DNA from: a virus
Virus record (IMG/VR): IMGVR_UViG_3300034071_000380
Location: 14,687-78,686 of that record
Length of the DNA: 64,000 nt
Strand: one strand, 5' to 3'
Part shown: piece after piece, positions 1-64,000 of the stretch
Numbering within the stretch: position 1 is the first letter of the stretch
Layout of the letters: every line of letters begins with the position of its first letter
Program-made: the position numbers and the translations under genes
Notes under the pieces: generated by a model
Databases searched by the model: none
The model's input: the letters and a program-made list of their open reading frames with translations, nothing else
What the model was told of the DNA's origin: nothing

Positions 1-3000
1 TCATTTCCATTAATTGCTTGACGCTAATTCCATACTTTGCAGCAATTGCAGATAATGTATCTCCTCTGCCTACTGTGTATCTATCATTTTCATAATCTGA
101 CTTAGCATCATCTGCGCTGTAATATTCTGGTGTGCCATATCCATATTTAATAGTATCTACTGGCTTATATGAAGGTCTTCCAAATCCTACAATTGGAGCA
201 TTCTTCATATTGTATTGTCTTACTTTTGCAAGTACTCCGCCGCCGCTTCTTTGACTTCCAGAACCAGATGTATTTCCTTCTATAGTTGAAACTGCATTCT
301 TGCTTAAAACTTTTCTTACTAGTCCTACGTGAGAGATTCTATTGACGCCGTCTCCTGGGAAATCCATAAAGGCTAGATCTCCACGAAGTGGACTCATTGT
401 TGTCCACTTGCCGCTCTTCCTAAATGATTGAGCTCCACCAGGAGTCCATATCATGCTTGCTAAATCTACTCCAGATTTTTTTGCCGCCCAATTTATAAAT
501 GCACCACACCATGCAATAAATCTAGTTTTTAAATCATAAGCTTTTTGTGCAAAGCTTCCAAATATTGTGTCGTTGCCTCTTCCTTCTTTATAACCCAACA
601 TAGACTCTGCTGTTTTAATCATTGAGTCTGCTGTGCCCATTTTAGTTACCTTGCCGCCATTAGCAAATCTGCCAGCGTTTAGGTTATCAAGAAAATCTGG
701 ACCAAGGTTTCTGCTTGCCTTCTCAACTGAAGAGGCTTTAATTACATATTCACCATCTGAAAGATATGCTGGGATAGAGTCAGATGTTGAAGTGCCTGGA
801 CCCATTACGTCCCCGCCTGGAGCGTAGTGTTTTACAGCCCCACCTTGTGCAAAAGTAAAGTTACTTCCTGGGTTGTCGTATCCTGGGTTATACCATCTTC
901 CAACAAGTTTATTATTTTTTAAAACATCGCCATTCTTTTTATATAAATATCCACCCTGATTTAAATCTTTAATTGGCCCCAACATTTCTAAACTTTGTCC
1001 GCCTCCATATGTTGGATGCACAAATGATTGATTTGATCCAGCAGGTCCACCTACTGGAACTGGCATAACACGAGCTTGCTCTCTTGTGTACTTAACTCCA
1101 GTTGAACGATTTTGAAATCCTCCAGTAGCGGGGTCAAAAGATAATCTAGCTCCTGATGTTGGCGTAGGAGTTCCAGACAGTATTTTCTTTAGTAATCCCA
1201 AAACTTCTGTATCTGATGTTTTAAGTTCTCCCTTTTCGTTGTAAATTGCTTTACCAAATGCTGACTTAGCTATTTCCTCTATGCCACTTGGATTTGGAAC
1301 AAATCTGCTTCCTACATAGCTACCGCCTCCACCAGATAGAGATCTTGCTATGTCTTTATATCCAGCTTTTTCTAAATCAGATATAAGCAGATTAAGTCTA
1401 TCTTTCTCTGTTGGACTTAATTCACCATCTGTTGCAGAAGTTGTTAGTGCAAGGAGCTCTGTGAGCAACGAGCTAAGATTTTCAACTTTTGCGTTTGCTG
1501 CATCAGCTGTCTTTTTTGCTGAATCTACTTTATTCTGAAGTCCATCAATTCTTGCATTAAGTGCATCAATTAATGATTGCTCTGCTGCAATATCTTGTTC
1601 AGCTTTTAAATCAATTGCTCTCTTTGCTAAAGTAACTTGCTGAGATCCAACTAACTGTTGAATTGCAATTTGTGCTTGTGCTGCACCAGACATATCTCCA
1701 GCAGCTAATTTGTCTTGATACTCAAGCTGCTTTGCTTTAATTCTAAGATTAATATCTTCATCTGCATTTTCTTCATCTAAAGCTTTCTTTCTTGCGTCCG
1801 CTTCTTCTTTTATTTTTTGAATCTTTTTATTATGTAATTCAATTTCTTTACGAAGAGCCTTAGCTGAAAGTTCTGCGTTTTGAATAATTTGTTCTGCATT
1901 TGTTTTTGAAACCTTTGCCATATCTTTTACAATTTGTGAATATGGACCAGATTTTAATGCTTCTCTTTGTTTTTCAATTATTATAGAAAGAGCTTCAGCG
2001 GCTGCTGGCCCCATATTTACAAAATCTAAAGCTATTCCAGATGTAGAAAGTCTAACTTTTGCCATAATGCTTGCTAAAGTATCTGTTGTGTTTAGAAGCC
2101 TATTCATCTCCGCATTTTGCTTTACTATAGCATTGACACCCTCAATTCCAATTGCTACATTTCCACTAGATGTTGCCTTTATCTGCTTTAATATTTCCTG
2201 ATAAGATTCTGAAGAAGTTATAAGTTTGCCATTTTTATCTTTTGTATTCTCAATTGAATCTGCTAAATTATTATAAGCATTTAATGCGGTATCCAAGGAC
2301 TTGCTTAGCTGGTCTGTATTTCCATTTTTAATTACATTATTAAATGTTTCCAGGGTAGACTTTGCAGCAGAAGCTTTATCTGTAATAGTTCCAAAACCTT
2401 TATCTCCTAATACTGACAAAGCCTGGGCTGATTTATTTGAAATTGAAATTAATGCATATATTAATTCATTTGCATTTTCTACAGACATCCCGCTTGATAC
2501 AAACATGGCTTTTAGTTGAGTTGCTTTCTGTGCCAACTCTTGCTCAGATGCTACATTTAGCATTTTAAGTTCTGTTGGTAACTGTTCCTTAGCTTGCTTT
2601 TTTAGTTCATCAAATTCTTTTACAGTTATATCTATTCCTTGACCAGGAGCTTTTGTTGTAGTATATTTAAATGCTGCCGCCGCTGCATTTCTTAATTCAA
2701 TTTCCTTTTTGTTTTTTTCTATAGATGAAGTTAAAGTTTTATAGTTAAGATTTAGCTTTTTTACAGTTTCTTCTTCTAGGCCAAAAGCGGAGTCAATTAT
2801 TCTTCGTCTCTCATTAATTTTGTCATTAATGGTTTTTATTGCAACTCCTACACCAAGTAAGACAGCTATTAATTTGACTGGCCCAGGCATTTTTGTAAAA
2901 AGTTGAAATGCTTTTGTTAATAAAGTTGTTTGAGTTCTTGCTGTTCCTGCAGCCTTAGACATAAGGAACATGTCTGTTGCCATTTGACCAACCATGTATC

Positions 3001-6000
3001 CGCCCATTTGCCCAATACCGCCAAACATTCTGCCGCCAACTTGACTTAATCCAAATCCAGCAGCCTGCCCTAGAAGCATTGACTTCATGTATCCAGATGC
3101 TCCAATTCTTGGCTGAACAATTCTTTGTTCGTTTTCTTCCGCAAAGTATTGAACTCCAGGAACTACCCCGCCCTTTGAGAATCCAGGAATAATTCCACCA
3201 GACATTTTTGGAACAAATATTTCTGGGCCATTCTCTCCAACCAAATATGGTCTACCACCAGTAACTGGTCCTCCGCCTGCACGAGCACCATCAACAACTG
3301 TCTCTAATTGTATCTTGCCATCTCCTGCATTAACAATTCTAAACTTACCACCAAAGATTGATTCTTGTTCTGACCTTGAATTATGTCCAGCTACCTTTTG
3401 TCCAAATGGCGCTGAGAATCTTGCATCTGGGAAAATATCTGATGCTGGAACAACATTTCTATTTCTTACAATTGCTTCTAACAGAATAGCTTTTTGGTCT
3501 CCTGGAGCAGAATGGCCAGGGGCAAACAAACTTGCTACATCTCTATTTTGGCTCCACGATGAGCGGCGCATTATAAATTCTCTTCCAATTAAAGGAGTAT
3601 AGTCTCCAGTTAATTTTGCCTGAGATATTAAATCCAATATATCTGCTGGCAACGGATTTGATTTATTATTCTTTAAAAATATTCCTCTGTATAGTCTTCC
3701 AGTATATTTTCTTGATAAAGTTTTTACTGCTTCTGTAGCGCCTGGAGTTTGCAAAATGCCATAGTTTCCAGCCATGTATTGACGCAATATGTATCTGCCA
3801 CGATCCTCTAAATTACCAATTGGGAACTGAGGAAGCACTGCTTGTCTTGCAAATCTGTCGTCACGATATAAAATTTCACGAGTCCACTCAGGCTCATTTT
3901 GCATATTTTTTGGAACCATTGTTGTTCCAATTTGTAATGGCCCATGAAGTGGATCTTGGTTTCCTAGTGTATATTGATATCCTGGTTTTCTGAACTGCAT
4001 TTGTGGCTTCCACTTTGCAGTTAATTTATCAAGCTTTGACTTAGATAAAGACTTTACTATTCTTCCAACCATGTTGGTTCCAAAGTTTTGTATGATCCCG
4101 CCCATATTTTTTCTTTGTATTCTAGCTACTTTATTTTCTTTTAGGGCAACATAATCTCGTTCGTATAATGCGGTTGGATTATATTGAGTTAAAACTCTTT
4201 CTATTTCTGGAATTACATCTTTTGTAAAAGTAAACTCTGCGCCAAGCTCTGGTCTATCTCCTATAGTTGGAAGTTGATCTACTGAGACACCACGTCTTTG
4301 TGCTTCGTTTTCAAATCTTGTTCTTATTGCTGAATCTATTGCTTCTTCAGCTTCATCCCATTGAGAAAGAGGAATTTTTGCAGCTCTTAATTGATTTCTA
4401 TATTTGTTTACTCCTGCTACCTTAACAAGGTCTCTTCTTAAAAAGTCGGATGGTCTAAGGTTATTTTGGTTTGCTGATAAATTAGTTGCCGCTGTATAAT
4501 CTACAATATAGTTGCTTACTAATACTTTTCCATCTCCTAGTTTTTTACTTACTGTAAGATGCGTACCATGTCTTGGCTCTGCATATGGAAGTGCATCTAG
4601 TCCATTTTCTACAAACCTTGAATTTAATTCGCTAACATTTTTTGACTGTAATGTTCTTGATGTTTGAGAATGAAGTGCTGGATCTTTTTTAGACCTAGTT
4701 AATTTATCTGTAAAGTTTTTAGCTACATCTAAATATTTTTGTTTTAATACAGGATCTGGAATATCACCAATTTGAGAAATAAATCCTCTAGCATCTGCCC
4801 CTCTTGCTTTTATGCCATGAACAGTTTCTACTACATCTCTATTTCTAGTTGTAGAAAGACCTTTAACAATTCTATTAGGCATCATTCTGCCAAAGAATTG
4901 CATACCGTCTATCATTCCGCCTTTATTTCTATTTTGAATTGGAACTATTACCGCTTTACCTTTATTGTATAGATGAAGTCCTTCTGGGTCACGAGCTGTT
5001 TGTTCTTTAGTTACAACAAATTCTCCTGGAGTAAGCATTGCTGGAACGGTATCTGTATTTCCCTGACCAGGTACAAATCTACCTTGTTCGGTAGTAAATA
5101 CTTGTCCACCCATATTTAATCTTCTTGGTCTAGTTGTTTCTGTTGAATATGGTGCGCCAAATGTTTTAACTCTCAGTGCTTCAGCAATTCTTGTAATAAG
5201 ACCTCTGTTTCTTGGTCTTGTAAGTTCTTTCATATTTGATTTTCCAGTTACTGGATCAAATGCTGGTTGATCTACAATTGGCAACTGTGTTAAATTAATT
5301 GTTCTTCCTTGTGCAGTAGCAACTCCTGTTGCTGCCTGCCCCATCATTGCTTCAATCTGTTGGTTTAATGCAATAACTCTTGCTCTTGCTTGTTCAACAG
5401 TTATCTTAGATGCTTGAAGATCTGCAACTATTTGTGCTGATTCTGATGCGGCAAGTGATGTTAATCTTGACATTTCTGGAAGAAGCGCTTGATATGAATC
5501 TGATAATGATGTAGTTATTAGTCCAGTTGCTGCAACTTCTCTCTTTAATAATGCTATTTCTTCTTTTGATTGCATTGCTAATGCACCAGTCATTGCATGC
5601 CACTTAGCAGCTTCTTCTGCAACAATTCCTGTTGAAACTCCACGTACCGAGCTGACTCCCTCTATCTTTGGCAGGTCGCCAGACATATACATTTGTGGGT
5701 TATTGCTTATTTTTTGATTAACTAATGGTGCTCCTGGAACAATGCCAAATATTGTTTGTGCAGCTTTTTGTTCTGGTGTCATCTGGCTTACTGGATTTGG
5801 ATGAGAAAAAGATCTAGTATCTCTATCGCTTACAAGTGGGTGGCTTGGAACAACTTCTCTTGCACCAGCAATAATTGTTTGCCCAGCAATTGTTGATATT
5901 GTTGGTTGTGATGAAATTGTAGCTGATCCTGCTTTTGTTTGTAATTGAGTTAATTGATCATTTACATAGCTAAGCGCTTCTCCAAGTGCCATAGCTGCTT

Positions 6001-7825
6001 TAGCATCATTATAAAATGTTTGCTCTACTAAGTTTCCAGCTTTTTGTGCTGCTAAAATTTCTGGTGTTAATAAACGCCATCCTTCGCCGCCTTTGAAAAA
6101 TGCTCTAAGATGAGCGGCGCCCTTAACAACATATCCTAAGAAGTTTGCAAGCACACCAGTTAACATAATAAGTGGTCCAGCCAGTGCTGTGAATCCAGCA
6201 AATAGACTCATTAAAGTTTTTACTGGTCCAGGTAGTTTATTTGCAAAATTTACAATCTTGTCAAGAACATTTATTAAAAATGTTCCAACATTTAAGAACT
6301 GCTCTCCTACTCCAGCCAAGTCTGCTTTTAGTTGCTCTAATGCTCTACGGAATCTACCAGAAGCAGATTCAGTAATTTGTGCTAATTCTCGTCCAGCTAC
6401 ACTTGCTAAGTCACCTGCGCTTGCATTCATTAAATCTAAAACTTGTAAAGTCTGGCTACCCTGTCTACCTAGGTTATCAAAAAGGGCTGATAGTCTAGCA
6501 AATTGGAACTTACCAAAAAGTTGTTCAATTGCTTTTGTTTTGCTAAGAGGATCAAGTCTGTCTAAAGCTTTTTGCAAATCTAAAATAGTGGCAGTTAGGT
6601 TTCCAGCGTTACTTGTAACGATTTGTCCCAAATCAATGCCAAGACCCATGAACATTTCTTTTGCAACTTTAGTAGGATTGATAAGTGAAGCTAGGGATGA
6701 TTTAATTGCATTTGCGCCTTCTGATGCATTAATTCCTCCTTCTTTCATTGCAGTTAAATATAAAGCAAGATCTTCTATATCTCCACCCAAAGATTTAATT
6801 ACTGGTCCCGCCTTTGGAATAGCTTCTACTAAATCATTAAGAGTTGTTGAAGTTTGGTTTTCAACAGCGTTGAGGAAGTTAATAGACTCTGCTAACTCTT
6901 GAGTATTTTGATTAAAAGCTGTTTGAATTGCAAGAGTGGCCTTCATTGCTTCTTGTCTATCTACTTCACCAAGAACTGAAAGTCTAGTAGTTTCTCTTAC
7001 TGAGTTAAGGAGCTCTGCTCCTTCTTTTCCAGTTGCAGCTATATCTGCAGATAAGGCTATAGTTTCTTTATAAGATGCGCCATACTGTGCTGCTAATTCT
7101 TTTGCTGTTGCAGCAACTTCTTTTCTTACTGTAGCTAGCTCTGCTGCAGAGCTTCCTGCTATTCCGCCATAAACTTTTGTTAAACGAACTAACTGCTCGT
7201 CTGCTTCTCTAAATGCATCTGCTGCTGCTTTACCAAATGCTGCAATTGGAACTGTTAAACCAACTGTTAGCTGTCTACCTGCCCACTGTGTATTTTTACC
7301 CCAGTTAATTAATTGAACTCCGCCATCTTGAATAACCTTATTAAAGATTTGCATTTCTTGCTTAAGCAGAGCTGCTTTGTTTTTAGTTTCGTCTAAACCT
7401 CTTGGTATATTAACATTGAATTGCATAAGCCCCTCGGCATTTCTACCGAGAGGCTGAATGATTGCATTCTGTAAAGCTACTTGCTGTCTAGCAAGATCTC
7501 TAATTAATCCGCCAGAAGTTCTACTGTGCTGTTGCCAGACACCGTAATACTCTCTTAACTTTAATCTACCCTGATCTAAATTTTTTCCAAATTTATCAAC
7601 ATCAGCTGTTAAATTAACAAAGTGTGTAGAGAATTGTCCAGTACTTCTTAAAGTACTTGCAAAGCCCTGCTGTATCTTTGTTGCATTTAAAGCTAACGCT
7701 TTATCTGTGTTAGTTAAAGTTTGCTTTAATTGAGATAACTGAAGATTAACCTTATTAACATTTGAAATAAGATCTGAAAAGTCTGCACTAGCAACTATAT
7801 TGGTGACTACATTTTCGCTAGCCAT
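1..7825 (-). CDS. Tail tape-measure protein, >2608 aa, 3' end outside window; polyvalent: TMP core, uncharacterised insert, ADP-ribosyltransferase, CHAP amidase, LysM
   Basis: ATG at 7825 (MASENVVTNIVASADFS). The same frame was read at several points down to position 2. It is absent from the ORF track, consistent with no stop in the window. TMP-like helical region (NWGKNTQWAGRQLTVGLTVPI); LYRG/RSSWS/EQE at ~3360-3700; AWCGAF..SHVG..IEGN at ~270-520; YTVGRGDTLSAIAAKYGIS at ~10-80. Lies downstream of the tail chaperones. Confidence 0.92.
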   Translation of the reverse strand, partial: MASENVVTNIVASADFSDLISNVNKVNLQLSQLKQTLTNTDKALALNATKIQQGFASTLRSTGQFSTHFVNLTADVDKFGKNLDQGRLKLREYYGVWQQHSRTSGGLIRDLARQQVALQNAIIQPLGRNAEGLMQFNVNIPRGLDETKNKAALLKQEMQIFNKVIQDGGVQLINWGKNTQWAGRQLTVGLTVPIAAFGKAAADAFREADEQLVRLTKVYGGIAGSSAAELATVRKEVAATAKELAAQYGASYKETIALSADIAATGKEGAELLNSVRETTRLSVLGEVDRQEAMKATLAIQTAFNQNTQELAESINFLNAVENQTSTTLNDLVEAIPKAGPVIKSLGGDIEDLALYLTAMKEGGINASEGANAIKSSLASLINPTKVAKEMFMGLGIDLGQIVTSNAGNLTATILDLQKALDRLDPLSKTKAIEQLFGKFQFARLSALFDNLGRQGSQTLQVLDLMNASAGDLASVAGRELAQITESASGRFRRALEQLKADLAGVGEQFLNVGTFLINVLDKIVNFANKLPGPVKTLMSLFAGFTALAGPLIMLTGVLANFLGYVVKGAAHLRAFFKGGEGWRLLTPEILAAQKAGNLVEQTFYNDAKAAMALGEALSYVNDQLTQLQTKAGSATISSQPTISTIAGQTIIAGAREVVPSHPLVSDRDTRSFSHPNPVSQMTPEQKAAQTIFGIVPGAPLVNQKISNNPQMYMSGDLPKIEGVSSVRGVSTGIVAEEAAKWHAMTGALAMQSKEEIALLKREVAATGLITTSLSDSYQALLPEMSRLTSLAASESAQIVADLQASKITVEQARARVIALNQQIEAMMGQAATGVATAQGRTINLTQLPIVDQPAFDPVTGKSNMKELTRPRNRGLITRIAEALRVKTFGAPYSTETTRPRRLNMGGQVFTTEQGRFVPGQGNTDTVPAMLTPGEFVVTKEQTARDPEGLHLYNKGKAVIVPIQNRNKGGMIDGMQFFGRMMPNRIVKGLSTTRNRDVVETVHGIKARGADARGFISQIGDIPDPVLKQKYLDVAKNFTDKLTRSKKDPALHSQTSRTLQSKNVSELNSRFVENGLDALPYAEPRHGTHLTVSKKLGDGKVLVSNYIVDYTAATNLSANQNNLRPSDFLRRDLVKVAGVNKYRNQLRAAKIPLSQWDEAEEAIDSAIRTRFENEAQRRGVSVDQLPTIGDRPELGAEFTFTKDVIPEIERVLTQYNPTALYERDYVALKENKVARIQRKNMGGIIQNFGTNMVGRIVKSLSKSKLDKLTAKWKPQMQFRKPGYQYTLGNQDPLHGPLQIGTTMVPKNMQNEPEWTREILYRDDRFARQAVLPQFPIGNLEDRGRYILRQYMAGNYGILQTPGATEAVKTLSRKYTGRLYRGIFLKNNKSNPLPADILDLISQAKLTGDYTPLIGREFIMRRSSWSQNRDVASLFAPGHSAPGDQKAILLEAIVRNRNVVPASDIFPDARFSAPFGQKVAGHNSRSEQESIFGGKFRIVNAGDGKIQLETVVDGARAGGGPVTGGRPYLVGENGPEIFVPKMSGGIIPGFSKGGVVPGVQYFAEENEQRIVQPRIGASGYMKSMLLGQAAGFGLSQVGGRMFGGIGQMGGYMVGQMATDMFLMSKAAGTARTQTTLLTKAFQLFTKMPGPVKLIAVLLGVGVAIKTINDKINERRRIIDSAFGLEEETVKKLNLNYKTLTSSIEKNKKEIELRNAAAAAFKYTTTKAPGQGIDITVKEFDELKKQAKEQLPTELKMLNVASEQELAQKATQLKAMFVSSGMSVENANELIYALISISNKSAQALSVLGDKGFGTITDKASAAKSTLETFNNVIKNGNTDQLSKSLDTALNAYNNLADSIENTKDKNGKLITSSESYQEILKQIKATSSGNVAIGIEGVNAIVKQNAEMNRLLNTTDTLASIMAKVRLSTSGIALDFVNMGPAAAEALSIIIEKQREALKSGPYSQIVKDMAKVSKTNAEQIIQNAELSAKALRKEIELHNKKIQKIKEEADARKKALDEENADEDINLRIKAKQLEYQDKLAAGDMSGAAQAQIAIQQLVGSQQVTLAKRAIDLKAEQDIAAEQSLIDALNARIDGLQNKVDSAKKTADAANAKVENLSSLLTELLALTTSATDGELSPTEKDRLNLLISDLEKAGYKDIARSLSGGGGSYVGSRFVPNPSGIEEIAKSAFGKAIYNEKGELKTSDTEVLGLLKKILSGTPTPTSGARLSFDPATGGFQNRSTGVKYTREQARVMPVPVGGPAGSNQSFVHPTYGGGQSLEMLGPIKDLNQGGYLYKKNGDVLKNNKLVGRWYNPGYDNPGSNFTFAQGGAVKHYAPGGDVMGPGTSTSDSIPAYLSDGEYVIKASSVEKASRNLGPDFLDNLNAGRFANGGKVTKMGTADSMIKTAESMLGYKEGRGNDTIFGSFAQKAYDLKTRFIAWCGAFINWAAKKSGVDLASMIWTPGGAQSFRKSGKWTTMSPLRGDLAFMDFPGDGVNRISHVGLVRKVLSKNAVSTIEGNTSGSGSQRSGGGVLAKVRQYNMKNAPIVGFGRPSYKPVDTIKYGYGTPEYYSADDAKSDYENDRYTVGRGDTLSAIAAKYGISVKQLMEM

Positions 7826-7835
7826 TTTTTAGATG

Positions 7836-8150
7836 TTACCCCTTTTCATATCCTAATCCCGCTCCGATTCCAAATCCTGCCTGGGCTGCAAGTGGTCCTT
7901 GTAGTGAAACAACATCGTTTGCACCTGCATTTATTCCCAAGGCTCTTCTTTGTATATCTTCAAAGGTTGGACCTTCTTGTTCTTCTTCATCTTGACCTAA
8001 ATCAATTCCTTGAATAGATGCTAAGAATCTTCTTTTCTCTGATTCAGTTTTTTGCATTGACTTTAAAGTCTGAATGAGTTCTGGCATTGATAAGTTATCT
8101 TCTAGCTCGTCGTAATTCTTCCAATGACCTAAAAGAAAAACTTCTCCCAA
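7836..8150 (-). CDS. Tail assembly chaperone, post-frameshift segment
   Basis: Lies between the first chaperone and the TMP; TTG start; frame is open upstream to the slippery site at 8201-8207. Confidence 0.75.
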   Translation of the reverse strand: MGEVFLLGHWKNYDELEDNLSMPELIQTLKSMQKTESEKRRFLASIQGIDLGQDEEEQEGPTFEDIQRRALGINAGANDVVSLQGPLAAQAGFGIGAGLGYEKG

Positions 8151-8164
8151 TAAAGCGGCAAGAT

Positions 8165-8497
8165 CTAGTTCTGACCAGCCAGAACCGCTGCCGCTAGAAG
8201 GTTTGGGTCATCCATCTTAATTCCTCCGCATACTTCAAGAATGCGGTTGATTGTTGGAACATCCAATGCGTCTTCTAGTGCATCTCTATCTTTTACTAGA
8301 TCTGGCAATTGCTTTTCTAATGCTACTGCACATGCATCAATGAGAATTGTAAGCGTCTCATCTTCTGATGTAACTTCTGCTGTCTTCTGAATTGCTGCCA
8401 TGAACTTTCTAAGTTCTTTAATTGTCAAAGGCTTTAACTTTACCTTAGCCCCGTTTTGTAGTTCAATTTCTTCTACGTCGTAGATTGTAGTTGCCAA
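8165..8497 (-). CDS. Tail assembly chaperone (gpG-like)
   Basis: 110 aa acidic protein directly after the tail tube gene; LKPLTIKELRKF; GAGGA RBS. Confidence 0.78.
   Translation of the reverse strand: MATTIYDVEEIELQNGAKVKLKPLTIKELRKFMAAIQKTAEVTSEDETLTILIDACAVALEKQLPDLVKDRDALEDALDVPTINRILEVCGGIKMDDPNLLAAAVLAGQN
8201..8207 (-). other. -1 programmed ribosomal frameshift site C-CCA-AAC
   Basis: Minus strand reads GAC CCA AAC. A -1 shift continues PSSGSGSGWSELDLAALLGEVFLLGHW, in frame with 7836..8150. Confidence 0.75.
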
Positions 8498-8553
8498 TTT
8501 ATCCTCCTAGGATTGTCTTAATTATTATAACAAAACACTCTTACTAATACAAG

Positions 8554-8583
8554 CAGAAACCCCCAATTTCTTGGGGGTATCTG
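8554..8583 (-). terminator. Intrinsic terminator-like hairpin after tail tube gene
   Basis: ACCCCCAA-tttc-TTGGGGGT inverted repeat. Confidence 0.6.
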
Positions 8584-8603
8584 AATTAAATAATTAAATT
8601 TAA

Positions 8604-9335
8604 TTATGCATAAACACGGTCAATAATCTTACCGTATTCTTGGCCAGCATATGTCGCATCTCCTGATGGGAGAAGACGGAATGTTACTGGGAATGTTGTT
8701 GGTGTGTTACGAGCTAGAGAGAACTGTGACTGCTGTACTGAAAGAACACGACGTGCATAATATACACGCTCATTCTTTCCGTAGCTAGTATTGTTGTAAT
8801 CTGGAGCTGGTCCAACTGCAATTAGCTGGCGCTCAACTGGTGCAGATTGCAAAGCTCCTGCTGCCAAACCTAGAACCTGTGGTGTTGTATCTGTTGGCTC
8901 TGCTGTTGTTAGAGTATCATCTCCGTCAAAAGCTGCGGCATTTACTCCACCTTCAGTAATTCCAGCTGTTCCTCCTGGCTGACCAAACACAACGAGAATA
9001 TTCTCAAGTGTTCCTTCTGCCATTTCTGTTGCTAGCATAACTTCCATTGACTCCTTGAACAGCTTAGCTGAATCTAGAAGCTGGTCTACTGTTACGTTAC
9101 CATATGTTGGGTTATAAGTAATCTGAAGACCGTTATTTGTGTATCCAACGTTGCGCCACTTTGTAGTTGCCGCATTAAGTGTAGTTGTATATGATTGGGA
9201 TGAGTTAAACTCTACCTTAGCACTACCCTTTGTTGGATCAAGATTTGAATCGCCATCGAATGCTGCTTGGTTGATGAACAACGGTGAAGCACCTACGATA
9301 ATGTTCTTGGCTGAATTGTATGTATCTCTTGCCAT
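8604..9335 (-). CDS. Major tail tube protein
   Basis: NIIVGASPLF, VGYTNNGLQITYNP, VTVDQL, FPVTFRLLP motifs typical of actinophage tail tubes; synteny. Confidence 0.82.
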   Translation of the reverse strand: MARDTYNSAKNIIVGASPLFINQAAFDGDSNLDPTKGSAKVEFNSSQSYTTTLNAATTKWRNVGYTNNGLQITYNPTYGNVTVDQLLDSAKLFKESMEVMLATEMAEGTLENILVVFGQPGGTAGITEGGVNAAAFDGDDTLTTAEPTDTTPQVLGLAAGALQSAPVERQLIAVGPAPDYNNTSYGKNERVYYARRVLSVQQSQFSLARNTPTTFPVTFRLLPSGDATYAGQEYGKIIDRVYA

Positions 9336-9441
9336 TTATTTCTTACCTCCTGTTTTTTCAAAAAATCTAATAAATCTGTCAAGCTGGCTAGGCTTCTTTC
9401 CTCTTGGTATAATAATAAGCCTTTTTGGGTAAAAAGGCAAA

Positions 9442-9951
9442 CTATATAAACCGCCCGTTTGAATCAGACAAACGGGAATATTTAATTTCTAGGACTATGT
9501 CTGTAGACAAAAATCCTTGTAGCTCTTCTGAGGGAGCCGCTGGAGAGATGTCAGCAATAAATATGCTATAGAATTGAAACTTATCTGACAGATTTGTCCA
9601 GTTATTTACATCTCTTGCAGACTCATCTACCCTTCTAAATAAGTCAGTCATAAAATTTCTAATCTCATTGATGTCATTAATATCTGTGGAATATATGGTA
9701 AACAATACTTGCTCACAGCATATAGCCCATAGGTCTTCATATGACATTCCTATCTTGTCATAGACTATGTGCTTCTTTCCGCTCAAAAAATGATTTAATT
9801 CTGGAGATTGTTGGACGGGAATAATAGGTACTATTTCATCCCCTATACTATCGCTATAATAATCAGATGCAGTAAATATATCAGCATCCTTTAATTTCTG
9901 CCACAAGTACTTACGCAATTCAAGCATTGCATCTACTCTATAATTAACCAT
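9442..9951 (-). CDS. Tail terminator/completion protein (putative)
   Basis: Size and position immediately upstream of the tail tube gene. Confidence 0.6.
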   Translation of the reverse strand: MVNYRVDAMLELRKYLWQKLKDADIFTASDYYSDSIGDEIVPIIPVQQSPELNHFLSGKKHIVYDKIGMSYEDLWAICCEQVLFTIYSTDINDINEIRNFMTDLFRRVDESARDVNNWTNLSDKFQFYSIFIADISPAAPSEELQGFLSTDIVLEIKYSRLSDSNGRFI

Positions 9952-10733
9952 TAGCCCATACCTCCAAATGCTGAACTTAGTGCAAAGTCTGCTTGTGATC
10001 TAACAGAGTTTGGAGAAAATGAATATCTAACTCTTCTAATATCTGATGGTAATCCAAGTGCTTTGCTTATTGAACTATTAAATAATCTTTGAAACCCCGA
10101 TCTTTTAATAGATTGATTAACCAAGTCTCCTGTAAAGAAATATTTATATGCTACTTTAAAAGAGTCTTTTACTCTAACGCCTCCAGGCTTGCTAACGGTC
10201 ACTGAGGCCCCTTTAGGCATAAAGACGGTATCACCACCAACTTCGAATACAATGCGCTCAGATGACCTTGGAGCAATTACTACGGGTACTCCAGATTCCA
10301 TCACGGAAGCTTTATTTGCAAATACATGTGTATGCTTGCCTTTTTTAGTTGGGACCATTGATTTAGATAATTTAAAATTATATGTTAATTGAAATGACAA
10401 TCCATCCTGTGGTAACTTATTTAATTCAAAAAGTCTAGCTTCTTTGTCTCCAGCCTTTTTCCATTCATAAACATGGTGTAATGCTAGGGGTGTCGTTCTT
10501 GCTTTTGCATCAATATATTCACCAAAATCTTTTTCTATTTGATTAAATATAACTGTGCTAAATTTATTTTGAAAATTCTTGTTTGATGTCAATTTAGACA
10601 TTACGGTAGCTTTATAATAAACCGCTGCCGATATTTGAGCAACCAAGCTATCCTTTAAATGTTTATTTCTTGTTCCCATCATAAGGGGTTCAAGTCCGCT
10701 TGCTGCCGCTACTAATGCTGTACTAGAGTCCAA
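9951..10733 (-). CDS. Neck/tail completion protein (putative)
   Basis: Basic 260-aa protein in the head-tail module. Confidence 0.5.
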   Translation of the reverse strand: MDSSTALVAAASGLEPLMMGTRNKHLKDSLVAQISAAVYYKATVMSKLTSNKNFQNKFSTVIFNQIEKDFGEYIDAKARTTPLALHHVYEWKKAGDKEARLFELNKLPQDGLSFQLTYNFKLSKSMVPTKKGKHTHVFANKASVMESGVPVVIAPRSSERIVFEVGGDTVFMPKGASVTVSKPGGVRVKDSFKVAYKYFFTGDLVNQSIKRSGFQRLFNSSISKALGLPSDIRRVRYSFSPNSVRSQADFALSSAFGGMG

Positions 10734-11151
10734 TTTGTTGGTTCTCCGATCTTTTCGTCGTAGAGTTATATCCTAGGACTCTACCGAATGGATCTGTAAG
10801 CGGAGTGGTTCCTACAACCTCAAATACCGTTGGTGTATCTGTTGGAAAATTTAATTCTGTCCAAATACAGTTACCTTGTGAGTCACGGATATTTGTAATC
10901 TTTTCTCTAAGGGTAAGCTTTTCTGAAGTTCTTATTTGAACCACCTGATCGTTTACATATTTGTTACTAAATATTTGAGTGTCACTGCTTCTTGTAGTTG
11001 CAGAATTACTTACAATTCCTTTGGCATGGCAGTCTAAAGTTTTATAATAAACCCACTCTTTTACAATTGATCCAGTCTCTATATCTTGAGCATCAAATTG
11101 TTTGTAAACGTCTAGTTTCATAGACAAGACGGAGTCTATGATGCCGTTCAT
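10723..11151 (-). CDS. Head closure (stopper) protein (putative)
   Basis: Beta-rich 142-aa protein after the adaptor gene. Confidence 0.55.
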   Translation of the reverse strand: MNGIIDSVLSMKLDVYKQFDAQDIETGSIVKEWVYYKTLDCHAKGIVSNSATTRSSDTQIFSNKYVNDQVVQIRTSEKLTLREKITNIRDSQGNCIWTELNFPTDTPTVFEVVGTTPLTDPFGRVLGYNSTTKRSENQQIGL

Positions 11152-12144
11152 TTATATAAGCACCATAGAAGTAATAATATATGGATTAAGCAATTGGTCT
11201 GCAAATTGATTTCCAGTACCAGAATAAGCCTGTCCAGTATATTCAAACTTCCAGTCAAATGTCTGAACGTTCTTCAAATACTTCTGTCTCCACAAAATAT
11301 CCTTTGAGAAATAATCTTTCATAAGTTCTTTTGCAGCCATTTGAACATTGTCTGGAACTTCATTCCAACCATATCTTCCATAAACACGATATCTGGTGTG
11401 CTTGTTAAATGCCTCACCATTATATGTGTCATTAATTGTTGGTGGAACCATTCCATTTGCAATATACACAGTATTGTCTAAAAGGTTTGTTCTATCAATT
11501 CTAATTCCGAATCCGCTTTCAGTAACCTGTGGAGTATATAGCCAATTATTTACAACTGGACTTACTGTATTATCTACAAGAAGAATGTCGTTGCCGTATA
11601 GTTTTTGAATAGAATCAATTTTATATGGAAGGGCCAATATGTCTGAGTCCATTCCATATGCAATTTCTACATCATCGTATAGGAAAAAATCTTGCCCTGT
11701 GTAATCTTCAATTACTTTACGAGCATACTTTTCCGCCTGCTGAATTTGATAATAGGTTTTGTAATTTGGATCGCTTGAATCTACCCCAATATTTAGCTCA
11801 TCTATTGCTTCATAAATGTTTGTATATGGAGTTACAACATTTGCATATGTAGTGCCAGTTGCTGAGCTACCACCTACCTGATATTCCCATACTAGCTTAA
11901 ATTTTCTTTGTCTTTGAGCATATGATAAAGGAATAACAACTTGATAGTTTCCATAGTCTACTTCAATTTTTGTTGAAGTAAGCGTTGTTAAAACAGTAGT
12001 TGGAGATATTGCTGGAGAGATTGTAACATCTTCAGTAATGTCATATAGCTTTACTGTAGGTGCTGAGTCTGCATCTAATACTTCTCCCTGCCAAAAGATT
12101 TTGTGCTTTAGTGGTGAATTAGTATTTAAATATATCTCTGCCAT
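11152..12144 (-). CDS. Head-to-tail adaptor
   Basis: C-terminal IEDYTGQDF...YGWNEVPDNVQMAAKELM...QLLNPY, typical of head-tail connectors. Confidence 0.72.
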   Translation of the reverse strand: MAEIYLNTNSPLKHKIFWQGEVLDADSAPTVKLYDITEDVTISPAISPTTVLTTLTSTKIEVDYGNYQVVIPLSYAQRQRKFKLVWEYQVGGSSATGTTYANVVTPYTNIYEAIDELNIGVDSSDPNYKTYYQIQQAEKYARKVIEDYTGQDFFLYDDVEIAYGMDSDILALPYKIDSIQKLYGNDILLVDNTVSPVVNNWLYTPQVTESGFGIRIDRTNLLDNTVYIANGMVPPTINDTYNGEAFNKHTRYRVYGRYGWNEVPDNVQMAAKELMKDYFSKDILWRQKYLKNVQTFDWKFEYTGQAYSGTGNQFADQLLNPYIITSMVLI

Positions 12145-12159
12145 TATTAACGGTTAAGC

Positions 12160-12555
12160 TCAGCCGTAGAAGTCTTGAACTTCCTTTGGTGTCGCTGGGC
12201 GGAACCCCTCCTCTTTATCAAAAATTGCTTGCGCTTTATCTTTATGCATTGCTACAAAAGGATGCTCTTTGGTGAATGTAAATCCCAGAATATCGTATCT
12301 GAAGTTGTTTCTTGTCATTCTTACCAAAACCGTGTCTTCTGCAAGATCCTGCTTTGGGTTAAACTTTGGAAGGATTTCGATCTCTTCTTTTTCATCTTCA
12401 ATCTTTTTAATTGTTTGTTCATATACTGCCCAAGTTACGCCTTCTTCTGTAAGAGCGGCAATAATATCATTTTTGTTTTTTAGGCTATTTGTATCAACTG
12501 CAAAGTCCTCTGCAATTTTCTTTAGCTCTGCTACCTTTAATGTGTCAAACGACAT
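12160..12555 (-). CDS. Capsid-associated protein with N-terminal Rho-N/HeH-like motif
   Basis: LKVAELKKIAEDF...KNDII motif; gene follows the major capsid gene. Confidence 0.55.
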   Translation of the reverse strand: MSFDTLKVAELKKIAEDFAVDTNSLKNKNDIIAALTEEGVTWAVYEQTIKKIEDEKEEIEILPKFNPKQDLAEDTVLVRMTRNNFRYDILGFTFTKEHPFVAMHKDKAQAIFDKEEGFRPATPKEVQDFYG

Positions 12556-12606
12556 GTAATCTCCTTAGTCTAGGTGTTTTAATTATAGCATTACTAAATT
12601 AAAATG

Positions 12607-12636
12607 AAAAGCCCCCAAAATTAATTGGGGGCCTTT
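12607..12636 (-). terminator. Intrinsic terminator after capsid gene
   Basis: GCCCCCAA/TTGGGGGC stem followed by a T run on the minus strand. Confidence 0.7.
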
Positions 12637-12656
12637 CTTGCGGATTTAATCCTAAA

Positions 12657-13706
12657 TTATGAAGCAACCTTAACGTTCTTCACAACTACCCAAGCATCTG
12701 CTTGTTCGATCTGGACGCCAACACGAGTATACATTGTGTACTCAATTGAGTCCTTACGTGGCCAGAAGAAGCGGTAAACAGTTACATCACGCTTGATACC
12801 AATAACAACGTTATTTGGGAATGTCAAGTGGATATCTCCGTGGTTACCTGTCTCTCCTGAATAGTCGCCGTCCTGTGCTTCGTTTAGAAGTGGAACTTCA
12901 ACAATTGGAATACCAAATGCATAAGGCGCTACGTAACCTGCTGGTCCTGAGACTGGCTGTACATCTCCACGAATAATGCTTGAAGCAATATCCTGTGGGA
13001 TTGTCTGGTTAGTACCGATGCTGTTTGCAAATAGGAAATCTTGGATTAGGTTTGAACCTACCAAGAAGCGAAGGTCTGCACGACGCTGCTTGTACTTACG
13101 TGGGAGAGCCTTTAGCGCAGAGTTAAATGCTGCACGTGTAATTGCTCCTCCACCGTTGTCTACAACGTGACCGTTTGCCTTTGCCTTCTTTACAACGCCG
13201 TCAAATGACTTGTACAGTGCATCTCCTGTAAGGGATACGTTTCCATTGAGGACTACGTCTTCAATATCGTTACCTGCCTGTGTTGCCATCATACGTGCAA
13301 TGTGATCTTCTAGATCTGGACCCTCAATATTGTCTTCTAGAGACTCTGTTGATAGTTCCCAATCTAGACGAAGCTTCTTTGTTGTCAAAGAAATCTTTGA
13401 GAAAGATACTGCTGAGTTTGCTGCTGTATCGTCTGCTTCGGTTGCAAGCTTCATTAGCTTCTCGCCTACTGACATACGGTCAATCTCTGTTGTATCTGCC
13501 TTCATGCGGACTGTACGTGCGACCTTACCAATTACGGTTGCGTCGAACATATAGTCTAGAAAACGAGCTGATTGCTCTGGGTTTAGTAGACCGCCTTCAC
13601 CTTCAGAACCAACGTGTACACCAGTTGTCGCTACTGCGGCACCAGTCATGTTGGTTGTGACGTGAGTATTAGCTGCTACTGACTTTTCTAATAGTTCATT
13701 ACTCAT
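12657..13706 (-). CDS. Major capsid protein (HK97 fold)
   Basis: GGLLNPEQSARFLD, ELSTESLEDNIEG, FGIPIVEVP; follows the protease/scaffold gene. Confidence 0.92.
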   Translation of the reverse strand: MSNELLEKSVAANTHVTTNMTGAAVATTGVHVGSEGEGGLLNPEQSARFLDYMFDATVIGKVARTVRMKADTTEIDRMSVGEKLMKLATEADDTAANSAVSFSKISLTTKKLRLDWELSTESLEDNIEGPDLEDHIARMMATQAGNDIEDVVLNGNVSLTGDALYKSFDGVVKKAKANGHVVDNGGGAITRAAFNSALKALPRKYKQRRADLRFLVGSNLIQDFLFANSIGTNQTIPQDIASSIIRGDVQPVSGPAGYVAPYAFGIPIVEVPLLNEAQDGDYSGETGNHGDIHLTFPNNVVIGIKRDVTVYRFFWPRKDSIEYTMYTRVGVQIEQADAWVVVKNVKVAS

Positions 13707-13727
13707 TATATTTTCACCTACCTTTGT

Positions 13728-15041
13728 TTATCTAATTAATTCTTGTACGGAACCGAGGAAAGAACCGTTCCATTTTGACTTCTTTATTGTAGTTACTTCC
13801 TGAGACCCGCCAAGGTCTGAGGACTTCTTAATTGCAGTCTCACCTTCTACTGCATCGACACGCTTCTGTACGCCATCAATCGTGTTTCTGATATCTGATA
13901 CTGTCTTTGACAATGTATCGTATTGCTCTGCCAACTCTGTAATTCTGGAATCAACGCTCTTGCTGAAAGATTCAACTGTTTCTGTAACAGTCTTAACCTG
14001 TGCAGCATTTGCATCTGTTGCCTTACTTAGAGTTTCTGAGAAAAAGCCTTTTAGATCGCCTAACATCTTTGCAAAATCAGGTTCATCAACCTCAACTTCT
14101 GATACGTCGGCTGCTTTTTCCAGAGTTTCGGCAGAAGCGTCTGCTACTGCATCTTCTGCAGGAGCTTCTTCAACAGCTGGTGTTTCTTCAACAACAGGTG
14201 CTGTCTCTTCAACAATAGTCTCTTCAACTACTGTGGTTTCTGTATTTTCTGACACTTCATTACCTCCTTCTGCGTTTGCCTGTTTTGCAATTGTTTGTGT
14301 TTCAGGCAACGTGGATCTTGACTTGTATAAATCAAGAATTCTATCTATTTCTTTTGCTTTGTTAACATCACTTGATTCTACCCAACCAATTAAGGTTGCA
14401 GGCTTTCCTGATATTGGTGAATCAAATTCTTTTTCTGTTGACACAAAGACTGAATCGCTTTCTTCGCAATAAAAAATATTCTCTGTTACGACATCTGCCG
14501 CCATGCCCTTAAAAATCATTTTTCCATTCATCTTCTCAATTGACAAGATGTTGCATAGTTCATTTGCTGGTGAATCAACAATTGAAAGTTCAACTAGCTC
14601 ATAGTCTTTAATGAAACGAACTGTTTCTCCATTTGCCTTGTTGACTTCATTGTCTGATTCTAGAATCTTTCCGCCAATTGAAAAACCTGCAAGTGTTCCA
14701 TCTAGAACTTTCTCCCAGGTATCCTGTGCGCCTTTTGAAATGTAAGATGTTACATAAACTCCATTGTAAAATTCTTTTGATGCGGGATCATAATAGGTCT
14801 CTGGCTTAAATGATACAACCTTGCCAACTGCAATTGGCTGATGCATTTCACGAAGATTCCCACGGAATCTTTCAAATGCTTTCATGCTAGCTTCTGCTGT
14901 AACTACATCGCCAGTCTGATCAACGTTATCTAGTGTTGCAAATCCTGATACTGTTCTCTTCTCACGATTTACTTTTGTAAATGGAACTGCCAGATGGAGG
15001 TTATTTCCATTTGAAGACCAGTTAGATTTTTCAATGTTCAT
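13728..15041 (-). CDS. Prohead protease fused to acidic scaffold region
   Basis: VSGFATLDNVDQTGDVV, REMHQP, GFSIGG, ELSIVDSPAN (HK97-type protease); Glu-rich/coiled-coil C-terminus; likely start MNIEK at 15041. Confidence 0.88.
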   Translation of the reverse strand: MNIEKSNWSSNGNNLHLAVPFTKVNREKRTVSGFATLDNVDQTGDVVTAEASMKAFERFRGNLREMHQPIAVGKVVSFKPETYYDPASKEFYNGVYVTSYISKGAQDTWEKVLDGTLAGFSIGGKILESDNEVNKANGETVRFIKDYELVELSIVDSPANELCNILSIEKMNGKMIFKGMAADVVTENIFYCEESDSVFVSTEKEFDSPISGKPATLIGWVESSDVNKAKEIDRILDLYKSRSTLPETQTIAKQANAEGGNEVSENTETTVVEETIVEETAPVVEETPAVEEAPAEDAVADASAETLEKAADVSEVEVDEPDFAKMLGDLKGFFSETLSKATDANAAQVKTVTETVESFSKSVDSRITELAEQYDTLSKTVSDIRNTIDGVQKRVDAVEGETAIKKSSDLGGSQEVTTIKKSKWNGSFLGSVQELIR

Positions 15042-15094
15042 ATGCTTAATTTTATCTATTTGTAGATAAAAAGGCAAATAGTGGTTGAGTAGAT

Positions 15095-16684
15095 TTATTC
15101 AACCGTTCTTCCGTCTCCTTGAGCATTTCTGCCTTCTCCTGAAATATCTGGAGAATTGGCTTGTCTTTCTTGCTCTCTTCGACGGGTGTTATTTGCCTGG
15201 CTTCTAATTTCAGCTTGTTGCTGTGGCTTTAATTCAACCATATCATCGCCACCATCCAAAGGTATCATTCCTCTTCTAATTCTAACTTCATTAGGAGTAA
15301 TTACCTGCATTCTTAAATATCTCTCATCAATCTTAGATTGAGTATCCTCATCTGTAAGAGTTAATTCATTAAATTTAAGAGAAAGCGCATCTGTCTTTTC
15401 TTCAATAATTCTATTTAATTTCTTCTCTAATGTCATTTGTGATGGACGGCAAACTTGCTCTTTAAATGTTTTATCTGCATCTCTTGCAACCGCCAAATTA
15501 ACACCTTCTGGAGTTCCAATTTTATTAATTGGTACACGATGGGCCAGTAGAATTTCATCTCTATTTGCTTTACGATATACGTTAAATGATGACTCTTGTG
15601 CCCCCGCCTCAATAGGCTCCATTTTAAATTCAACCTTTGAATCTGGCGAATCTGCTGGAAGCGGAATATAAAGAGATCTATGGTTTTTGCCTCTAAGCCC
15701 AACCTGAAAAAACTCAAGAAGCTTGCGTTCTGACTCTGGAGAAAGCTTTGCGCCCTTTACGGTAATAATATATCTTGGGACTGCCTTGTTTTCAAAGTAG
15801 TCTAGGTTATACTTTCCAGCAAACTCATTTCCAGCCAAAGCATTTTGTGCCGCAATAATATCTGGGATGCCGTAGTAGTTATTCATCGGAGTATACTTCT
15901 TTAAATGAATAATTTCATTTGGTCGATCCTCTTGACCAGCAATTGGATTTTCTGTTTCCATGTCTCCAAAATTGCGGAAGAATACAGCCTTGCCATAAAG
16001 CAATTGAATAAATCCGTCACGCAATCTACGAACACGCATTGTCTTTGCTGGGATATGACCAATATATCCAATGTTGCCTGCTGTTGTGCGGCTAATTTCA
16101 ATATAGCCATTACCTGTTGCTTCTAAATCTGTGTATGCCTTGATAAGAGTTTGCGTAAAAGTGTCTTCATCATTTGTTGAGTCAAGCCATAGTTGTAAAT
16201 CTTGCTTTAACTTATTAAGCTTTCTGCGTGCCCGTTCTAATTGTTTTGGATCCTCAATTGAATCAAATGCATCGTTTGTCTTTTTAGTTTCTGTAAAGTC
16301 ATAGCCAAGTCCAACAATGTTTGCTACCTTTGCATTTATTGCTGCATAGTTATATGTTGAAATTTCATAAATCTTAGAAAGGTATTCTAAATTATATGGT
16401 GGTTCAATAAGATCAAATAGGGCATATCCAGTGATTGCCTGTGCTAATAAATTCTGTTGTGTTCCAGTATCTTCTCTACCAGTAAATGACTTAGATAATT
16501 CTCTGCTCATCTTACGACGAAATGCTGGGCTTAGCCCAGATACTTTTTTAAGGGAGTCTTCCTGCATCATAAATGGATCTGATGGATCCATCTCTGGATC
16601 CTTCTTTAGTCTAAACAAATCCGATGCAGAAGAAATCTCAATTCTGCTTGTTGATTCTGAATCGCTATCTTGTACAAACTCCAT
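15095..16684 (-). CDS. Portal protein
   Basis: DLEATGNGYIE, EIIHLKKY, YYGIPD, AHRVP, ITPNEVR motifs of HK97/PBSX-type portals. Confidence 0.92.
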   Translation of the reverse strand: MEFVQDSDSESTSRIEISSASDLFRLKKDPEMDPSDPFMMQEDSLKKVSGLSPAFRRKMSRELSKSFTGREDTGTQQNLLAQAITGYALFDLIEPPYNLEYLSKIYEISTYNYAAINAKVANIVGLGYDFTETKKTNDAFDSIEDPKQLERARRKLNKLKQDLQLWLDSTNDEDTFTQTLIKAYTDLEATGNGYIEISRTTAGNIGYIGHIPAKTMRVRRLRDGFIQLLYGKAVFFRNFGDMETENPIAGQEDRPNEIIHLKKYTPMNNYYGIPDIIAAQNALAGNEFAGKYNLDYFENKAVPRYIITVKGAKLSPESERKLLEFFQVGLRGKNHRSLYIPLPADSPDSKVEFKMEPIEAGAQESSFNVYRKANRDEILLAHRVPINKIGTPEGVNLAVARDADKTFKEQVCRPSQMTLEKKLNRIIEEKTDALSLKFNELTLTDEDTQSKIDERYLRMQVITPNEVRIRRGMIPLDGGDDMVELKPQQQAEIRSQANNTRRREQERQANSPDISGEGRNAQGDGRTVE

Positions 16685-16694
16685 TGCCGTCTCC

Positions 16695-17036
16695 TTATTT
16701 AGGAAGAATTAACTTCTTCATTTCGTCTTTATGGTTTCCAACATCTAAAGGATCTGGAATTAGTCCCCACTCAAGTCTTTTTTGCTGATACTCAAATTCT
16801 TCATCATCAATTTTTCTGCGTCCTGAAAGGAATTTTGGTTGTCCCTCATAGATACCATAAGAGCCAACTTCATTTACAAGGGCTTCAATCTTTGACTTAT
16901 TGCCTTTCATGGATGTGACTGACAAGAAATTTCCTTCGTCGTCTCCGACCCATCTGCCATCTGGCATTTCCCAAACATAAATACCAAGTCTGGTTTCTTC
17001 ATCCATGACCTGTGTGTTAATCTTATTGATATCCAT
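16695..17036 (-). CDS. Hypothetical protein
   Basis: 113-aa ORF with upstream extended -10, co-oriented with portal. Confidence 0.7.
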   Translation of the reverse strand: MDINKINTQVMDEETRLGIYVWEMPDGRWVGDDEGNFLSVTSMKGNKSKIEALVNEVGSYGIYEGQPKFLSGRRKIDDEEFEYQQKRLEWGLIPDPLDVGNHKDEMKKLILPK

Positions 17037-17098
17037 AGAGTTTTATTTTACCATTCTTTGCTGTCAAAGTCCAGCTTTTTGTCATAGAAGATGACAAA

Positions 17099-18979
17099 TT
17101 ATACGTTTTGGATTACAACCCAGTCATTGTCATAGTACTCTACTGAGCTTTCTGTCAGGGTAATTGACGCATTTGAGCTGTCATCTATTACAGAAGTGCT
17201 TCCAAGTATATAAAGGTTATAGTGTTCTAATGCTTGCGTTGAAGTAAATTGTGCTTGATATAAGGCTAAGTTTTGGAATAATGCAGGGATTGCTCCAGAT
17301 GAAGAATGTGAAAATTTTATTTGCCCACTAACTGCGTCTGTAAAAACAATTACAACATGGTGTAACTCGCCTAATTTAAATACATCTAAAACGCTTGTCT
17401 GTGATGTCTTATTTACGCCATTTATATAAATAGCAGCTATATTGGTCTTGCTTATAGTTCCGCCGCCCGACCATGAATAGTTTGAGGCAGCATAAGATCC
17501 ACTAGATGCTGTTGATATCAACCCACTGACTGTCAATGCATATGGGGTATAAAAAAATTCTAAAGTGTTTACATCAGATTGTGTAGTTAAATAGAACCCA
17601 GAATCTTGTACCGTCTTAATTCCATTTCTGGCATCTTTAGATAAAATTGGATATTTATTATTTCCAGTAGTTATCTCATATTCTGAGACGCCTGCTACAT
17701 TATCTAATGTTGTCATATATGACCCAGAATTATTTGAATAAAAAATTTGATCATTATAAAAGGACATTGCAAGGCTGTATAGCTTTGGAACATATTTACT
17801 AGCATCTGTGGAATCAAAAGTTATCTTTATAAAGAATGTTCTTTGTGTTGAAAAGTCATTAAGAACAAACCCTGGAATTGCCCCGCCGTTTATACATTCA
17901 ACATATGTAGACCCATCTAAAGATACTTCAACTGTAATGCCATTGTCTCCGTCCCAATCAATTTTTGAAGAATCAACTGTAAGGGCTGCTGGAATTGAAA
18001 TTATATCTTCTATATATGTGCTAGAAGATACTGCTGATTCTGTTTGAACAAGGGAAATTGAATTATCATTTTGATTAAAATAAAGATCTTCATTCATTAT
18101 ATCTGGCCAAGACCTGTTGGCTGGGTAAGAATAAAAGTATTCAGTTGCTATTGAATTATCATAAACTTCAAACAGCTGTCCAGACTCAGGTGTAACTATT
18201 TGAATTGGAAGTATCCCAGAGGCTTGATTATAGTGTGAATTTATTTGAGCATTAGAAAGAGCATATCTATATACAGCCACACTATTTATCAAAAAATGAT
18301 CATTTGCATTTAACGTTGGTCCGCTTTTTAAAGACAAAGAAGTATTTTGAAACGGAGAGGAAGTTAATTCTTTTGTCTTTTGCAGTACTGAATTAATATA
18401 AATAGATGCAGAAGAAACTGAGTATGTGCACACGATATGCAAAACCTTATTTAAATACGGAACGGTACAAAATATTTCCTCGTTATCCATTTTAAATACT
18501 ATATTGCCTTTATCATAAAATAAACCAACATTATTTGACAAGTCTCCAAATATTGGAGTTATGTTAGTTGTTGTAAATTTTGGATAAACCCATGCCTCAA
18601 CTGTAAAATCGTTATCAGATGAAGACAGTGTTGCAAATTGACTGGTTGTTTGAGTAGCAGTGTAATCTTTTGTTATTGAATACTCAATTGAGTTTAAATT
18701 TGTTATCTTTGTTGCTCTTGAATTTCCTACAACTACAGGAAGAATTCCTATCTCTGGATCCCCGCCATAAATAGCATCATTTTCGCATCCTGAATGATCA
18801 TATGCAATATCTCCATATATGCTTGCATATGATGTAATTAAGGGGTCATCTAAAATTTCTTGATACGTAGCATATGAATTTTCAATAGCTGTATAGTTTG
18901 CAATATCAACCGTAGTCAAATCATCCAAAGGGTAGTAACCGATTGGATAGTCTGACAAAATTGTTGATCTATATGACAT
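17099..18979 (-). CDS. Virion protein with LamG/concanavalin A-like domains
   Basis: PIGYYPLDD, DFTVEAWVYP, HIVCTY, VAVYRYALSNAQINSHY. Confidence 0.75.
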   Translation of the reverse strand: MSYRSTILSDYPIGYYPLDDLTTVDIANYTAIENSYATYQEILDDPLITSYASIYGDIAYDHSGCENDAIYGGDPEIGILPVVVGNSRATKITNLNSIEYSITKDYTATQTTSQFATLSSSDNDFTVEAWVYPKFTTTNITPIFGDLSNNVGLFYDKGNIVFKMDNEEIFCTVPYLNKVLHIVCTYSVSSASIYINSVLQKTKELTSSPFQNTSLSLKSGPTLNANDHFLINSVAVYRYALSNAQINSHYNQASGILPIQIVTPESGQLFEVYDNSIATEYFYSYPANRSWPDIMNEDLYFNQNDNSISLVQTESAVSSSTYIEDIISIPAALTVDSSKIDWDGDNGITVEVSLDGSTYVECINGGAIPGFVLNDFSTQRTFFIKITFDSTDASKYVPKLYSLAMSFYNDQIFYSNNSGSYMTTLDNVAGVSEYEITTGNNKYPILSKDARNGIKTVQDSGFYLTTQSDVNTLEFFYTPYALTVSGLISTASSGSYAASNYSWSGGGTISKTNIAAIYINGVNKTSQTSVLDVFKLGELHHVVIVFTDAVSGQIKFSHSSSGAIPALFQNLALYQAQFTSTQALEHYNLYILGSTSVIDDSSNASITLTESSVEYYDNDWVVIQNV

Positions 18980-18989
18980 CTATTCCTAA

Positions 18990-19187
18990 TTATAATGCTT
19001 GTATTTGTTCTTCAAATCCTGCAATTTGTAAATCTAAAAATGCAATGTGATCTGCACTTGGATTTGTTTTTGCAAGCTCTGCTTCTTTTTGTAACTCAAA
19101 TGAATACATTTGATACTCAAAATTACGAATTGTTGCAATTCTAATTTGAGCTTTTTCATCGTCCGTTAGGACTGTATATGTTGCCAT
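18990..19187 (-). CDS. Small coiled-coil hypothetical protein
   Basis: 65 aa with GGAG RBS. Confidence 0.65.
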   Translation of the reverse strand: MATYTVLTDDEKAQIRIATIRNFEYQMYSFELQKEAELAKTNPSADHIAFLDLQIAGFEEQIQAL

Positions 19188-19199
19188 TTTATTCTCCCT

Positions 19200-20156
19200 T
19201 TACCATGTTATATTATCTACTTGTCCTGGTGTTATTGTACTTGCTGTTCCACCAATACTTGTTGAGCCAGTTACCCCAGTTCCTTCTGCACCAGAAGAAT
19301 TTCTAGATCTTACGTTTACAGAAAAAGATGAGGTTGTAGGCCATTGAATAGTACCAGCAGAGTAACTATATGAAGTAGATGCAGTATTTCCAACGTAAGA
19401 ACTATTTATATAAATATCATATGATGTTGCATTTGTTCCAGCGGTCCAGGATATGGATAGCGTTGTTGTATTATACATAGCCAGAACACCTGCGTATAAT
19501 GTTCTTGGCCCAGAATTTGATCCTTTTGTAATTGTTACAGTTGTTGGTGATGTTGGAAAAGGATTAGAAACAACATCTCTACTATCTGAAGTTAAAACAT
19601 TGTATTTTGTAATTAATCCACTTCCAGTTGTAAATACAAATGACGCTGTTGTTCCGCCAGAATACGTAGTGGTTGCAGATCCTGGCTGTCCAGGTGTTGG
19701 GGTTCCATTAGATAAAATTAAATTAGATGGTGCGCCAGGAGTTGCAGCAACAACTGTTATAGAATTACTGCTTGTTACTGTTGTTGTGCCTCTATTGTTT
19801 GTTGATGTAACTTTACAAGCAATTGCATTTCCTATATCTGCAACCAATGTTGAATATGTGGAAGATGTGGCTCCAGATATATTAGATCCACCTCTTGTCC
19901 ATTGATATGTATATTCTCCTAAAAATGCATCATTTGTATTCCAAGTGCCAGTTGTAGAAGTTAAAGTTTGCCCTTGTGTGCTTGATCCAGATATTGTTGG
20001 AGCTGCTGTATTTAATGGATATTCTGGATAAAATTGCGACCATGAAGATCCGTTATATATCCAGCCTTTTTTAGCATTAGACCATACAGAGCCATTATAA
20101 AATTTTAAACTTTTTTGAGCATTCCATGAAGAGCCATCATATATTTTTATAGTCAT
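19200..20156 (-). CDS. Ig/FN3-like virion decoration or fibre protein
   Basis: PTISGSSTQGQTLT..W..YTYQW Ig-like repeat; FN3-like ISWTAGTNATSYDIY. Confidence 0.7.
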   Translation of the reverse strand: MTIKIYDGSSWNAQKSLKFYNGSVWSNAKKGWIYNGSSWSQFYPEYPLNTAAPTISGSSTQGQTLTSTTGTWNTNDAFLGEYTYQWTRGGSNISGATSSTYSTLVADIGNAIACKVTSTNNRGTTTVTSSNSITVVAATPGAPSNLILSNGTPTPGQPGSATTTYSGGTTASFVFTTGSGLITKYNVLTSDSRDVVSNPFPTSPTTVTITKGSNSGPRTLYAGVLAMYNTTTLSISWTAGTNATSYDIYINSSYVGNTASTSYSYSAGTIQWPTTSSFSVNVRSRNSSGAEGTGVTGSTSIGGTASTITPGQVDNITW

Positions 20157-20164
20157 GTTGGCTC

Positions 20165-21145
20165 CTAGTAGTGAATATAAATGTCGCCTGCGGCTGTTCC
20201 AGTTGGATTTGTTCCACTGGTATTGTAAAAAACTTTATTTGCAGATGTTATCATTCCGTTTGTATAGGCATTTGAATTAGTTGCGCCGATTGTACCTTGT
20301 GAGCCAGTTGTTCCTTGTGCTCCAGTTGTACCTTGTGTGCCAGATGTACCTTGGGTTCCAGTAGCCCCTTGTGCTCCAGTTTCACCTTGTGCTCCAGTAG
20401 TTCCCTGAGTACCAAGAGTTCCTTGCGTTCCAGTTTCACCTTGTGCTCCAGTAGTTCCCTGTGCTCCAGTTGCACCTTGTGCTCCAATTGTACCTTGTGT
20501 GCCAGAGGTTCCTTGCGTTCCAGTTGCACCTTGTGCTCCAGTAGTTCCTTGTGCTCCAGTTGCACCTTGTGCTCCAGTAGCACCTTGTTCTCCTTGAATT
20601 GGCCCAACATTTGTCCAAGCAGAACCTGTCCAAACATATAAATCACCAGAAATTGTATAAGCGTCTCCAAGTGTTCCTGTTGGGTGTGCGGATTGCAGGT
20701 CTCCTAATGTTGCATACGTTCCTAAAATATCAACACCAGTTCCAGCAACTCCTTGTGTGCCAACGGCTCCTTGCGTACCAAGAGTTCCTTGCGTTCCAGT
20801 TTCACCTTGTGCTCCAGTAGTTCCCTGAGTACCAAGAGTTCCTTGCGTTCCAGTTGCACCTTGTGCTCCAGTAGTTCCCTGTGCTCCAGTTGCACCTTGT
20901 GCTCCAGTTGTTCCTTGCGTACCTTGCGTACCAAGAGTTCCTTGAGTTCCAGTTGCACCTTGTGCTCCAGTAGTTCCCTGTGCTCCAGTTGTTCCTTGTG
21001 TACCTTGTGCGCCTATAGTTCCTTGCGCTCCAGGGTTCGCAGTTAAATAAGTATCAATATTTTGTGCAAGTAGCTGAATGTCCGCAGGAATGTCTGGCGG
21101 ATCTGAATAAGCGGGAAAACTAAAACCCTTTGATGTTGAGCCCAT
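20165..21145 (-). CDS. Collagen-like (G-X-Y, Thr/Gln-rich) fibre protein
   Basis: Two long GAQ/GTQ/GTT triplet runs flanking a GDAY..GDLYVW domain. Confidence 0.85.
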   Translation of the reverse strand: MGSTSKGFSFPAYSDPPDIPADIQLLAQNIDTYLTANPGAQGTIGAQGTQGTTGAQGTTGAQGATGTQGTLGTQGTQGTTGAQGATGAQGTTGAQGATGTQGTLGTQGTTGAQGETGTQGTLGTQGAVGTQGVAGTGVDILGTYATLGDLQSAHPTGTLGDAYTISGDLYVWTGSAWTNVGPIQGEQGATGAQGATGAQGTTGAQGATGTQGTSGTQGTIGAQGATGAQGTTGAQGETGTQGTLGTQGTTGAQGETGAQGATGTQGTSGTQGTTGAQGTTGSQGTIGATNSNAYTNGMITSANKVFYNTSGTNPTGTAAGDIYIHY

Positions 21146-21178
21146 TTTAAAATTATACCACCTTAAATGTTATAATAG

Positions 21179-21922
21179 TCATGGCTTATTAAGCTCCTCA
21201 GTGCTTCCTTTATGAATTGAGCTATTGGCTGCGGCTTCTAGTAAAAGCTTGACTGGCCTATATGAATTTGGCTTAATTGTATAGGTATTAAACTTAATTT
21301 GATTGTCTTCTTGCTTCATTCGAAAATTAAATACATACCAATCAATAGGGGCTGTTATTCCCATAGACTCTATATTTTCTATAGCCTTTTTAGCCCCCGA
21401 CCTATTTACCACATATGTGGCACATGACCATTGCTGATAAGATCGGCAGGTAAGGCTATCATTATTAAAAGAATGTTTCATTTCATTATAAGCAAATAAG
21501 GAGTCATCTGGTACAAACGGAGAAAAGAACTCCCAATCTTCTGGCAACTCCACTAGATATGAATTCAATATATATGCAAAATTTTTACTAAGAACAATAT
21601 CGTCTTCAAACAAAATAAGTATATCTTTGTCTGTTTCTAGAAAGTTTTTATATGCAATATAGTTGCTTGCCCATACACCAATTACTCCAGAGCTAGGTGG
21701 AAATGTTTCTCCTGGTTGGCAATAATCTTCTACAGTATTTACCTTAAATTTAGGTGTATCGGTTAAAAATTGATTTACTTTTTCTACTGTATTCAAGTAT
21801 ATTGTGGGTGAGGTTAATCTTGGTATTCCCGCCATTTCACTTAAAACATTGTCATAAGACTGATTTCTAAATTTATTTCCGCTGTCTGTATGAAATATTT
21901 CAAAGCATGAGTTTGCTAACAT
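21179..21922 (-). CDS. Glycosyltransferase, GT25-like
   Basis: GVIGVWASN, LILFEDD, ATYVVNRSGAKK, PIDW. Confidence 0.75.
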   Translation of the reverse strand: MLANSCFEIFHTDSGNKFRNQSYDNVLSEMAGIPRLTSPTIYLNTVEKVNQFLTDTPKFKVNTVEDYCQPGETFPPSSGVIGVWASNYIAYKNFLETDKDILILFEDDIVLSKNFAYILNSYLVELPEDWEFFSPFVPDDSLFAYNEMKHSFNNDSLTCRSYQQWSCATYVVNRSGAKKAIENIESMGITAPIDWYVFNFRMKQEDNQIKFNTYTIKPNSYRPVKLLLEAAANSSIHKGSTEELNKP

Positions 21923-22446
21923 TTCTTAATCCACATTTGATATCCAGACTCTATGACTGTGTACTGATCCTTACATACCTCTAGGAAGCCGTCAACGCCT
22001 CTCTTAGGTTCTAAGAAGCGGTTGCCGTTATAGTTCCATAGGTAATCATCAAAAGCCATTACACCGCCTGATTCAAGCAACCTAAATGCATTTAATCCAT
22101 CTAATGATGTCTGTAATGCTGTATGATCTCCATCAATGTATATAAAATTAAACTGTGATTTATTTGAAGCAAAGTACTCGTCGCTTGTCATTTTGTATTT
22201 ATAAATACGAGTATCATTAAACCTAGAGTCATAATAACTTTCTACTGAATTAAAGTCTAATGATTCATGAGCAATTTCTTCGCTTCCGCCCCATGTATCT
22301 ACATCATGCAAATATTCTAATTCTCTATTATTTAAAAGCCATTCTGTAGCATCTCCCGTATATGTGCCAATTTGCAAAGCACGAAGTGGCTCATTTGGCA
22401 CATGACGGAAATACTTTTCTACATCTTTAAACCAATTAGGAAACAT
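21916..22446 (-). CDS. SAM-dependent methyltransferase (Methyltransf_24-like)
   Basis: LQIGTYTG, DVDTW, FIYIDGDH, GGVMAFDDY. Confidence 0.85.
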   Translation of the reverse strand: MFPNWFKDVEKYFRHVPNEPLRALQIGTYTGDATEWLLNNRELEYLHDVDTWGGSEEIAHESLDFNSVESYYDSRFNDTRIYKYKMTSDEYFASNKSQFNFIYIDGDHTALQTSLDGLNAFRLLESGGVMAFDDYLWNYNGNRFLEPKRGVDGFLEVCKDQYTVIESGYQMWIKKC

Positions 22447-22447
22447 A

Positions 22448-23008
22448 TTAGTACAACTTCAAATTATTAAGGCATCCAGTAACATATTCTGGAGCCATTT
22501 TATGATCATCTAATAAATGCTGGAATAGAGACTTGCTCTCTTCTTTTTTGCCAAGCCACCATCCTGCCACCGCTTTTTCAAACATCAGGCAGTATGCGCC
22601 ATTATAATCTACATATCCTGGAAGCGGTTGATGAAATGTATGTGTGGCATACAACAATCCCATTTCAGCAAATGTGTAGCAGTCTTGATACATCTTATTA
22701 CGCTCATTAATTCTTGATAGCAGGAAGTATGCCTCTGGTCTATTTGGTAAGTAGGCTATAGCCTGCATAATATTATTATGGACAGTCTTATTTCTATCGC
22801 CCTGATGTGTCCAGCATATAGCCATTCTAAGTAATGATGTGTAGGTAATTAGTGGGTGAGTCTTGTATCCAAACTCTGCTGCTCTTAAATAAAATCCAGC
22901 TGCTGAAGCATATTGTTGCTGTGCATCGTAGGCTTGTGCTAGATCAAAATTAATCTGAACATCAGATGGGTTTGAGGCCAGCGCTATTGTTAATTCTCTA
23001 ATTGCCAT
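22448..23008 (-). CDS. TPR-repeat protein
   Basis: Helical TPR-like repeats (AIAYLPNRPEAYFLLS); likely start MAIRE at 23008. Confidence 0.7.
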   Translation of the reverse strand: MAIRELTIALASNPSDVQINFDLAQAYDAQQQYASAAGFYLRAAEFGYKTHPLITYTSLLRMAICWTHQGDRNKTVHNNIMQAIAYLPNRPEAYFLLSRINERNKMYQDCYTFAEMGLLYATHTFHQPLPGYVDYNGAYCLMFEKAVAGWWLGKKEESKSLFQHLLDDHKMAPEYVTGCLNNLKLY

Positions 23009-24002
23009 ATGCCATTGCCTCCGTAATAATTTCATTTACAACATTTGACGGAACTTCTAATATAAATGCTGCATTGTCTTGAATGCCAAAGCTTAGTAAT
23101 AAGTTGTCATTTTTAATTGCAGCACCAACACAAAATTCAATCGGTGTATCAAGAAATGCAAACGATTTGCTTAGCCCAACAAAGTTAAAATCTTTATCCC
23201 ATACAATAACCCTATGTCTATAAATTGAGTCTTTTTGTTTAAGATAATTCTTCCATAGTTTTACTTCATGGGTAACTGTAATATAATACTCTCCCCATTT
23301 AATAACATTGGTTCCGCCTCTTTGATCAATTGGGGCAGCAGGAGTAGATTTAACAACAACTTGTTCACATTCTGGTTTATCTGGATTAGCCTTTACAATC
23401 TCTGTAGGCATTGCCCATTTAACAAAGTGATACGGCTGATCTAATATAGGCATCCAGTTTTTCTCACAATATGATGTTGCCTCATCAATTGGAGCTGGGA
23501 TTCTTACACGCTGTATTTCTGTTGCAGTCCAGTTTTCTTTATCTAATTCAATCTTAGAGTATTCCATTCGGCCTTGCCCGTTTGGAGTTGTATCACGGCG
23601 AACACCAATAAGATAGTAGTCTCCACCCCATTGTGTAATTCTACAATCTTCTTCGCCAACAAACTCCCAAATTGGCGGTACATCAAATTTAGAATAATCT
23701 ACTTTAGTATAATTAATTATATTTAATTTATTATCTAAGCGACATAAATAATTAGTTGTTACAAGTCTCTGATCTTTTTCAGGATGTAAGTATGATAATG
23801 GTCCCCAAGGACTGAAGAAGTTTTGATCTTTTTCTGAATGATAAAGCGTATAATTAACTCTGCGAATATTTACTAAAATATCTCCGTCATCATCAATAAA
23901 GATAGATGGATTCATTAATCCCATTCCGTCTGAAACTTCGGCTGGAATAATAAGGGGAACTAAATTTCCCCCACTATCTATTGATCTTTGTACTAGATTC
24001 AT
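22998..24002 (-). CDS. Five-bladed beta-propeller glycoside hydrolase/phosphorylase-like protein
   Basis: MNPSIF, GEEDCRI, CEKNWMP, RGGT, IEFCVG, LSFGIQD. Confidence 0.7.
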   Translation of the reverse strand: MNLVQRSIDSGGNLVPLIIPAEVSDGMGLMNPSIFIDDDGDILVNIRRVNYTLYHSEKDQNFFSPWGPLSYLHPEKDQRLVTTNYLCRLDNKLNIINYTKVDYSKFDVPPIWEFVGEEDCRITQWGGDYYLIGVRRDTTPNGQGRMEYSKIELDKENWTATEIQRVRIPAPIDEATSYCEKNWMPILDQPYHFVKWAMPTEIVKANPDKPECEQVVVKSTPAAPIDQRGGTNVIKWGEYYITVTHEVKLWKNYLKQKDSIYRHRVIVWDKDFNFVGLSKSFAFLDTPIEFCVGAAIKNDNLLLSFGIQDNAAFILEVPSNVVNEIITEAMAYGN

Positions 24003-24057
24003 AGTACCTATTCTACTATTTAAAACAATTATTGTAAATGTTTATTAATTAAATTTA

Positions 24058-24618
24058 TTATGCAATTATTTCATTATAAATTAAGTATATTTGTTCTAAA
24101 TCAGCAGCAAACTCTGTTGTTATTTGTGAATGTAGTTCTGTATTATCTTGTGTATTAAATCCAGGTACAGCATGTGTTCTACCATCAGATATTAAACTAT
24201 TAGTTACATCCAAATCATTTACTTGAAGCGGTTCCCCTAATTGTGGAAATTTTTGATAGAACTTATTAAGTACAGAATTTATATCAGTACACATTTCGTC
24301 AAACCTAGAGATAAAAATATTTTCTTTATTATTTTTAATATCTTCTAAATATGTTTTAACATATTTAACGTGTTGATTTTTTTGCTCAGTGTTGTTTTCT
24401 ATTTTAAAAAATGAAAAAACAGAACTAAGTGTATCTACTGGATCTCTTAAAGAAATTGCTATTCCAGAATAAATTGTTAAATCTTTTATAAGTCCGACCC
24501 CAAAATGTGGCGCAGGGTCGTCTGAAGTAATAACTGCATTTGGATAAGCAATTTTTAAAGAGTGGTGTAAAAAATTAGATCCTGTTCTAAAATAACCATC
24601 AGAGTATATTAGCGTCAT
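24058..24618 (-). CDS. Sulfotransferase-like protein
   Basis: DGYFRTGSNFL (PAPS-loop-like) and LRDPVDTLSS (3'-phosphate-binding-like); start MTLIY at 24618. Confidence 0.65.
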   Translation of the reverse strand: MTLIYSDGYFRTGSNFLHHSLKIAYPNAVITSDDPAPHFGVGLIKDLTIYSGIAISLRDPVDTLSSVFSFFKIENNTEQKNQHVKYVKTYLEDIKNNKENIFISRFDEMCTDINSVLNKFYQKFPQLGEPLQVNDLDVTNSLISDGRTHAVPGFNTQDNTELHSQITTEFAADLEQIYLIYNEIIA

Positions 24619-24785
24619 TCTACTTCCCTCCATGATAAAGATTCTTCATGCCAATAGTAAGTCTTTCCGTCTACTGGTAAAGCAACTGGTGAATCCCAAT
24701 ATTTACCTCCAAGACCGTTGTCTTTTAAAACCCAAGACTCATGTGGTTTTGGTAAAGACTCATCAAATTCGTGATTAACCGACAT
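24615..24785 (-). CDS. Small Trp/Pro-rich fibre-associated protein (56 aa, below ORF track cutoff)
   Basis: MSVNHEFDESLPKPHESWVLKD..YWDSPVALP..YYWHEESLSW; paralogous to the C-termini of 29159..29515 and 32622..32930. Confidence 0.7.
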   Translation of the reverse strand: MSVNHEFDESLPKPHESWVLKDNGLGGKYWDSPVALPVDGKTYYWHEESLSWREVE

Positions 24786-26775
24786 ATTTTAAGATCACCA
24801 CCCCATTACCACCGCTTGCACCAGGTGTATTTTGTGAATTTGAATTAATAATACTTACCCATCCACAACCTCCTCCGCCTCCAGTACCAGTACCATTCGC
24901 TCCTGCACCAGGCAATGTAAAAGGTCTAAAGTTATCGACACGGGAATCTCCAGCAGAGCCAGATGCCCCGCCCAATCCGTCACCTGATGTGTATGGAGAA
25001 TAAGGATTTGCTCCTCCACCACCTGCTGCGTATTTACTTCCAAAATATGTTACCGCCCCGCCTGGTACTCCATAGTAAGCATTACTTACAGTGTTTCCAG
25101 TTGAGTTTGGAGATGCATTTAATGCACCACCTCCTCCACCAGCGTTATTTCCTTGTGCGTTAGATCCAGCTTTTCCTTGTCCAGATGTTCCTGATCCTCC
25201 TAAGTGTCTATTAGTATTAATACTATTATTTGAAACTGTCGCACCTCCGCCACCTGAACCAAATCCACTATTTGCAGTTACTCTAGCATTTGCAGTACTA
25301 TTTGCTCCTCTTTCTCCTCCAAGGGCTGTTAAGTTTGCAAATACTGAAGAGTTTCCGCTAGTATCGCCTCCTCCTCCATTGCCAACTGTTACTGCGTAGT
25401 TAGTATTTGGGCTAATTGAAAGGGCAGCAGAGTACTGTACTCCACCTGCGCCTCCACCGCCGCCGCCAAATTCACCAGAGAGATTAGATCCTCCAAAACC
25501 TCCGCCGCCGCCGCCGCCAACAAGTAGAACCTCAACATTTGATACTCCTGGGTTTGTAAAAGTGCCACTGGAATTAAATGTTGTTGTTAATGTAGTTGGA
25601 GCTGTAACTGCAGAAGATGCAGAGCTTGCTGCAGATGTTCCTTGTGCAGAGGTAGAGGTTACGGTAAATGTATAGCTAGTCCCACCAGTTAAACCTGAAA
25701 CAACAATAGGTGAAGAAGATCCTGTTGCAGTAATTGAACCTGGGCTAGATGTTACGGTATAAGATGTTGGAGTATATCCAGTTGTTGGTGCTGTAAATGC
25801 AACAGAAATAGATCCAACTGTTGAAGTTTTTGTTCCTGCAACTGATGTTGGAGCAACGGGAACTGTTTGTCTTGCCATTGTAAATGCTCTGTCTACAAAG
25901 TTGCCACCAGAGTCAGTAGCTCTAATAGTAAATGATCCAGGAGAGGCAGAGCTAGAAGTTCCAGAAATTACTCCAGTTGAAGAGTTTAATGTCATTGAAC
26001 TTGGAAGAGATCCAGACGCAATTGAGTATGTTATTGAAGAACCTCCGTCAGCATCTGTTGCTGACAAGGTTGTTGAGTATGCTAAATTTACAAAAAACGT
26101 TGGTAGAGTAGAAGATGTGACCCAAACTGGAGCTGCTCCAACTGTTGCTGAATTTATTAACTTATGAGCATTTGATGATGTTGGTGGAGCAATTCCAGGA
26201 TTTGTTGCAGTAATTGTATAAGGAGAAAATGTAGTTGGCATATCGTCTGGTCTTGTAACAGTTAAAGATGTAGAAGATGTTCTAGTAACAGATTTTGCAT
26301 TTCTAGCAACTGAATCTGATCCAGTAAATGTTACTTCAACATCAGTAGCAAAATTTTGGCCCGTTAAAACAGTTGTGTTATTTATATTTGGAAGAGAAGC
26401 AGTACCTGTTGATATTAATCTTGCGGCTGCTGCAACATTTGTTGCTATATCGCTAGTATTAAAAACATATAAAAATTGAAATACTAAAATATCATTATTT
26501 GTAGCTCCATAAATAACAACTTTATTAAAAGATTTAGATGCAACAATAGTGGTTGATGCGGTTGTTGCATTTGCATAACCTGCGCTTGTTCCATCTTCAT
26601 TAATAAGATAAACGTCTAGTGTTGCATCTGAAAGTGAAGATGTGCATATGTAGCTACCTGCTGGAAAAGTTGTTGTTAATGAAACATTTGTATAGCCAGA
26701 AGCTCCTACATTGATATTAAAATCATTTGTTGCTGCTCCGCCGCCTCCAGATAAACTTGTATAACTTAATGCCAT
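24775..26775 (-). CDS. Fibre/adhesin: Ig (He_PIG-like), FN3 and C-terminal glycine-rich domain
   Basis: SGSLPSSMTLNSSTGVISGT; YTFTVT; VEVLLVGGGGGGG...GGNGVVILKY; start overlaps the upstream stop (TAATG). Confidence 0.8.
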   Translation of the reverse strand: MALSYTSLSGGGGAATNDFNINVGASGYTNVSLTTTFPAGSYICTSSLSDATLDVYLINEDGTSAGYANATTASTTIVASKSFNKVVIYGATNNDILVFQFLYVFNTSDIATNVAAAARLISTGTASLPNINNTTVLTGQNFATDVEVTFTGSDSVARNAKSVTRTSSTSLTVTRPDDMPTTFSPYTITATNPGIAPPTSSNAHKLINSATVGAAPVWVTSSTLPTFFVNLAYSTTLSATDADGGSSITYSIASGSLPSSMTLNSSTGVISGTSSSASPGSFTIRATDSGGNFVDRAFTMARQTVPVAPTSVAGTKTSTVGSISVAFTAPTTGYTPTSYTVTSSPGSITATGSSSPIVVSGLTGGTSYTFTVTSTSAQGTSAASSASSAVTAPTTLTTTFNSSGTFTNPGVSNVEVLLVGGGGGGGFGGSNLSGEFGGGGGGAGGVQYSAALSISPNTNYAVTVGNGGGGDTSGNSSVFANLTALGGERGANSTANARVTANSGFGSGGGGATVSNNSINTNRHLGGSGTSGQGKAGSNAQGNNAGGGGGALNASPNSTGNTVSNAYYGVPGGAVTYFGSKYAAGGGGANPYSPYTSGDGLGGASGSAGDSRVDNFRPFTLPGAGANGTGTGGGGGCGWVSIINSNSQNTPGASGGNGVVILKYVG

Positions 26776-27281
26776 TATCCTACTCTCCATCCATAAGTTG
26801 ATCCAGTATAAATTAAAACAACTGCTGCATTATTTGCATCAATTTCTAAATCTTGAACTGAACCATTTATTTTATTTGAATTTGAACTTACTGTAATTTT
26901 ATTTGTTGCTGCCTCCCCAGTTACATCAAATATATGAATTTCATCTCCCAAAGCAGGTGAGGCTGGAAGAGTTAATGTTCTAACAGCAGAAGTATTAACC
27001 ATATAATTAATATTTTTAGCTATTGTTATATTTGAAGAAACTGAAACTGCTGTCCATAATGGAACAATTGAAGCTAAAGATGTTGGAGCATATGTTGTTC
27101 CGCCAGATGAATATAAAAATTCTCCAGAACTAGGAGATGTTGTTGTTCCTGTTCCGCCGTATTGTGTTGCTAAATTTGTATGAGAATCAACTAAATGATC
27201 AGTAGATAATAAAACTCCACTAGCATTGCTTAGTCCAGCTATAGTAAGCTTATTCTTTACTTTAAAATCTTTATCTGACAA
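26775..27281 (-). CDS. Fibre adaptor protein (KDFKVK N-terminus; TLTLPASP..GDEI domain)
   Basis: Paralog of 32109..32594 and of the C-terminus of 34003..34515. Confidence 0.7.
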   Translation of the reverse strand: MSDKDFKVKNKLTIAGLSNASGVLLSTDHLVDSHTNLATQYGGTGTTTSPSSGEFLYSSGGTTYAPTSLASIVPLWTAVSVSSNITIAKNINYMVNTSAVRTLTLPASPALGDEIHIFDVTGEAATNKITVSSNSNKINGSVQDLEIDANNAAVVLIYTGSTYGWRVG

Positions 27282-27341
27282 GTCGGTTCACTATCCCCTT
27301 ATTGATATAGGATAATTATAGCATAATGGGATTATTAGGCT

Positions 27342-27641
27342 TTAAAATGCTGTATCTGGCTCTTTTTTAGATGTTATTATAACAGCCTTTGTTCCGTCCC
27401 AACGTACACGACCTTTACATCCAACATTAAACTTTTTAACTTCGCCTTCATAGGAAATTTGATCATGCATGTATCCATGAATTTCAAATCCGCTTGCGAG
27501 AAGTTCCACACCATTTATATAAACTCTCCAGACCAAAGGATTATCTTTTTCTGCTTTAGTATTAAAACGTAGAATAATATCATCATATGGGCGAAGCCAT
27601 CTGTCTTTAGCAATTTTTAAAACATAGCTTAATTTACTCAT
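27342..27641 (-). CDS. Hypothetical protein
   Basis: 99-aa ORF coupled to the upstream gene. Confidence 0.65.
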   Translation of the reverse strand: MSKLSYVLKIAKDRWLRPYDDIILRFNTKAEKDNPLVWRVYINGVELLASGFEIHGYMHDQISYEGEVKKFNVGCKGRVRWDGTKAVIITSKKEPDTAF

Positions 27642-28396
27642 ATACCCATTTCCTTGCGTTTTTGCGTTGCAGAAATAGCATGAATATCTGCACCTAAATC
27701 TACTTGTTCAATCTTATATCCTACGTCTCTTCCATATACAATATTTGTAATATTAGGCAGTCTTAGTACTAATGCACCATCCATAAAGTCATCCTTAGCA
27801 ATATACTCTTTTACCTGATCAAATGTTAACGGGTCTTTAGGACTTGTGTTATATGTATTACGTACTCCAAGAAGAACTTGTTCTGTTCTGTTTCCCGCCT
27901 CTTTATATAATGCGTGATGGCCTTCATGCCATGGCTGATATCTTCCAAGCATTAGTGTTGTTGGAGCGGACCAATCATGAAGATTAAACTTTTCAATTAT
28001 ATATGAAGCTTTACCTTCGGTATCTAAGTTATGACTAATAAAAGATGCATCAAATTCTGTAGGACGCTCAAACATTTTATTTGTATCTTCAAAGCGTCCC
28101 TCTGCTAATGTATCCATAAATATCAAAATGTTTGGTTTGCCAAATGCTGCACGAGTTAGGCTTGTTGGGCAAATAAAATCTACAATTACTGTATGCCCTT
28201 GCCCATCTAGCATACGTGCAATTTCACCCAATCTACGTGCATGCTCAATTCTATCTTCAATTGTAAATCCAAGATCTGAATTAATTGTTGCACGAACATA
28301 GTCTGCATTTAAATGAATAGCGTTAATACGTTCTTTAAGGGCGGTAGCAAGGGTCGTCTTACCACTTCCTGGAAGTCCCATAATCTGTATAATCAT
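27638..28396 (-). CDS. cysC: Adenylylsulfate kinase-like domain fused to an HxGH nucleotidyltransferase domain
   Basis: GLPGSGKTT P-loop, NADYVR, DLGFTIEDRIEHARR, DFICP, FERP; second domain LGRYQPWHEGH..GRDVGY..ISAT. Confidence 0.75.
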   Translation of the reverse strand: MIIQIMGLPGSGKTTLATALKERINAIHLNADYVRATINSDLGFTIEDRIEHARRLGEIARMLDGQGHTVIVDFICPTSLTRAAFGKPNILIFMDTLAEGRFEDTNKMFERPTEFDASFISHNLDTEGKASYIIEKFNLHDWSAPTTLMLGRYQPWHEGHHALYKEAGNRTEQVLLGVRNTYNTSPKDPLTFDQVKEYIAKDDFMDGALVLRLPNITNIVYGRDVGYKIEQVDLGADIHAISATQKRKEMGI

Positions 28397-29121
28397 TAAC
28401 GATATTCCTTTGTTTGTCTATATTGAACTTTATATGAATCAAAAAATCTAGTTCTAAGCCTTGTTGTTATTTTATTTGTTTCGACAAGGTCTTCTTGTTT
28501 TCCAATAGACATCTGCCAATCTTCTCTTAAAAATGGAATTGCTTGAGCTATTGGAGTTCCAGCTGGGATAAGGCCTTCAAAATTTATATCGTTTAGTACA
28601 AACGGAAAATTAACTGCAGCAGAGTATGTATCGGTATCTACAATTCCTGGCAAAATTGTGAAAGATGATTCTCTATGAAATGGTTGTGTAAATAAAACTG
28701 AATACCCAGGTGGAGTTTTGATTGCCCATGGATTTATCCATTTTGGATAGGAAACTTCATGCCCATTTCTATTCGGATGATTTGGTGCTTGTTCTACTGG
28801 ATGAAATTCAATTAAACTAAAATTTGCCCATTCATACCATGGTTTTTTGCCTAAAGAATTTTCATTTTCGTCAAATATTTCTCTTTGTGAAACATATACA
28901 TCTGCTGGAGTTTTAATAATATATCCTGCATTAATTACATCAAATACTGGCATACAACGTTTAATTGTTCCTGTTGTATTGCCATTTCCTGATGGCTTTT
29001 TTTCTCCGCCCATATATGACTCTAAATCTTTATACCAAGAAGGTATGTTTTTTGAAGCGGGTTCTGGAGGAAATATCTCTTCAATCCCCATCATATTTGT
29101 AAAAGTAATTATTTGATTCAT
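28396..29121 (-). CDS. Conserved phage hypothetical protein (dUTPase-like beta fold)
   Basis: TIKRCMPVFD..GY, PWAIKTPPGYS, GIVDTD, IPAGTPIAQAIPF. Confidence 0.6.
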   Translation of the reverse strand: MNQIITFTNMMGIEEIFPPEPASKNIPSWYKDLESYMGGEKKPSGNGNTTGTIKRCMPVFDVINAGYIIKTPADVYVSQREIFDENENSLGKKPWYEWANFSLIEFHPVEQAPNHPNRNGHEVSYPKWINPWAIKTPPGYSVLFTQPFHRESSFTILPGIVDTDTYSAAVNFPFVLNDINFEGLIPAGTPIAQAIPFLREDWQMSIGKQEDLVETNKITTRLRTRFFDSYKVQYRQTKEYR

Positions 29122-29158
29122 ATATAAAGTTTACTATATGTTGGTAAAATTGTAAAGA

Positions 29159-29515
29159 CTACTCATCTGTAGGAGGGGTACTTTGTTCTATTTCTACCCA
29201 ATTAACTATATCTTCATTCCATATCCAATTTGAAGAATCTGGTTTAGCAATAGGCGGAACCCATTCATTTAGATCCTCATCAAATACCCATGAAGGGTGT
29301 GGAGATGGAAGAAGAAATCTGTTTCCATTCCAAAATGCAACCCCTATAGAGGCAAGCTCTTTTTCAAAATCCATAGGGTAAGCATTTGCACAAGAAAAAT
29401 CTATTTTTAGCCTATCTATAGTTGTAGAGTCATTTTCTTTAACTACAAAAACATGTTGCAAAACATTATTTTCATCTACAAATCCATATCTAACATCTTT
29501 TAAGTTTTCAGACAT
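29159..29515 (-). CDS. Fibre-associated small protein (P-x-P-H-x-S-W...W-x-P-P motif)
   Basis: PSPHPSWVFDEDLNEWVPPIAKP..WIWNE..W. Confidence 0.7.
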   Translation of the reverse strand: MSENLKDVRYGFVDENNVLQHVFVVKENDSTTIDRLKIDFSCANAYPMDFEKELASIGVAFWNGNRFLLPSPHPSWVFDEDLNEWVPPIAKPDSSNWIWNEDIVNWVEIEQSTPPTDE

Positions 29516-30092
29516 TGCTTTTCTCCATCTTTTCTTTTATTTTACTATATATTTCTATAGCTTCTTGAGTTTCATTTAATTTTAAAAAATCTTCTTTTAT
29601 TTTTAAATCTGGTAGATACTCACTTCTTTTGTTAAAAAACATTTTTTTATTTCTTTCCATATATTCATTAATTAAATCTAAATCAGCAGTATTTGTTTTT
29701 TTTATTTTAAATTTTTTTGAAATTAGATTAGAAATGTAATCTAAGTTTTTTGTAAAAATATCAAAATCTAGACATAGAATATTATCAAAGTTTTCATAAA
29801 CATAATTCATGTATCTTGTATAAAATTTTATATCTAAATCAATGTTTACGCCTGCATCTTTTCTATTTAAAAATTTTTTAAATTCATAAAATGAAGCAAT
29901 AGTATCTATCGGGTTACGTATTGGTACTATAATGTTATTTTTTTGTTCAACCTGTTTAGATAAATATATTACAGAATGCTCATGTAAAGACATACACTTT
30001 ACATCTTTATACATACTTTCTATGCAGGTCTCTAGAAATGTATTTCCAGTTCTAAAAAATCCAGCAATGACTATGTTAGACTGATCTTCCAT
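29508..30092 (-). CDS. Sulfotransferase-like protein
   Basis: AGFFRTGNTFL and IRNPIDTIAS; paralog of 24058..24618. Confidence 0.65.
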   Translation of the reverse strand: MEDQSNIVIAGFFRTGNTFLETCIESMYKDVKCMSLHEHSVIYLSKQVEQKNNIIVPIRNPIDTIASFYEFKKFLNRKDAGVNIDLDIKFYTRYMNYVYENFDNILCLDFDIFTKNLDYISNLISKKFKIKKTNTADLDLINEYMERNKKMFFNKRSEYLPDLKIKEDFLKLNETQEAIEIYSKIKEKMEKSNV

Positions 30093-32109
30093 AGACCCTT
30101 ATAAATCCATCTCCGCCGTTTCCACCACTGCCTGAAGAATATCCAGTATGTGGGGTATTGCTAGCACCTCCACCGCCGCCACCGCCAGCACCAGCAGTAT
30201 TTGCTGCTGATCCTGAATTTCCGTGACCACCGCCTGAATCAAAACCTCCGTATCCATATGGATTTTGGTTGGTACTTGAGCCATTTCCAGAGCCTCCTGA
30301 GCCGCCTCCTGGGGTTCCACCAGCTCCGCCATTACCACCAGCAGCGGATCCATCAAATCCATTTGTTCCTCCGCCTCCGCCGCCGCCGCCAGAACCAGAC
30401 ATTGCAAGAACTGGAATGTTTGCAACAGAAAGATCAATACTAAGTGCTGAGTTGGTTCCAGCGGTTCCAGTCTGTCCTGGCTTTCCGCCACTACCACCTG
30501 AACCACCAGTTTGTCCAACTCTAGTTATTGCTCCATTAACATTTGAAGTTGCTGTTGGCTGGTTATTCGCTGGCATAGTTGTTGTAGCTAAATTTCCAAA
30601 TGCTGTTGTTGATCCAACAGTAACATCGTAAGTTGTTGTTGGGGTTACAACAGTATCTTTAAATCCAAAACCTGCTGCTGAGCTTCCTCCTTTTCTACCA
30701 GAATTAGCCATAAATGAAGTTCCACCTCCTGCTTGACCAGAACCAATTCCAACAATTGCAAGCCTTGTAATTCCAGTTGGAACTGTAAATGTTCCAGATG
30801 AATTGTAAGTTTGCAATAATTCATATTGAGATGTGCTTGTTGCAGAATTTGAAGCAGAAGATGCAGAAGATGATCCATTTGCATTAGCTGCTGTTACTGT
30901 AAAGGTATATGGGGTTCCTACTGTAAGACCAGATACTGTAATAGGCGATGTGCCTGTTCCAGTTACTGATCCTGGAGATGAGGTCGCTGTATATGTAACA
31001 GATTTTCCGCCTGTTGCGCCTGCTGTAAACGCAACTGAAATTTTTCCATTAAATGCATCTGTAGCTGTTCCAATTGTAGGAGCTTGAGGAACTGTTGTTG
31101 CTGTAATGCTACTAGTTGCTGAAGAAGATAGAGAGTTGCCAGTAGCGTTTGTGGCGGTTGCAGTAAATGTATACGATGTGTTTGACTGTAGTCCAGCCAC
31201 TGTAATTGGAGAAGAAGATCCAGTTCCAGTAAATCCACCTGGAGAAGAAGTTACTGTGTATCCAGTAATTTCGGATCCTCCAGTTTGGCCAGCTGTAAAT
31301 GTGACTGATGCTGCTCCGTTATTAAATGCACGAGATGTTCCAACATCTGTAGCTGTTCCAATTGTAGGAGCTTGTGGAAGTGTAGCAGCTGTTATTGAGC
31401 TTGATGCTGATGAACTTGATGTTGTTCCATTTGCATTTGTTGCTGTGACTGTAAATGTATATCCTGTTCCAGCTGTTAATCCAGAAACGGTTAATGGCGA
31501 AGAAGCGCCAGTTTGAGTAAATGATCCAGGAGATGATGTTACTGTATATGTAGTAGATTTTCCACCAGTAGCGTTTGGAGTAAATGATACTGTTGCTTCT
31601 GGTGCAGATCCATATGCTATGTTTGAAACAAGTGCCGCTGAAACTGAACTTGGAAGGTCTGGTATTGTTGTTGCTGTAATTGCTGACGAAGGCGCAGATG
31701 CAAGTGAGTTTCCATATGCGTTTGTTGCAGTTACTGTAAATGTGTATGCTGTATTAGACTGTAGACCCTCTACAACAACTGGTGAAGACACTCCAGTTGC
31801 AGTATATCCTCCTGGTGATGATACGACTGTATATCCAGTAATAAATCCACCAGATGTTGGTGCTGAAAAAGATACTGATGCTGCTCCATTGTTAAATGCA
31901 CGAGATGTTCCAACATCTGTGGCTGAAACATTTGTAGGTGAACCTGGAATTGCTCCTAATGTTACCCATCCAGAAGAAGTATAAATTTCTTGTGCTCCTA
32001 ATGTTCCATTATAATAAAAGTCTCCAATTGATGCAGGATCTGGTCTATTTGCTGTTGTTCCTTTTGGAATGCTTGATCCACCCAATAAGTCTGATCTTTT
32101 TAATACCAT
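30076..32109 (-). CDS. Fibre/adhesin with four FN3 repeats and glycine-rich tip
   Basis: Four repeats of P..P....A.V.F....GG...YTVTSSPG...ITV.GL....YTFTVTA.NA.G; start MVLKR at 32109. Confidence 0.82.
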   Translation of the reverse strand: MVLKRSDLLGGSSIPKGTTANRPDPASIGDFYYNGTLGAQEIYTSSGWVTLGAIPGSPTNVSATDVGTSRAFNNGAASVSFSAPTSGGFITGYTVVSSPGGYTATGVSSPVVVEGLQSNTAYTFTVTATNAYGNSLASAPSSAITATTIPDLPSSVSAALVSNIAYGSAPEATVSFTPNATGGKSTTYTVTSSPGSFTQTGASSPLTVSGLTAGTGYTFTVTATNANGTTSSSSASSSITAATLPQAPTIGTATDVGTSRAFNNGAASVTFTAGQTGGSEITGYTVTSSPGGFTGTGSSSPITVAGLQSNTSYTFTATATNATGNSLSSSATSSITATTVPQAPTIGTATDAFNGKISVAFTAGATGGKSVTYTATSSPGSVTGTGTSPITVSGLTVGTPYTFTVTAANANGSSSASSASNSATSTSQYELLQTYNSSGTFTVPTGITRLAIVGIGSGQAGGGTSFMANSGRKGGSSAAGFGFKDTVVTPTTTYDVTVGSTTAFGNLATTTMPANNQPTATSNVNGAITRVGQTGGSGGSGGKPGQTGTAGTNSALSIDLSVANIPVLAMSGSGGGGGGGGTNGFDGSAAGGNGGAGGTPGGGSGGSGNGSSTNQNPYGYGGFDSGGGHGNSGSAANTAGAGGGGGGGASNTPHTGYSSGSGGNGGDGFIRVYGRSV

Positions 32110-32594
32110 TAAATTACACTCCATCCATATCCAGAACCTGTATAAACAACAGACACTACATCATAATTTATATCTATTTCTAAGTCTTGAACTGTTCCAT
32201 TAATTTTGTTGCTATTTGAAGCTACTGTGATTTTATTAGTTGCCGCCGATCCAATTATATCAAATATTTGTATCTCGTCCCCATTTGAGGGGGAGGCAGG
32301 AAGAGTAAGAGTTCTTACAGAACTAGTATCTACTAAATATCTTTTATTTACCTCTAAAGTAACATTAGAGGAAACAGAAGTTGTAGTCATTTGAACAAAT
32401 GAGGGTGTAGGAAGAGATGACCAAGATGTATTGGTTCCATCTGATTTTAAATATTGTCCATTTGCTGAAGATTGAACTGGCAATAAAGCATTTAGGGAAT
32501 TAGTAGCAGAAGTTTGTCCTGTTCCGCCCTCTGTAATAGGAAGCGGGGTACCAAGATCAAGCCCTGACTTTACTTTAAAATCTTTATCTGCCAT
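32109..32594 (-). CDS. Fibre adaptor protein (KDFKVK family)
   Basis: MADKDFKVK...RTLTLPASPSNGDEIQIFD...YGW. Confidence 0.7.
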   Translation of the reverse strand: MADKDFKVKSGLDLGTPLPITEGGTGQTSATNSLNALLPVQSSANGQYLKSDGTNTSWSSLPTPSFVQMTTTSVSSNVTLEVNKRYLVDTSSVRTLTLPASPSNGDEIQIFDIIGSAATNKITVASNSNKINGTVQDLEIDINYDVVSVVYTGSGYGWSVI

Positions 32595-32621
32595 TAGTAC
32601 ACCTCCCTATTTTTTAGTAAA

Positions 32622-32930
32622 TTACAATATAATCCAGTTTTGATTTTCCTCAGACCACTCATATGAAGACTCGGTTTGCGGTTCAGGAATTGGGGCTTCC
32701 CATTTGTGAAATTCTGTATTCCAGGACCAAGAATCAAATGGCTTAGTAACAAATAGTGCTTCTGAAGTTTCTGGAAGATAATATTCTCCATCTTCGTGAA
32801 CTTTATATGAAAAACCACCAAGGTGCTCTTTAAATATATTTAGAAGTTCAGTATTGTCTTTATCTTCTTCATTTATTAAGATAGTTGTTATTGCTTTACC
32901 GTCTTTATCAAATACTGTTAAGTCTTTCAT
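32622..32930 (-). CDS. Fibre-associated small protein (Trp/Pro motif)
   Basis: KPFDSWSWNTEFHKWEAPIPEP..YEWSEENQNW. Confidence 0.7.
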   Translation of the reverse strand: MKDLTVFDKDGKAITTILINEEDKDNTELLNIFKEHLGGFSYKVHEDGEYYLPETSEALFVTKPFDSWSWNTEFHKWEAPIPEPQTESSYEWSEENQNWIIL

Positions 32931-34003
32931 GATCCAGCACTCCATTTCAATACTACAACTGCACCGTTTCCACCAGATCCAGACTGTCTGTTATTCTGTG
33001 ATGAAGCACATCCACCACCGCCACATCCTGGTCCTCCACTGCTACCACTATTTCCACCACCATCATTAAATCCATTACCAACTCCACCACCAGCGCCTCC
33101 TGCACTTAATCCAGGAAGTCCAGATCCGCCAGCACCACCTGTTCTGCCATCATTGCTAGCGCTCCAGTTTACTGCTCCACCGCCACCACCAAGATATCCA
33201 GGATATGCTGGAGAATAAATTGTTGAAGGAATAGTGTATGTTCCACCAGAACCGCCAGAGTTGGCGCCAGAATTCATGGCATTGTTACCCTTACCACCGT
33301 TTGCAGCTCCAGAACCACCCAAACCATTATTAGTATTGTTTGATCCACCAACTTGTCCACCAGTACCTCCATTAGCACTTAAAACATTACCAAACGTAGT
33401 TGCTCCACCAGTACCACCGCTAGAATTTGATCCACCGAGTTGTGAAACTCCACCAGAACCTACAGTGATAACATAATTTCCAGCAGTAGTAATTGGTGTA
33501 TTTGTAAGTGCTGCAAAACCACTGCCTCCACCGCCACCGCCACCGCTTGCTCCTGGTCCACCTCCGCCACCAGCACCGATTGCTATACAATGCATAGATT
33601 CTCCAGCACCTAATGTTATTGTTGTACTAGACGTATATGCTGTTAAAGTTCCAATAGATTGCGTTGAATATGAACCAAGTGGCAAAATTGAAAAAACTAC
33701 ATTTGATGTGCTGGCACGAAACTGAAGTCTTGTAGCATTTGACGGAACAGACAACTGAACTGTGCCGCTTGATGTTTGTCCACTTGTTACAAAAGATCCA
33801 TCAGATGCATAAAATGCTACATAAGTAATTACAGAAGTAGCACAGTTTATAAGGTATGACCCAGCAGGGGCAGTATATGAAACATATGATGGTGTTGTTT
33901 GAGCAGTATAATATCTTGGTGTTGATGATGGTATTTGAGCAACAACTGCTGTTGCTATTGTTTCCGCTGAAGGCGGTTGAAAACTTGATAAATTAATTGG
34001 CAT
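32927..34003 (-). CDS. Glycine-rich fibre protein
   Basis: IAIGAGGGGG...GGNGAVVVLKW. Confidence 0.75.
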   Translation of the reverse strand: MPINLSSFQPPSAETIATAVVAQIPSSTPRYYTAQTTPSYVSYTAPAGSYLINCATSVITYVAFYASDGSFVTSGQTSSGTVQLSVPSNATRLQFRASTSNVVFSILPLGSYSTQSIGTLTAYTSSTTITLGAGESMHCIAIGAGGGGGPGASGGGGGGGSGFAALTNTPITTAGNYVITVGSGGVSQLGGSNSSGGTGGATTFGNVLSANGGTGGQVGGSNNTNNGLGGSGAANGGKGNNAMNSGANSGGSGGTYTIPSTIYSPAYPGYLGGGGGAVNWSASNDGRTGGAGGSGLPGLSAGGAGGGVGNGFNDGGGNSGSSGGPGCGGGGCASSQNNRQSGSGGNGAVVVLKWSAGS

Positions 34004-34515
34004 TAAAACATTCTCCATCCATATGTTGCATCTGTATATACAAAATAAACTACTCCGCCATTAACATCTATTATAGCATTATCTGCTATTCCGTTAATTA
34101 AATTTGAATTTCTTAAAATTGTAATATTGTTTGTTGCCGCCAAATTTTTTGCATCAAATATTTGAATTTCTGCTCCAGCTGTAGGTGAAGCAGGCAAAGT
34201 TAGTGATCTTGCTGCTGTTGTATCTACCAAATATCTTGTTCCAGCAACTAATGTAATATCTGAATTAATTGAAGAATTTATAAAAGATGCTGGGCCTGTT
34301 TCTCCAATTGTACCTTGTGTTCCAGTTGTTCCTTGAGCACCAGTTGTACCTTGAGCTCCAGTAGTTCCCTGTAGGCCCGTAGAGCCCTGTGTACCAGTTG
34401 CTCCTTGTGTACCAGCGGTTCCTTGTGTACCAATGGTTCCTTGTGCACCAACAGTTGAGGCGGTGCCAACAGTCTGCCAAGCACTTCCATCCCATACTTT
34501 AATTAATTTAGCCAT
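34003..34515 (-). CDS. Short collagen-like protein with fibre adaptor domain
   Basis: GTQ repeats, then [20 protein letters not shown]. Confidence 0.72.
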
Positions 34516-34739
34516 TAGTTACCACCCAACAATAATTGTGCTTCTTCTTCTGTGATGCCAAGTTTGGTTAGAAGCGCGGCTTTATCGGCTGCTTTACGAG
34601 TTGCTTCGGCTTGCTCTGCTAACAATTTATCTTCAATTTGTTTCGTGTCTGTTTCCCATTGTTTTAATTCGTCAGCAGACATTTCACGTTCAATTTCTAA
34701 ACCTGTCGCAGCATCTAATTCTTTAACTAATAGTTCCAT
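34515..34739 (-). CDS. Small fibre chaperone-like protein (REM motif)
   Basis: [14 protein letters not shown]...[16 protein letters not shown]. Confidence 0.68.
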
Positions 34740-35656
34740 TAACTTACTCCATATACTGAGAATGTTCCACCTGACCAATTTGTGCCAGGAATTAAAGCAG
34801 TAACGCTAGAAATCGCACTTGAACCTATGTAAGTTCCAGTCGTCTGTGTAGTTAAAACTTCATTTCCGCTATTCATTGAATAGGCACTTCCTTCTAAATA
34901 TCTTGGAGAAGTGCTTGCGTAGTTGTAGATATTAAGCACCAAGTTAAGATTTTTTCCAGCAGTAACAGACGTAAGTGTGCGAGTTCGAATTTCCAATGAA
35001 GTTGCATTTACACTATCGTTTCTAAAAAAGGCGTAACTATTTGTTGCTTCGGTTTGTCCATAAAGTGTTTTATTGTTGTAGTTAGAACCTGTATCGCCAC
35101 TAAATCTTAAAGCCATTGGATAGTCGGAAGATACGCTATATGCTCTTTCGATTAAAATCATTAGATGTTTGTAAGTGCTTGGAATTGAACTTATCGTTAC
35201 TGACGCACCACTTAAACTGGAACTACCAATCAAAGTCATTCCGCCACTTGAAACCGTTGTCCACTCTGGCGCAGTTGCGCCTGAATTGACTGCCAAAACT
35301 TGACCAGCCGTTCCAATGCCTAAACGTGCAGGTGTTGAACTACTTGATGAGTAGATCGTGTCACCTGTTGTGGTCATTGGGTTGGTCATACCCGCCGCTG
35401 CAGGTGTTGCCCAAGTAGGAACTCCTGCTGAAACTTTTAATATCTGGTCTGTACTTCCAATTCCGAGTCTAGCTGGGGTATTAGCAGATGATGCATATAT
35501 AATATCGCCTGTAGTTGTAGTAAGTGTTTTTTGAACATATTCAGTATGTGGATTAGAAGCGGCGGAATGATTAGAAACAGCAGTAGCTACTTCAACATCT
35601 GTCCCCAAAACTGAAGATGCTGTTAATATACTTGCTAAATCTCTAACTCTAGACAT
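34739..35656 (-). CDS. Fibre/decoration protein
   Basis: Duplicated TTTGDIIY..PARLGIG..QVL.V..G.P.W motif; C-terminal beta domain ending SVYGVS. Confidence 0.72.
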   Translation of the reverse strand: MSRVRDLASILTASSVLGTDVEVATAVSNHSAASNPHTEYVQKTLTTTTGDIIYASSANTPARLGIGSTDQILKVSAGVPTWATPAAAGMTNPMTTTGDTIYSSSSSTPARLGIGTAGQVLAVNSGATAPEWTTVSSGGMTLIGSSSLSGASVTISSIPSTYKHLMILIERAYSVSSDYPMALRFSGDTGSNYNNKTLYGQTEATNSYAFFRNDSVNATSLEIRTRTLTSVTAGKNLNLVLNIYNYASTSPRYLEGSAYSMNSGNEVLTTQTTGTYIGSSAISSVTALIPGTNWSGGTFSVYGVS

Positions 35657-35720
35657 TTATTCTCCTTATAACTAATATTTAATTATTTAAAAAACTAAAC
35701 TATCATATACTTTAACAATT

Positions 35721-35840
35721 TTAGTCATCAGTTGATTCCTCTAAATCAAGAAGATATTGAGCATATTCTTCGTCATTCATCTCACGAACAATCTCTTCTT
35801 GAGTTTGGCAATTAATAATTACTACATTAGGTCTTGTCAT
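35721..35840 (-). CDS. 39-aa REM-motif protein (not in ORF track)
   Basis: MTRPNVVIINCQTQEEIVREMNDEEYAQYLLDLEESTDD; paralog of 34515..34739. Confidence 0.6.
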   Translation of the reverse strand: MTRPNVVIINCQTQEEIVREMNDEEYAQYLLDLEESTDD

Positions 35841-36406
35841 TAGTTTGCTCCATAAAGTGCTAGTCCGCCAGCAGTACCACCGTAACCAGTCGAATTAAGA
35901 GTTAAGGTTAATGATGTTATCTCGCTAGTATTTTTCCAAGTTCCCCAGTTTTCAGTTTGATGTTCGCCTTGTGAAGAATTTATATAAGAACCATGTGACG
36001 CAATGCTCTTGTATGGAAGAGATGTATTTACGTCAAAAATATCAACCCAACCACCTGGATGTGTATAACCATTAGTTGGGCTATAGTAAGAAAGATAAAA
36101 GGCATCAGAATTAGTATATGAAGTTATTGCAAAACTACTACCGCCACTAAGAATTCCTTTTTGCATATGTGTATAACCACTGTTAGACGAATTAAATGTT
36201 ACTTTAATATTGCTGCCACCTTGATATTCTCTAACTAAAAGCCTTAGATATCTGTAACCAGAAATAGAACTAAATGTGACGGTAGCACCTGTTGACGTGC
36301 TAGAGGTTATAAGTTCCCAGCTAGGTTCACCAGAAGACCAGCCTGCTGATGTTCCATCTGCTACTGAAATACCAGATGAAGGAGCAGGAAATACTGCAAT
36401 ACCCAT
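35840..36406 (-). CDS. Fibre/decoration protein
   Basis: TVTFSSISGYRYLRL..ITSLTL..ALYG; paralog of the C-domain of 34739..35656; start MGIAV. Confidence 0.68.
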   Translation of the reverse strand: MGIAVFPAPSSGISVADGTSAGWSSGEPSWELITSSTSTGATVTFSSISGYRYLRLLVREYQGGSNIKVTFNSSNSGYTHMQKGILSGGSSFAITSYTNSDAFYLSYYSPTNGYTHPGGWVDIFDVNTSLPYKSIASHGSYINSSQGEHQTENWGTWKNTSEITSLTLTLNSTGYGGTAGGLALYGAN

Positions 36407-36407
36407 A

Positions 36408-36713
36408 TTATGATACCTCCATACCTGAAATGTGAAAGTTAACAGATGTTGCAGATGCTCCACCAGTAATAGTATTTGTAGTAGCAAGTACTTGCTTTAG
36501 ATCAATATATGCCGTTGAGTTTGCTGCAATAGCTGCAGTTGTATGAATTGCAGTACCTGCTAAAGCAAGTGTGAATGTCTGAGCAGAGCCAGATGTATTA
36601 GTAACAGCAATGTTGGTTACAACTGTTGTTGTAGAAGACGGTACTGTATATAATGTTGTTGCTGTATTTGTTGTTGCTGCTCCCCTGAACAGTGCTTTTG
36701 CTGTATTTGGCAT
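36408..36713 (-). CDS. Small virion protein
   Basis: TLYTVPSSTTTVVTNIAVTN..ISGME. Confidence 0.7.
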   Translation of the reverse strand: MPNTAKALFRGAATTNTATTLYTVPSSTTTVVTNIAVTNTSGSAQTFTLALAGTAIHTTAAIAANSTAYIDLKQVLATTNTITGGASATSVNFHISGMEVS

Positions 36714-37486
36714 TAGTAGGCTCCCATTATATTTGCTATTTCTATATCATTAACTCTTGTAATTGTAGCATATGTTGATGCTGCAGTTGAAGATGTTAGA
36801 TAAGATGATAAATCAATTGTGGCCCAAGATGAGATTGTGCCATTTGTTGTTAAATACTTGCCGCTATTCCCAGTCTGGGAAGGAACGGCAACCAAAATTG
36901 CTGAGTTAATTTCTGCTTGTGTATATGTATTTACTGAATTTAAATTAGTTACTGTTACTACTTCTACTATATCATTAACCGCCGCCCCAGATGCTAGTGT
37001 AATTGTATTTGAATTAGAAGTTGTATAGTCGGAGGTGCGAAGTAAAAGCATTCCATTAAAAAATACCTGCTCATATCCATCTATAAATGAAACGTCAGTA
37101 GTAAATACTGTTTGTGCTGCAGTAGCAGTAAATGCTTGTCTGCGAATAATATTTGTGTCAAATGCTACATCTGTAGAATCAGAGTCAATCCATACTTGTC
37201 CAGTTACTGGAGAAGTTGGTTCTGATGTTTGATAAGCTGTAGATAAAACTTGATTCCATTGTGTAGTTGTACCATTTGTTTGTAGGTAGTAATTTGTGTT
37301 ATTTGTTTGAAGGGGTAGCAAGGCATTTAAAGCGTTTCCAGCAGTTGTCTGTCCTGTTCCACCCTCTGAAATTGAAAGGGTAGCAGAAGAGCTTATAACG
37401 CCAGATGAATCAGTTTTTACAATTCCCGCTGTAGATAGTGCGGGAATAACTAATCCATTCTTTACCTTAAAGTCTTTATTAGACAT
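36713..37486 (-). CDS. Fibre protein (KDFKVK family)
   Basis: MSNKDFKVKN; FTATAAQTVF..VFFNG..DY..ITL. Confidence 0.7.
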   Translation of the reverse strand: MSNKDFKVKNGLVIPALSTAGIVKTDSSGVISSSATLSISEGGTGQTTAGNALNALLPLQTNNTNYYLQTNGTTTQWNQVLSTAYQTSEPTSPVTGQVWIDSDSTDVAFDTNIIRRQAFTATAAQTVFTTDVSFIDGYEQVFFNGMLLLRTSDYTTSNSNTITLASGAAVNDIVEVVTVTNLNSVNTYTQAEINSAILVAVPSQTGNSGKYLTTNGTISSWATIDLSSYLTSSTAASTYATITRVNDIEIANIMGAY

Positions 37487-37496
37487 TAATTACCCC

Positions 37497-39314
37497 TTAA
37501 AGTACTACTTTGCTGAATTTAACCGTTACGTTATTTGTTGCTGCATCTGTTACAGTTACCTGCAATACTGCATTTGTTGAAGATACTGCTGCTGAAACAA
37601 CTACTCCTGCAATTGTTCCACCCGTTTCTGTAATTGCAAACTCTGTCATATCTACAGATGTTCCATCTGTTTGAACAAGGACCTTAGATGTTCTTGTTTT
37701 ATTATTTGTAGCCTGCTTTAATGAAACCATATATTCAATTGATGTAAATGCTGACAATGCTGTGGTATCTACAGTTTCTATTGTATTTCCAGTAACAGTG
37801 TCTGTTCCAGTTACAATTGGTACTACTAATGTTCCCCATGAAGCAGATGTTCCATCTGTTGTTAGGTACTTACCTGAATTTCCTGATTGAGAAGGAAGAC
37901 TGATTGGTGCTGCCGCCCACTCAACTCCATTAGTTGCAGATGAGTTTGCTGTAAGCAAATAACCGTTTGTACCAACGGCAAGCTTGGCGGGAGTATTATC
38001 AGCTGAAGCAACTAAAATATCTCCCTTTGTGTCAAATAATGACTCATCTACCTTGCCGTCTAATTGTGTTTGAATTGCTGAAGTTACACCGTCTACATAA
38101 TTTAGCTCTGTTGTAGACAAAGTTGCACCGTCAAGAATATTTAATTCTGTTGAAGTTGATGTAAGATCTACGTTTTCATTAACCTTTGGCAGAGTCAAAG
38201 TCTTATTTGTAAGAGTTTCTGCAGTATCCTTTAATAGTGTACCATTTAAATATAATGACTTTCCTGAAGCAAGATTGATATGCTCTGATGAAGTCCATGC
38301 GTCTGTGGCATCAACCCAATTGAAAGTTTTATCTGTTGCTCCCTTTAGAGTTATTCCGCCGCCATCTGCTGTAGCATCTGATGGGGTAGCTACTGATCCT
38401 AGTTCAATATTTTTATCATCAACAGATATTGTTGTTGAATTTAATGTTGTAGTAGTTCCATTAACTGTTAGGTCTCCAGAAAGCGTTAAGCTTGTTCCAG
38501 AAACGGCTCCTGTAAATGTTGCTCCAGATAATGAAGCCTTATTATCAATCTGTGTTTGAATTGCTGAAGTAACTCCATCTACATAATTTAATTCTGTTGT
38601 AGATAAAGTTGCGCCGTCTAGAATGTTTAATTCTGTAGATGTTGCTAATAGCTCTACGTTTTCATTAATTTTAGGAGATGTGAGAGTCTTGTTTGTTAAA
38701 GTATCTGTTGTTGCTTTTCCAACAAGTGTGTCTGTTGCATCTGGTAATGTTACTGTACGATCTTCTGTAGGCTCTCCTGCTACAAGTGTAGTCTCATATG
38801 AATCTGCAACTGCGCCTTCAAATACGATGCTTGCATCAGATAAATATAATCCAGAAATTGTTGGGCTTGTTAAGGTCTTATTTGTTAGTGTATTTGTTGA
38901 ATCTGCCAATACTACTGTACCAGTAGCATCTGGGAATGTAATTGTTCTATCTGCTGTTGGATCTGTAAATACTACAGTTGTTTCATTTGTATTATCTGTT
39001 GTACCCTCTACAATGAATCCTGGACCTAGAATTAATGCATTTCCAGAATTATCCATTTGGACAAGTCCGCCTTTTACGTTAATATCTTCTGATAGTACAT
39101 AATCTCCAAGAGCTGATGTAAGACCTGCTGGGGTTACGTTTACATAGGATGAAATACTATTCCATGCTGTTCCAACAGTTGGGGCATTTACTGCAGGACC
39201 AAGCTTAAATTTACCTGTATCTATTTCAATACCCATTTCACCTGGATATAGTAGTGGATTATTTGTTGTCCAGTTACTTGCGGTGTCTCTTCTTAATTGA
39301 ATTCTAATTGCCAT
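37497..39314 (-). CDS. Tail fibre with Mtd-N/hyaluronidase-like N-terminus
   Basis: IQLRRDTASNWTTNNPLLYPGEMGIEIDTGKFKLG; repeated TLTNKTLT and TELNYVDGVTSAIQTQ. Confidence 0.78.
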   Translation of the reverse strand: MAIRIQLRRDTASNWTTNNPLLYPGEMGIEIDTGKFKLGPAVNAPTVGTAWNSISSYVNVTPAGLTSALGDYVLSEDINVKGGLVQMDNSGNALILGPGFIVEGTTDNTNETTVVFTDPTADRTITFPDATGTVVLADSTNTLTNKTLTSPTISGLYLSDASIVFEGAVADSYETTLVAGEPTEDRTVTLPDATDTLVGKATTDTLTNKTLTSPKINENVELLATSTELNILDGATLSTTELNYVDGVTSAIQTQIDNKASLSGATFTGAVSGTSLTLSGDLTVNGTTTTLNSTTISVDDKNIELGSVATPSDATADGGGITLKGATDKTFNWVDATDAWTSSEHINLASGKSLYLNGTLLKDTAETLTNKTLTLPKVNENVDLTSTSTELNILDGATLSTTELNYVDGVTSAIQTQLDGKVDESLFDTKGDILVASADNTPAKLAVGTNGYLLTANSSATNGVEWAAAPISLPSQSGNSGKYLTTDGTSASWGTLVVPIVTGTDTVTGNTIETVDTTALSAFTSIEYMVSLKQATNNKTRTSKVLVQTDGTSVDMTEFAITETGGTIAGVVVSAAVSSTNAVLQVTVTDAATNNVTVKFSKVVL

Positions 39315-39315
39315 T

Positions 39316-39615
39316 TTATGCTGTTCCCCCATCTATTGAATCATTAAATACTGTTGTTGCTCCCCCGCCATTTATTGAAACTACATAATCAGTATTTTCT
39401 GCGTAATTTCCATAATCAACGGTTCTAATTCCTCCATCTGTGTAGTGTGTATGGTCCAAAATTGCTTTTGGACCAGCCACATCATACCAAATTTCTCCGT
39501 TATACGCCTTAATAGTTCTTTCTTCTGTATTATAATACATTTGTCCAGTTATTGGATTAGATGGCGCTGTTGCCATATTAACCAATACTATCGGAGTTAA
39601 GAACTTTTTGGCCAT
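39316..39615 (-). CDS. Small virion protein
   Basis: PSNPITGQMYYNT..YNG..W motif. Confidence 0.65.
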   Translation of the reverse strand: MAKKFLTPIVLVNMATAPSNPITGQMYYNTEERTIKAYNGEIWYDVAGPKAILDHTHYTDGGIRTVDYGNYAENTDYVVSINGGGATTVFNDSIDGGTA

Positions 39616-39617
39616 GT

Positions 39618-42431
39618 TTATGCCTGTACTACTACTCTGTATGTTTCTCCTGAAACAGGAGCTACTGCAAATCCGATAGTTACTGCAGTTGTTGTAATTC
39701 TTGTAATATCTGTCTCAACTTTAGCACCTGTACTTACTTCATACACAGAAACTTGAATATCTAATGTATCAAGACCGTGTGTGATTGCAAATTCTGTTGC
39801 GCTAAATGGATTTGTTGGTGTGATAGTAGTTGCATACTTGCGTACTACAACTGCTGTATTAATTGCTACATCATCAGCATTTACTGTAATACCTGTTCCA
39901 GCGCCAACATTAAATGTTGTTCCAGATTGTGTAAGACCAGAACCTGCTGTAAATGCTCCAGCTCCTGAGAACTGTGTAAATGTTAATGCTGTTGTGCCTA
40001 ATGTTATTGCATCATCTGTTGTAAGAACCCAGCCTGTGTTTCCATTTACTGTACCTTCTGATACAAATGTAAACATTCCTGCTGTAACTTCTGCACTTAT
40101 ATTTGCATCTTCTGCACGATCTGGTGCTCCAGATTCCTTTACAACGTAGATACCATTTTCAGAAGCAGTTGCTTGATTCTTAACAAGCACACGGTTACCA
40201 GTAACAAGAGTTACTCCGTCAAGAGTATCCCCATTTTCAAGTGCTGAAGCTAATGTTACTGATTCAGTAGTTGCTACACGAACTGATGCCTTAACATCTA
40301 ATCCACTTGCAGTTGCATCTACATAAGCCTTTGTTGCAATTGTTGTTGTATCAACTGTTAGTTCGCCGCCACCTGAAAGTGATAGACCTGAACCAACGCT
40401 TAGGATTCCAGCGTTAGAGCCTTGTGTTCCTTGAGCACCAACAGTTCCTTGGGCTCCAGTGGTTCCTTGTGTACCTTCAGTTCCCTGAGTACCAACAGTA
40501 CCTTGTGTACCATCAGTTCCTTGAGTTCCTTGTGAACCTACTGTACCCTGAACGCCTGTCTCTCCTTGAGTACCTTGCGCTCCAAGTGTTCCTTGAACAC
40601 CTTGAGTGCCTTGTGCTCCAGTGGTTCCTTGTGTACCTTCAGTTCCTTGAGTTCCTTGTGTACCTTCAGCACCCTGGGCGCCTAAAGTTCCCTGAGTTCC
40701 TTGTGTACCTTCAGTTCCTTGAACACCCTGAGCTCCAAGAGTACCTTGTGTACCTTGGGCACCAACGTCACCAGTTCGGGCAAAAGTTAGTAGGACATCG
40801 TCTTCGTCTGTGAATGAACCAGAACCAGAAAGGTATGTAATATCAATGTCAAAGTAAGTAGCATTATCAACCATTGAGTTGATTGCGTACATAGCAAACA
40901 CTGAACTGTTTGACTTAAGCGAAATCTTTACATGACCCTTAATTGTTGATGTAGAATCATCAATTGTTTGTAGGTATTGATGTATGTCTGTTGATGCAGA
41001 GTTGATATCATCAATTGCAAGATGTGTTGCAGAAGATGGGGCAGCGTTAAGGCGAATGTATGTATTGCCTGGGTCTGCCATGGTTGTAGAATCATCGTAG
41101 TTGTACTCAAATGTAACACCACCGAATGAACCTTCAAGACCTTGTGCGCCTTGTGTACCATCTGTTCCTTGGGTTCCCTGTGCACCAGTAGTTCCTTGAG
41201 CACCTAGAGTGCCTTGTGTACCTTGTGCACCTTCTGTACCCTGTGTACCTTGAGAACCAACAGTTCCCTGTGTACCTTGAGAACCAACGGATCCTTGAAC
41301 TCCTTGTGTACCATCTGTACCCTGAGTTCCTTGTGAACCAACTGAACCTTGTGTACCCTCTGTTCCTTGTGAACCTACTGTACCTTGGGCACCAAGGGTT
41401 CCCTGAGTACCCTGCGTTCCTTCGGTTCCTTGAACGCCCTGAGCTCCAAGAGTACCTTGAGTTCCTTGTGCGCCAACATCACCTGTACGAGCAAATGTAA
41501 ATAGTACTGCTTCTCCATCGGTAAATGTTCCATTGCCAGATACGTAAGCAACGTCTACGTCAAACCAATTTGGTGCTGAGTCTGTAAGACCAGAAATTGT
41601 GTAGAGTGCGAAGACAGATGCATCAAACTTCTTGGATACTTTTACGTGACCCTTGATAGTTGATGTTGAGTCATCAATTGTTTGTAAAAAGTTAGAAATG
41701 TCGTAGTTGCCATCGGATGGATTATCATCTAGTGCGATGTGTGTAACTAAAGTTAAATTTGCATTATTTAGACGAGCATTATTATCGCCTGGGTCTGACA
41801 TTGTTGTGTTATTAGAATAATTGTATCCAACTGTAATACCGCCGAATGAACCTTCAGCTCCTTGAGTACCTTGAATTCCATCAAGACCTTGTGCGCCCTG
41901 TGTACCTTGAGTACCTTGCGCTCCTAATGTTCCTTGTGTGCCTTGTGAACCTTCTGTTCCCTGTGTGCCCTGTGAACCAACTGTACCTTGTACTCCGTTA
42001 GAACCATCTAAACCTTGAGCACCAGCTGTTCCCTGAGAACCAACAGTTCCTTGTGCGCCTTCTGCACCTTGTGCACCAACTGTACCTTGTGTTCCGTTAG
42101 AGCCATCTAAGCCTTGAGCACCATCAGTTCCCTGAGAACCAACAGTTCCCTGTGAACCGACTGCACCTTGTGCGCCGACTGTACCTTGTGCGCCTACTGT
42201 ACCTTGTGCGCCTTCTGTACCTTGTGCGCCAAGAGTGCCTTGTGTACCTTGTGCGCCTGTGCTAGTGTTTATCCATGCACTACCGTTCCATGAACGTAAA
42301 TATCCAAGTACTGTATCAAAATAGATTTGACCAACAACTGGTGATGCTGGTGCTGTTGATAAATTTTGAATTCTGGCATTCTGTAACTCATTTTTATTGA
42401 GGTCAATGCCTACTACAAATTTTCTTGCCAT
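39618..42431 (-). CDS. Large collagen-like tail fibre (937 aa)
   Basis: Three G-X-Q collagen segments separated by two copies of a globular domain; C-terminal ATKAYVD..SVRVATT..RVLVKNQ..ENGIY fibre domain. Confidence 0.85.
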   Translation of the reverse strand: MARKFVVGIDLNKNELQNARIQNLSTAPASPVVGQIYFDTVLGYLRSWNGSAWINTSTGAQGTQGTLGAQGTEGAQGTVGAQGTVGAQGAVGSQGTVGSQGTDGAQGLDGSNGTQGTVGAQGAEGAQGTVGSQGTAGAQGLDGSNGVQGTVGSQGTQGTEGSQGTQGTLGAQGTQGTQGAQGLDGIQGTQGAEGSFGGITVGYNYSNNTTMSDPGDNNARLNNANLTLVTHIALDDNPSDGNYDISNFLQTIDDSTSTIKGHVKVSKKFDASVFALYTISGLTDSAPNWFDVDVAYVSGNGTFTDGEAVLFTFARTGDVGAQGTQGTLGAQGVQGTEGTQGTQGTLGAQGTVGSQGTEGTQGSVGSQGTQGTDGTQGVQGSVGSQGTQGTVGSQGTQGTEGAQGTQGTLGAQGTTGAQGTQGTDGTQGAQGLEGSFGGVTFEYNYDDSTTMADPGNTYIRLNAAPSSATHLAIDDINSASTDIHQYLQTIDDSTSTIKGHVKISLKSNSSVFAMYAINSMVDNATYFDIDITYLSGSGSFTDEDDVLLTFARTGDVGAQGTQGTLGAQGVQGTEGTQGTQGTLGAQGAEGTQGTQGTEGTQGTTGAQGTQGVQGTLGAQGTQGETGVQGTVGSQGTQGTDGTQGTVGTQGTEGTQGTTGAQGTVGAQGTQGSNAGILSVGSGLSLSGGGELTVDTTTIATKAYVDATASGLDVKASVRVATTESVTLASALENGDTLDGVTLVTGNRVLVKNQATASENGIYVVKESGAPDRAEDANISAEVTAGMFTFVSEGTVNGNTGWVLTTDDAITLGTTALTFTQFSGAGAFTAGSGLTQSGTTFNVGAGTGITVNADDVAINTAVVVRKYATTITPTNPFSATEFAITHGLDTLDIQVSVYEVSTGAKVETDITRITTTAVTIGFAVAPVSGETYRVVVQA

Positions 42432-42443
42432 TTTTTTTTCTCC

Positions 42444-42899
42444 TTATGACAGGTAAGCTGTCCCTCCGAATGGTTGAGCCATCGTAAGTGTTATTTGGTT
42501 AAGACTATTATAGTCTATTCCTGTTTCTAATATATTTCCTGCACTATCCTTAATTGTTACATTAGGATAGAAACCTAAATTGTGTGCTATTACCTTTGAA
42601 TAAACTTCACTTACTGGGCCTGTTACGGACCCAATTTCCCATGTTACTGTGTGTGCGTAATTTCCAGCAGCTGCTGCACCCAAAGTAACTGTCTGTGCGC
42701 CGACCCATGTTGAATCTGATAGCTTTGGGCCATAAAATATTTTTGATACTGTGTCGTAGTAATAATCGTCTTGTAGTCCAAGGTTGTTTGCTGGTGCCCC
42801 AGATCCATTTAATATTGTTTTTCCTCTTGCACCTTGTGGGCCAGGGACTGTTACTGTAACTTGATTTCTAGATGATAAAGATGTTACTATGTTTGTCAT
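42444..42899 (-). CDS. Virion structural protein
   Basis: GSGAP..LG...DYY.D...FYGPK; HNLGFYPNVTI..GTAYLS. Confidence 0.65.
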   Translation of the reverse strand: MTNIVTSLSSRNQVTVTVPGPQGARGKTILNGSGAPANNLGLQDDYYYDTVSKIFYGPKLSDSTWVGAQTVTLGAAAAGNYAHTVTWEIGSVTGPVSEVYSKVIAHNLGFYPNVTIKDSAGNILETGIDYNSLNQITLTMAQPFGGTAYLS

Positions 42900-43246
42900 T
42901 ATATTGTCACCGACCTTGATAACGTCATAAATCCTTCAAGTATTTTAACCTTATTGGTATTGGAATCAGTAAGCATAATGTCGTATGAGGATTTTGGAAA
43001 AAACAATTTATTTGTTTGGGTAGGTGTCATTCTAATTGTGAGCTGGCCGTTGGTAGGATCAATCGTTATTCCGCCACTTGGTGAAGTTAATGTAAAAGCT
43101 AACTTGCTTCCACCTTTTGCATCACGAACCTGCATTTTAGCAGAGGCTCCAGTAAGATCTATGGCTTCGCCTTCTGGATCTTTGTATTCAACGATAAATG
43201 AGAAAGTAGCATTTTGATCTACTTCCCAATTTTTTTGTCCTGCCAT
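42899..43246 (-). CDS. Virion structural protein (BppU-N-like)
   Basis: DQNATF..IDLTGASAKMQVR..YDI..ILEG. Confidence 0.65.
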   Translation of the reverse strand: MAGQKNWEVDQNATFSFIVEYKDPEGEAIDLTGASAKMQVRDAKGGSKLAFTLTSPSGGITIDPTNGQLTIRMTPTQTNKLFFPKSSYDIMLTDSNTNKVKILEGFMTLSRSVTI

Positions 43247-43316
43247 TTACTAGTACTCCTAAATAGGAAAACTCCTATGCTTATTTTAGCATAGGAGCAA
43301 TCCTAATCGTGTTTAA

Positions 43317-43544
43317 TTACTTTGTTGACTTAAAGCCAAATTCTTTGTTACTTGGGCTAAGAGCCTTTAAAATTACTGGAGCAACGGCGGCAACGCCACC
43401 CATTAGCAAATCTCTTGGATTTGTATTTCCAGTCATGTACAAAGCAATTGCTGCTGAAAGAAATGCTCGTGCATATGTTCCTAGCGCTGCTAAAATTTCC
43501 TCTGTCATTGTAACCTTTCCGTCCTTATTTAGATCTCTGTTCAT
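43317..43544 (-). CDS. Holin-like membrane protein
   Basis: 75 aa, two hydrophobic segments, ends LSPSNKEFG. Confidence 0.6.
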   Translation of the reverse strand: MNRDLNKDGKVTMTEEILAALGTYARAFLSAAIALYMTGNTNPRDLLMGGVAAVAPVILKALSPSNKEFGFKSTK

Positions 43545-43616
43545 TTGATCATCTCCAATTTTGGGCGTTGTGCCCAGAATTTTGAGGGCATCTCCCCCAA
43601 TACTATTATTCTACCA

Positions 43617-45551
43617 TTAAGCTGAAATATCTACAATCTCACAATTTCCATCAGAGGTGCAAGCTAGGGTCTGTGTTCCACTAGTTCCATCCTCTGTCTC
43701 ATAGAAAGACAAATCTTCCCAACGAATGCTTTTGGGCATTTTGCCAAGCAGGTCTAGGTACTCTTCTTTTGTAACTTCCTGGTATGGAGCCTGCTTATAA
43801 CTGTGATCTGAATGAGGCAGGAATGAAATACCTGATACTTCATCAAAATGCTTATATACCCAAGCACCTACTTCCATCCACTCATCTTCTTTTACTGAAA
43901 CAGTAATAGATGGCTTATGTTCACACCATGCACGCTGATATACAAGCCAAATATTTAAATGTTCGATAGCTGTTAAATCATTTCTAACAATTGCACCTTC
44001 TGGTGCTTTTACTGGAAATGAAAATACGTATGTATCGTTTGGCTTCATTACATCATCTTCTACTGGAATTCCGACTTCCTTTAAAAATGTAGAAATGGGA
44101 TCTCCCTTTGAACCACGGACTGTTCTAATATAATATGGAGAATGCCAAGCATGCATACCAGAGGAAACTCCTACTAACTGAGACACTGTTCCAGATGGTT
44201 TTACGCATGTAATAGCTGCAGATTCTTGAATGCCAATCTTGTCTGCTTCATCTTTGTTTTTTTGTCTTGCTGTTTCTCTGAGTGTCATTAGAAATGCTTC
44301 TAGTGAAACTAAGTCATCTTTTCCTGACATAAATTTATGCCCAAATTGTCCAGTTAAAGACACGCCAAGTAGTCGTTCTTCCTCTGTGTTATCTTTCCAA
44401 ATTTTACGAAGATACTTAAAGTCTGTAAGAGTTGATTGCCATGTTCCAAGAATAGTGGCTAATTCTACTTTACGTTGAATATCTTTCTTTGTATCGTTTT
44501 CACGTAATACGACTTCTGAAAGATTACAAAACTGATAAGGACGGAGAATAATTTCCGAACATGGGTTTGTTCCATAGTGTATGTCTGCATCTCTTCTTCC
44601 AAATTTTGCAGCTTGTGCTTGTGCAGCTGCAACGTTGTAAATACCACGCTCTCCTGATTTTGAATCATATAGCGACTTCCATTCTGCAATAAATTGCTCC
44701 ATATCTGGCTTACGAGAATAAGCAACAGAGTTGTTTGAAAGAGCACGTTGAGAATTATTCTCCCACCAGTTTCCTGACTTTGCTTGTGCCATTTCGATAT
44801 CATTAATATTTGAAAGAGAAATCATAGCTGATCTACGAACTCCGCCAACAACAACAATCTCGCCGATCTTGCACATAATGTCATGTGCCTCAATTGGCTT
44901 AAGTTGGCGTCCTGATGCTGACTTAAACTTTGCAATTGTAAAATCAAAAAGATTGATTAGAGGTTGTGGTCCAGATGAGCGTCCACCCATTGTCTTAAGA
45001 CGAGCACCAGCTGGACGAAGTTTGCTTACATCAACTGCTGGAATCTGTCCTGACCAAAGTAAAGCAAGTAACTCACGATATGCTTTTGCCCAACCTTGCT
45101 TTGAGTCTTCAACTGTAATTACTGTAGATGACTTTTCAAATGATTCTGGGACGGCAGGAAGTTTATTAACGTACTTGTATTCAACAGAAAATCCAACACC
45201 TGTTCCACACATAAGAATATACATAGTCTCATCAAATGATCTTGGTGAGTCAACTGGGACAAATGAGCAGTTGTAGCCTGCTACATGATCTCTATCTAAT
45301 GCTGCACCAGCAGTCATTACAGATCTCATTGACGGCATTACGTTTCTGTTAAAAACTGCATCTTTAACTTCTTCTACAATTTTTTTATCTGGAACATAGT
45401 TGTGCTCTTTTAAAAGGTGGCCCATCATAAAATCAAAATATCGATCTACTGTTTCTCCCCATGTTTCTCTACGATTTTCTTCAGGCATCCATCTTGCATA
45501 GCGAGATAATGCAATAAAGTTTTCATATGGGTTTTCGATAGTTCTTGACAT
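43617..45551 (-). CDS. nrdJ: Class II (adenosylcobalamin-dependent) ribonucleotide reductase
   Basis: YNCSF, GTGVG, GGVRRSA, TNPCSEI..CNL, CVKPSGT, C-terminal CxxxxxC; no beta-subunit gene adjacent. Confidence 0.92.
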   Translation of the reverse strand: MSRTIENPYENFIALSRYARWMPEENRRETWGETVDRYFDFMMGHLLKEHNYVPDKKIVEEVKDAVFNRNVMPSMRSVMTAGAALDRDHVAGYNCSFVPVDSPRSFDETMYILMCGTGVGFSVEYKYVNKLPAVPESFEKSSTVITVEDSKQGWAKAYRELLALLWSGQIPAVDVSKLRPAGARLKTMGGRSSGPQPLINLFDFTIAKFKSASGRQLKPIEAHDIMCKIGEIVVVGGVRRSAMISLSNINDIEMAQAKSGNWWENNSQRALSNNSVAYSRKPDMEQFIAEWKSLYDSKSGERGIYNVAAAQAQAAKFGRRDADIHYGTNPCSEIILRPYQFCNLSEVVLRENDTKKDIQRKVELATILGTWQSTLTDFKYLRKIWKDNTEEERLLGVSLTGQFGHKFMSGKDDLVSLEAFLMTLRETARQKNKDEADKIGIQESAAITCVKPSGTVSQLVGVSSGMHAWHSPYYIRTVRGSKGDPISTFLKEVGIPVEDDVMKPNDTYVFSFPVKAPEGAIVRNDLTAIEHLNIWLVYQRAWCEHKPSITVSVKEDEWMEVGAWVYKHFDEVSGISFLPHSDHSYKQAPYQEVTKEEYLDLLGKMPKSIRWEDLSFYETEDGTSGTQTLACTSDGNCEIVDISA

Positions 45552-45641
45552 TTTTTGGTTACACCTTTTCTTCCGCCTTACGGATTGATTAAATTTGAAT
45601 GAGGTCTAAGTGTATCAAACTTTATTTTAGTGGGGAAGGGG

Positions 45642-46628
45642 TTAAGAAAATTTTTTAAAGATATGATCAAAAGCCTTATTAGTCAACTGATCCCAATTAT
45701 ATTCTTCATGAATCTTGGTTGACTGAGCATAATAATAACCAGAGTATGCTTTAAAGTTTAAAGATACATCTCTCATAAGTTGAGCTAGATGTCTTTGGTT
45801 TGGCTCAAAAACTTTTCCATCATGAAATGGCCATGGTGAATCAACAAGATCTGATTTTAATTTGAGGGGACCGATATAGTTATCATAATGAGCCCAATCA
45901 TAAGTTGAAATAACTGGCATACCTGTAGCAAGTGCTTGTAGTGGAATAAATCCAAAACCTTCTCCATAAGTTGGATAAATTAAAACATCATGTTCGTGAT
46001 ACAGATTAACCAATTGCTCTTCGCTATATTTTTCTGTAATTATATTAATATTATTATATATAGCATCTGGTAAACCAACTATATTCTTATCTATAAAGTT
46101 ATTATAAATTCTAGTAGTATTATGTTCATATGCTTTTATAGTTAAAGAATACTTATGATTGTTTCCATAAAGAGATGTAAATGTATCAACTACCATTTGT
46201 CCTGCTTTTCTTGGAGCAGGCTCTCCAATATGCAAAAACTTTATTACGCCATCATCTTTTCTTTTTCTAGGAGACCATATAGGATCAATTCCATGCGGAT
46301 AAACTTTTACATTTGTTATTCCATTTTTTTCAAAAACTTCTTTACACCAATTAGATGTTGTCCACACCTCATCACATTCCGCCATAACTGGTTGCCACTG
46401 TTTTGGAATTTCTGTTGATTCCCATGGAGTATAACTAATTTGATATTGATTTTTATTAAGTTGAAAATAAACTGGTTGAGAAAAATTTAATTGTACAGGA
46501 GCATTGGGATTATTAATTTCTACATTATGTCCTAATCTTCTTAAGGATTCCATGATTTTAAAACTTGCATGACCATAGCCATTAAGTATTTTAAGATTAG
46601 GTGACGGGGTTGAGAAAGATATATTCAC
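45642..46628 (-). CDS. Glycosyltransferase, GT4 family
   Basis: YTPWEST, DEVWTTS, PRK, EGFGFIPLQALATGMPVI; GTG start at 46628 with AGGA RBS. Confidence 0.85.
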   Translation of the reverse strand: MNISFSTPSPNLKILNGYGHASFKIMESLRRLGHNVEINNPNAPVQLNFSQPVYFQLNKNQYQISYTPWESTEIPKQWQPVMAECDEVWTTSNWCKEVFEKNGITNVKVYPHGIDPIWSPRKRKDDGVIKFLHIGEPAPRKAGQMVVDTFTSLYGNNHKYSLTIKAYEHNTTRIYNNFIDKNIVGLPDAIYNNINIITEKYSEEQLVNLYHEHDVLIYPTYGEGFGFIPLQALATGMPVISTYDWAHYDNYIGPLKLKSDLVDSPWPFHDGKVFEPNQRHLAQLMRDVSLNFKAYSGYYYAQSTKIHEEYNWDQLTNKAFDHIFKKFS

Positions 46629-46706
46629 AATAATTCCTAGTTGACTGACTTGACAGTAACTTACTGACAATGTTAAGATTATAGTTCGTTATCTCTAAAG
46701 GAGGAA

Positions 46707-47267
46707 ATGCCAATGGAGAATATAAAACAAAAGCTGAGCGATTTTGCTCACAGTACGACTGTAATAGTAATGATAACATTGTTTCTATTTACAAACAATA
46801 CCGTGATCCCCGCTCAAGCTTTGAAAATAGAAATACCAAAGACAGAAGTACAACTTAAGCAAGAAACCTTAGAGAAGTACAGCAATACTGTTTACAAGCC
46901 TTCGGAAATGCTTTCAGACATTGAATTGAAAGAACTACTGGCAGCAGTAGGTTTTGAAGGAAAAGCCCTTAGAACGGCTTGGGCCATTGCAAAGACGGAG
47001 TCCAACGGACGCCCCCTAGCATATAATGGCAACAGGAATACTGGAGACAGTTCCTATGGAATTTTTCAGATCAACATGTTGGGAAACCTTGGTGTTGCTC
47101 GTAAAGAAAAATTTGACCTGAGATCAAATGTACTATTATTTGATCCAGTAATAAACGCAGAGATAACGTACTATATGACCAAGGGCGGTATAAATTGGTC
47201 AGCTTGGAAGGGTTTAACCCCAAGAGCAAAGGAATTTTATTCGAAATTCCCAACTACTCAGAAGTAG
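46707..47267 (+). CDS. Membrane-anchored lysozyme-like/lytic transglycosylase
   Basis: N-terminal hydrophobic segment; AIAKTESNG..SYGIFQIN..NWSAW. Confidence 0.82.
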   Translation: MPMENIKQKLSDFAHSTTVIVMITLFLFTNNTVIPAQALKIEIPKTEVQLKQETLEKYSNTVYKPSEMLSDIELKELLAAVGFEGKALRTAWAIAKTESNGRPLAYNGNRNTGDSSYGIFQINMLGNLGVARKEKFDLRSNVLLFDPVINAEITYYMTKGGINWSAWKGLTPRAKEFYSKFPTTQK

Positions 47268-47273
47268 GAGAAA

Positions 47274-47498
47274 ATGCGTAAGATACAGTATGTATCTAAA
47301 TACATAGCACTTTCTGAAGAAGGCCTTGTACCTAGATTGGCATGTCCACTAGATCAAGGCTTTCTTCTTCCTAATCAAAACGATCAGGATGAAGTATACT
47401 TATATTGCCTTTCCTGTCAATACAAAAAATTTATAGGATTTGGTTTTTACGATGAAATTATTAAAGCGGTAAAGAAAGCTGATAAAAATGTCATGTGA
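47274..47498 (+). CDS. Zinc-ribbon protein
   Basis: CPLD...CLSC; AGGAG RBS. Confidence 0.65.
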   Translation: MRKIQYVSKYIALSEEGLVPRLACPLDQGFLLPNQNDQDEVYLYCLSCQYKKFIGFGFYDEIIKAVKKADKNVM

Positions 47499-47584
47499 AA
47501 AAGATTGTCAGTGTAATAGCACCCCAATTATTCCTATTGATAATATGGGGCGGGAAAAATTTTGGGAAGACCTAGGTAGACCAG

Positions 47585-47797
47585 ATGGAAAATGAACAAA
47601 GATCCTCAGATTTAGAAGACAACCTACCAATGGTCAACTATATTATGCTTCATCGCATATATGACCTACTAACAATTATTGCAAACAAACTAGTTGGACC
47701 AGAGGATACATCTAAGATGGTTTCATATCATGAGGAAGGGTACCTTCTTGGACCTGCCCCATCATACTCTGCTCCAGATGAAGAAACTTTATTCTAA
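47585..47797 (+). CDS. Hypothetical protein
   Basis: 70-aa ORF in operon context. Confidence 0.6.
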   Translation: MENEQRSSDLEDNLPMVNYIMLHRIYDLLTIIANKLVGPEDTSKMVSYHEEGYLLGPAPSYSAPDEETLF

Positions 47798-48134
47798 AAA
47801 CAGTTGACTTAGAATAAAAGCTATTTTACAATTGAATTGTGCGTAGTTGTAGCATCCCACATGTTCCTACGTACATATATCGCAAGATATGAGAACCCAA
47901 TCGGATCCGCCTCTGGTTGGGTTTCTTGCTTTATATACATAAAATATAGGACAATACGGTCATATAGTGCAATTAGTGCGAAAAAAGTGCTTCGGCGAGA
48001 GAAGAACCCATTTTTATCTTTACAACATTTGCTAGAATATGGCATAAAAATGCCCTGAGAGGGTTTTAAAGCCCTAACAAGGTTATTTGGTGGTATCCAC
48101 CTATCCTACCCTTAAAAGGGCGGGAGATAAAAAG

Positions 48135-48326
48135 TTATCCCTTTTCACCATTATATAAAGCAACATAATTAACAAGATTAACTGTTCTATTTGTACCATA
48201 GCCACCAGATTTTTCTAATTGGTCCAAAGCTGTTGGTTTATCCTTAGCAAGGGATTGTACTAACATTTCGACTTTATATGTGTAACAAGAGGAATTTTCT
48301 GTTGTTCCCACTTTTTTTGTAGCCAT
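48135..48326 (-). CDS. Hypothetical protein
   Basis: 63-aa ORF with a purine-rich RBS. Confidence 0.45.
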   Translation of the reverse strand: MATKKVGTTENSSCYTYKVEMLVQSLAKDKPTALDQLEKSGGYGTNRTVNLVNYVALYNGEKG

Positions 48327-48737
48327 TGTATTACTTCCCTATTATTCTAGTTGACTAGGATTTTAGTCTTATATAATGTTAATATAATATTATTTTTAAT
48401 GTTTCATCTGGAAATTAGATTTTTAGCAAACCCCCCCTACCCCCCTTTTTTTAACTTAAAGGAAAGTAGAGAAAGTTCACAAAGATCATATGCAATACAT
48501 CTGGCATATTGAGTTCTTAGTGTAACCCCCGAAACCTTTCCAATTGTAACATGGGACATTTTTGTAGGTCAAGCTTTTTTAGATTTTACAAAATGTTAAT
48601 AGGATTTTATCTTGTATGATACATACATTAGAAATGTCCGTTTTGTCTGTATAGTGCTCCCATAAATGGCTATTTGTGACCCTTATCACATACCTTTTTT
48701 TAGAAATGTCCTTAATGTCCGAATTTGGACTTGCAAT

Positions 48738-48760
48738 TTGTCAGTGCCTTAGTATAGTCT
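48738..48760 (+). promoter_or_regulatory. PafBC/RecA-NDp-type promoter
   Basis: TTGTCAGTG-ccttagta-TAGTCT. Confidence 0.75.
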
Positions 48761-48807
48761 TAATACATAAGGTTAAGAAAGGTTCTTAACAGAAAGGAGT
48801 TAGATAA

Positions 48808-48990
48808 ATGACTAACTCAATTTTTGCGAAAGTTGCTAAATCAAGCGACTTTCCTGCAGGTTTAATGAATACCTGCCAATGCGGACAGGTTGTTTTAGCC
48901 CCCGCTACAATTCACGACATTTGCCTACCAAATGGCACTTGCCTACATACCGCTTGCGGTAGAGACATTTGGGGAAACCCAATCGCCTAA
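48808..48990 (+). CDS. Small Cys/His-rich early protein
   Basis: AAGGAG RBS; follows a promoter. Confidence 0.6.
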   Translation: MTNSIFAKVAKSSDFPAGLMNTCQCGQVVLAPATIHDICLPNGTCLHTACGRDIWGNPIA

Positions 48991-49007
48991 CGGCGTGTCT
49001 CCCCAAT

Positions 49008-49030
49008 TTGTCACCGCTATCCGCTACAAT
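49008..49030 (+). promoter_or_regulatory. PafBC/RecA-NDp-type promoter
   Basis: TTGTCACCG-ctatccgc-TACAAT. Confidence 0.72.
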
Positions 49031-49064
49031 TCCTACTATAACTACTAACGAAAGGTCATAACAA

Positions 49065-49208
49065 ATGACACTAGATGAATACAGAGAATACCAGCAAGCC
49101 CAGTACGCTAAACAGCGTGAGGCTAATAAGGCTAAGATAAATGCTATGTTCTCTACTACTAACCGCCCTCTAACTAATGACTACCTACTAGCGAAAGAAG
49201 AAAACTAA
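49065..49208 (+). CDS. Small early protein (47 aa)
   Basis: GAAAGG RBS; MTLDEYREY... Confidence 0.6.
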   Translation: MTLDEYREYQQAQYAKQREANKAKINAMFSTTNRPLTNDYLLAKEEN

Positions 49209-49375
49209 TGACTATCACTTACTCAATTTGGCAAGGCTCTAAACTAATCTCTGTGAACAATGTTGCACATGAGGTCAAGGCTATTGACCACCTAATCAAT
49301 TCACTAAACGATAGCGAACTAGGCAAGGGTAAGAAATTTACCGCTAATGTAATGGACATCAAGGTAGGAGAATAA
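49208..49375 (+). CDS. Small early protein (55 aa)
   Basis: TAATG-coupled; MTITYSIWQG... Confidence 0.6.
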   Translation: MTITYSIWQGSKLISVNNVAHEVKAIDHLINSLNDSELGKGKKFTANVMDIKVGE

Positions 49376-49378
49376 TAA

Positions 49379-49564
49379 ATGACTAAATGGGATACTATAC
49401 AAGCAGATGTTGCAGACCAATACGCACACCTAGATGAGGAGGAGGCACTTATGGAGTGGCTAGGAGAAGAAGAAGATGTTTTTGGTTTTGCTAAGGCTAT
49501 TGAGATTGACCACTTAACAGATGAACAATTAGATGAGGTCTTTAACATGTTTGGAGATAAGTAA
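49379..49564 (+). CDS. Small acidic early protein
   Basis: AGGAG RBS. Confidence 0.65.
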   Translation: MTKWDTIQADVADQYAHLDEEEALMEWLGEEEDVFGFAKAIEIDHLTDEQLDEVFNMFGDK

Positions 49565-49902
49565 TGAGCATAAGCGGATTAGTATTTAGAATAAATGACT
49601 ATGGCATGGAGTTAGATAGTTTCTTAGGGGCTATCTATCTACCATGGCACACTATTGCCACCGCCGTTTTTATTACTGTTGCTTATAAGATCTACAAGGT
49701 AAGGAGAGATAAATGGTAGTAATACTATGCGCCATGGTAGGTTTTGGTGTGGCGTATCTCATAGCTAACTAACGGCGTGTCTCCTTGACAATTCAGGGAG
49801 ACCGCCCCTATCTTTTGTGGGCGTTATCCACAGGGGTGATTAAGAGGGTGTGGATAAACACCCTGGATTTTGTGAGCAACATCACATCAAATAGATTAGG
49901 TT

Positions 49903-49925
49903 TTGTCGGTGCGTTGTGATAGTCT
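49903..49925 (+). promoter_or_regulatory. PafBC/RecA-NDp-type promoter
   Basis: TTGTCGGTG-cgttgtga-TAGTCT. Confidence 0.78.
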
Positions 49926-49956
49926 TGCCTTAATAAATCAACGAAAGGAAAACTTC

Positions 49957-50103
49957 ATGTGCGCTTCATGCTACGCTATTGAAAACGGAATAACTTGTTA
50001 TTCTATTAAACCATCTGACCTATGCGATACTCATTACTTTGAGTGGCAACAAGAAAAAATGTATTGGGAATTAGACCGCTCAACGGAAGGACTTTACATA
50101 TGA
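49957..50103 (+). CDS. Small Cys-rich early protein
   Basis: GAAAGG RBS; MCASC..CDTH. Confidence 0.6.
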   Translation: MCASCYAIENGITCYSIKPSDLCDTHYFEWQQEKMYWELDRSTEGLYI

Positions 50104-50264
50104 GCACTTTTGTATCTGTAAACTCTGTATGTGGTGCAGTAACCACCACAATCGATATGTATGATTTAGAATTAAATCCGCATGGTGTTATCTGTTGCGA
50201 TAATTGTCAAAGCATTGTGTTATGCCGTGAGGCGTGGAATTTTTTATACAAGGGGGTAAAGTAA
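50100..50264 (+). CDS. Small Cys-rich early protein
   Basis: ATGA-coupled; CCDNC. Confidence 0.6.
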   Translation: MSTFVSVNSVCGAVTTTIDMYDLELNPHGVICCDNCQSIVLCREAWNFLYKGVK

Positions 50265-50606
50265 TGAATACAGATCTGTTAAAAGATGTCGCATCTATTG
50301 CAAAAGAAAAGCATGGCGATAATTGGCTTGCTTATCTTTGGGGCGCATCTCAAGTTTTGCTTAACGAAAAAGATTTGCAAATAATTTTAGAAACTTTGCA
50401 AGATAATTAAATAAAGGCGGCGTGTCGACTTGACAAAGTCGGCAGCTGCCCCCAAAGATGAGGGGGCTGTGGATAACTTACGTGTAAATGTGGAAAACCC
50501 CTGAAAAATTGTGGATAACTTGTGTACGACACGCCCGAGATCTTGTGAGATTTATCACACGGCTTGAGCGTCTCAATATTTGGAATTACTGGCTAGTAAT
50601 TAGTTT

Positions 50607-50629
50607 ATGTCAGTGGCTTTTGGTACAAT
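50607..50629 (+). promoter_or_regulatory. PafBC/RecA-NDp-type promoter
   Basis: ATGTCAGTG-gcttttgg-TACAAT. Confidence 0.78.
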
Positions 50630-50659
50630 ACTCTTATCAACAAACGAAAGGCGGACACC

Positions 50660-50866
50660 ATGTCAGCAAATGTCTATACAATCGAAAGCCTACTTGTAGG
50701 AAAAACCTATCGCTCAAAGTCTTTAACTGGAGAAATCATTGACGCAGAAAAGTCTGATGATGTCTGGTATGCAGATTGCGATACTTATAAAGTACAGGTT
50801 CGTCCTCACTATTCAGCACCGCTAAACCTCAAAGATACTTATCGTTATTTGGCAGTAAAGATTTAA
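50660..50866 (+). CDS. Small beta-barrel-like early protein
   Basis: GAAAGG RBS after a promoter. Confidence 0.68.
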   Translation: MSANVYTIESLLVGKTYRSKSLTGEIIDAEKSDDVWYADCDTYKVQVRPHYSAPLNLKDTYRYLAVKI

Positions 50867-50936
50867 CGGGTATCGAAACAGGGGCAGTTTAGGGGAAGTC
50901 CTCGCCCAATGTCGTAAGTAAGAATCCTCACACAAT

Positions 50937-50959
50937 TTGTCAGTGCTAACTGATACAAT
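50937..50959 (+). promoter_or_regulatory. PafBC/RecA-NDp-type promoter
   Basis: TTGTCAGTG-ctaactga-TACAAT. Confidence 0.8.
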
Positions 50960-50996
50960 AACTTAAACAAACAAACAAACGAAAGGAAAACTATAA

Positions 50997-51149
50997 ATGG
51001 GAAACTTCTTAGATGTATTAGATGAGGGAACTATCTCCGTCATTGTGTGTGATGATTGCATGGGTTTTGGTGCAATTTTTTGGGGAGATGAAAACTCCTA
51101 TGATGTCGAGCCATGCGATTGCGTAACTAACGAAATTGGAGATTACTAA
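50997..51149 (+). CDS. Small zinc-finger early protein (50 aa)
   Basis: CDDCMGFG..CDC; GAAAGG RBS. Confidence 0.6.
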   Translation: MGNFLDVLDEGTISVIVCDDCMGFGAIFWGDENSYDVEPCDCVTNEIGDY

Positions 51150-51150
51150 G

Positions 51151-51354
51151 ATGTATAAGATTACTTTATCCTATGACGGAAATTCTGTTCGCTGGAGTGG
51201 CGACTATGATGATGCATTGGAAGCATTTACCGCATTTGCTAAATTTACTGATGTTGGATTTGCTAACGAATACTCAACGATTAATCTATCAATGCCGACA
51301 GGCAAAATGTACACAAAAGTAATTGACCGCATGGGAAAGGTAACAATTAAATGA
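51151..51354 (+). CDS. Hypothetical early protein
   Basis: GGAG RBS; operonic. Confidence 0.62.
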   Translation: MYKITLSYDGNSVRWSGDYDDALEAFTAFAKFTDVGFANEYSTINLSMPTGKMYTKVIDRMGKVTIK

Positions 51355-51536
51355 TGACTCGTAAAGACTATGTAGCAACCGCAGAAATTCTAAAGTATGG
51401 AAGCGACAAAATGCATCCTGCTTTATTCTCAAAAATTGTTGGAGATTTTGCGGAAATGTTCGCAAAAGATAATCCACGATTTGATGTAACACGATTTCAC
51501 GAAGCAAGCAATTACAAAGTAAAGGTGGTTTACTAA
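51351..51536 (+). CDS. Conserved small phage protein (MTRKDY...DNPRFD..RF)
   Basis: Motif recurrent in small phage early proteins. Confidence 0.68.
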   Translation: MMTRKDYVATAEILKYGSDKMHPALFSKIVGDFAEMFAKDNPRFDVTRFHEASNYKVKVVY

Positions 51537-51537
51537 A

Positions 51538-51840
51538 ATGGGAAATACATTTGCAGCGGATCTAGTAAGCATGGATTTATCTTTATCTGATTCTATTAGA
51601 ATTCATTTAACTAGTAATCACTATCCACCCGTCCCGTCTTCCATGGTACAACCTTGCATTGATGCGATTGATGCGATTAATGATGAGCAAGGTGAAACAC
51701 TAATTGAATTACCCGATGGCGTATTTTGGCGAGGTGAAACTCATGCGCCTGCTTATGCAATTGCAGAAGCACACCATTTACACAATTGGTTAAATCATTC
51801 TTGGGATTGCGATTGTTATGATTGCATCGCTGAAGAGTAA
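51538..51840 (+). CDS. Hypothetical early protein
   Basis: HLTSNHYPPVP..C; His/Cys-rich C-terminus. Confidence 0.68.
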   Translation: MGNTFAADLVSMDLSLSDSIRIHLTSNHYPPVPSSMVQPCIDAIDAINDEQGETLIELPDGVFWRGETHAPAYAIAEAHHLHNWLNHSWDCDCYDCIAEE

Positions 51841-52161
51841 AGTCCAACGCATTCAGGAATTGCGTCGCAGTAATGCGGCGCAACCTGTTCGCAATAAAAA
51901 AAAGTACAAACGTAAACAAAAATACAAAAAGGATTTAAATAATGATTGATCTGATTGGTATAATAATTACTGCAATACTTATTCTAGGAATGCTATCCCC
52001 AATATATGTTGTTTATAAAATTTGGAATAGTTGACAAAACTTTAAAGCTGCCCCCGAAGTCGTGGGGGCATAACTTGTCTTACGTCAAGTTATAAAATAT
52101 CCCTGAAATTGTGAGATTAATCACAAAATAAATTAAATAAACATTGGGCGTGTTGCACAAT

Positions 52162-52184
52162 TTGTCAGTGGACCATGCTACAAT
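52162..52184 (+). promoter_or_regulatory. PafBC/RecA-NDp-type promoter
   Basis: TTGTCAGTG-gaccatgc-TACAAT. Confidence 0.8.
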
Positions 52185-52217
52185 TCCACTATCAACCAAA
52201 CGAAAGGTAATAAATAA

Positions 52218-52424
52218 ATGGTAGCAATCGAACACACACTTAAATTCGTCACAGAAGTAGACGAAACAAATCCAACAGGTGCCCGTCTTTTACAATTAGA
52301 TAAGCAATCACAAATTCTAATGCTAGAGTCTGCACTTCGTGAATTTGTAATTCCAGCGGTCCTTCCAGTATTGGAAAACATCAACAAAGGCGGTTCATGG
52401 GCTATCGTAAAGGTGGCAGAATAA
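52218..52424 (+). CDS. Hypothetical early protein
   Basis: GAAAGG RBS after a promoter. Confidence 0.65.
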   Translation: MVAIEHTLKFVTEVDETNPTGARLLQLDKQSQILMLESALREFVIPAVLPVLENINKGGSWAIVKVAE

Positions 52425-52594
52425 ATGGACAATCTTTATTCTATCTTATCCGAAAGACACCCAGATGGAGACTTTAATGAAATGGATTTATGGGAGGCTA
52501 TCGCAGACTCAGAAGGCTTGGAGCTGAACGAAATTATGGACGGCGACCTAACAGAATACTTGTGATACTTATCACACCATAAAGGTCTTGATAA

Positions 52595-52617
52595 ATGTCA
52601 GACCCTAATGCTACAAT
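52595..52617 (+). promoter_or_regulatory. PafBC/RecA-NDp-type promoter
   Basis: ATGTCAGAC-cctaatgc-TACAAT. Confidence 0.72.
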
Positions 52618-52643
52618 AACACCCTAAACAGAAAGGAAGCAAA

Positions 52644-52820
52644 ATGACAGTAAATGGATACACTTACAAGGTTGGCGATTTATTCACCACTCTTAAGTCA
52701 AAGAAAACTGGAGTAATCAAGGAGATTATTCCTAACGCATCTGGCTCGGTGCGTGTCTTGCTAGAAATGCCAACAAAGGAAACTCGTTGGACAACAGTTA
52801 GCAACGAAGCCCTAGTATAA
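52644..52820 (+). CDS. Small SH3/KOW-like early protein (58 aa)
   Basis: YKVGDLF..KTGVIKEI..VRVLL..RW. Confidence 0.62.
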   Translation: MTVNGYTYKVGDLFTTLKSKKTGVIKEIIPNASGSVRVLLEMPTKETRWTTVSNEALV

Positions 52821-52843
52821 GGAAATGCGGAAGGGTCGCAGAA

Positions 52844-52866
52844 ATGTCAGACCCTTCCGCTACAAT
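52844..52866 (+). promoter_or_regulatory. PafBC/RecA-NDp-type promoter inside an 11-bp inverted repeat
   Basis: ATGTCAGAC-ccttccgc-TACAAT. Confidence 0.72.
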
Positions 52867-52902
52867 ACAACTAAACCAACCAACCAACGAAAGAGGAAAC
52901 AA

Positions 52903-53325
52903 ATGGCTAGAGGAAAAGCAATCTCAGTTAAAATCGCAACACCAAAAGTAATCAAGGCACTAGAGGCAAAGTTAGTAGAACTTAATGCCAACTATGCTAA
53001 TCAAGAAACAAACGAAGCAAAGTATAAGAAGGCTATGGAAAAGTGGCAGAAGGAAATTACTGCTTATGCCGTTTCTAACATCAAGAAAGCAGAAAACTTC
53101 CGTACTAACTATCGTTCTTGGAATAACACTCTCAACATTGACTTTGATTTGACAGTTACACAATCAGAACTGCCAGCAGAGCCTGAGCGTGACTTTGAGC
53201 AGATGGGTCGTCACACATACCTAGAGCAAAAGCAAGAAATCGAAAACGCAATTCGTATTCTCAAGATGACAGATGAGGAAGTAGTAAATACTTCCACATA
53301 CAATGCGGTTGCTCGTTATCTATAA
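52903..53325 (+). CDS. Coiled-coil hypothetical early protein
   Basis: GAGGA RBS; start MARGK. Confidence 0.72.
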   Translation: MARGKAISVKIATPKVIKALEAKLVELNANYANQETNEAKYKKAMEKWQKEITAYAVSNIKKAENFRTNYRSWNNTLNIDFDLTVTQSELPAEPERDFEQMGRHTYLEQKQEIENAIRILKMTDEEVVNTSTYNAVARYL

Positions 53326-53340
53326 TTACCAATAGGTAAA

Positions 53341-53370
53341 TGTCCTGAGCATGACAACTAAAACTGCTCA
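53341..53370 (+). ncRNA. Putative H-type pseudoknot element, copy 1
   Basis: TGTC-CTGAGCAT-GACA-actaaaac-TGCTCA. Confidence 0.5.
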
Positions 53371-53405
53371 CACCTTCGGGTGTCCCTACTAACAAAGGAA
53401 ATAAA

Positions 53406-53633
53406 ATGCGTAATCGTTTTAGAATAGAAATCTATGACGCAAACAAAGCAAATGATTTAACAATCTATTCTGAACAGGGTGTAGATAAAGAATACTTAAC
53501 TGAATTAGTATTCTCTAACATTCGCCGCTTTAATGGCAAAGTAAATGCATACGTTGTTGATACGTTAAAGAAAAAGAAAACAACTGCAATGTTTCTTGAT
53601 GAGGAAATTGCAAAGAAGTATCAAACAGTATAA
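53406..53633 (+). CDS. Hypothetical early protein
   Basis: AAGGA RBS. Confidence 0.65.
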   Translation: MRNRFRIEIYDANKANDLTIYSEQGVDKEYLTELVFSNIRRFNGKVNAYVVDTLKKKKTTAMFLDEEIAKKYQTV

Positions 53634-53784
53634 AGCTTGGGGCGGGATCTTGTCCCGCCCCACCTTCCCTGCCCTCATAGTTGCGGGGTTATCCACAGGC
53701 TTACGGAAGTTATCCACAACACCCTGAAAAATTGTGAGATTCATCACAACAAATTTGTCGACAAATGACTAACTAATCTAGACA

Positions 53785-53807
53785 ATGTCAGTGCCACATG
53801 TTATACT
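53785..53807 (+). promoter_or_regulatory. PafBC/RecA-NDp-type promoter
   Basis: ATGTCAGTG-ccacatgt-TATACT. Confidence 0.78.
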
Positions 53808-53839
53808 CAATCTAACAAACCAACCGAAAGGAAATAAAC

Positions 53840-54844
53840 ATGGCTCATAATCTAGAAATGGAAAATGGCGAAGTTGCATTTGCGCTTCGTGGAAAACCTG
53901 CATGGCATAATCTTGCCAATCGCATCTTCACACAAGATGAAGAAGTAACTACACAAACAATGCTTGAAGAAGCAAAGTTGTCTAATTGGAATGTTCGTCT
54001 ATCTCCAATCACTGAGCACATTCCAGAATCTTGGAATGATGTTTCTACTGCATCTCTTGTCATTCGTGATAACCCATTTAATGGCGGTACTGATGTGCTT
54101 GCTACTGTTGGTAAGCGTTACAAGCCTGTGCAGAATGAGGAATTGTTTGCATTCGCTGATGCAATTCACGATGCAAATGCTGATTGCCGTTGGGAATCTG
54201 CTGGTTCTTTGCGTAGCGGTAAAGTTGTATTTGGTACTGTGGACATTCCCCGCACAATGGTGCTTGATCCACAAGGCGCAAATGATGAAACAAAGTTGTA
54301 TCTAATTGTGTGGACATCTCACGACGGGTCTGTTGCTGTTCAGGCTGCTGTTACTCCTGTTCGTGTTGTATGCCAAAACACTCTTAACCTTGCAATGAAG
54401 AATGCAAAGCAATCTTTCAAGATTCGTCATACACAATCTGTTGAAGGTCGCATTCAGGTTGCCCGTGAAACTCTTGGTCTTGCTCTTGGATACTTTGATG
54501 AATTTGAGAAGGAAGCACAAGCAATGTTCAATCAATCAATTACTGATGCTGAATTTTCAAAGTTAATTCAGACAATCTACCCAAAGCCTGAAAAGGATTC
54601 TAAGGGTGCATTGAAGAAGTGGGAAAACAAAGTTGTGTTGCTTGATGATTTGTATCATAACTCACCAACCAATGCTAATGTTAAAGGCACAAAGTGGGGT
54701 GCATTTAATGCGCTTACTGAACGCCTAGATTACTATCGCACATCTCGTGGCAATTCAGAATCACTAATGGCTGGTGCATCTGGATTTGACCCTGTTCTAA
54801 CTGCTGAGAAAAACAAAATCAAGAAATTGGTTTCTGCTTTCTAA
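53840..54844 (+). CDS. DUF932 family (TIGR03299-like) phage/plasmid protein
   Basis: MAH..PAWH.L, YKPVQN, ESAGSL..G, SHDGS, PVRVVCQNTL, RHT, GTKWGAFNALTE. Confidence 0.88.
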   Translation: MAHNLEMENGEVAFALRGKPAWHNLANRIFTQDEEVTTQTMLEEAKLSNWNVRLSPITEHIPESWNDVSTASLVIRDNPFNGGTDVLATVGKRYKPVQNEELFAFADAIHDANADCRWESAGSLRSGKVVFGTVDIPRTMVLDPQGANDETKLYLIVWTSHDGSVAVQAAVTPVRVVCQNTLNLAMKNAKQSFKIRHTQSVEGRIQVARETLGLALGYFDEFEKEAQAMFNQSITDAEFSKLIQTIYPKPEKDSKGALKKWENKVVLLDDLYHNSPTNANVKGTKWGAFNALTERLDYYRTSRGNSESLMAGASGFDPVLTAEKNKIKKLVSAF

Positions 54845-54851
54845 ATAAATA

Positions 54852-54879
54852 AAATCCTGAGCATGATTTAAAACTGCTC
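54852..54879 (+). ncRNA. Putative H-type pseudoknot element, copy 2
   Basis: AAATC-CTGAGCAT-GATTT-aaaac-TGCTC. Confidence 0.5.
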
Positions 54880-54885
54880 CACATT

Positions 54886-54959
54886 GTGCCGTTAGCTCAG
54901 TTGGTTAGAGCCCCGAACTCATAATTCGGTCGTCGTAGGTTCAAGTCCTACACGGCACA
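54886..54959 (+). tRNA. tRNA with CAU anticodon (Ile2-like, or Met)
   Basis: Acceptor GTGCCGT/ACGGCAC, D arm GCTC/GAGC, anticodon arm CCGAA-CTCATAA-TTCGG, T arm GTAGG-TTCAAGT-CCTAC; C4/C5 as in TilS substrates; no encoded CCA. Confidence 0.92.
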
Positions 54960-55050
54960 CTTGACAATTGCAGGTGAATGCCCCCATATTTGAAGGCAGC
55001 AGGATCTTGTTACGACCAATATAAAAAAAGCCCTGAAAATCTGTTGACAT

Positions 55051-55073
55051 TTGTCAGTGGCTACCCCTATAAT
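55051..55073 (+). promoter_or_regulatory. PafBC/RecA-NDp-type promoter (also TTGACA at 55044)
   Basis: TTGTCAGTG-gctacccc-TATAAT. Confidence 0.8.
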
Positions 55074-55101
55074 AATGCCATCAACCAACGAAAGGAACAA
55101 T

Positions 55102-55755
55102 ATGCCAAACTGGGTATATAACGGATTAACTGTAGAAGGTAATCCTGATTCTGTAAAGAAAATGATGGCTCAACTAAATAAGCCATTTACGCAACTACAT
55201 GATTCATGGGATGTAAGCAAGAATACATTCATGAAGAAGAATACTCTATATGCAGAGCCTATCTTTGCATTTCATAATATCTATAATTATATAGATGCAG
55301 GAATTACTGAAGAGGAATATCTTTCTCAGCCTGACCATTCCCTCCCAATTCAAGAAGCAATGAAGTGTCTTACTAATGATTGGTATAACTTTAATATCCG
55401 TGAGTGGGGAACCAAGTGGGATGTAGCCGTATCTGTAGGTGACAAGTATCCTGATACTACAGTTGAAGATACTGCTAATGGTGATAACCATGTCGTTCAT
55501 TATAACTTTAACACCGCTTGGTCTCGCCCAATGGGTGCATTAACTAAACTATCTGCACAATACCCTGACCTACTATTTACTTTATCATATGAGGAAGAGA
55601 CTGGCTGGGGCGGAGAAATGGAAATCCTTCGTGGCGTAGTTATATCAGAATCAGAATATGACAACATCTGCCGTGAATGTGATGAGACTGATTGTGTACT
55701 CTTTGATGGAGAAAGAGGTGTAGAGGTATGCACCAAATGTGGGTATGAGTCATGA
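55102..55755 (+). CDS. YubB/Api92-like ferredoxin-fold protein with C-terminal zinc ribbon
   Basis: MPNW..N, DWYNFNIREWGTKWD, FNTAWS.P, YEEE; CREC..CTKC. Confidence 0.75.
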   Translation: MPNWVYNGLTVEGNPDSVKKMMAQLNKPFTQLHDSWDVSKNTFMKKNTLYAEPIFAFHNIYNYIDAGITEEEYLSQPDHSLPIQEAMKCLTNDWYNFNIREWGTKWDVAVSVGDKYPDTTVEDTANGDNHVVHYNFNTAWSRPMGALTKLSAQYPDLLFTLSYEEETGWGGEMEILRGVVISESEYDNICRECDETDCVLFDGERGVEVCTKCGYES

Positions 55756-56369
55756 CAGATTTAATCTCATCTAAATATACATTTGTCTGCGATCCAAATG
55801 AATGTGATTCTTTAATCGAACTAACATCATCAGATGGCTTTGGGTTCCCATCTGGTGTGACCGAGCTAACATGTCCTTGTGGCCGTAAGACCACATTATT
55901 GTCAGTGGAGCATGCTACACTACCAACAACTAACCAAACGAAAGAGGAAAAAATGGAAACAACAACAGATAACCACTACATGACACGAGAGTTTCTTGAG
56001 TCACAGTTAGTACAAAACAAGGCACGCATTCAGCAACTTGAAGAGCAGATTCAACGTGTCACACAACGTGACTACGCAACTGCAGGAACATTAAACAAGT
56101 TACGTGATGACATGAAGGTATTTACATTAGAAGGTCTTGATGACGATTCTATTACAGAATACCAAGCAGAAGAGATTGCAAGCATCTGTGGCTTTGAACT
56201 AACAAATGAGTTTGAGTTGACTGTAACAGTTCAGTATTCAGTTACAGTTAATGCTCGTGACGAGGAGTCTGCTATCAATGCAATTCATGAGACAGACTTT
56301 GACACAGTATCATATGATGAACCAATTACATATATGTCATCATCTATTGATTCAGTAGAGGTTGACTAA
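55752..56369 (+). CDS. Zn-finger N-part in frame with a downstream coiled-coil protein (internal start 55953)
   Basis: CDPNEC..CPC; internal promoter at 55899 and GAGGA RBS before ATG 55953. Confidence 0.65.
   Translation: MTDLISSKYTFVCDPNECDSLIELTSSDGFGFPSGVTELTCPCGRKTTLLSVEHATLPTTNQTKEEKMETTTDNHYMTREFLESQLVQNKARIQQLEEQIQRVTQRDYATAGTLNKLRDDMKVFTLEGLDDDSITEYQAEEIASICGFELTNEFELTVTVQYSVTVNARDEESAINAIHETDFDTVSYDEPITYMSSSIDSVEVD
55899..55921 (+). promoter_or_regulatory. PafBC/RecA-NDp-type promoter within coding sequence
   Basis: TTGTCAGTG-gagcatgc-TACACT. Confidence 0.75.
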
Positions 56370-56581
56370 TGTACTTTGAACTTACCGCTCCGAACCAGGT
56401 GGCCTTTGCAAGGGCCATCTGGGATGCGGAGATAATCGGTTTAGATCCAGAGGCAATGGAATCGTTGACATTCAACATTGGAACTGGTAGTATTGAGAAA
56501 GTAACACGCCTTCGTGAAAAGCATAACCTAAAACTAATTCATGAAAGCGATTCAGAACCAACGGGATATAGGAGAGATTAA
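56369..56581 (+). CDS. Hypothetical early protein
   Basis: TAATG-coupled. Confidence 0.62.
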   Translation: MYFELTAPNQVAFARAIWDAEIIGLDPEAMESLTFNIGTGSIEKVTRLREKHNLKLIHESDSEPTGYRRD

Positions 56582-56728
56582 AATGGGCGACACATACCAA
56601 GATGGCTTCACAGATGGAGCACGCTGGGCTCGTGAGGAAATAACAGAGAGACTGCGTGAGATTGATGTTTATGACATTGATACTTGGTTGCTAGATAAAT
56701 TAGCAGACATGATTGAAGGCGGAAAACT

Positions 56729-56935
56729 GTGATGGAGGATCTATCTAGATGGATTGCATGTGACCAATGCGGTACCGCCCAAGCTATGTATCTAGTTAAA
56801 CTAGTAGACGGTGAATTGTTCTTTTGCGGTCACCACTATAATGCAAGCAAAAGAGGCCTTGACAAGGTCGCATATGAAGTAGTAGAATTAAATAAGACCG
56901 AAGAAGTACCTACATTAGAAGAGGCGGAACTGTAA
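56729..56935 (+). CDS. Small zinc-binding protein (CDQC..CGHH)
   Basis: Motif recurrent in actinobacterial and actinophage small proteins. Confidence 0.68.
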   Translation: MMEDLSRWIACDQCGTAQAMYLVKLVDGELFFCGHHYNASKRGLDKVAYEVVELNKTEEVPTLEEAEL

Positions 56936-57336
56936 TGGGAGATAGAGCAAACTTTGGATTTAGACAGTCAAACGGTGAAACGATTGTTCTATACGGGCAC
57001 TGGGCAGGATACAACATGCTAGCAAAGTTAGCGGATGCTGTAGATAAGGCCCGTCCACGTTGGACAGATGAATCATATGCAACACGCATCTGCATTTCAC
57101 AATTGGTTGGAGATGATTGGAATTCAGAAACAGGCTGGGGCCTACAGGTAAATTCAATCAGCGACAATGAACATAAGATTCCATTAATTGATTGGGCAAC
57201 ACAAACGTTTAGTCTGCATGAAGAAGCGCCATGGTCCGAGTCAACAGAATACAAGGTCCGTGGAATGTTAGACACACCAATCTTTGATATGTCTTTAGAT
57301 AGTTTTGTAAAGAAATATTCTGCAGCATTAGTTTAA
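56935..57336 (+). CDS. Conserved phage hypothetical protein (MGDRA..LYGHWAG)
   Basis: TAATG-coupled, 133 aa. Confidence 0.72.
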   Translation: MGDRANFGFRQSNGETIVLYGHWAGYNMLAKLADAVDKARPRWTDESYATRICISQLVGDDWNSETGWGLQVNSISDNEHKIPLIDWATQTFSLHEEAPWSESTEYKVRGMLDTPIFDMSLDSFVKKYSAALV

Positions 57337-57431
57337 ATAAGTAAAGGTGCCTCTATAGTCATCCAATGCGTTATGGCCAGGGGTTAAATAAAGCAGGTTT
57401 TTACTTTCGTTGGTACCTAGCAGCCTTATGT

Positions 57432-57472
57432 AAAACCCCAGTTTGGAATAAGCCCCTACAGCTGGGGTTTTT
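57432..57472 (+). terminator. Intrinsic terminator
   Basis: AAAACCCCAG...CTGGGGTTTTT. Confidence 0.6.
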
Positions 57473-57592
57473 GCATGTGCCCTCAAAAGAAGGAGGGTAT
57501 CATAACTCTCTTACGAGATCAATATAATTTTCCCTGAAATTTTGTGAGATGCGCCACAATGTGGCGGGTATCACATAGGAAATCTATTCCAT

Positions 57593-57615
57593 TTGTCAGT
57601 CCCTTAATATATAAT
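57593..57615 (+). promoter_or_regulatory. PafBC/RecA-NDp-type promoter
   Basis: TTGTCAGTC-ccttaata-TATAAT. Confidence 0.75.
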
Positions 57616-57639
57616 AATCACATAACGAAAGGGATAAAA

Positions 57640-57852
57640 ATGGAAGCATTTACAGATACAGTAGGAGAGCATATACTTGGAGCAATCCAAGTAGATATTG
57701 AGCAAGCATTATTTGAAGATTGGAATAATGCTAACTTAGAAGAAGGGGAGGCATTTGCAGAATGGAGATTTATGCAATTTGCTCCTGATAACTTAAAACA
57801 ATCATACAATGAATACTATGGTTATATAGAGGGAGATGAATTTCTTCTATGA
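57640..57852 (+). CDS. Acidic hypothetical early protein
   Basis: GAAAGGG RBS. Confidence 0.65.
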   Translation: MEAFTDTVGEHILGAIQVDIEQALFEDWNNANLEEGEAFAEWRFMQFAPDNLKQSYNEYYGYIEGDEFLL

Positions 57853-57988
57853 TTACCAGCCAAGAACTAATTGATTATATCTATGATGACAACTTAATCC
57901 ATTTTGACGACAGAGATACATCAGATGATTGTGATTGTCACATTCATATAACACTTAATACTATGATTAAATATATGGAGGCAATTGA

Positions 57989-58174
57989 ATGCTAGGTTAT
58001 GAAATGGCAGATATAGATGAGATGATTAACTCAGTTCATGATGCTAAGTTATTCTATCTTAGGACCCCGTCCGATTTGATCGACAAGGAACCATTAGTTA
58101 AAAGCTTGGAAAAGACAGTTAGTTTTCTTCAAGGTTTATGGGCAGAAGGATATTTTGATGGCTACCAAGACTAG
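57989..58174 (+). CDS. Hypothetical early protein
   Basis: GGAGG RBS. Confidence 0.65.
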   Translation: MLGYEMADIDEMINSVHDAKLFYLRTPSDLIDKEPLVKSLEKTVSFLQGLWAEGYFDGYQD

Positions 58175-58346
58175 TAGATTCCTAGAATATATAAAGCTTC
58201 ATCTAATTAGTCTTATCCAGGACTTAGACAACTTACATTCAACTGATGATAACTTTAAATTTGTTGAAGGACAAATTGAGGCAACCAAGCATTTATTGTC
58301 AGTGGCTACTGATATAATGAACTCTTCTAACGAAAGGTATGAATAA
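58155..58346 (+). CDS. Hypothetical early protein
   Basis: Its 3' end encodes the promoter at 58296. Confidence 0.58.
   Translation: MMATKTSRFLEYIKLHLISLIQDLDNLHSTDDNFKFVEGQIEATKHLLSVATDIMNSSNERYE
58296..58318 (+). promoter_or_regulatory. PafBC/RecA-NDp-type promoter within coding sequence
   Basis: TTGTCAGTG-gctactga-TATAAT. Confidence 0.78.
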
Positions 58347-58639
58347 TGAGAGATACAAGTATTACTGAACTCCCGCCCCATTTGCAACGCATGGTCAATT
58401 ACGACATTAATGGATTAGACATAATGCATGGCGAACTAAAGAACCTAATGCTTATTTGGGAAAAAGAATTAGAAAATGCCCAAGAGATTGAGGATGAATC
58501 AGGAGACGCTATGGACTCTATGGAGCGAAAGTATTGCGAAGGCTTCCTTGACTCCTTGGTTGCTCTATATAATCTAACATATCAACTATCATTTCAAATC
58601 GGTATCAGAAAAGAAAACAGAAAGGACGGGCACCTGTAA
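58346..58639 (+). CDS. Hypothetical early protein
   Basis: GAAAGG RBS. Confidence 0.65.
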   Translation: MRDTSITELPPHLQRMVNYDINGLDIMHGELKNLMLIWEKELENAQEIEDESGDAMDSMERKYCEGFLDSLVALYNLTYQLSFQIGIRKENRKDGHL

Positions 58640-58866
58640 TGGCAACATACAGAGTACTAGGAGAAAAGCCAATGATGTATTGGGTGGAATTGCAAGCAAA
58701 GGATTCATATGAGGCATATGACCTTGCTGAGAAACTAACTACAGATAAATGGAATGAACTAGAGCAAGACAATGTAATTGAACCTGTAGATGTATATCTA
58801 AATGATGAAGAAGAAGAGTTTGTATTTGACCAAGTTAATGTGATAGGAGTAAATGATGAAGCCTGA
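58639..58866 (+). CDS. Acidic hypothetical early protein
   Basis: TAATG-coupled. Confidence 0.62.
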   Translation: MATYRVLGEKPMMYWVELQAKDSYEAYDLAEKLTTDKWNELEQDNVIEPVDVYLNDEEEEFVFDQVNVIGVNDEA

Positions 58867-59170
58867 TGACAAAGATAAGTTAAATAAGTGTTTAGAGATT
58901 CTTGATACCACCGACCTTGGTCTATCCATGGTATGGCTATGGACCTGGTCGACAATCAACAACATCCTAGAAGATGACACGTATCAGGCAAAAGCAACAA
59001 AGGACGAGATGTGGGGGCACCTGTGTGAGGCTGTAGAGGCAGGCCAGGGGTTCTCTCTAGAGTGGGGTGCAGAACAGCACAACGAAGAGGTACTTGATTG
59101 GATGTTAAGCAGGGACTACATCGTAGATCCTGAAGACCTAGATGAGGAGGACGAAGATGAAGATGAGTGA
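58853..59170 (+). CDS. Acidic hypothetical early protein
   Basis: AGGAG RBS; Asp/Glu tail. Confidence 0.65.
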   Translation: MMKPDDKDKLNKCLEILDTTDLGLSMVWLWTWSTINNILEDDTYQAKATKDEMWGHLCEAVEAGQGFSLEWGAEQHNEEVLDWMLSRDYIVDPEDLDEEDEDEDE

Positions 59171-59411
59171 TGATTACATCAATGATCAATTAAACAAAGC
59201 CCAAAAGCTTTTATGGGGTGGCAGCGAAACTGAAAACATTGAAGCCCACAATATCATTAGTAAACTAATTAAAGATAGGGTAGAACAAATAAATTTGTAG
59301 GGGCGGTTAAACGCTGTTACGGAGACAATTAAATATCGGCTGGAACTATTTACAAATTCGTAAATAGTTGATATAATTAATACAAATCAATCTCTTGAAA
59401 GGGGATAACAA

Positions 59412-59561
59412 ATGACAACAAAGCGTGAATATCTAAAGCAGCAGGGCATTACAGTAGGAGCTCGTGGACGTTTCTCAGGAGCAGCCAAGGTAGCTCTTCA
59501 AGAAGCAGTAGCTAAGGGCGTAACCTTTACAGCAGAGCCAAAGGTCAACAAGGCTAAGTAA
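59412..59561 (+). CDS. lsr2: Minimal Lsr2-like DNA-binding protein (49 aa, not in ORF track)
   Basis: MTTKREYLKQQGITVGARGRFSGAAKVAL resembles the Lsr2 C-domain (REWA..NG..V..RGRI); TTTACA-N17-TATAAT promoter and GAAAGGGG RBS. Confidence 0.72.
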   Translation: MTTKREYLKQQGITVGARGRFSGAAKVALQEAVAKGVTFTAEPKVNKAK

Positions 59562-59653
59562 CAACCATAGATCGAAGGGGTGGTTGAGCACGTGCTTGCC
59601 ACCCCTTCCCTATTGTGATAAAATGACGGGTAAGAACTTAGAAAGGCGGACAA

Positions 59654-60052
59654 ATGACATCACCTGAACTTAAATTAGCAGAGCAAATAGCAAATGTAGC
59701 AGACAATCATTTCTTTAATCCAGGAATCATTGCACACTATTTATCCGAACAACCACATTACACAATCGACAGAATAACTGAGTTAGTCGTTCACATCATT
59801 AGGCAACAGGCAAAGCGACACAGGTTGGATTGGGCGGACGGAACTACATCAGAGGGTCTATTCCTAGCCAATGAACTAAGCAAAGCCTATGACTTAATTA
59901 TGAGCGGTCACAACTGGAATAATCTAACATTACCCAAAACTAAACCATTAGAAAAAATGGCGGAGGAACCAGTAAGAACAAACAACTCTTGGCTACATAG
60001 AGAATATATAGACAATACTCCAAATCTCAATGATCAACGAGTTATAATGTAA
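59654..60052 (+). CDS. Hypothetical protein
   Basis: Extended -10 TGATAAAAT and GAAAGG RBS. Confidence 0.68.
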   Translation: MTSPELKLAEQIANVADNHFFNPGIIAHYLSEQPHYTIDRITELVVHIIRQQAKRHRLDWADGTTSEGLFLANELSKAYDLIMSGHNWNNLTLPKTKPLEKMAEEPVRTNNSWLHREYIDNTPNLNDQRVIM

Positions 60053-60576
60053 TTAAACATACTGCCCAAATGATCCACAGGATATTTATATCTTGTGGAT
60101 TTTTTGCATGTCTAGAATGTGTGGGTAATGTGGGCAACATTTGCGCTTTACGACAGCATGAAAAAAATCCCTGAAATATTCCACAAAATGTCGACAAATC
60201 TATATAGAAACATAGAGAATGTATATTAAATCTAATAGAATGTATGCAGAATCTGCCCAAATTTTGTCACAAATTGTCGACATATCTATTGACAAATTGG
60301 GGGCAAATATGCATCATTACGGGGCTATTGACAAAATCCCTGAAATATGTAGGCATATGGGGAGATGTGGAGCAAAATGGTATTAAGTGGGGATATTTAA
60401 AAAGGCTGCCCAATTACACATATATCTCTATGTCGATAAATAGATAGTAATCACAAGGGAATTAATAGTAATTATTTTCATCTCTATCTATATCTATGCA
60501 GTCAAATAAGCCTTCTAAGGGGGTTTTAAGACATGTTTATGGGCGGGGGGATATAGGAGTTAAGACCTATTTTGAT

Positions 60577-60768
60577 CTATTTGCAAGCTAAGCAGTAGAA
60601 GGGTGATCTCATATGGTCTGTGTGTGTCACAATAATCTGAGCACATTTGACACATCTTGCTTGCATTAGATCATGCTGCTCTAAATCATAGATTGAGACT
60701 TTTAGAGTCTTTGTGTAATATACCTTGGTTAGGTACCATGTTATTAATATAGCTAATATAGTTATCAT
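60577..60768 (-). CDS. Membrane-anchored zinc-ribbon protein
   Basis: N-terminal TM; CVKC..CLAC. Confidence 0.55.
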   Translation of the reverse strand: MITILAILITWYLTKVYYTKTLKVSIYDLEQHDLMQARCVKCAQIIVTHTDHMRSPFYCLACK

Positions 60769-60802
60769 ATGTCTATTGTAGCATTTCTCTTGCTTCCCGC
60801 CA

Positions 60803-60985
60803 TCAATCTTCCGCCCTCTCCAAGAGCAGTGCCTTGTTCATCCAGATCTCTCCTTGGGGATTAATTGAGTACATCATATACATTAACTCTCCACATAATA
60901 GACACTCTGGAATGTATGTTAGTTTGATTATATCCATGGTCATTTCTGATCCACATTTACATTGCCATCCATAGGTATGGTTCAT
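60803..60985 (-). CDS. Zinc-ribbon protein
   Basis: CKC..CLLC. Confidence 0.55.
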   Translation of the reverse strand: MNHTYGWQCKCGSEMTMDIIKLTYIPECLLCGELMYMMYSINPQGEIWMNKALLLERAED

Positions 60986-61470
60986 ACTCTTGGCTCCCCG
61001 CCTTTTATTCAGCTAATTGAATGGGAATCAATATGAGGCACCTCGTGCACACATCATAGGTTGAGCCAGTATATGGGCAAGTTCCTGCCTGTGTCAGGAT
61101 ATGGCCCTTAAATCTGCATATGATGCCATTGATAAAATTCTTAAAAATGTCTTCTACCGCCGCACTTTTTCGCTTCACTAATTGCGATCAATTGGGTCAA
61201 TATCTTCTTCATCATCATAGAATGAATCAAATCTCATATCTTTAAATTGCATGAGATAGTTAAATACAATAGCTCCTATGCCTACGAATGATAGGATAAG
61301 GATAGTTAGCTTCTTACTCAAAGTCCACCTGATTCTCGTACATGCTTGAATCAATTGTAGATCCAATCCATATTGCTGACCCGCCACAAACGCATCCTAT
61401 GGACTTAGCCATAGATACATGTGTTTCAAAGGTCATCTTGGTGCCGCATGCCTTGCATACGAATATATAT

Positions 61471-61707
61471 TTATTCACTCTTATCTGCTTTCTCTGCTTC
61501 CCGCCTCCATAGAAGATAGGATTTAACGTATACAATGCCATAAGCAACTGCAGCAATAATAAACCCATACTGCTTGGTTGTTAAAGCATAGACAATCCAA
61601 AGGCATTCATTAACGCAAAGGATTAGCCAACCCCAAATAGTCTTACGACCTACAAAAAATATGCCTGTAACGCCAATTGCTGCTAGGACATAAGACCAGT
61701 ATTCCAT
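61471..61707 (-). CDS. PnuC-like small membrane protein
   Basis: Three TM helices; GRKTIWGW..LWIVYA..QYG. Confidence 0.65.
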   Translation of the reverse strand: MEYWSYVLAAIGVTGIFFVGRKTIWGWLILCVNECLWIVYALTTKQYGFIIAAVAYGIVYVKSYLLWRREAEKADKSE

Positions 61708-61952
61708 TACTTACTCTCCAACCTTTTTTCCCAAAGATCAATCAAACTTTCATGCCCAATATCATCAAAGTAATAACGCCTTGCGTTACTATCATAGGTA
61801 TATCCGTACCATAATCCGCCTTCTTCCCAAGATAGATTATCTGTAGGCTCATTCAAAGCTGCATCGATCTGATCATAGAAGTGTACCTCAGCAAATATAG
61901 CACGTCTTAGTGGTTCCCACCAAAATAATCTATTAACTAACCAATCAATCAT
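61707..61952 (-). CDS. Hypothetical protein
   Basis: Operonic. Confidence 0.6.
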   Translation of the reverse strand: MIDWLVNRLFWWEPLRRAIFAEVHFYDQIDAALNEPTDNLSWEEGGLWYGYTYDSNARRYYFDDIGHESLIDLWEKRLESK

Positions 61953-62342
61953 TTAGAATGGAACTTCCGCAAACTTCTTGTATGATGGGAACTGATCTCC
62001 TGGAAGATTTTGACTCTTAGATAAGCTAAATGTAGTTACTGCAATTGATTCAGCATTGATCTCATAAGAGGTACGCTTTGTACCTTCCTTATCCGTCCAG
62101 TTTTCTTCATACACCTTACCCACAATGATTACTTCTTGCCCCTTCTTTAGAACGTCCTTAGACTGCTCTGCAAGGCGCTTCCAAGCCTTTACTGTCCACC
62201 ATGAGGTATTCTTGTCTTCCCACTCACCTGTAGTGTCATTCTTTACACGATCATTTGTTGCAACTCGTAGACGCAAGCCATTTGAGCCAATAGCCTCTGG
62301 ATCTTGCCCAATTCTACCCACAATTGTTATTACTGGATTCAT
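61953..62342 (-). CDS. ssb: Single-stranded DNA-binding protein
   Basis: ITIVGRIGQDPE, WWTVKAW..LAE, LKKGQEVIIVG, WTDKEG; C-terminal EVPF. Confidence 0.9.
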   Translation of the reverse strand: MNPVITIVGRIGQDPEAIGSNGLRLRVATNDRVKNDTTGEWEDKNTSWWTVKAWKRLAEQSKDVLKKGQEVIIVGKVYEENWTDKEGTKRTSYEINAESIAVTTFSLSKSQNLPGDQFPSYKKFAEVPF

Positions 62343-62641
62343 TTGTTTTCCTTTATCGCTAAGATGTTCTTGCTATTTACTAGCAGGAACTTATTTCCCT
62401 CATCATCTTCTATGTTGGTACCAGCATGTTCAGGGAAATAAACTACGTCTCCCTCGCTTATTTCCAAAATAGGAATGACCTCGCCTTTATAGTTAGCCTC
62501 ACCTCCGCCAACAGCAACTACTTCTCCCATAGCTGGCCCATTGTCTGAAAATGTTGCAGAGATGACAAGACCAGTTTTAGTGGTCTTTTCTCCTGTATTA
62601 ATTTTCTTTACTAATATAATATTTCCTAGTGGTTTAATCAT
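62339..62641 (-). CDS. groS: Co-chaperonin GroES
   Basis: IKPLGNIILVK, TKTGLVI, GEVVAVGGG, GDVVYF, ILA. Confidence 0.88.
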   Translation of the reverse strand: MIKPLGNIILVKKINTGEKTTKTGLVISATFSDNGPAMGEVVAVGGGEANYKGEVIPILEISEGDVVYFPEHAGTNIEDDEGNKFLLVNSKNILAIKENK

Positions 62642-62672
62642 ACCTTAATGATACTAAATATATGTAGGTACG

Positions 62673-62855
62673 TCAAGCACTTTTTTTAATTGGTTTTATG
62701 TTAGGCCTTTTCCAGTTACGATAGATCTTATGTTCATCTAACCATAAAACTATCTTATCTCTTGGTATCTTTAGATCTTCCGCTATTTCTGTAACTGATC
62801 TTTCTTGAACTACATACTGTTGATACAGCCAATCTTTGTCCATGTATTTATACAT
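62673..62855 (-). CDS. Helix-turn-helix protein
   Basis: DKDWLYQQY..RSVTEIAEDLKI....I..WL..HKI. Confidence 0.68.
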   Translation of the reverse strand: MYKYMDKDWLYQQYVVQERSVTEIAEDLKIPRDKIVLWLDEHKIYRNWKRPNIKPIKKSA

Positions 62856-62917
62856 GAGCCCCCTTTAAATAATGAAAACCCACATAATTAAATGTGGGCT
62901 GTCATTAAAGTAATCAA

Positions 62918-63109
62918 TTATACTTTCTTTCGTCCTGTTTTCTTTTGTGGCTTTGGCATCAAATTTGTTTCTCTGCGGATACCGTGTCTATTTGTATCTA
63001 TCTTTAGTCCTTGACGTGGATTTTTTCTGGTTGCTTCTCTGCTTGTTACTGCACCTGATGGTGTTGGGTTAGCTGGAGCATCCATTCCTGTTCCGTTAAT
63101 ATCTGACAT
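62918..63109 (-). CDS. Small basic disordered protein
   Basis: 63 aa; N-terminus resembles 63267..63458. Confidence 0.55.
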   Translation of the reverse strand: MSDINGTGMDAPANPTPSGAVTSREATRKNPRQGLKIDTNRHGIRRETNLMPKPQKKTGRKKV

Positions 63110-63266
63110 TAAGCGTTTAGATCCATTTCTCTATTCCATGTTTCGCTGTCTGTGCCAAACATTTCTGGTGATGGTAGTTGGCCTGGACCAACATCGTATA
63201 CATTTTGATTAGGCATTTCTACGCCCATGAATGCTTCTTTGCCGCATCCACACATAGCGCACATAA

Positions 63267-63458
63267 TTACTTACCTGTACCGAATGCTGATGTCTCTGCT
63301 GCAGTGTGAACCATCTTATTTGTTGTTCCTGCTGGACCTTGCTGTGTCATGTCCTTTGCTGGGAATGCTGATCCTGGGTTTGGAGCATATCCTGCATCAA
63401 TGTTATTTGTTCCTGCTGGCTTTGTAGCGCTAAATCCGTCTGTGTTAATTCCGTCCAT
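63267..63458 (-). CDS. Small disordered protein
   Basis: AGGAG RBS; extended -10 at 63516-63524. Confidence 0.6.
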   Translation of the reverse strand: MDGINTDGFSATKPAGTNNIDAGYAPNPGSAFPAKDMTQQGPAGTTNKMVHTAAETSAFGTGK

Positions 63459-63858
63459 TTTGTTTCTCCTATAGGGTTTTAATTTAGATGGGTCTAGAAA
63501 TCCATCTATGAATCTATTATAGCATTTAGTTGATTAGGACTTATACTTGTCGTGCCAGCACTTATCACAAATGTTTATGTATTTAGTCTGGCTTGTTGTT
63601 ATTCTAGTTGCCTCATTTTGACAATCTGGCATTTCGCATAAGTCTATATTTATCATTAATTACTTAGGGCCTTTAGCCTTTTGACCTCTATATCCAGTCT
63701 TTTTCTTATTCATACTTCCAGGCTTTTTGTAACCAGCCCCGTTAGGTGTTGCTGCAATTCTTTGCTCTAAAGCTTTTTGAATTTTATCTAAATGTTTTCC
63801 CATAATTCCTTCTTAATTAGAATGGGGCGGGATAAGCTCCCGCCCCACTTTAAATTAA

Positions 63859-64000
63859 TTACTTAACTAAAGTAACTTTTGCCTTTGGATTCTTCTTGTT
63901 CCACTGAATAGCCAACTTGTTGAATGCGGCCTTCATAGACTTGATTGCTGCTGCATTATCTGCAGTCAACTTAGCAATAGTTGCATCATATGCAACCTTT
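63859..64000 (-). CDS. C-terminus of a protein starting outside the window
   Basis: ..AIKSMKAAFNKLAIQWNKKNPKAKVTLVK*, followed by a GC hairpin at 63823-63847. Confidence 0.6.
   Translation of the reverse strand, partial: KVAYDATIAKLTADNAAAIKSMKAAFNKLAIQWNKKNPKAKVTLVK

Follow-up and report, generated by a model that had tools for sequence, protein, structure and literature searches.

Does a tail tape measure protein (TMP) also carry an enzyme of the ADP-ribosyltransferase (ART) type and, if so, what might such an enzyme be doing there? This question is raised by a viral DNA of 64,000 nucleotides (the window; positions 14,687 to 78,686 of IMG/VR record IMGVR_UViG_3300034071_000380), for which an initial annotation, made from the letters alone, had proposed that an ART domain of the R-S-E type is embedded within the TMP, as recognized by Arg, Ser, and Glu motifs in the minus-strand TMP frame. 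The strings quoted as those motifs are indeed present in that frame, letter for letter, i.e., YTGRLYRGIFL at window 3706-3674 (aa 1374-1384), FIMRRSSWSQNRDVASLF at window 3577-3524 (aa 1417-1434), and HNSRSEQESIFGGKFRIV at window 3385-3332 (aa 1481-1498).

The carrier, as judged from sequence, is a TP901-type tape measure protein. Its ORF, at 2..7825 on the minus strand (as are all TMP features given below), runs beyond the window's start, such that the window holds the first 2,608 of 3,718 codons, with the remaining codons found at G000:C1:11355-14687 and the complete gene, of 3,718 aa, at G000:C1:11355-22511. This identification draws on the ORF list and its translation, on Pfam (PhageMin_Tail, PF10145, aa 240-438, E 1e-27, 97.9 bits vs. 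a 33.2-bit cutoff), on assignment to PHROG TMP families (e.g., phrog_10030, E 2e-123), and on identity with the TMP of a cultured phage, that is, gp60 (2,099 aa) of the Streptomyces BE-cluster phage Karimac, which over the N-terminal core of the TMP (aa 51-596) shows an identity of 36% (E 7e-90). The gene is also the largest of the tail module and lies between tail chaperone genes and distal tail genes. Two small genes, of 104 and 110 aa, adjoin it upstream in the position of tail assembly chaperones (7836..8497, minus strand), with the 110-aa ORF matching the chaperone family phrog_344 (E 8e-4) and the order being that of Karimac genes 58-59; beyond these are major tail, capsid, protease, and portal genes. 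A gene order of capsid, connector, major tail, chaperone, and then TMP is shared with both Karimac and Gordonia phages. The TMPs of those phages, however, are without the ART module, and the ART HMM is silent on that of Karimac.

Additional modules are carried by this same polypeptide. Toward its C-terminus are a CHAP peptidoglycan peptidase domain (aa 2438-2518; 272..514; Pfam PF05257 and PHROG endolysin families) and a LysM peptidoglycan-binding domain (aa 2583-2631; PF01476, E 5e-12 with the full protein) which begins within the window, at 2..79, and extends past it. There are as well two hydrophobic, transmembrane-like segments, the first at aa 537-571 (6113..6217; Kyte-Doolittle maximum 1.92), which is preceded by KLPGPVK and is retained in the TMP family consensus, and the second at aa 1645-1670 (2816..2893; maximum 1.79), which is preceded by KMPGPVK. 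The proposed ART is located between these two segments, with CHAP and LysM being C-terminal of the second. A positive-inside reading of the segments was considered and set aside, their charge distribution being ambiguous and the topology not clearly fixed by it.

Comparison of ART-bearing with ART-less TMPs delimits a cassette of aa 1240-1515 (3281..4108), which runs from an NMGG junction to just beyond the last ART strand, and within which a catalytic core (aa 1337-1510, i.e., model residues 89-262; 3296..3817) is indicated by an AF2 model together with VIA-align and Foldseek. That model (m5318b6cbad03, of aa 1249-1510) has a pLDDT of 80.3 and a pTM of 0.71. With Foldseek, as searched against the PDB, the top matches are Vis toxin, C3bot1, Certhrax, HopU1, CDTa, Tre1, and iota Ia, with E of 1e-4 to 5e-3 and a probability of ~1.0, at TM-scores which are low (0.3-0.45). 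With VIA-align, the database of which consists of 48,161 representative PDB chains, there are 8 matches at Z >=8 and 23 at Z >=5 (range 5.7-8.7, where a Z of ~8 is middling in absolute terms by the tool's own note), all of them to ARTs or to ART-fold domains and over model residues ~89-262. The best of these is 8za7_B (Z 8.7, rmsd 3.2, 136 aligned), with further matches to CPILE-a (8.5), Vis (8.4), C3stau2 (8.2), HopU1, Certhrax, VIP2, C3bot2, Tre1, SpvB, and ExoS, and it is only at a Z of 3.4 that a first unrelated fold appears in the ranking. Fold matches in BFVD are to phage ARTs, to MuF-ART and portal-ART fusions, to ModA, and to Alt. The fold predicted for this TMP segment is that of an R-S-E-type (C3/VIP2/Alt-like) ART, with its split beta-sheet core and N-terminal helices. 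The initial annotation had looked to just such a check, by AlphaFold and Foldseek, and the outcome is ART-like; with only ARTs or ART-fold domains at the top of the fold searches, and with the carrier's identity given by Pfam, PHROG, and Karimac synteny, its proposal of an R-S-E ART domain within a TMP is, at the level of prediction, upheld.

Might this instead be no ART at all, that is, chance motifs in combination with a wrong model? In favor of this are the shortness of the R...SxS...ExE patterns and an AF2 model that is unvalidated, but the fold matches are confined to a single superfamily and a negative control was run alongside. For that control, a neighbouring variable cargo module of aa 975-1240 (4106..4903; AF2 pLDDT 82), the best VIA-align Z was 4.3 and there was no Foldseek match below an E of 0.8. 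Furthermore, the motifs lie upon canonical secondary-structure elements as well as upon the most conserved columns of the family, making a chance origin hardly credible. In terms of the model, R1380 is within a strand (model residues 124-135), the S-W-S is found at the end of the next (168-177) with a helix following, and E1488 is the first residue of a third (240-253), a predicted placement which is that of the canonical R-S-E layout as known from C3/VIP2-type ARTs. As modeled, aa ~1240-1515 very probably represent an ART-fold domain in which the catalytic signature is intact.

Conservation points in the same direction. Invariant in all 121 of 121 homologous TMPs, to as low as 37% identity, are R1380-G1381, R1420-R1421, S1423, E1486, E1488, and GGKF (1492-95), and all of these, the catalytic residues R1380, S1423, E1486, and E1488 among them, are invariant also in a second, more diverse set (n=38). 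Conservation of the catalytic residues among homologs, to which the annotation had likewise tied its reading, is what is seen. The Arg motif as quoted there, YTGRLYRGIFL, contains two arginines, of which it is the second, R1380, that is the conserved one, with the first, R1377, varying (K/T/R) among homologues; the motif stands, that is, but only with this assignment of its Arg. The 'R' of R-S-E is found within LYRG (aa 1378-81; 3683..3694; first core strand of the model), the 'S' motif, S1423-W-S1425, within MRRSSWS (aa 1419-25; 3551..3571; end of the second core strand), and the ExE, E1486 and E1488 (EQE, aa 1486-88), within EQESIFGGKF (3341..3370; start of the next long strand). Over 141 ART-bearing proteins the corresponding patterns are [LF][YFH]RG (seen in 140), MRR[SA]S[WF][ST], and E-x-E, for which both Glu are retained in 140 of the 141 while the middle residue takes ten different values, and it is these R-S-E motifs which are the most conserved columns of the ART family alignment. 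Given this invariance among homologous TMPs, the R...SxS...ExE motifs, as sequence patterns, exceed chance. The module in addition is under purifying selection, with a dN/dS of 0.15-0.24.

These same observations bear on whether the fold might be catalytically dead and kept as a structural, spacer, or binding module, as is the case with the degenerate ART of anthrax lethal factor. The inactive ART-like domain of lethal factor is itself among the fold matches (1yqy, Z 6.1), and the sequence of the present module is recognized by no HMM. Loss of activity is very unlikely, however, given that the R, the S, and both Glu are invariant in ~140 sequences, to 37% identity, with the residue between those Glu free to vary, and given the dN/dS just noted. 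Close TMP relatives, moreover, exist without the module, which therefore is not required as a ruler element. The module is predicted instead to be an intact mono-ADP-ribosyltransferase of the R-S-E type, with R1380, S1423, and E1486-x-E1488 as its catalytic residues.

As a sequence family, this ART module is new, is confined to TMPs, and falls outside of PF03496 while belonging to the same structural clade. Pfam, inclusive of PF03496 and at E up to 10, is silent whether presented with the single segment, with 15 aligned homologues, or with 5 divergent homologues, and it is because of this lack of an HMM match that the module is not filed in PF03496; PF03496 likewise gave no match when scanned over the complete record in six frames. 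There is no ART family match to the segment in NCBIfam nor any ART match in PHROGs, no sequence match to it in the PDB by phmmer or by profile, and no tblastn match of the ART among 50,697 cultured phage records. What PHROG TMP families do match, as the sole such stretch of the ART segment, is a junction unit found just after the ART (GGPV...RPYLVGENGPEIFVP; 3203..3295) which is common to many TMPs. An exhaustive phmmer search of 1.84 billion representatives returned 42 clusters, all of TMPs or TMP fragments, with no stand-alone relative. A profile search among proteins of 139-478 aa returned two candidates for stand-alone ARTs, both of which were rejected as probable gene-call fragments: P0126, with a C-terminus that is a TMP end, and P0226, which is of 268 aa and on a 1.5-kb contig. 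At a related locus, L030, the ORF extends further upstream. Also set aside, as evidence of ART identity, are leads from an ESM Atlas feature search, as these were sub-threshold only (0.87-0.89), although one is a cluster with PF03496 in 60% of its members. The module defines, that is, a sequence family which is missed by current Pfam, NCBIfam, and PHROG models.

Within TMPs, the ART is an optional cargo cassette, inserted at one fixed junction. It is conserved in at least 120 giant TMPs, and among the best 120 listed TMPs that are related in aa 572-900 the ART is present in 40 and absent from 80. The difference is a clean indel at that one junction, where P0011 has 283 aa vs. 25 aa in P0146, and in the latter, ART-less protein it is a GGGDIIPALIEPGESVV unit which occupies the same place as the post-ART junction unit. 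To account for its distribution over a 200-TMP tree, the ART must have been gained or lost at least 7 times, a rough figure as the sets were picked by similarity. Toward the N-terminus of the cassette there is also an invariant linear motif, DPLHGPLQIG (3926..3955), which is of low pLDDT in the model, is unvarying in homologue alignments, and as an exact string is present in 127 of 141 ART-bearing vs. 1 of 82 ART-less proteins. The adjacent aa 975-1240 module had been entertained as an ART partner or immunity domain. That idea was dropped. The module's model, although confident, went unmatched in the fold searches, and with the module present in just 14 of the 142 relatives that bear the ART, the two are not coupled.

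How does this domain compare with known ARTs? Like the catalytic domains of C3, Vis, Certhrax, VIP2, iota, CDTa, C2-I, and SpvB, its predicted fold is matched at Z 7.8-8.7 over ~135-147 residues, and as with C3/VIP2-type toxins the Arg, of an aromatic-R-G, is on the first core strand, the Ser motif ends the next, and the ExE comes before the strand that follows. It differs from those toxins in having no detectable sequence similarity to them (PF03496 being silent at E up to 10), in having S-W-S in place of S-T-S as its Ser motif, in having a Ser-Glu loop that is longer by ~25 residues (the Ser-to-Glu spacing is 65 residues here vs. about 40 in C3 and iota toxin), and in the cassette's possession of the additional invariant DPLHGPLQIG at its N-terminal side. 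It differs too in being a domain in the middle of a tail protein rather than a secreted toxin or a secretion-system effector.

A strict ExE typifies those protein ARTs that are specific for arginine, and because the motif here is ExE, arginine is the most likely acceptor. An active ART-fold enzyme need not be a protein-arginine transferase, however. It might instead be an NAD+ glycohydrolase or might transfer ADP-ribose to a nucleic acid or small molecule, in the manner that pierisin, Scabin, and DarT act on DNA, ModB transfers to RNA, and Arr modifies rifampicin. In keeping with this are lower-ranked fold matches to Scabin (Z 3.8), Tpt1/KptA (Z 4.8 and 3.2), and Arr (Z 2.8), along with the invariant arginine pair ahead of the Ser motif (MRRSS), which could bind phosphate or nucleic acid and which to our knowledge is not standard in protein-targeting ARTs. 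The best 23 fold matches nevertheless are to protein-modifying R-S-E enzymes or their relatives, and the strictness of the ExE speaks as well for protein arginine, leaving a non-protein target unlikely. ART-fold NADase effectors do exist (PMC13285283), a point that counts toward this alternative, but the few enzyme copies that would be supplied per virion are ill suited to depleting the NAD+ of a cell. It is also because TMP copies per virion are few that a catalytic cargo makes sense.

Among phages, the obvious comparison is with T4 Alt, an R-S-ExE ART which travels within the virion and, upon entry, targets proteins of the host (PMC9503650). The TMP ART is similarly a phage R-S-ExE ART, but whereas Alt is free within the head of a myovirus and is injected together with the DNA, the domain here is part of a siphovirus-type tape measure polypeptide. 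Any specific kinship with Alt, ModA, or ModB is too weakly indicated to be claimed: With hhalign, as employing 15- and 139-sequence profiles vs. single T4 sequences, probabilities are far too low (0.3-2.8%; pairwise E 0.016-0.18) and the Alt alignment is spurious. At these probabilities of less than 3%, LYRG falls on QLYRGI of ModB, MRRSSWS on SAS...IALHFASG of ModA, and ExE on the EQE of both ModA and ModB, with EQE..G..FRI of ModA aligned as well. In the BFVD fold search, Alt is low, at rank 40.

ARTs fused to virion structural proteins, and presumed to be delivered at infection, are found in actinophages (PMC7302621, PMC5576092, PMC9503650, PMC5512222), including as MuF-VIP2 virion fusions (PMC7302621). 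The present protein is like these MuF-VIP2 and portal-ART fusions, and like 'polyvalent' head-packaged effectors (e.g., Microbacterium phage Percival gene 4), in placing an ART on a virion structural protein. It is unlike the MuF and portal fusions in that the carrier is a tail tape measure rather than a head protein and in that the ART, instead of simply being C-terminal, is placed internally or subterminally. Pfam, on the 3,718-aa TMP, identifies no MuF (SPP1 gp7) or portal domain but only PhageMin_Tail, CHAP, and LysM, and a separate portal gene, at 15095-16684, is without an ART. A second precedent is motif 3 of the mycobacteriophage TM4 Tmp, a peptidoglycan hydrolase motif within a TMP which is dispensable for virion formation (PMC1796659). 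The TM4 protein and the present one, which has CHAP and LysM besides, are alike in holding an optional enzymatic module inside of an actinophage-type TMP. Known TMP modules, however, act on the cell wall, that is, outside of the membrane, whereas an ART requires NAD+, and a cytoplasmic site of action is therefore implied.

Probably, then, an already-made enzyme for modifying the host enters the cell along with the contents of the phage tail. The TMP would be built into the tail lumen with its cassette unfolded or extended, as would be so for the wall-hydrolase modules of other TMPs, with unfolded storage and subsequent refolding assumed because a folded 30-kDa domain cannot fit into the tail tube. 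Upon adsorption the TMP would be expelled, C-terminus first, with its CHAP and LysM domains then acting in the cell wall and its hydrophobic segments (aa 537-571 and 1645-1670) entering the membrane. The stretch between those segments, along with the ART, would become exposed to the cytoplasm, which is the only compartment with NAD+, and there the ART would refold and ADP-ribosylate one or more host proteins, at the time of DNA entry or earlier. Its targets might be RNA polymerase or defence factors, as suggested purely by analogy with T4 Alt. Taken as a whole, this scenario, of a TMP-borne, active ART acting in the host at entry, leans modestly toward being correct.

Alternatively, an active ART could work late, in the cell that is producing virions, on host or phage proteins or on the TMP itself, e.g., in tail assembly or lysis timing. 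Synthesis of the TMP, after all, takes place in the cytoplasm, where there is NAD+ and where folding of the domain could precede assembly or do without it. As the 79-kb record (itself ~66% complete) yielded no ADP-ribosylglycohydrolase (ARH) or macrodomain partner, i.e., no 'off switch', such late activity would be without opposition. Tail chaperones, however, are believed to hold TMPs unfolded, and fusion to a TMP would be needless for a late enzyme, of which there nonetheless is no stand-alone copy among the 1.84 billion representatives or, probable gene-call fragments aside, among proteins of 139-478 aa. That the ART belongs to a polypeptide ejected during infection, and is near to the wall-acting CHAP and LysM, better fits a function at entry, making action late in infection decidedly improbable.

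A more elaborate version of delivery at entry has the TMP of these phages serving as an effector-translocating polyprotein, with its two hydrophobic helices threading the membrane after ejection, its ART loop presented to the cytoplasm, its C-terminal modules (CHAP, LysM, or OmpA) working in the wall, and its exchangeable cassettes (the ART, aa 975-1240, and a 770-aa C-terminal module) swappable in the manner of polymorphic toxin tips. This is a tentative and, on the whole, somewhat doubtful extension.

Virion-delivered phage ARTs are known, i.e., T4 Alt and the MuF and portal fusions, but as head-packaged only and mostly from myoviruses, and siphoviruses are regarded as poor in NAD+ and ADP-ribose enzymes (PMC9503650). 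Within a literature coverage that is incomplete, and which took in the principal surveys of ARTs from phages and polymorphic toxins, no tape measure is mentioned as having an ART, and the word 'tape' is absent (0 occurrences) from PMC9503650, PMC5512222, and PMC3482391. If delivery with the TMP is true, then an enzyme directed at the cytoplasm, and not just wall-degrading modules, can be transported within the tail lumen, representing a route that is distinct from that of head-packaged internal proteins and analogous to the cargo of contractile injection systems. An ART within a TMP also raises the question of the depth to which a tape measure penetrates a cell, and of its topology in doing so. 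The natural presence or absence of the ART among close relatives supplies a comparative system for study of the enzyme's benefit, e.g., takeover of transcription or of translation, or neutralizing of a defence. As to where such phages are found, the ART family recurs in lake-water metagenomes and in phages with a TMP core like that of actinobacteria-infecting phages, and the host here is probably a lake actinobacterium.

The open reading frame at window positions 2-7825 (-) extends beyond the window start, with the full gene found at 11355-22511 of the source record (G000:C1), a linear sequence of 78,686 bp, ~66% complete (CheckV), of which the window is the final 64 kb. Its 3,718-aa product is a tape measure protein (TMP), with PhageMin_Tail at aa 240-438 (Pfam, 97.9 bits versus a 33.2-bit cutoff), with several PHROG TMP families matched (phrog_10030 at E 2e-123), and, C-terminal of PhageMin_Tail, with CHAP (aa 2438-2518) followed by LysM (aa 2583-2631), all on the minus strand. 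Upstream lie genes for a portal, head protease, capsid, connectors, an Ig-domain major tail protein, and two chaperone-sized ORFs. The product of 8604-9335 (-), which is in the major-tail-protein position, matches the PHROG 'protein with Ig domain' (E 3e-28), making it a decorated tail tube protein.

Embedded within this TMP, at aa 1240-1515 (window 3281-4108, -), is what the initial annotation had proposed to be an ADP-ribosyltransferase (ART) domain, as based on three strings resembling the Arg, Ser, and Glu catalytic motifs (R-S-E) of ARTs. Those strings are indeed present, at aa 1374-1384, 1417-1434, and 1481-1498, i.e., window 3706-3674, 3577-3524, and 3385-3332 (-), and the catalytic residues R1380, S1423, E1486, and E1488 are invariant across 121 sequences. 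The conserved arginine of the first string is R1380, with its other arginine, R1377, not conserved. Invariant over the same sequences, down to 37% identity, are also G1381, R1420, R1421, and GGKF, and invariance of the entire set is repeated across a diverse set of 38 sequences. Among 141 ART-bearing proteins the family patterns are [LF][YFH]RG, MRR[SA]S[WF][ST], and E-x-E, with ten different residues found in the middle position of the latter. A free middle residue between two fixed glutamates argues for a functional ExE signature over mere inertia of the sequence. For the cassette, dN/dS (pairwise) is 0.15-0.24, and the likelihood that these motifs are a product of chance is close to negligible. 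Accompanying the ART is an invariant motif, DPLHGPLQIG (window 3926-3955, -; aa 1291-1300), located in a low-confidence loop of the predicted structure. This exact string is seen in 127 of 141 ART carriers versus 1 of 82 non-carriers; possible roles are in processing, as a cleavage-type site, as a lid over NAD+, or in docking.

As judged from predicted structure, assignment of this module to the ART fold is clear. The AlphaFold2 model of aa 1249-1510, as built from a 38-row alignment of diverse homologues, has a pLDDT of 80.3 and a pTM of 0.71, and its Foldseek matches in the PDB, which bear out the ART fold that had been proposed, are Vis toxin, C3bot1, Certhrax, SidE-mART, HopU1, CDTa, Tre1, iota Ia, and Plx2A. 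Matches among viral models are phage ARTs, MuF- and portal-ART fusions, ModA, and Alt. VIA-align, which does not depend on Foldseek, was run against 48,161 representative chains and gave Z ≥5.7 for 23 chains, every one an ART or ART-derived domain, and Z ≥8 for eight, the best being 8za7_B (Z 8.7, rmsd 3.2 Å, 136 residues aligned). Lower ranks consist of weaker ART-superfamily members (Tpt1, TreX, Scabin), with the first unrelated fold at Z 3.4. A control module, aa 975-1240, was modeled with comparable quality (pLDDT 82) and gave a best VIA-align Z of 4.3, to mixed unrelated folds, along with no Foldseek match below E 0.8; the ART signal therefore is not a by-product of method. Within the model the motif positions fit an R-S-E layout: R1380 is predicted to lie within the first core strand (model residues 124-135), S1423-W-S1425 to terminate the next strand (168-177) ahead of a helix, and E1488 to open the following long strand (240-253). 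Alignments by hhalign to single T4 sequences, though statistically weak (probability <3%), place LYRGI on QLYRGI of ModB, the Ser motif plus A..FA.G on SAS...IALHFASG of ModA, and EQE..G..FRI with the EQE of both.

C3/VIP2-type ARTs share predicted fold and motifs with the module but not PF03496 membership, which the module lacks going by sequence: with E values of up to 10 allowed, a six-frame scan of the record found no PF03496 match. Searches for the segment found no ART family in Pfam, NCBIfam, or PHROGs, with PHROGs returning a generic TMP junction motif only, and no match in PDB sequence and profile searches. Within a 5.8-billion-protein collection, at least 120 giant TMPs, 1.4-3.8 thousand residues long, contain the domain. 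Among 1.84 billion representatives it is found in only 42 clusters, all TMPs or TMP pieces, and a profile search of proteins of 139-478 aa had no match beyond two probable fragments.

The ART is an optional cassette at a fixed TMP site. Using the ART-free aa 572-900 as query, more than 1,100 relatives were found, and among the 120 listed the ART is present in 40 and absent from 80, the latter being 62-81% identical over the query and with a median length of 2,152 aa. In a pair of related TMPs, ART-bearing P0011 has 283 residues where ART-less P0146 has 25, with both flanks alignable and with GG...GE..V-type linker units at the junction in both. At least seven changes in ART presence are needed on a 200-TMP FastTree, a rough figure given biased sampling. 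That the ART might be a dead, structural fold is very improbable, being contradicted both by the invariant triad and by these ART-less relatives. There is also a second architecture, in which the ART sits ~115 residues from the TMP C-terminus (related locus L030:1-2143, +; related TMPs P0076, P0079, P0084, P0085, and P0130), from which position it would exit the tail early.

Other portions vary as well. The globular aa 975-1240 module (window 4106-4903, -), adjoining the ART upstream, is found in only 14 of 142 relatives and is on that account variable cargo; its model, though confident, has no matched fold. A C-terminal module of ~770 aa (aa 2830-3600; G000:C1 ~11.7-14.0 kb, before the window start) has no Pfam match and any similarity in just 11 of 142 relatives, with high identity in few. 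These distributions point to the TMP being a conserved scaffold with exchangeable cargo. Module limits are marked by xxGG junctions and GG-x-[VI]P-x-[LM]-x-x-GE-x-V units repeated along the TMP (e.g., window ~5116, 4927, 4108, 3205, 3178, 850, 823, and 664, -), with an ART-less relative possessing one such GG-x-[VI]P-type unit where here the cassette plus its own unit is found. In ART-bearing P0012, P0060, and P0110, an OmpA-like peptidoglycan-binding domain (PF00691) replaces CHAP/LysM, suggesting that wall-binding modules are swapped.

TMPs occupy the tail lumen, leave it at infection, and help to cross the cell envelope. Here the ART is located between hydrophobic segments at aa 537-571 (window 6113-6217, -) and aa 1645-1670 (2816-2893, -), each preceded by K[LM]PGPVK, such that a duplicated unit brackets the cargo region, with wall-directed CHAP and LysM located beyond the second segment toward the C-terminus. 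Ahead of the second K[LM]PGPVK and hydrophobic copy is a zipper-like stretch rich in Gly/Met (aa ~1585-1625). If each segment crosses the membrane once while CHAP/LysM remain in the wall, then the ART stretch would face the cytoplasm, where NAD+ is found. The ART presumably would be held unfolded within the tube, would refold upon exit, and might then act catalytically from few copies per virion. Arginine is the usual acceptor of ExE ARTs; a different acceptor, or NADase activity instead, is unlikely, if worth bearing in mind. Action within the producing cell, or in assembly, rather than upon delivery is a distinctly doubtful reading. Precedents exist in that actinophage TMPs may carry dispensable enzymatic motifs acting during entry (PMC1796659), and T4 Alt is a virion-borne R-S-ExE ART able to reprogramme the host at entry (PMC9503650).

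Both T4 Alt and MuF-ART fusions are virion-borne, like the module described here, but their carrier is the head, whereas here it is the lumen of a siphovirus-type tail. Tape measures go unmentioned in those surveys searched of phage NAD+/ADP-ribose systems, polyvalent proteins, and polymorphic toxins, and a full-text search combining tape measure with ADP-ribosyltransferase, of incomplete literature coverage, found no such case.

Over its core (aa 51-596), the TMP shares 36% identity with those of Streptomyces BE-cluster phages, among them Karimac, which has the same gene order but a gp60 (2,099 aa) from which the ART is absent. Cultured-phage matches (n=253) are nearly all to phages of Actinobacteria, i.e., Streptomyces (127) and Gordonia (105), then Rhodococcus, Tsukamurella, and Nocardia. 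Possession of CHAP and LysM is consistent with a Gram-positive host, though some relatives have OmpA-like domains instead. At least 18 metagenome runs from lake water or freshwater contain the ART DNA.

Follow-up and report, generated by a model that had tools for sequence, protein, structure and literature searches.

The uncultured phage studied here is present in lake-water metagenomes, and the analysed record is 78,686 b long (78.7 kb) and 66% complete. The window, by which we mean the whole stretch of 64,000 nucleotides that was analysed, contains a block of 13 transcription units on the + strand at 48739..58318, which is probably early and in which about 40 small genes are served by 13 promoters, each of the form TGTCAG-N10-TAnnnT. 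Most genes of the block, like many others in the phage, have no known family. A tRNA-Met (CAT) lies within the block at 54886..54960 (+).

All 13 promoters are on the + strand. The first (48739..48760, TGTCAGTGCC..TAGTCT) precedes a gene with its ATG at 48808, and the second (49009..49030, TGTCACCG..TACAAT), which is the sole copy with C at position 6, a gene starting at 49065. Promoter 3 (49904..49925, TGTCGGTG..TGATAGTCT; first ATG 49957) has two DnaA boxes and a TGTGA-N6-TCACA palindrome upstream, and DnaA boxes and a palindrome are also found upstream of promoter 4 (50608..50629, TGTCAGTGGC..TGGTACAAT), which serves the gene at 50660-50866. These are followed by promoter 5 (50938..50959, TGTCAGTGCT..TGATACAAT; ATG 50997), promoter 6 (52163..52184, TGTCAGTGGA..TGCTACAAT; ATG 52218), promoter 7 (52596..52617, TGTCAGACCC..TGCTACAAT; ATG 52644) and promoter 8 (52845..52866, TGTCAGACCC..TACAAT; ATG 52903). 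Promoter 9 (53786..53807, TGTCAGTGCC..TGTTATACT) drives the DUF932 gene at 53840-54844, the homologues of which in Streptomyces BE phages are part of the terminal repeat. Promoter 10 (55052..55073, TGTCAGTGGC..TATAAT) also has a TTGACA at 18-nt spacing, and its gene (ATG 55102) encodes an Api92-like DUF1281_C protein. The last three are promoter 11 (55900..55921, TGTCAGTGGA..TGCTACACT; ATG about 55953), promoter 12 (57594..57615, TGTCAGTCCC..TATAAT; ATG about 57640) and promoter 13 (58297..58318, TGTCAGTGGC..TGATATAAT; gene 58346-58639), the 22-mer of which is identical in four of the five complete relatives.

The preliminary description of this DNA had reported 13 co-oriented copies with an invariant spacer, each with a leader, then an RBS and a gene downstream. 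A pattern scan finds the same 13 copies of wTGTCAG-N10-TAnnnT at 48739-58318; the earlier coordinates start one base earlier, at w. TGTCRG is present in 12 of the 13 sites, the remaining one being the copy with C at position 6, and the gap to TAnnnT is 10 nt in every case, giving a 22-nt motif. A short A/C-rich leader follows each promoter, and (AC)GAAAGG or GAAAGA and an ATG are found within 25-36 nt downstream in all 13. The looser pattern TGTCR-N11-TAnnnT has 17 matches in the window, compared to 5.47 ± 2.3 in 100 shuffles (maximum 11). Fourteen of these fall on the + strand within 48739-58318, 13 of them being the sites already described; the 14th, at 50661, is located within a coding start and had not been listed earlier. 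Outside the block, the whole 78,686-b record has no copy of wTGTCAG-N10-TAnnnT and only four scattered matches to the looser pattern, all on the − strand. In the five complete relatives, 14-17 copies in one orientation occupy a stretch of 10-11 kb, and 0-4 lie outside it. The expected confinement of the motif to this region is thus borne out.

The array is carried by at least 80 related lake-phage contigs (all 80 of the relatives that were compared), always in one block of 10-11 kb, with 1192 motif matches on the gene strand of these 80 and 60 on the opposite strand. The spacing was also examined by anchoring on TAYAAT alone in the 80 related loci. Of the 1478 TAYAAT sites on the gene strand, 479 have GTC at offset −15 (next best offset, 55), and no GTC offset peak is seen on the opposite strand. 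This single peak agrees with the fixed spacing in the window. Among 828 distinct family instances, position 6 is G in 95%, even though the search pattern behind this logo left position 6 free. Finally, 256 distinct orthologous copies were collected by BLAST and not by pattern. In these, TGTCAG differs at 0-1.6% of cells and T17, A18 and T22 at 0-0.4%, while the spacer and flanks differ at 13-44%; judged by this comparison, the motif in orthologous copies is conserved under selection. When the block was compared by megablast with 50,697 phage records, no match was obtained, and a distant blastn matched only the DUF932 gene and tRNA-like pieces.

PafBC is an HTH-WYL-WCX heterodimer that is activated by ssDNA and adapts the RNA polymerase-SigA holoenzyme, in what is known as sigma adaptation. 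The published in vivo consensus for PafBC promoters is tGTCgg(N10)tA(N3)T, and the HTH of PafB makes contact at −23 to −28 (PMC8635444). If transcription starts about 7 nt past the −10, then the phage TGTCAG falls at −28 to −23. Sequence, spacing and position of the phage motif are therefore those of a PafBC-type promoter element, as had been proposed. The exact agreement of 13 promoters in both sequence and spacing suggests that the phage probably borrows the DNA-damage switch of its host, and dependence of the 13 promoters on host PafBC is the best reading of them, which we consider moderately probable.

The main alternative is that these are extended −10 promoters read by SigA on its own, for which TGnTAnnnT is sufficient, and that TGTCAG merely resembles a PafBC box and is bound by a different protein, for example a shut-off repressor of the phage or a further host factor. 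The −10 is mostly TAYAAT, usually with TGn just before it: in the family logo T14 is at 62% and G15 at 75%, and about 75% of the sites have the extended −10. Only 8.6% of the orthologous cells differ at G15. Actinobacterial SigA promoters often have no −35, and no −35 consensus was found in the family logo, where the information at the −35 position is at most 0.3 bits. Sigma-70-like −35/−10 pairs show no enrichment in this region (51, compared to 46.7 ± 6.1), and only three or four of the 13 sites are among them, in agreement with the earlier remark that most copies lack a canonical −35. TTGTCA was considered as a −35 and rejected because it lies 11 nt from the −10, where 16-18 are needed. The other sites in the block that resemble those of host factors, namely the DnaA boxes and TGTGA-N6-TCACA, would also suit an unrelated binding protein. 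Against this, TGTCAG is asymmetric, stands at one fixed distance from a −10 and is never found away from one, a pattern more in keeping with part of the initiation complex than with an operator. It is also improbable that a 6-9 nt word would occur by chance at exactly the PafBC register in an actinophage. We therefore regard SigA-only promoters as unlikely.

The extended −10 can enable promoters that lack a −35 to work with SigA alone. It is not apparent in the listed host sites, and since some three quarters of the phage sites possess it, basal transcription independent of PafBC is possible. Half of the phage sites read TGTCAG-ACC/TCC, in contrast to the host-like TGTCAG-TGG. Contigs from three RNA-labelled runs (two of which are probably DNA) and one DNA run were overlaid on the block. 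Two ends of RNA-run contigs lie near predicted starts (about 55080 and 53818) and the others inside or upstream of promoters, with DNA carry-over possible.

The capsid protein is 55-59% identical to those of Streptomyces BE/BK phages and 40-42% to those of Rhodococcus phages, with all others at or below 31%, and that of the complete relatives is 79-82% identical to it. The DUF932 protein has mostly actinophage matches, and is 51-52% identical to its BE/BK counterparts. WhiB is encoded by all five complete relatives, and whiB was not found in the analysed record, which is 66% complete. By these comparisons the phage belongs to an actinobacteriophage lineage related to Stanwilliamsviridae (Streptomyces BE/BK phages). 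We compared it with five cultured relatives (Jay2Jay, Faust, Wakanda, Trina and Francesca) and with the unrelated Streptomyces phage phiC31. The array is missing from all six, which have 0-6 scattered chance matches, and the homologous block of Jay2Jay has TTGtat-17-TGTAGACT promoters. The array is therefore specific to the lineage, and a phage factor of unknown fold, peculiar to this lineage, could be required for it.

Such a factor, encoded by the phage or delivered with the virion in the manner of MotA/AsiA, might itself read TGTCAG, in which case the block would be a middle class of genes and not the first. The layout would be suitable, as T4 middle promoters similarly consist of an activator box near −30 and a −10, with no −35 (PMC8635444), and the many phage genes of no known family offer candidates. 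However, searches of the five complete relatives for WYL, HTH_PafC, HTH_11 and sigma70_r2 gave nothing above cut-off, so that the suggested phage mimic of PafBC finds no support there. The box is identical to that of the host, and a factor private to the phage would have no need of this identity. It is also present on every unit, so that the block shows no separate class of earlier promoters from which an activator gene could be expressed. A phage-encoded activator is for these reasons distinctly improbable.

Candidate host lineages have a putative pafBC pair. TGTCRGTG-N8-TAnnnT has about 271 matches in 41 Microbacteriaceae genomes compared to 19 for the reversed control, and about 1070 compared to about 46 in 121 genomes of the class. 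In one freshwater Microbacteriaceae genome of 1.4 Mb and about 48% GC, the box TGTCAGTGGC is found 31 nt upstream of recA. A search for pafB and pafC, as had been recommended, found two adjacent WYL ORFs in each of five freshwater-type Microbacteriaceae genomes of 1.2-1.9 Mb, and HTH_PafC on one of the two in G032, the one genome tested. An RNR query against genome contigs gave no host assignment, and matched mainly phage contigs mis-binned in MAGs that were labelled as Saccharibacteria, Bacteroidia, Brevundimonas, a cyanobacterium and Aquiluna. Of the earlier proposal that the phage drives its genes through the host damage/ssDNA sensor or a mimic of it, the first part is favoured by the motif match, the actinophage lineage and the presence of pafBC and the recA box in candidate hosts, while the mimic is not. 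We found no paper on phage early promoters of PafBC type in the literature searched, which agrees with the novelty claimed for this strategy.

The 13 sites would then be phage promoters of a hybrid −26/−10 type, in which TGTCAG replaces the −35 and is combined with a SigA −10. Their most likely reader would be the RNA polymerase-SigA holoenzyme of an actinobacterial host, adapted by PafBC. In this way a 10-kb block of small genes, probably for host takeover, would be coupled to the ssDNA/DNA-damage alarm of the host. The activating ssDNA might come from resected or nicked incoming DNA, from phage replication, or from UV damage in surface water; here we infer the early timing, the binding of PafBC and the source of ssDNA. 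The block might be a terminal repeat, or might be the first part expressed. DnaA boxes and CRP-type palindromes occur upstream of several block promoters, suggesting that the phage may integrate three host regulators. For the wider proposal, that an abundant and globally distributed lineage of lake actinophages with genomes of about 115 kb has swapped ordinary early promoters for PafBC-type ones, such that the ssDNA alarm of the host, triggered by entry of the phage genome or by damage from sunlight, launches the phage programme, we would put the chances at about even.

A further possibility, compatible with dependence on PafBC, is that the boxes act as a decoy. With 13-17 per genome, multiplied by replication, they could serve mainly to draw PafBC-RNAP off the repair and defence genes of the host, and both the high copy number and the clustering would be in keeping with this. 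A 2025 paper is cited in PMC12848934 as reporting that PafBC regulates phage resistance in mycobacteria. But each box stands at a fixed distance from a −10 and has a leader, then a ribosome site and a gene, behind it, which is the layout of a working promoter and not of bare binding sites, and we consider the decoy very unlikely indeed.

PafBC and other WYL regulators are known as alarms that alert a host to DNA damage or, in other bacteria, to attack by phages. If the PafBC reading is true, a defence signal would become the start signal of the phage, with the alarm's own promoter heading its first genes. The phage would be the first virus seen to exploit sigma adaptation, a concept that would thereby be extended from the mycobacterial repair regulon to virus-host conflict. 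The success of infection in sunlit lakes would be predicted to follow host DNA damage, and the lineage would be a source of compact, natural damage-inducible promoters for actinobacteria.

Three known systems are comparable. In T4 middle promoters, as in those of the lake phages, the place of the −35 is taken by an activator box that lies near −30, a fixed and short way from the −10. The T4 box, TGCTTtA, differs by inspection, and its readers MotA/AsiA are encoded by the phage, whereas the box of the lake phages is an activator site of the host itself and their complete genomes contain no candidate reader among the families searched.

The arrangement of close co-oriented promoters, each with one or a few tiny genes, resembles the host-takeover module of SPO1, the pre-early region of T5 and the terminal-repeat block of Streptomyces BE phages, and the DUF932 gene is common to the lake phage and the terminal repeat of Jay2Jay. 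Those blocks differ in that they use canonical −35/−10 promoters, such as the Jay2Jay promoters described above.

The phage sites also resemble the RecA-NDp (recA P1-type) PafBC promoters of Mycobacterium and other Actinobacteria, in which TGTCRG likewise occupies −28 to −23, TAnnnT follows after a fixed 10 nt and a −35 consensus is lacking. Unlike these, the phage sites are A-rich at position 5 and usually have the extended −10 TGn added. RecA-NDp promoters serve repair genes, whereas the phage sites, for which the PafBC link is predicted, head small genes of unknown function and are clustered as 13-17 copies in a single 10-kb block.

A pattern search for TGTCR-N11-TAnnnT gave 17 matches in the window, compared with 5.5 ± 2.3 in shuffled sequence. 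Fourteen of the 17 lie on the + strand at 48739–58318, and they include all 13 of the co-oriented copies listed in the preliminary description. The virus record has 78,686 b, of which the window is bases 14687–78686, and is 66% complete according to CheckV; elsewhere in the full record there are just four scattered matches, on the − strand. Downstream of all 13 sites comes an A/C-rich leader of 25–36 nt that ends in (AC)GAAAGG/GAAAGA, and then an ATG. Several ORFs whose upstream starts had been assigned mechanically actually open at these ATGs, 3′ of the promoters, and the 13 promoters are therefore intergenic. They delimit 13 transcription units, each with between one and five small genes. 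The fourteenth match (50661–50682, + strand) overlaps the start codon of the gene at 50660–50866, beginning at its second base, and is more likely part of the coding sequence than a promoter; a resembling sequence is kept in the relative G001.

Relatives were found using the DUF932 protein of the block (53840–54844), which gave 248 related IMG/VR contigs, 80 of which were fetched. All 80 carry the array, with 8–21 gene-strand copies apiece (pooled, 1192 gene-strand vs. 60 opposite-strand matches). The five complete relatives (112–120 kb) have a capsid protein 79–82% identical to that of IMGVR_UViG_3300034071_000380, and each has 14–17 co-oriented copies in a single 10–11 kb block and 0–4 elsewhere, so that confinement of the motif to one region holds both here and in the relatives. 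The family logo is wwwTGTCAG-(t/a)SSc-...-TGnTAtAAT, in which position 6, unconstrained in the search, is G in 95%. The logo contains no −35 signal. Sigma-70-like −35/−10 pairs are not enriched in the block region (51 vs. 46.7 ± 6.1) and are present at just 3–4 of the 13 sites, which bears out the earlier remark that most lack a canonical −35. When sites were anchored on TAYAAT only, GTC occurred at one offset in 479 of 1478 sites (55 at the runner-up offset), with no such peak on the opposite strand.

Per-position change rates were obtained from 256 distinct orthologous promoter copies gathered by BLAST. TGTCAG changes at 0–1.6% of cells and T17, A18 and T22 at 0–0.4%, compared with 13–44% for the spacer and flanks, indicating that selection acts on the six-mer together with the −10; constraint is weaker on the TG immediately 3′ of the six-mer. 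We consider it very improbable that these sites act as a sponge for PafBC, the actinobacterial HTH-WYL regulator. Three complete relatives (G002:72882, G004:37479 and G005:11399) also share one conserved site beyond the block, with the identical 22-mer TGTCGGAAATTTTAAATAAAAT, which may represent an isolated promoter of the TGTCAG type.

The block contains further elements. Six exact TGTGA-N6-TCACA palindromes (CRP/GlxR-type consensus) occur in the window, where 0.05 are expected, and all are inside the block (48675, 49871, 50544, 52110, 52561 and 53733), with an imperfect copy at 57543. Each is 17–48 nt upstream of a TGTCAG promoter, often with CCCTGAAA just before it. The six exact DnaA boxes of the window (TTATCCACA; by our estimate roughly 0.5 expected for an exact 9-mer) are also all within the block, in three clusters (49824 and 49849(−); 50468(−) and 50510(−); 53689 and 53710), each directly upstream of the palindrome and promoter of promoters 3, 4 and 9. 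Given these positions, the phage may combine several host regulators. A repeated element 3′ of gene ends (48988–49005, 49770–49815, 50410–50455 and 54960–54991), consisting of GGCGTGTC..TTGACA.. and a GC-rich inverted repeat, may be a hairpin, terminator or other cis element. The sole tRNA of the window, tRNA-Met (CAT), is mid-block at 54886–54960, and genes for SSB and Cpn10 (GroES) at 61953–62641 (− strand) converge on the end of the block. An AT-rich stretch (48351–48700), with internal direct repeats at 48369–48407 and 48586–48624, separates a lysozyme-like gene group from promoter 1, near a strand switch and the GC-skew minimum.

The phage is present in lake-water metagenomes. Its GC content of 38% at first sight speaks against an actinobacterial host, but protein comparisons point to an actinophage lineage. 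BE phages have a much lower GC content than the hosts they infect, and GC therefore says little about the host. The capsid protein is 55–59% identical to those of Streptomyces BE/BK phages (Stanwilliamsviridae, about 130 kb) and 40–42% identical to those of Rhodococcus phages, every other match being at most 31%; the 'Aquiluna' MAG also contains a capsid gene, 41% identical. DUF932 is 51–52% identical to the gene 2–5 proteins of the BE-phage terminal repeat, and its matches are mostly actinophages. WhiB is encoded in all five complete relatives, about 17 kb beyond the block; it is not in the 66% complete record studied here, where the equivalent position would fall past the end of the fragment. 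The RNR gene matches contigs at 86–94% identity in MAGs labelled Saccharibacteria, Bacteroidia, Brevundimonas and Bacteroidetes, and at 79% in a cyanobacterial MAG (L098–L111); these are most likely mis-binned phage contigs.

On the bacterial side, 41 genomes from the family of the lake 'Aquiluna' MAG (Microbacteriaceae) give about 271 matches to TGTCRGTG-N8-TAnnnT, vs. 19 with a reversed control. Across 121 genomes of the class there are about 1070 (reversed control, about 46), and 109 of the 121 have at least one; this tally alone takes in seven unpublished genomes (G052, G060, G069, G075, G077, G081 and G088), without which the figure is 102 of 114. The bacterial genome G032 (1.4 Mb, about 48% GC) has TGTCAGTGGC... 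31 nt upstream of recA, and further matches upstream of a YqaJ-like exonuclease, gyrB and a DnaQ-like exonuclease. Each of five genomes (1.2–1.9 Mb) has two adjacent WYL ORFs (312–361 aa), and in G032 one of the two has HTH_PafC above cut-off, so that they form a pafBC pair. WYL, HTH_PafC and sigma70_r2 were all absent from the five complete phage relatives. PafBC, if involved, is therefore the host's, and the alternative of a phage mimic finds no support; a phage activator of unknown fold that reads TGTCAG is also unlikely.

It is reasonably probable that the 13 promoters are fired by PafBC-adapted RNAP-SigA of the host, which would couple the block to its ssDNA alarm (PMC11804915). PafBC would bind at the TGTCAG sites, activated by ssDNA from a presumed source, and the block would be early by analogy with the BE-phage terminal-repeat block, T5 and SPO1. 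Strict dependence on PafBC is weakened by three observations. Three quarters of the phage sites have an extended −10 TGn, which is not evident among the listed host sites; half are TGTCAG-ACC/TCC rather than -TGG; and the array is absent from all six cultured phages searched (five relatives and the unrelated phiC31). Promoters served by SigA alone, with a box unrelated to PafBC, are doubtful, though the likeliest of the alternatives considered here.

Full-text literature searches found no description of PafBC/RecA-NDp promoters in a phage, or of sigma adaptation at phage early promoters, in line with the novelty originally claimed. The closest published work deals with WYL regulators of defence systems and with PafBC in mycobacteriophage resistance; on the latter, a passage in PMC12848934 cites a 2025 report that PafBC affects such resistance.

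The Streptomyces phage Jay2Jay is a relative with a different promoter solution. Its terminal-repeat block (1–10500, − strand) has CCGGACA, TTGTAT/TTGCAT, a 17-nt spacer, TGTAGACT and leaders with CGAAAGGG, so that the homologous block uses TTGtat-17-TGTAGACT promoters, unlike the TGTCAG-N10-TAnnnT of the lake phage. The PafBC consensus from ChIP is tGTCgg(N10)tA(N3)T, and PafBC promoters have no −35; the cryo-EM structure of the complex shows SigA on the −10 and the PafB HTH in contact with −23 to −28, where it recognises the two G:C pairs of GTC (PMC8635444). Taking the start as about 7 nt past the −10, the phage TGTCAG is at −28 to −23. The phage sites and PafBC promoters thus agree in sequence, register and architecture.

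Follow-up and report, generated by a model that had tools for sequence, protein, structure and literature searches.

What reads the element that recurs, always in one orientation, at the operon boundaries of the early region of this actinobacterial phage? The window analyzed here comprises 64,000 nt of the IMG/VR record IMGVR_UViG_3300034071_000380 (positions 14,687 to 78,686), and what was observed in it is a three-box element with fixed spacing, one polarity, a set location, and conservation in relatives (Table 1). The exact form TTACG-N16-CCCTGAAA occurred seven times, in all cases on the + strand, and was absent from 100 dinucleotide-preserving shuffles. CCCTGAAA (box 2) likewise occurred seven times in the 78,686-bp contig, each time preceded by TTACG at exactly N16. 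As the preliminary description of this region had stated, two variant copies are present, GGG lies at -16 to -14 (13 nt 5' of TTACG) in seven of the nine copies, and GCCC(C/T)C at -30 and an upstream TTGACA are found in four copies each; the TTGACA lies 48–55 nt 5'. It had also placed all copies in intergenic DNA and in a single orientation; this applied to 9/9 copies and to the variants as well as the exact matches. Copies and genes point the same way in the window as well as in the relatives G002, G007, and G411. An A tract precedes CCCTGAAA, T-rich DNA follows it, and the centers of the two boxes are 21.5–22.5 bp apart. Short boxes at fixed spacing with free gaps point to a protein that reads duplex DNA, as had been proposed.

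Table 1. Coordinates of the element copies and of neighboring regulatory sites in the window.
Feature	Position	Strand	Details
Variant copy TTAAG-N16-CCCTGGAT	49840..49868	+	TTAAG 49840; DnaA-type boxes 49824 (+) and 49849 (-); no GGG at -16
Copy	50462..50506	+	GGG 50462-50464; TTACG 50478-50482; CCCTGAAA 50499-50506; GCCCCC 50448; TTGACA 50430
Copy GGG-N13-TTACG-N16-CCCTGAAA	52064..52108	+	TTACG 52080; GCCC(C/T)C 52050; TATAAA in gap
Copy 5' of DUF932 gene	53685..53729	+	TTACG 53701; GCCC(C/T)C 53671; perfect TTATCCACA boxes 53689 and 53710, one per gap
Copy directly 3' of tRNA-Met (54886-54960)	54994..55038	+	TTACG 55010; GCCC(C/T)C 54980
Copy 3' of canonical terminator hairpin (57454-57467 plus T run)	57495..57539	+	TTACG 57511; TATAAT in gap
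Variant copy GGG-N13-TTACG-N16-GGCTGGAA	59301..59345	+	TTACG 59317; adjoins sigma-A-type promoter TTTACA-17-TATAAT, 59349-59377
Orphan copy	60132..60176	+	TTACG 60148; non-coding zone where + and - gene blocks converge
Second orphan copy	60301..60345	+	TTACG 60317; TTGACA in gap; followed by ~230 nt of AT-rich, repeat-rich non-coding DNA
Ten RecA-NDp/PafBC-type promoters TGTC[AG]GT[GC]-N8-TAnnnT	48739, 49904, 50608, 50938, 52163, 53786, 55052, 55900, 57594, 58297	+	Range 49904..58318, with 48739 outside it
CRP/GlxR- or Rex-type palindromes TGTGA-N6-TCACA	49871, 50544, 52110, 53733, 57543		Range 49871..57558

The element was located 3' of terminator hairpins and 5' of the first gene of an operon, and only in the early block. 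The early promoters of the phage match exactly the host consensus for PafBC-dependent RecA-NDp promoters in actinobacteria, tTGTCRgtg-8 nt-TAnnnT (PMC5656591, PMC6789036). Each of the ten is followed by a leader of the form ..AACGAAAGG-N7-ATG; in six cases a copy starts 42–130 nt upstream of the promoter, and those inside operons have no element. The distance from the element to the next promoter varied from 12 to 128 nt, and three copies in the window had no RecA-NDp promoter downstream, two of them no promoter or gene of any kind. Because of this variable distance and the copies without a promoter, the element is an autonomous unit and not a fixed-distance part of the RecA-NDp promoters. The earlier claim that it is not simply part of the early promoters thus holds: the orphans at 60148 and 60317 precede no rightward gene, 60132..60176 also lacking a RecA-NDp promoter, and the ordinary early promoters are separate RecA-NDp/PafBC-type promoters further downstream. 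A metatranscriptome contig has its first base roughly 7 nt past the RecA-NDp -10 at 55073 and not at the element, although assembled contigs carry no strand or start information.

Host-type regulator sites accompany the element. DnaA-type boxes sit in its gaps, and in 70 of 197 unique copies from relatives a palindrome begins 2–6 nt, mostly 4 nt, 3' of CCTGAA. This is where an operator covering a start site would be expected.

We further examined the element in related phages. Among 80 related IMG/VR loci (916 kb), the gap in TTACG/CCCTGAA pairs was N15 in 66 cases, N16 in 104, and N17 in one; no match was found at any other spacing between 10 and 23, and no pair was found on the reverse strand. 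Loss of the motif or its spacing in relatives, or an equal frequency in shuffled sequence, had been named as grounds for abandoning the element, and the spacing was kept across the 80 loci. Approximately 10 copies per genome were present in the complete relatives G002 and G007, all on a single strand and confined to the early block; in complete relatives the copies are limited to ~10–12 kb of a 104–116 kb genome, at operon starts. A relative with a DUF932 protein of 73% identity also retains the element. Box 2 is degenerate among relatives (GCCTGAAW, CCCTGGAA, CCCTCAAA), so the motif as described earlier was correct in outline and too strict in box 2, the conserved core being GGG-N13-TTACG-N16/17-CCTGAA. 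The copy 5' of the DUF932 gene was orthologous in 55 unique relatives. In these 55 sequences TTA and G were invariant, CC was present in 54 and AA in 53, the gaps varied, and the DnaA-type box even reversed its orientation; TTAAG or TTATG replaced TTACG in 10. At the level of this alignment, the pattern shows purifying selection specific to the boxes.

Lake metagenomes contain this phage family in abundance, with hundreds of IMG/VR fragments. Its hosts are actinobacteria, probably streamlined freshwater lineages that are hard to culture; the complete relatives carry WhiB. Assemblies of relatives are circular with end overlaps of only 23–55 bp, and no integrase or resolvase was found in the complete relatives. 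The search for a sigma or repressor gene that had been proposed recognized none. Searches of four or five complete relatives for sigma-70 region 2/4 (PF04542, PF08281) and the sigma-70-family model TIGR02937 gave no credible match except for a late-region HTH ORF of 52 aa; complete relatives contained no WYL gene, and no DNA-binding domain was detected among 30 early ORFs with Pfam or PHROGs. The motif was not enriched in 401 Actinomycetia genomes (16 matches vs. 16 for the reversed control).

The element matches no described promoter or operator. We tentatively favor, at somewhat below an even chance, the reading that GGG-N13-TTACG-N15/16-CCCTGAAA is a family-specific, promoter-type signal in duplex DNA, read rightward like the early genes and dependent on a factor. 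A rightward factor-dependent promoter was absent from the alternatives listed in the preliminary description. TTACG would serve as a -35-like box and CCCTGAAA as a long -10-like box. We infer that RNA polymerase starts at the element, brought there by a factor that homology does not reveal; this reader of the boxes may be a phage ORFan acting as an adaptor of sigma-A or as its substitute; an alternative sigma of the host is a less likely candidate. Each early operon would then possess two promoters, the additional one lying upstream of the PafBC-type promoter and being gated by host-type sites, namely the DnaA boxes in the gaps and the CRP/Rex palindrome across the predicted start. From the orphan tandem copies that close the block, non-coding transcription may run into the AT-rich convergence zone. 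A bipartite promoter has two boxes, a gap of ~15–19 nt, and the orientation of the downstream genes, and the element agrees, with gaps of 15 or 16 nt only. In promoters of group-3/heat-shock sigma factors, too, the -35 is short and the -10 is long, C-rich at its start and A/T-rich at its end (e.g., TAAA-N15-GCCGATAA and CCCCATNT). Box 2 as a sigma-A -10 was rejected, and a TGn-extended reading fails in the distant relative G411. Judged from sequence features, the geometry, orientation, operon-start position, autonomy, possible operator, conservation, and early-block restriction all speak for a promoter. Against it, a strongly conserved GGG near -50 is unusual for promoters, the metatranscriptome contig mentioned above starts elsewhere, and no cognate sigma was recognized by homology, with no credible gene in the complete relatives, no DNA-binding domain in the early ORFs, and no motif excess in the Actinomycetia genomes. 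A more specific version, which we consider unlikely, is that actinobacterial phages have a new class of promoter, defined by the three boxes, in which a small ORFan retargets host RNA polymerase, by PafBC-like sigma adaptation or as an unrecognizable sigma, under gating by host DnaA and a CRP/Rex-type regulator. If true, early transcription would integrate the DNA-damage, replication, and metabolic/redox state of the host.

In the main rival reading, the element is an orientation-dependent upstream docking site for a phage or host regulatory or architectural protein, which would activate, insulate, or shut off the neighboring PafBC-/sigma-A-type promoters; the element and the DnaA and CRP/Rex-type sites would work as a single upstream control region, the orphans being extra binding sites; we regard this as possible but rather doubtful. 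Three conserved boxes including GGG across 45 bp, invariably upstream of real promoters, would suit such a site, as would the absence of a sigma gene from the complete relatives and the phage's existing use of consensus host sites (PafBC, DnaA, CRP/Rex). Two copies, 55010 and 59317, adjoin the -35 region of the next promoter, ~13 nt 5' of its PafBC-box position (13–14 nt from the end of box 2 in copy 54994..55038), which is where class I activators bind. A class I-type site with CRP/Fis-like logic would keep to one helix face relative to the promoter, its distances differing by whole turns. Distances from box 2 to the PafBC box clustered at 12–14, 22–25, 51–59, 65–70, and 101–108 nt with a best period of 10.5 bp (Rayleigh p ~0.002, 29 semi-independent points), but significance was gone with one count per distance class (p ~0.13). 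This weak helical phasing with the downstream promoter suits a docking site better than a promoter, although distances up to 128 nt and copies without a downstream promoter are unusual for an activator site, the searched ORFs include no candidate DNA-binding protein, and the sampled host class showed no enrichment of the motif. The phage-repressor operator suggested earlier survives only as this wider kind of site, since the family has no integrase or resolvase and the copies lie upstream of promoters, not on them.

The remaining explanations had all been raised before and fared less well. Leftward ECF-type promoters (TTTCAGGG-N15/16-CGTAA) making short antisense or intergenic RNAs are very improbable: CGTAA looks like the CGT-type -10 recognized by ECF sigma factors, the 15/16 spacing suits them, and the A tract preceding CCCTGAAA on the + strand gives a T-rich run after the putative leftward -35, but an AAC core is missing from this -35, the G at the center of CGT is not constant, being changed in the 10 orthologues with TTAAG or TTATG, and the complete relatives have no ECF sigma. 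Moreover, there are no leftward ORFs, a transcript would enter the upstream terminator hairpin, and the DNA downstream of CGTAA is more GC-rich than that downstream of CCCTGAAA. Polar DNA-transaction sites (replication-fork or transcription barriers, origin-associated sites, staged-entry stop signals) would explain the one polarity of all copies, and two or three tandem copies do lie at the convergence of transcription blocks, near AT-rich DNA, short repeats, and DnaA-type boxes, the sole support for the entry, nicking, packaging, or replication role proposed earlier. Confinement of copies to operon starts in a small part of the genome and the circular assemblies with short end overlaps make this role improbable. 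Some exchange between copies does occur: in contigs of relatives the sequence switches within the element from the left part of copy 53701 to the right part of 52080 or 50478. For many synteny junctions the right side coincides with a module, and terminator, motif, and promoter follow one another between small ORFans much as in the PeSLs (PMC2839356). As a primary role, PeSL-like anchors that shuffle early-gene cassettes nevertheless have only a slight chance of being correct, and the earlier proposal of recombination anchors is weakly supported. Module zones make up 13% of the region and held 45 of 280 junction sides (16%), most breakpoints falling at ordinary gene boundaries, so the expected excess of gene-content breakpoints at the element was not clear; recombination homology needs no invariant boxes with free gaps of fixed length, and the box-specific purifying selection in orthologous copies also argues against it.

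The early region is unusually legible, with its consensus PafBC promoters, DnaA boxes, and CRP/Rex-type palindromes, and the three-box element is the sole conserved signal in it without a known reader. Identifying that reader would uncover either a novel route by which actinobacterial RNA polymerase is redirected or a novel regulator of the phage, and the element provides a defined 45-bp bait for the search.

T4-type phages use tandem early and middle promoters through MotA/AsiA sigma appropriation, in which a factor replaces -35 recognition; the middle promoters retain a normal sigma-70 -10, with the MotA box 12 nt away. Read as a promoter, the element would similarly form a phage-specific second class upstream of host-type promoters, in the same early operons and with fixed box spacing. 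Unlike the T4 promoters, its box 2 is no sigma-A -10, its gap is 15–16 nt, the host is an actinobacterium, and no MotA- or AsiA-like gene is recognizable in the phage. RecA-NDp/PafBC promoters, of which ten exact examples share the intergenic regions of the element, likewise have non-palindromic boxes at fixed spacing and are read with an adaptor-type factor; the element differs in sequence, has three boxes, lies upstream, and does not match tTGTCRgtg-8 nt-TAnnnT. PeSLs of T4-type phages, which lie between small ORFans, are built from a sigma-70 promoter and a terminator alone (PMC2839356). The region studied here resembles them in its stereotyped terminator and promoter module repeated between small ORFans, its plasticity, and some inter-copy exchange, but it contains a conserved three-box signal in addition, at which breakpoints show no clear concentration. 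Stoperators of Cluster A mycobacteriophages are single asymmetric 13-mers at >20 sites across the genomes of temperate phages, oriented with transcription and read by a two-domain monomer (PMC9283540). The element is likewise asymmetric, placed in short intergenic spaces of an actinophage, and tied in orientation to transcription; it differs as a 45-bp three-box unit of the early block only, in a phage family without integrase or resolvase. On present evidence, the element belongs among phage-specific promoters or regulator sites and constitutes no new category.

Searches of the window revealed the nine-copy polar element that the preliminary description had placed in the early region. Seven copies read TTACG-N16-CCCTGAAA and two are variants, and all nine lie between genes. 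No copy arose in 100 dinucleotide-preserving shuffles, and permitting two mismatches yielded only one extra match, unrelated to the motif. Across the 78,686-bp contig, of which the window covers bases 14687-78686, there are seven instances of the octamer CCCTGAAA, each lying exactly 16 nt after TTACG. The finer features described earlier were also recovered, namely GGG at -16 to -14 (7 of 9 copies), GCCC(C/T)C at -30 (four copies) and TTGACA 48-55 nt upstream (four copies).

The fixed spacing proposed for the element held in relatives. In 80 DUF932-centred loci (916 kb), oriented with the DUF932 gene, TTACG and CCCTGAA were separated by 15 nt in 66 cases, 16 nt in 104 and 17 nt in one; the remaining gap lengths between 10 and 23 nt gave zero matches, as did the reverse strand. 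Two complete relatives, G002 and G007, each carry about 10 copies, on a single strand and only in their early block; the second box of G007 is often GCCTGAAW. The DUF932 protein of the distant relative G411 is only 73% identical, yet the element is kept with N16, and its second-box variants include CCCTGGAA, CCCCGAAA and TCCTGAAA. The logo of 197 unique copies read gCCC..(about 10 nt)..TgaGGG-N13-TTACG-N9/10-AAAA-n-CCCTGAAA-n-TT. Its GGG carries as much information as TTACG and the second box, and stands N13 from TTACG with either second gap (15 or 16 nt). An ascertainment-free set, 55 unique orthologous sequences from the intergenic stretch that precedes DUF932, agreed with this picture. In TTACG, the TTA and the final G were invariant, and at the fourth base 45 sequences had C, 8 had A and 2 had T. 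Conservation in the second box was 54/55 for CC, 47 for T, 50 for G and 53 for AA, and the gaps between boxes varied. The second gap of these orthologues contains, at one and the same position, a DnaA-type box, TTATCCACA in some phages and the complement TGTGGAWAA in others.

The element belongs to a larger intergenic module. In several copies this opens with a hairpin that terminates the preceding operon, after which GGCGTGTCG and a hairpin carrying TTGACA in the loop are sometimes present. Next come GCCCSC..GGGG and about 10 nt that frequently form a perfect DnaA-type box. TTACG follows, then a gap of 15-16 nt with an A-rich end, which may contain TATAAA/TATAAT, TTGACA or a further DnaA-type box, and then CCCTGAAA. 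Of the 197 unique copies, 70 have a palindrome of CRP/GlxR or Rex type, TGTGA-N6-TCACA, starting 2-6 nt past CCCTGAAA, and after a variable stretch the module ends with a RecA-NDp promoter, a leader and the gene. The palindromes in the window are compatible with both the CRP/GlxR type and the Rex operator type, which is TTGTGAA-N4-TTCACAA, and are centred about 54-85 nt upstream of predicted RecA-NDp starts. The modules also share a repeated 8-9-mer, GGCGTGTC(G), present as such or as its complement and in many copies in relatives too. It sometimes adjoins the hairpin that carries TTGACA in the loop, and it includes GACAC, the WhiA-type core.

Features of the window and their coordinates
Feature	Strand	Window position	Remarks
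Element, TTACG-N16-CCCTGAAA	+	50478, 52080, 53701, 55010, 57511, 60148, 60317	Position of TTACG
Variant, TTAAG..CCCTGGAT		49840	Position of TTAAG
Variant, TTACG..GGCTGGAA		59317	Abuts sigma-A-type promoter TTTACA-17-TATAAT
TGTC[AG]GT[GC]-N8-TAnnnT	+	48739-58318 (48.7-58.3 kb)	Ten matches; 0 elsewhere in the window
Promoter near which an RNA contig begins		55052-55073	
Perfect DnaA-type boxes, TTATCCACA		49824, 49849, 50468, 50510, 53689, 53710	All within or beside element copies
Palindromes, TTGTGAG-N4-ATCACAA		49871, 50544, 52110, 52561, 53733, 57543	
8-9-mer GGCGTGTC(G)		48992, 49774, 50419, 50528(-)	
Convergence zone		60052-60577	Non-coding, AT-rich; two orphan copies, DnaA-like boxes, short tandem repeats
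TTGTCGACAA-type repeats		60188, 60274	In the convergence zone
Early block	+	46.7 to 60.05 kb	About 40 small genes
DUF932 and DUF1281_C (Api92-like) genes		53840-55755	In the early block
Tape measure gene	-	2-7825	Genome 11355-22511; 3718 aa

RecA-NDp promoters have the consensus tTGTCRgtg-8 nt-TAnnnT (PMC5656591) and are activated by PafBC (PMC6789036). Ten phage promoters fit this consensus exactly, and each is followed by a leader ending in AACGAAAGG-N7-ATG. These are the real early promoters, and through them the phage seems to place its early genes under PafBC, the DNA-damage activator of the host. Such a promoter lies downstream of six window copies of the element, beginning 42-130 nt past the copy start; the other four, inside operons, have no element copy. 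A WYL-domain (PafBC-like) gene was not found in the complete relatives searched, and full-text searches on RecA-NDp or PafBC with phages yielded no description of PafBC-type promoters in phages. RNA runs contained only small shares of the sequence, in the form of assembled contigs of relatives that carry no start or strand information. One such contig begins about 7 nt downstream of the -10 in the promoter at 55052-55073, which hints weakly at use of that promoter and tells nothing firm about the element.

Between the + block and the 3' end of the - strand genes, which converge here, lies a non-coding zone that contains the copies at 60148 and 60317, with AT-rich, repeat-rich DNA after them. 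Relatives have two or three tandem copies in this zone, some just 56 nt apart, and three TACTCCAC repeats are present in that of G007. The zone is a candidate for an origin or a genome end.

The phage is siphovirus-type and its host is an actinobacterium. The - strand encodes the tape measure protein, portal, protease, major capsid protein, many fibre proteins, ribonucleotide reductase and glycosyltransferases. The long tape measure ORF had first raised the suspicion of an N4-like phage, which its identification ruled out; an endolysin-like domain lies close to its C-terminal part (PHROG matches, residues 2396-2554 of the window part). The early block also contains one tRNA-Met. The DUF932 and DUF1281_C families are typical of conjugative-plasmid leading regions, and DUF932 identity exceeds 91% over 80 related fragments, its neighbours being far less conserved. 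Nucleotide searches found no close relative in the phage collection. Against Streptomyces Stanwilliamsviridae phages, identity is about 45% for the capsid protease and likewise only about 45% for structural genes, and the early region of one such phage, EGole, has neither the element nor RecA-NDp promoters. Close relatives are hundreds of IMG/VR fragments, the complete ones being circular assemblies of 104-116 kb, and a WhiB gene was present in all four complete relatives tested. Completeness of the contig was 66% (CheckV), and replication genes were therefore not seen among its annotated ORFs. A host search with ribonucleotide reductase matched only contigs, probably of phages and mis-binned, in MAGs labelled Saccharibacteria, Bacteroidia, Brevundimonas, cyanobacterium and others (79-94% identity).

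Several structural explanations of the element were rejected. Resemblance to lambda boxB (GCCCTGAAAAAGGGC) was dismissed, as there is no AGGG after the second box and no conserved pairing in the gaps. An RNA structure was ruled out: pairing of GCCC with GGGG amounts to only 3-4 GC pairs and shows no convincing covariation, and orthologues differ in the orientation of the DnaA-type box in the gap. Rfam matched the tRNA only. Given the weak pairing, we read GCCC/GGGG as a weak hairpin or as boxes of sequence, and the element as a signal in duplex DNA. A dyad TGAGGG..CCCTGA centred on TTACG was excluded because the arm-to-arm distance varies while GGG-TTACG is fixed at N13. The second box as an extended -10 (TGn + AAWTTT) failed in G411, and its last-position T occurred in only 39-71% of palindrome-free copies.

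We considered what might read the boxes. Four or five complete relatives were searched for sigma and regulator genes. These gave no match to sigma-70 region 2, nothing above noise for region 4 and no integrase or resolvase, and the sole match to TIGR02937 (sigma-70 family) was a 52-aa HTH ORF among late genes. Searches with Pfam or PHROGs revealed no DNA-binding domain in 30 early ORFs. Two conserved basic early proteins matched only viral hypothetical clusters in the ESM Atlas, and no helix-turn-helix pattern was visible by eye in the alignment of a 75-aa one. The exact motif had 16 matches in 401 Actinomycetia genomes versus 16 for the reversed control, so that among the genomes sampled it is no common host motif; the true host may have a small, degenerate regulon.

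Our leading, tentative reading, held at somewhat below even chance, is that the element would be a rightward, factor-dependent promoter. We rank it first because of sigma-type geometry, promoter-like position, autonomy and the frequent palindrome. Two boxes lie 21.5-22.5 bp apart, their spacing tolerates one base more or less, and their polarity is that of the gene strand; the element sits between terminator and gene, as promoters do. It behaves as an autonomous unit, with orphan copies and a variable distance to the next promoter, and the palindrome often falls where an operator over the predicted start site would be expected. Leftward ECF-like promoters, as proposed earlier, are by comparison hardly credible. 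The main rival, a site upstream of the neighbouring promoters at which a regulator of these would dock, is unlikely but a serious contender; the third box GGG, weak phasing and the failure to find a sigma gene speak for it. Distances between the second box and the PafBC box fall into clusters of 12-14, 22-25, 51-59, 65-70 and 101-108 nt. For 29 semi-independent points the best period was 10.5 bp (R = 0.47, p ~0.002), and p was ~0.13 when each distance class was counted once, so that helical phasing is suggestive only.

Gene-content breakpoints showed little excess at these sites: against relatives, the module zones contained 45 of 280 synteny-junction sides (16%) versus 13% of the region covered. 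Some relatives' contigs join different copies within the element; cassette shuffling may be a by-product and is not the evident function. Recombination anchoring as the primary function has a very slim chance, and polar replication or DNA-entry sites are only slightly less improbable.

T4-type middle promoters follow an analogous logic, being located upstream of early promoters. Where tested, the defining features of PafBC-type promoters and of stoperators were not those of the element. In logic, its closest analogues include the sigma adaptation by PafBC, the stoperators of Cluster A phages (PMC9283540) and PeSL cassettes (PMC2839356).
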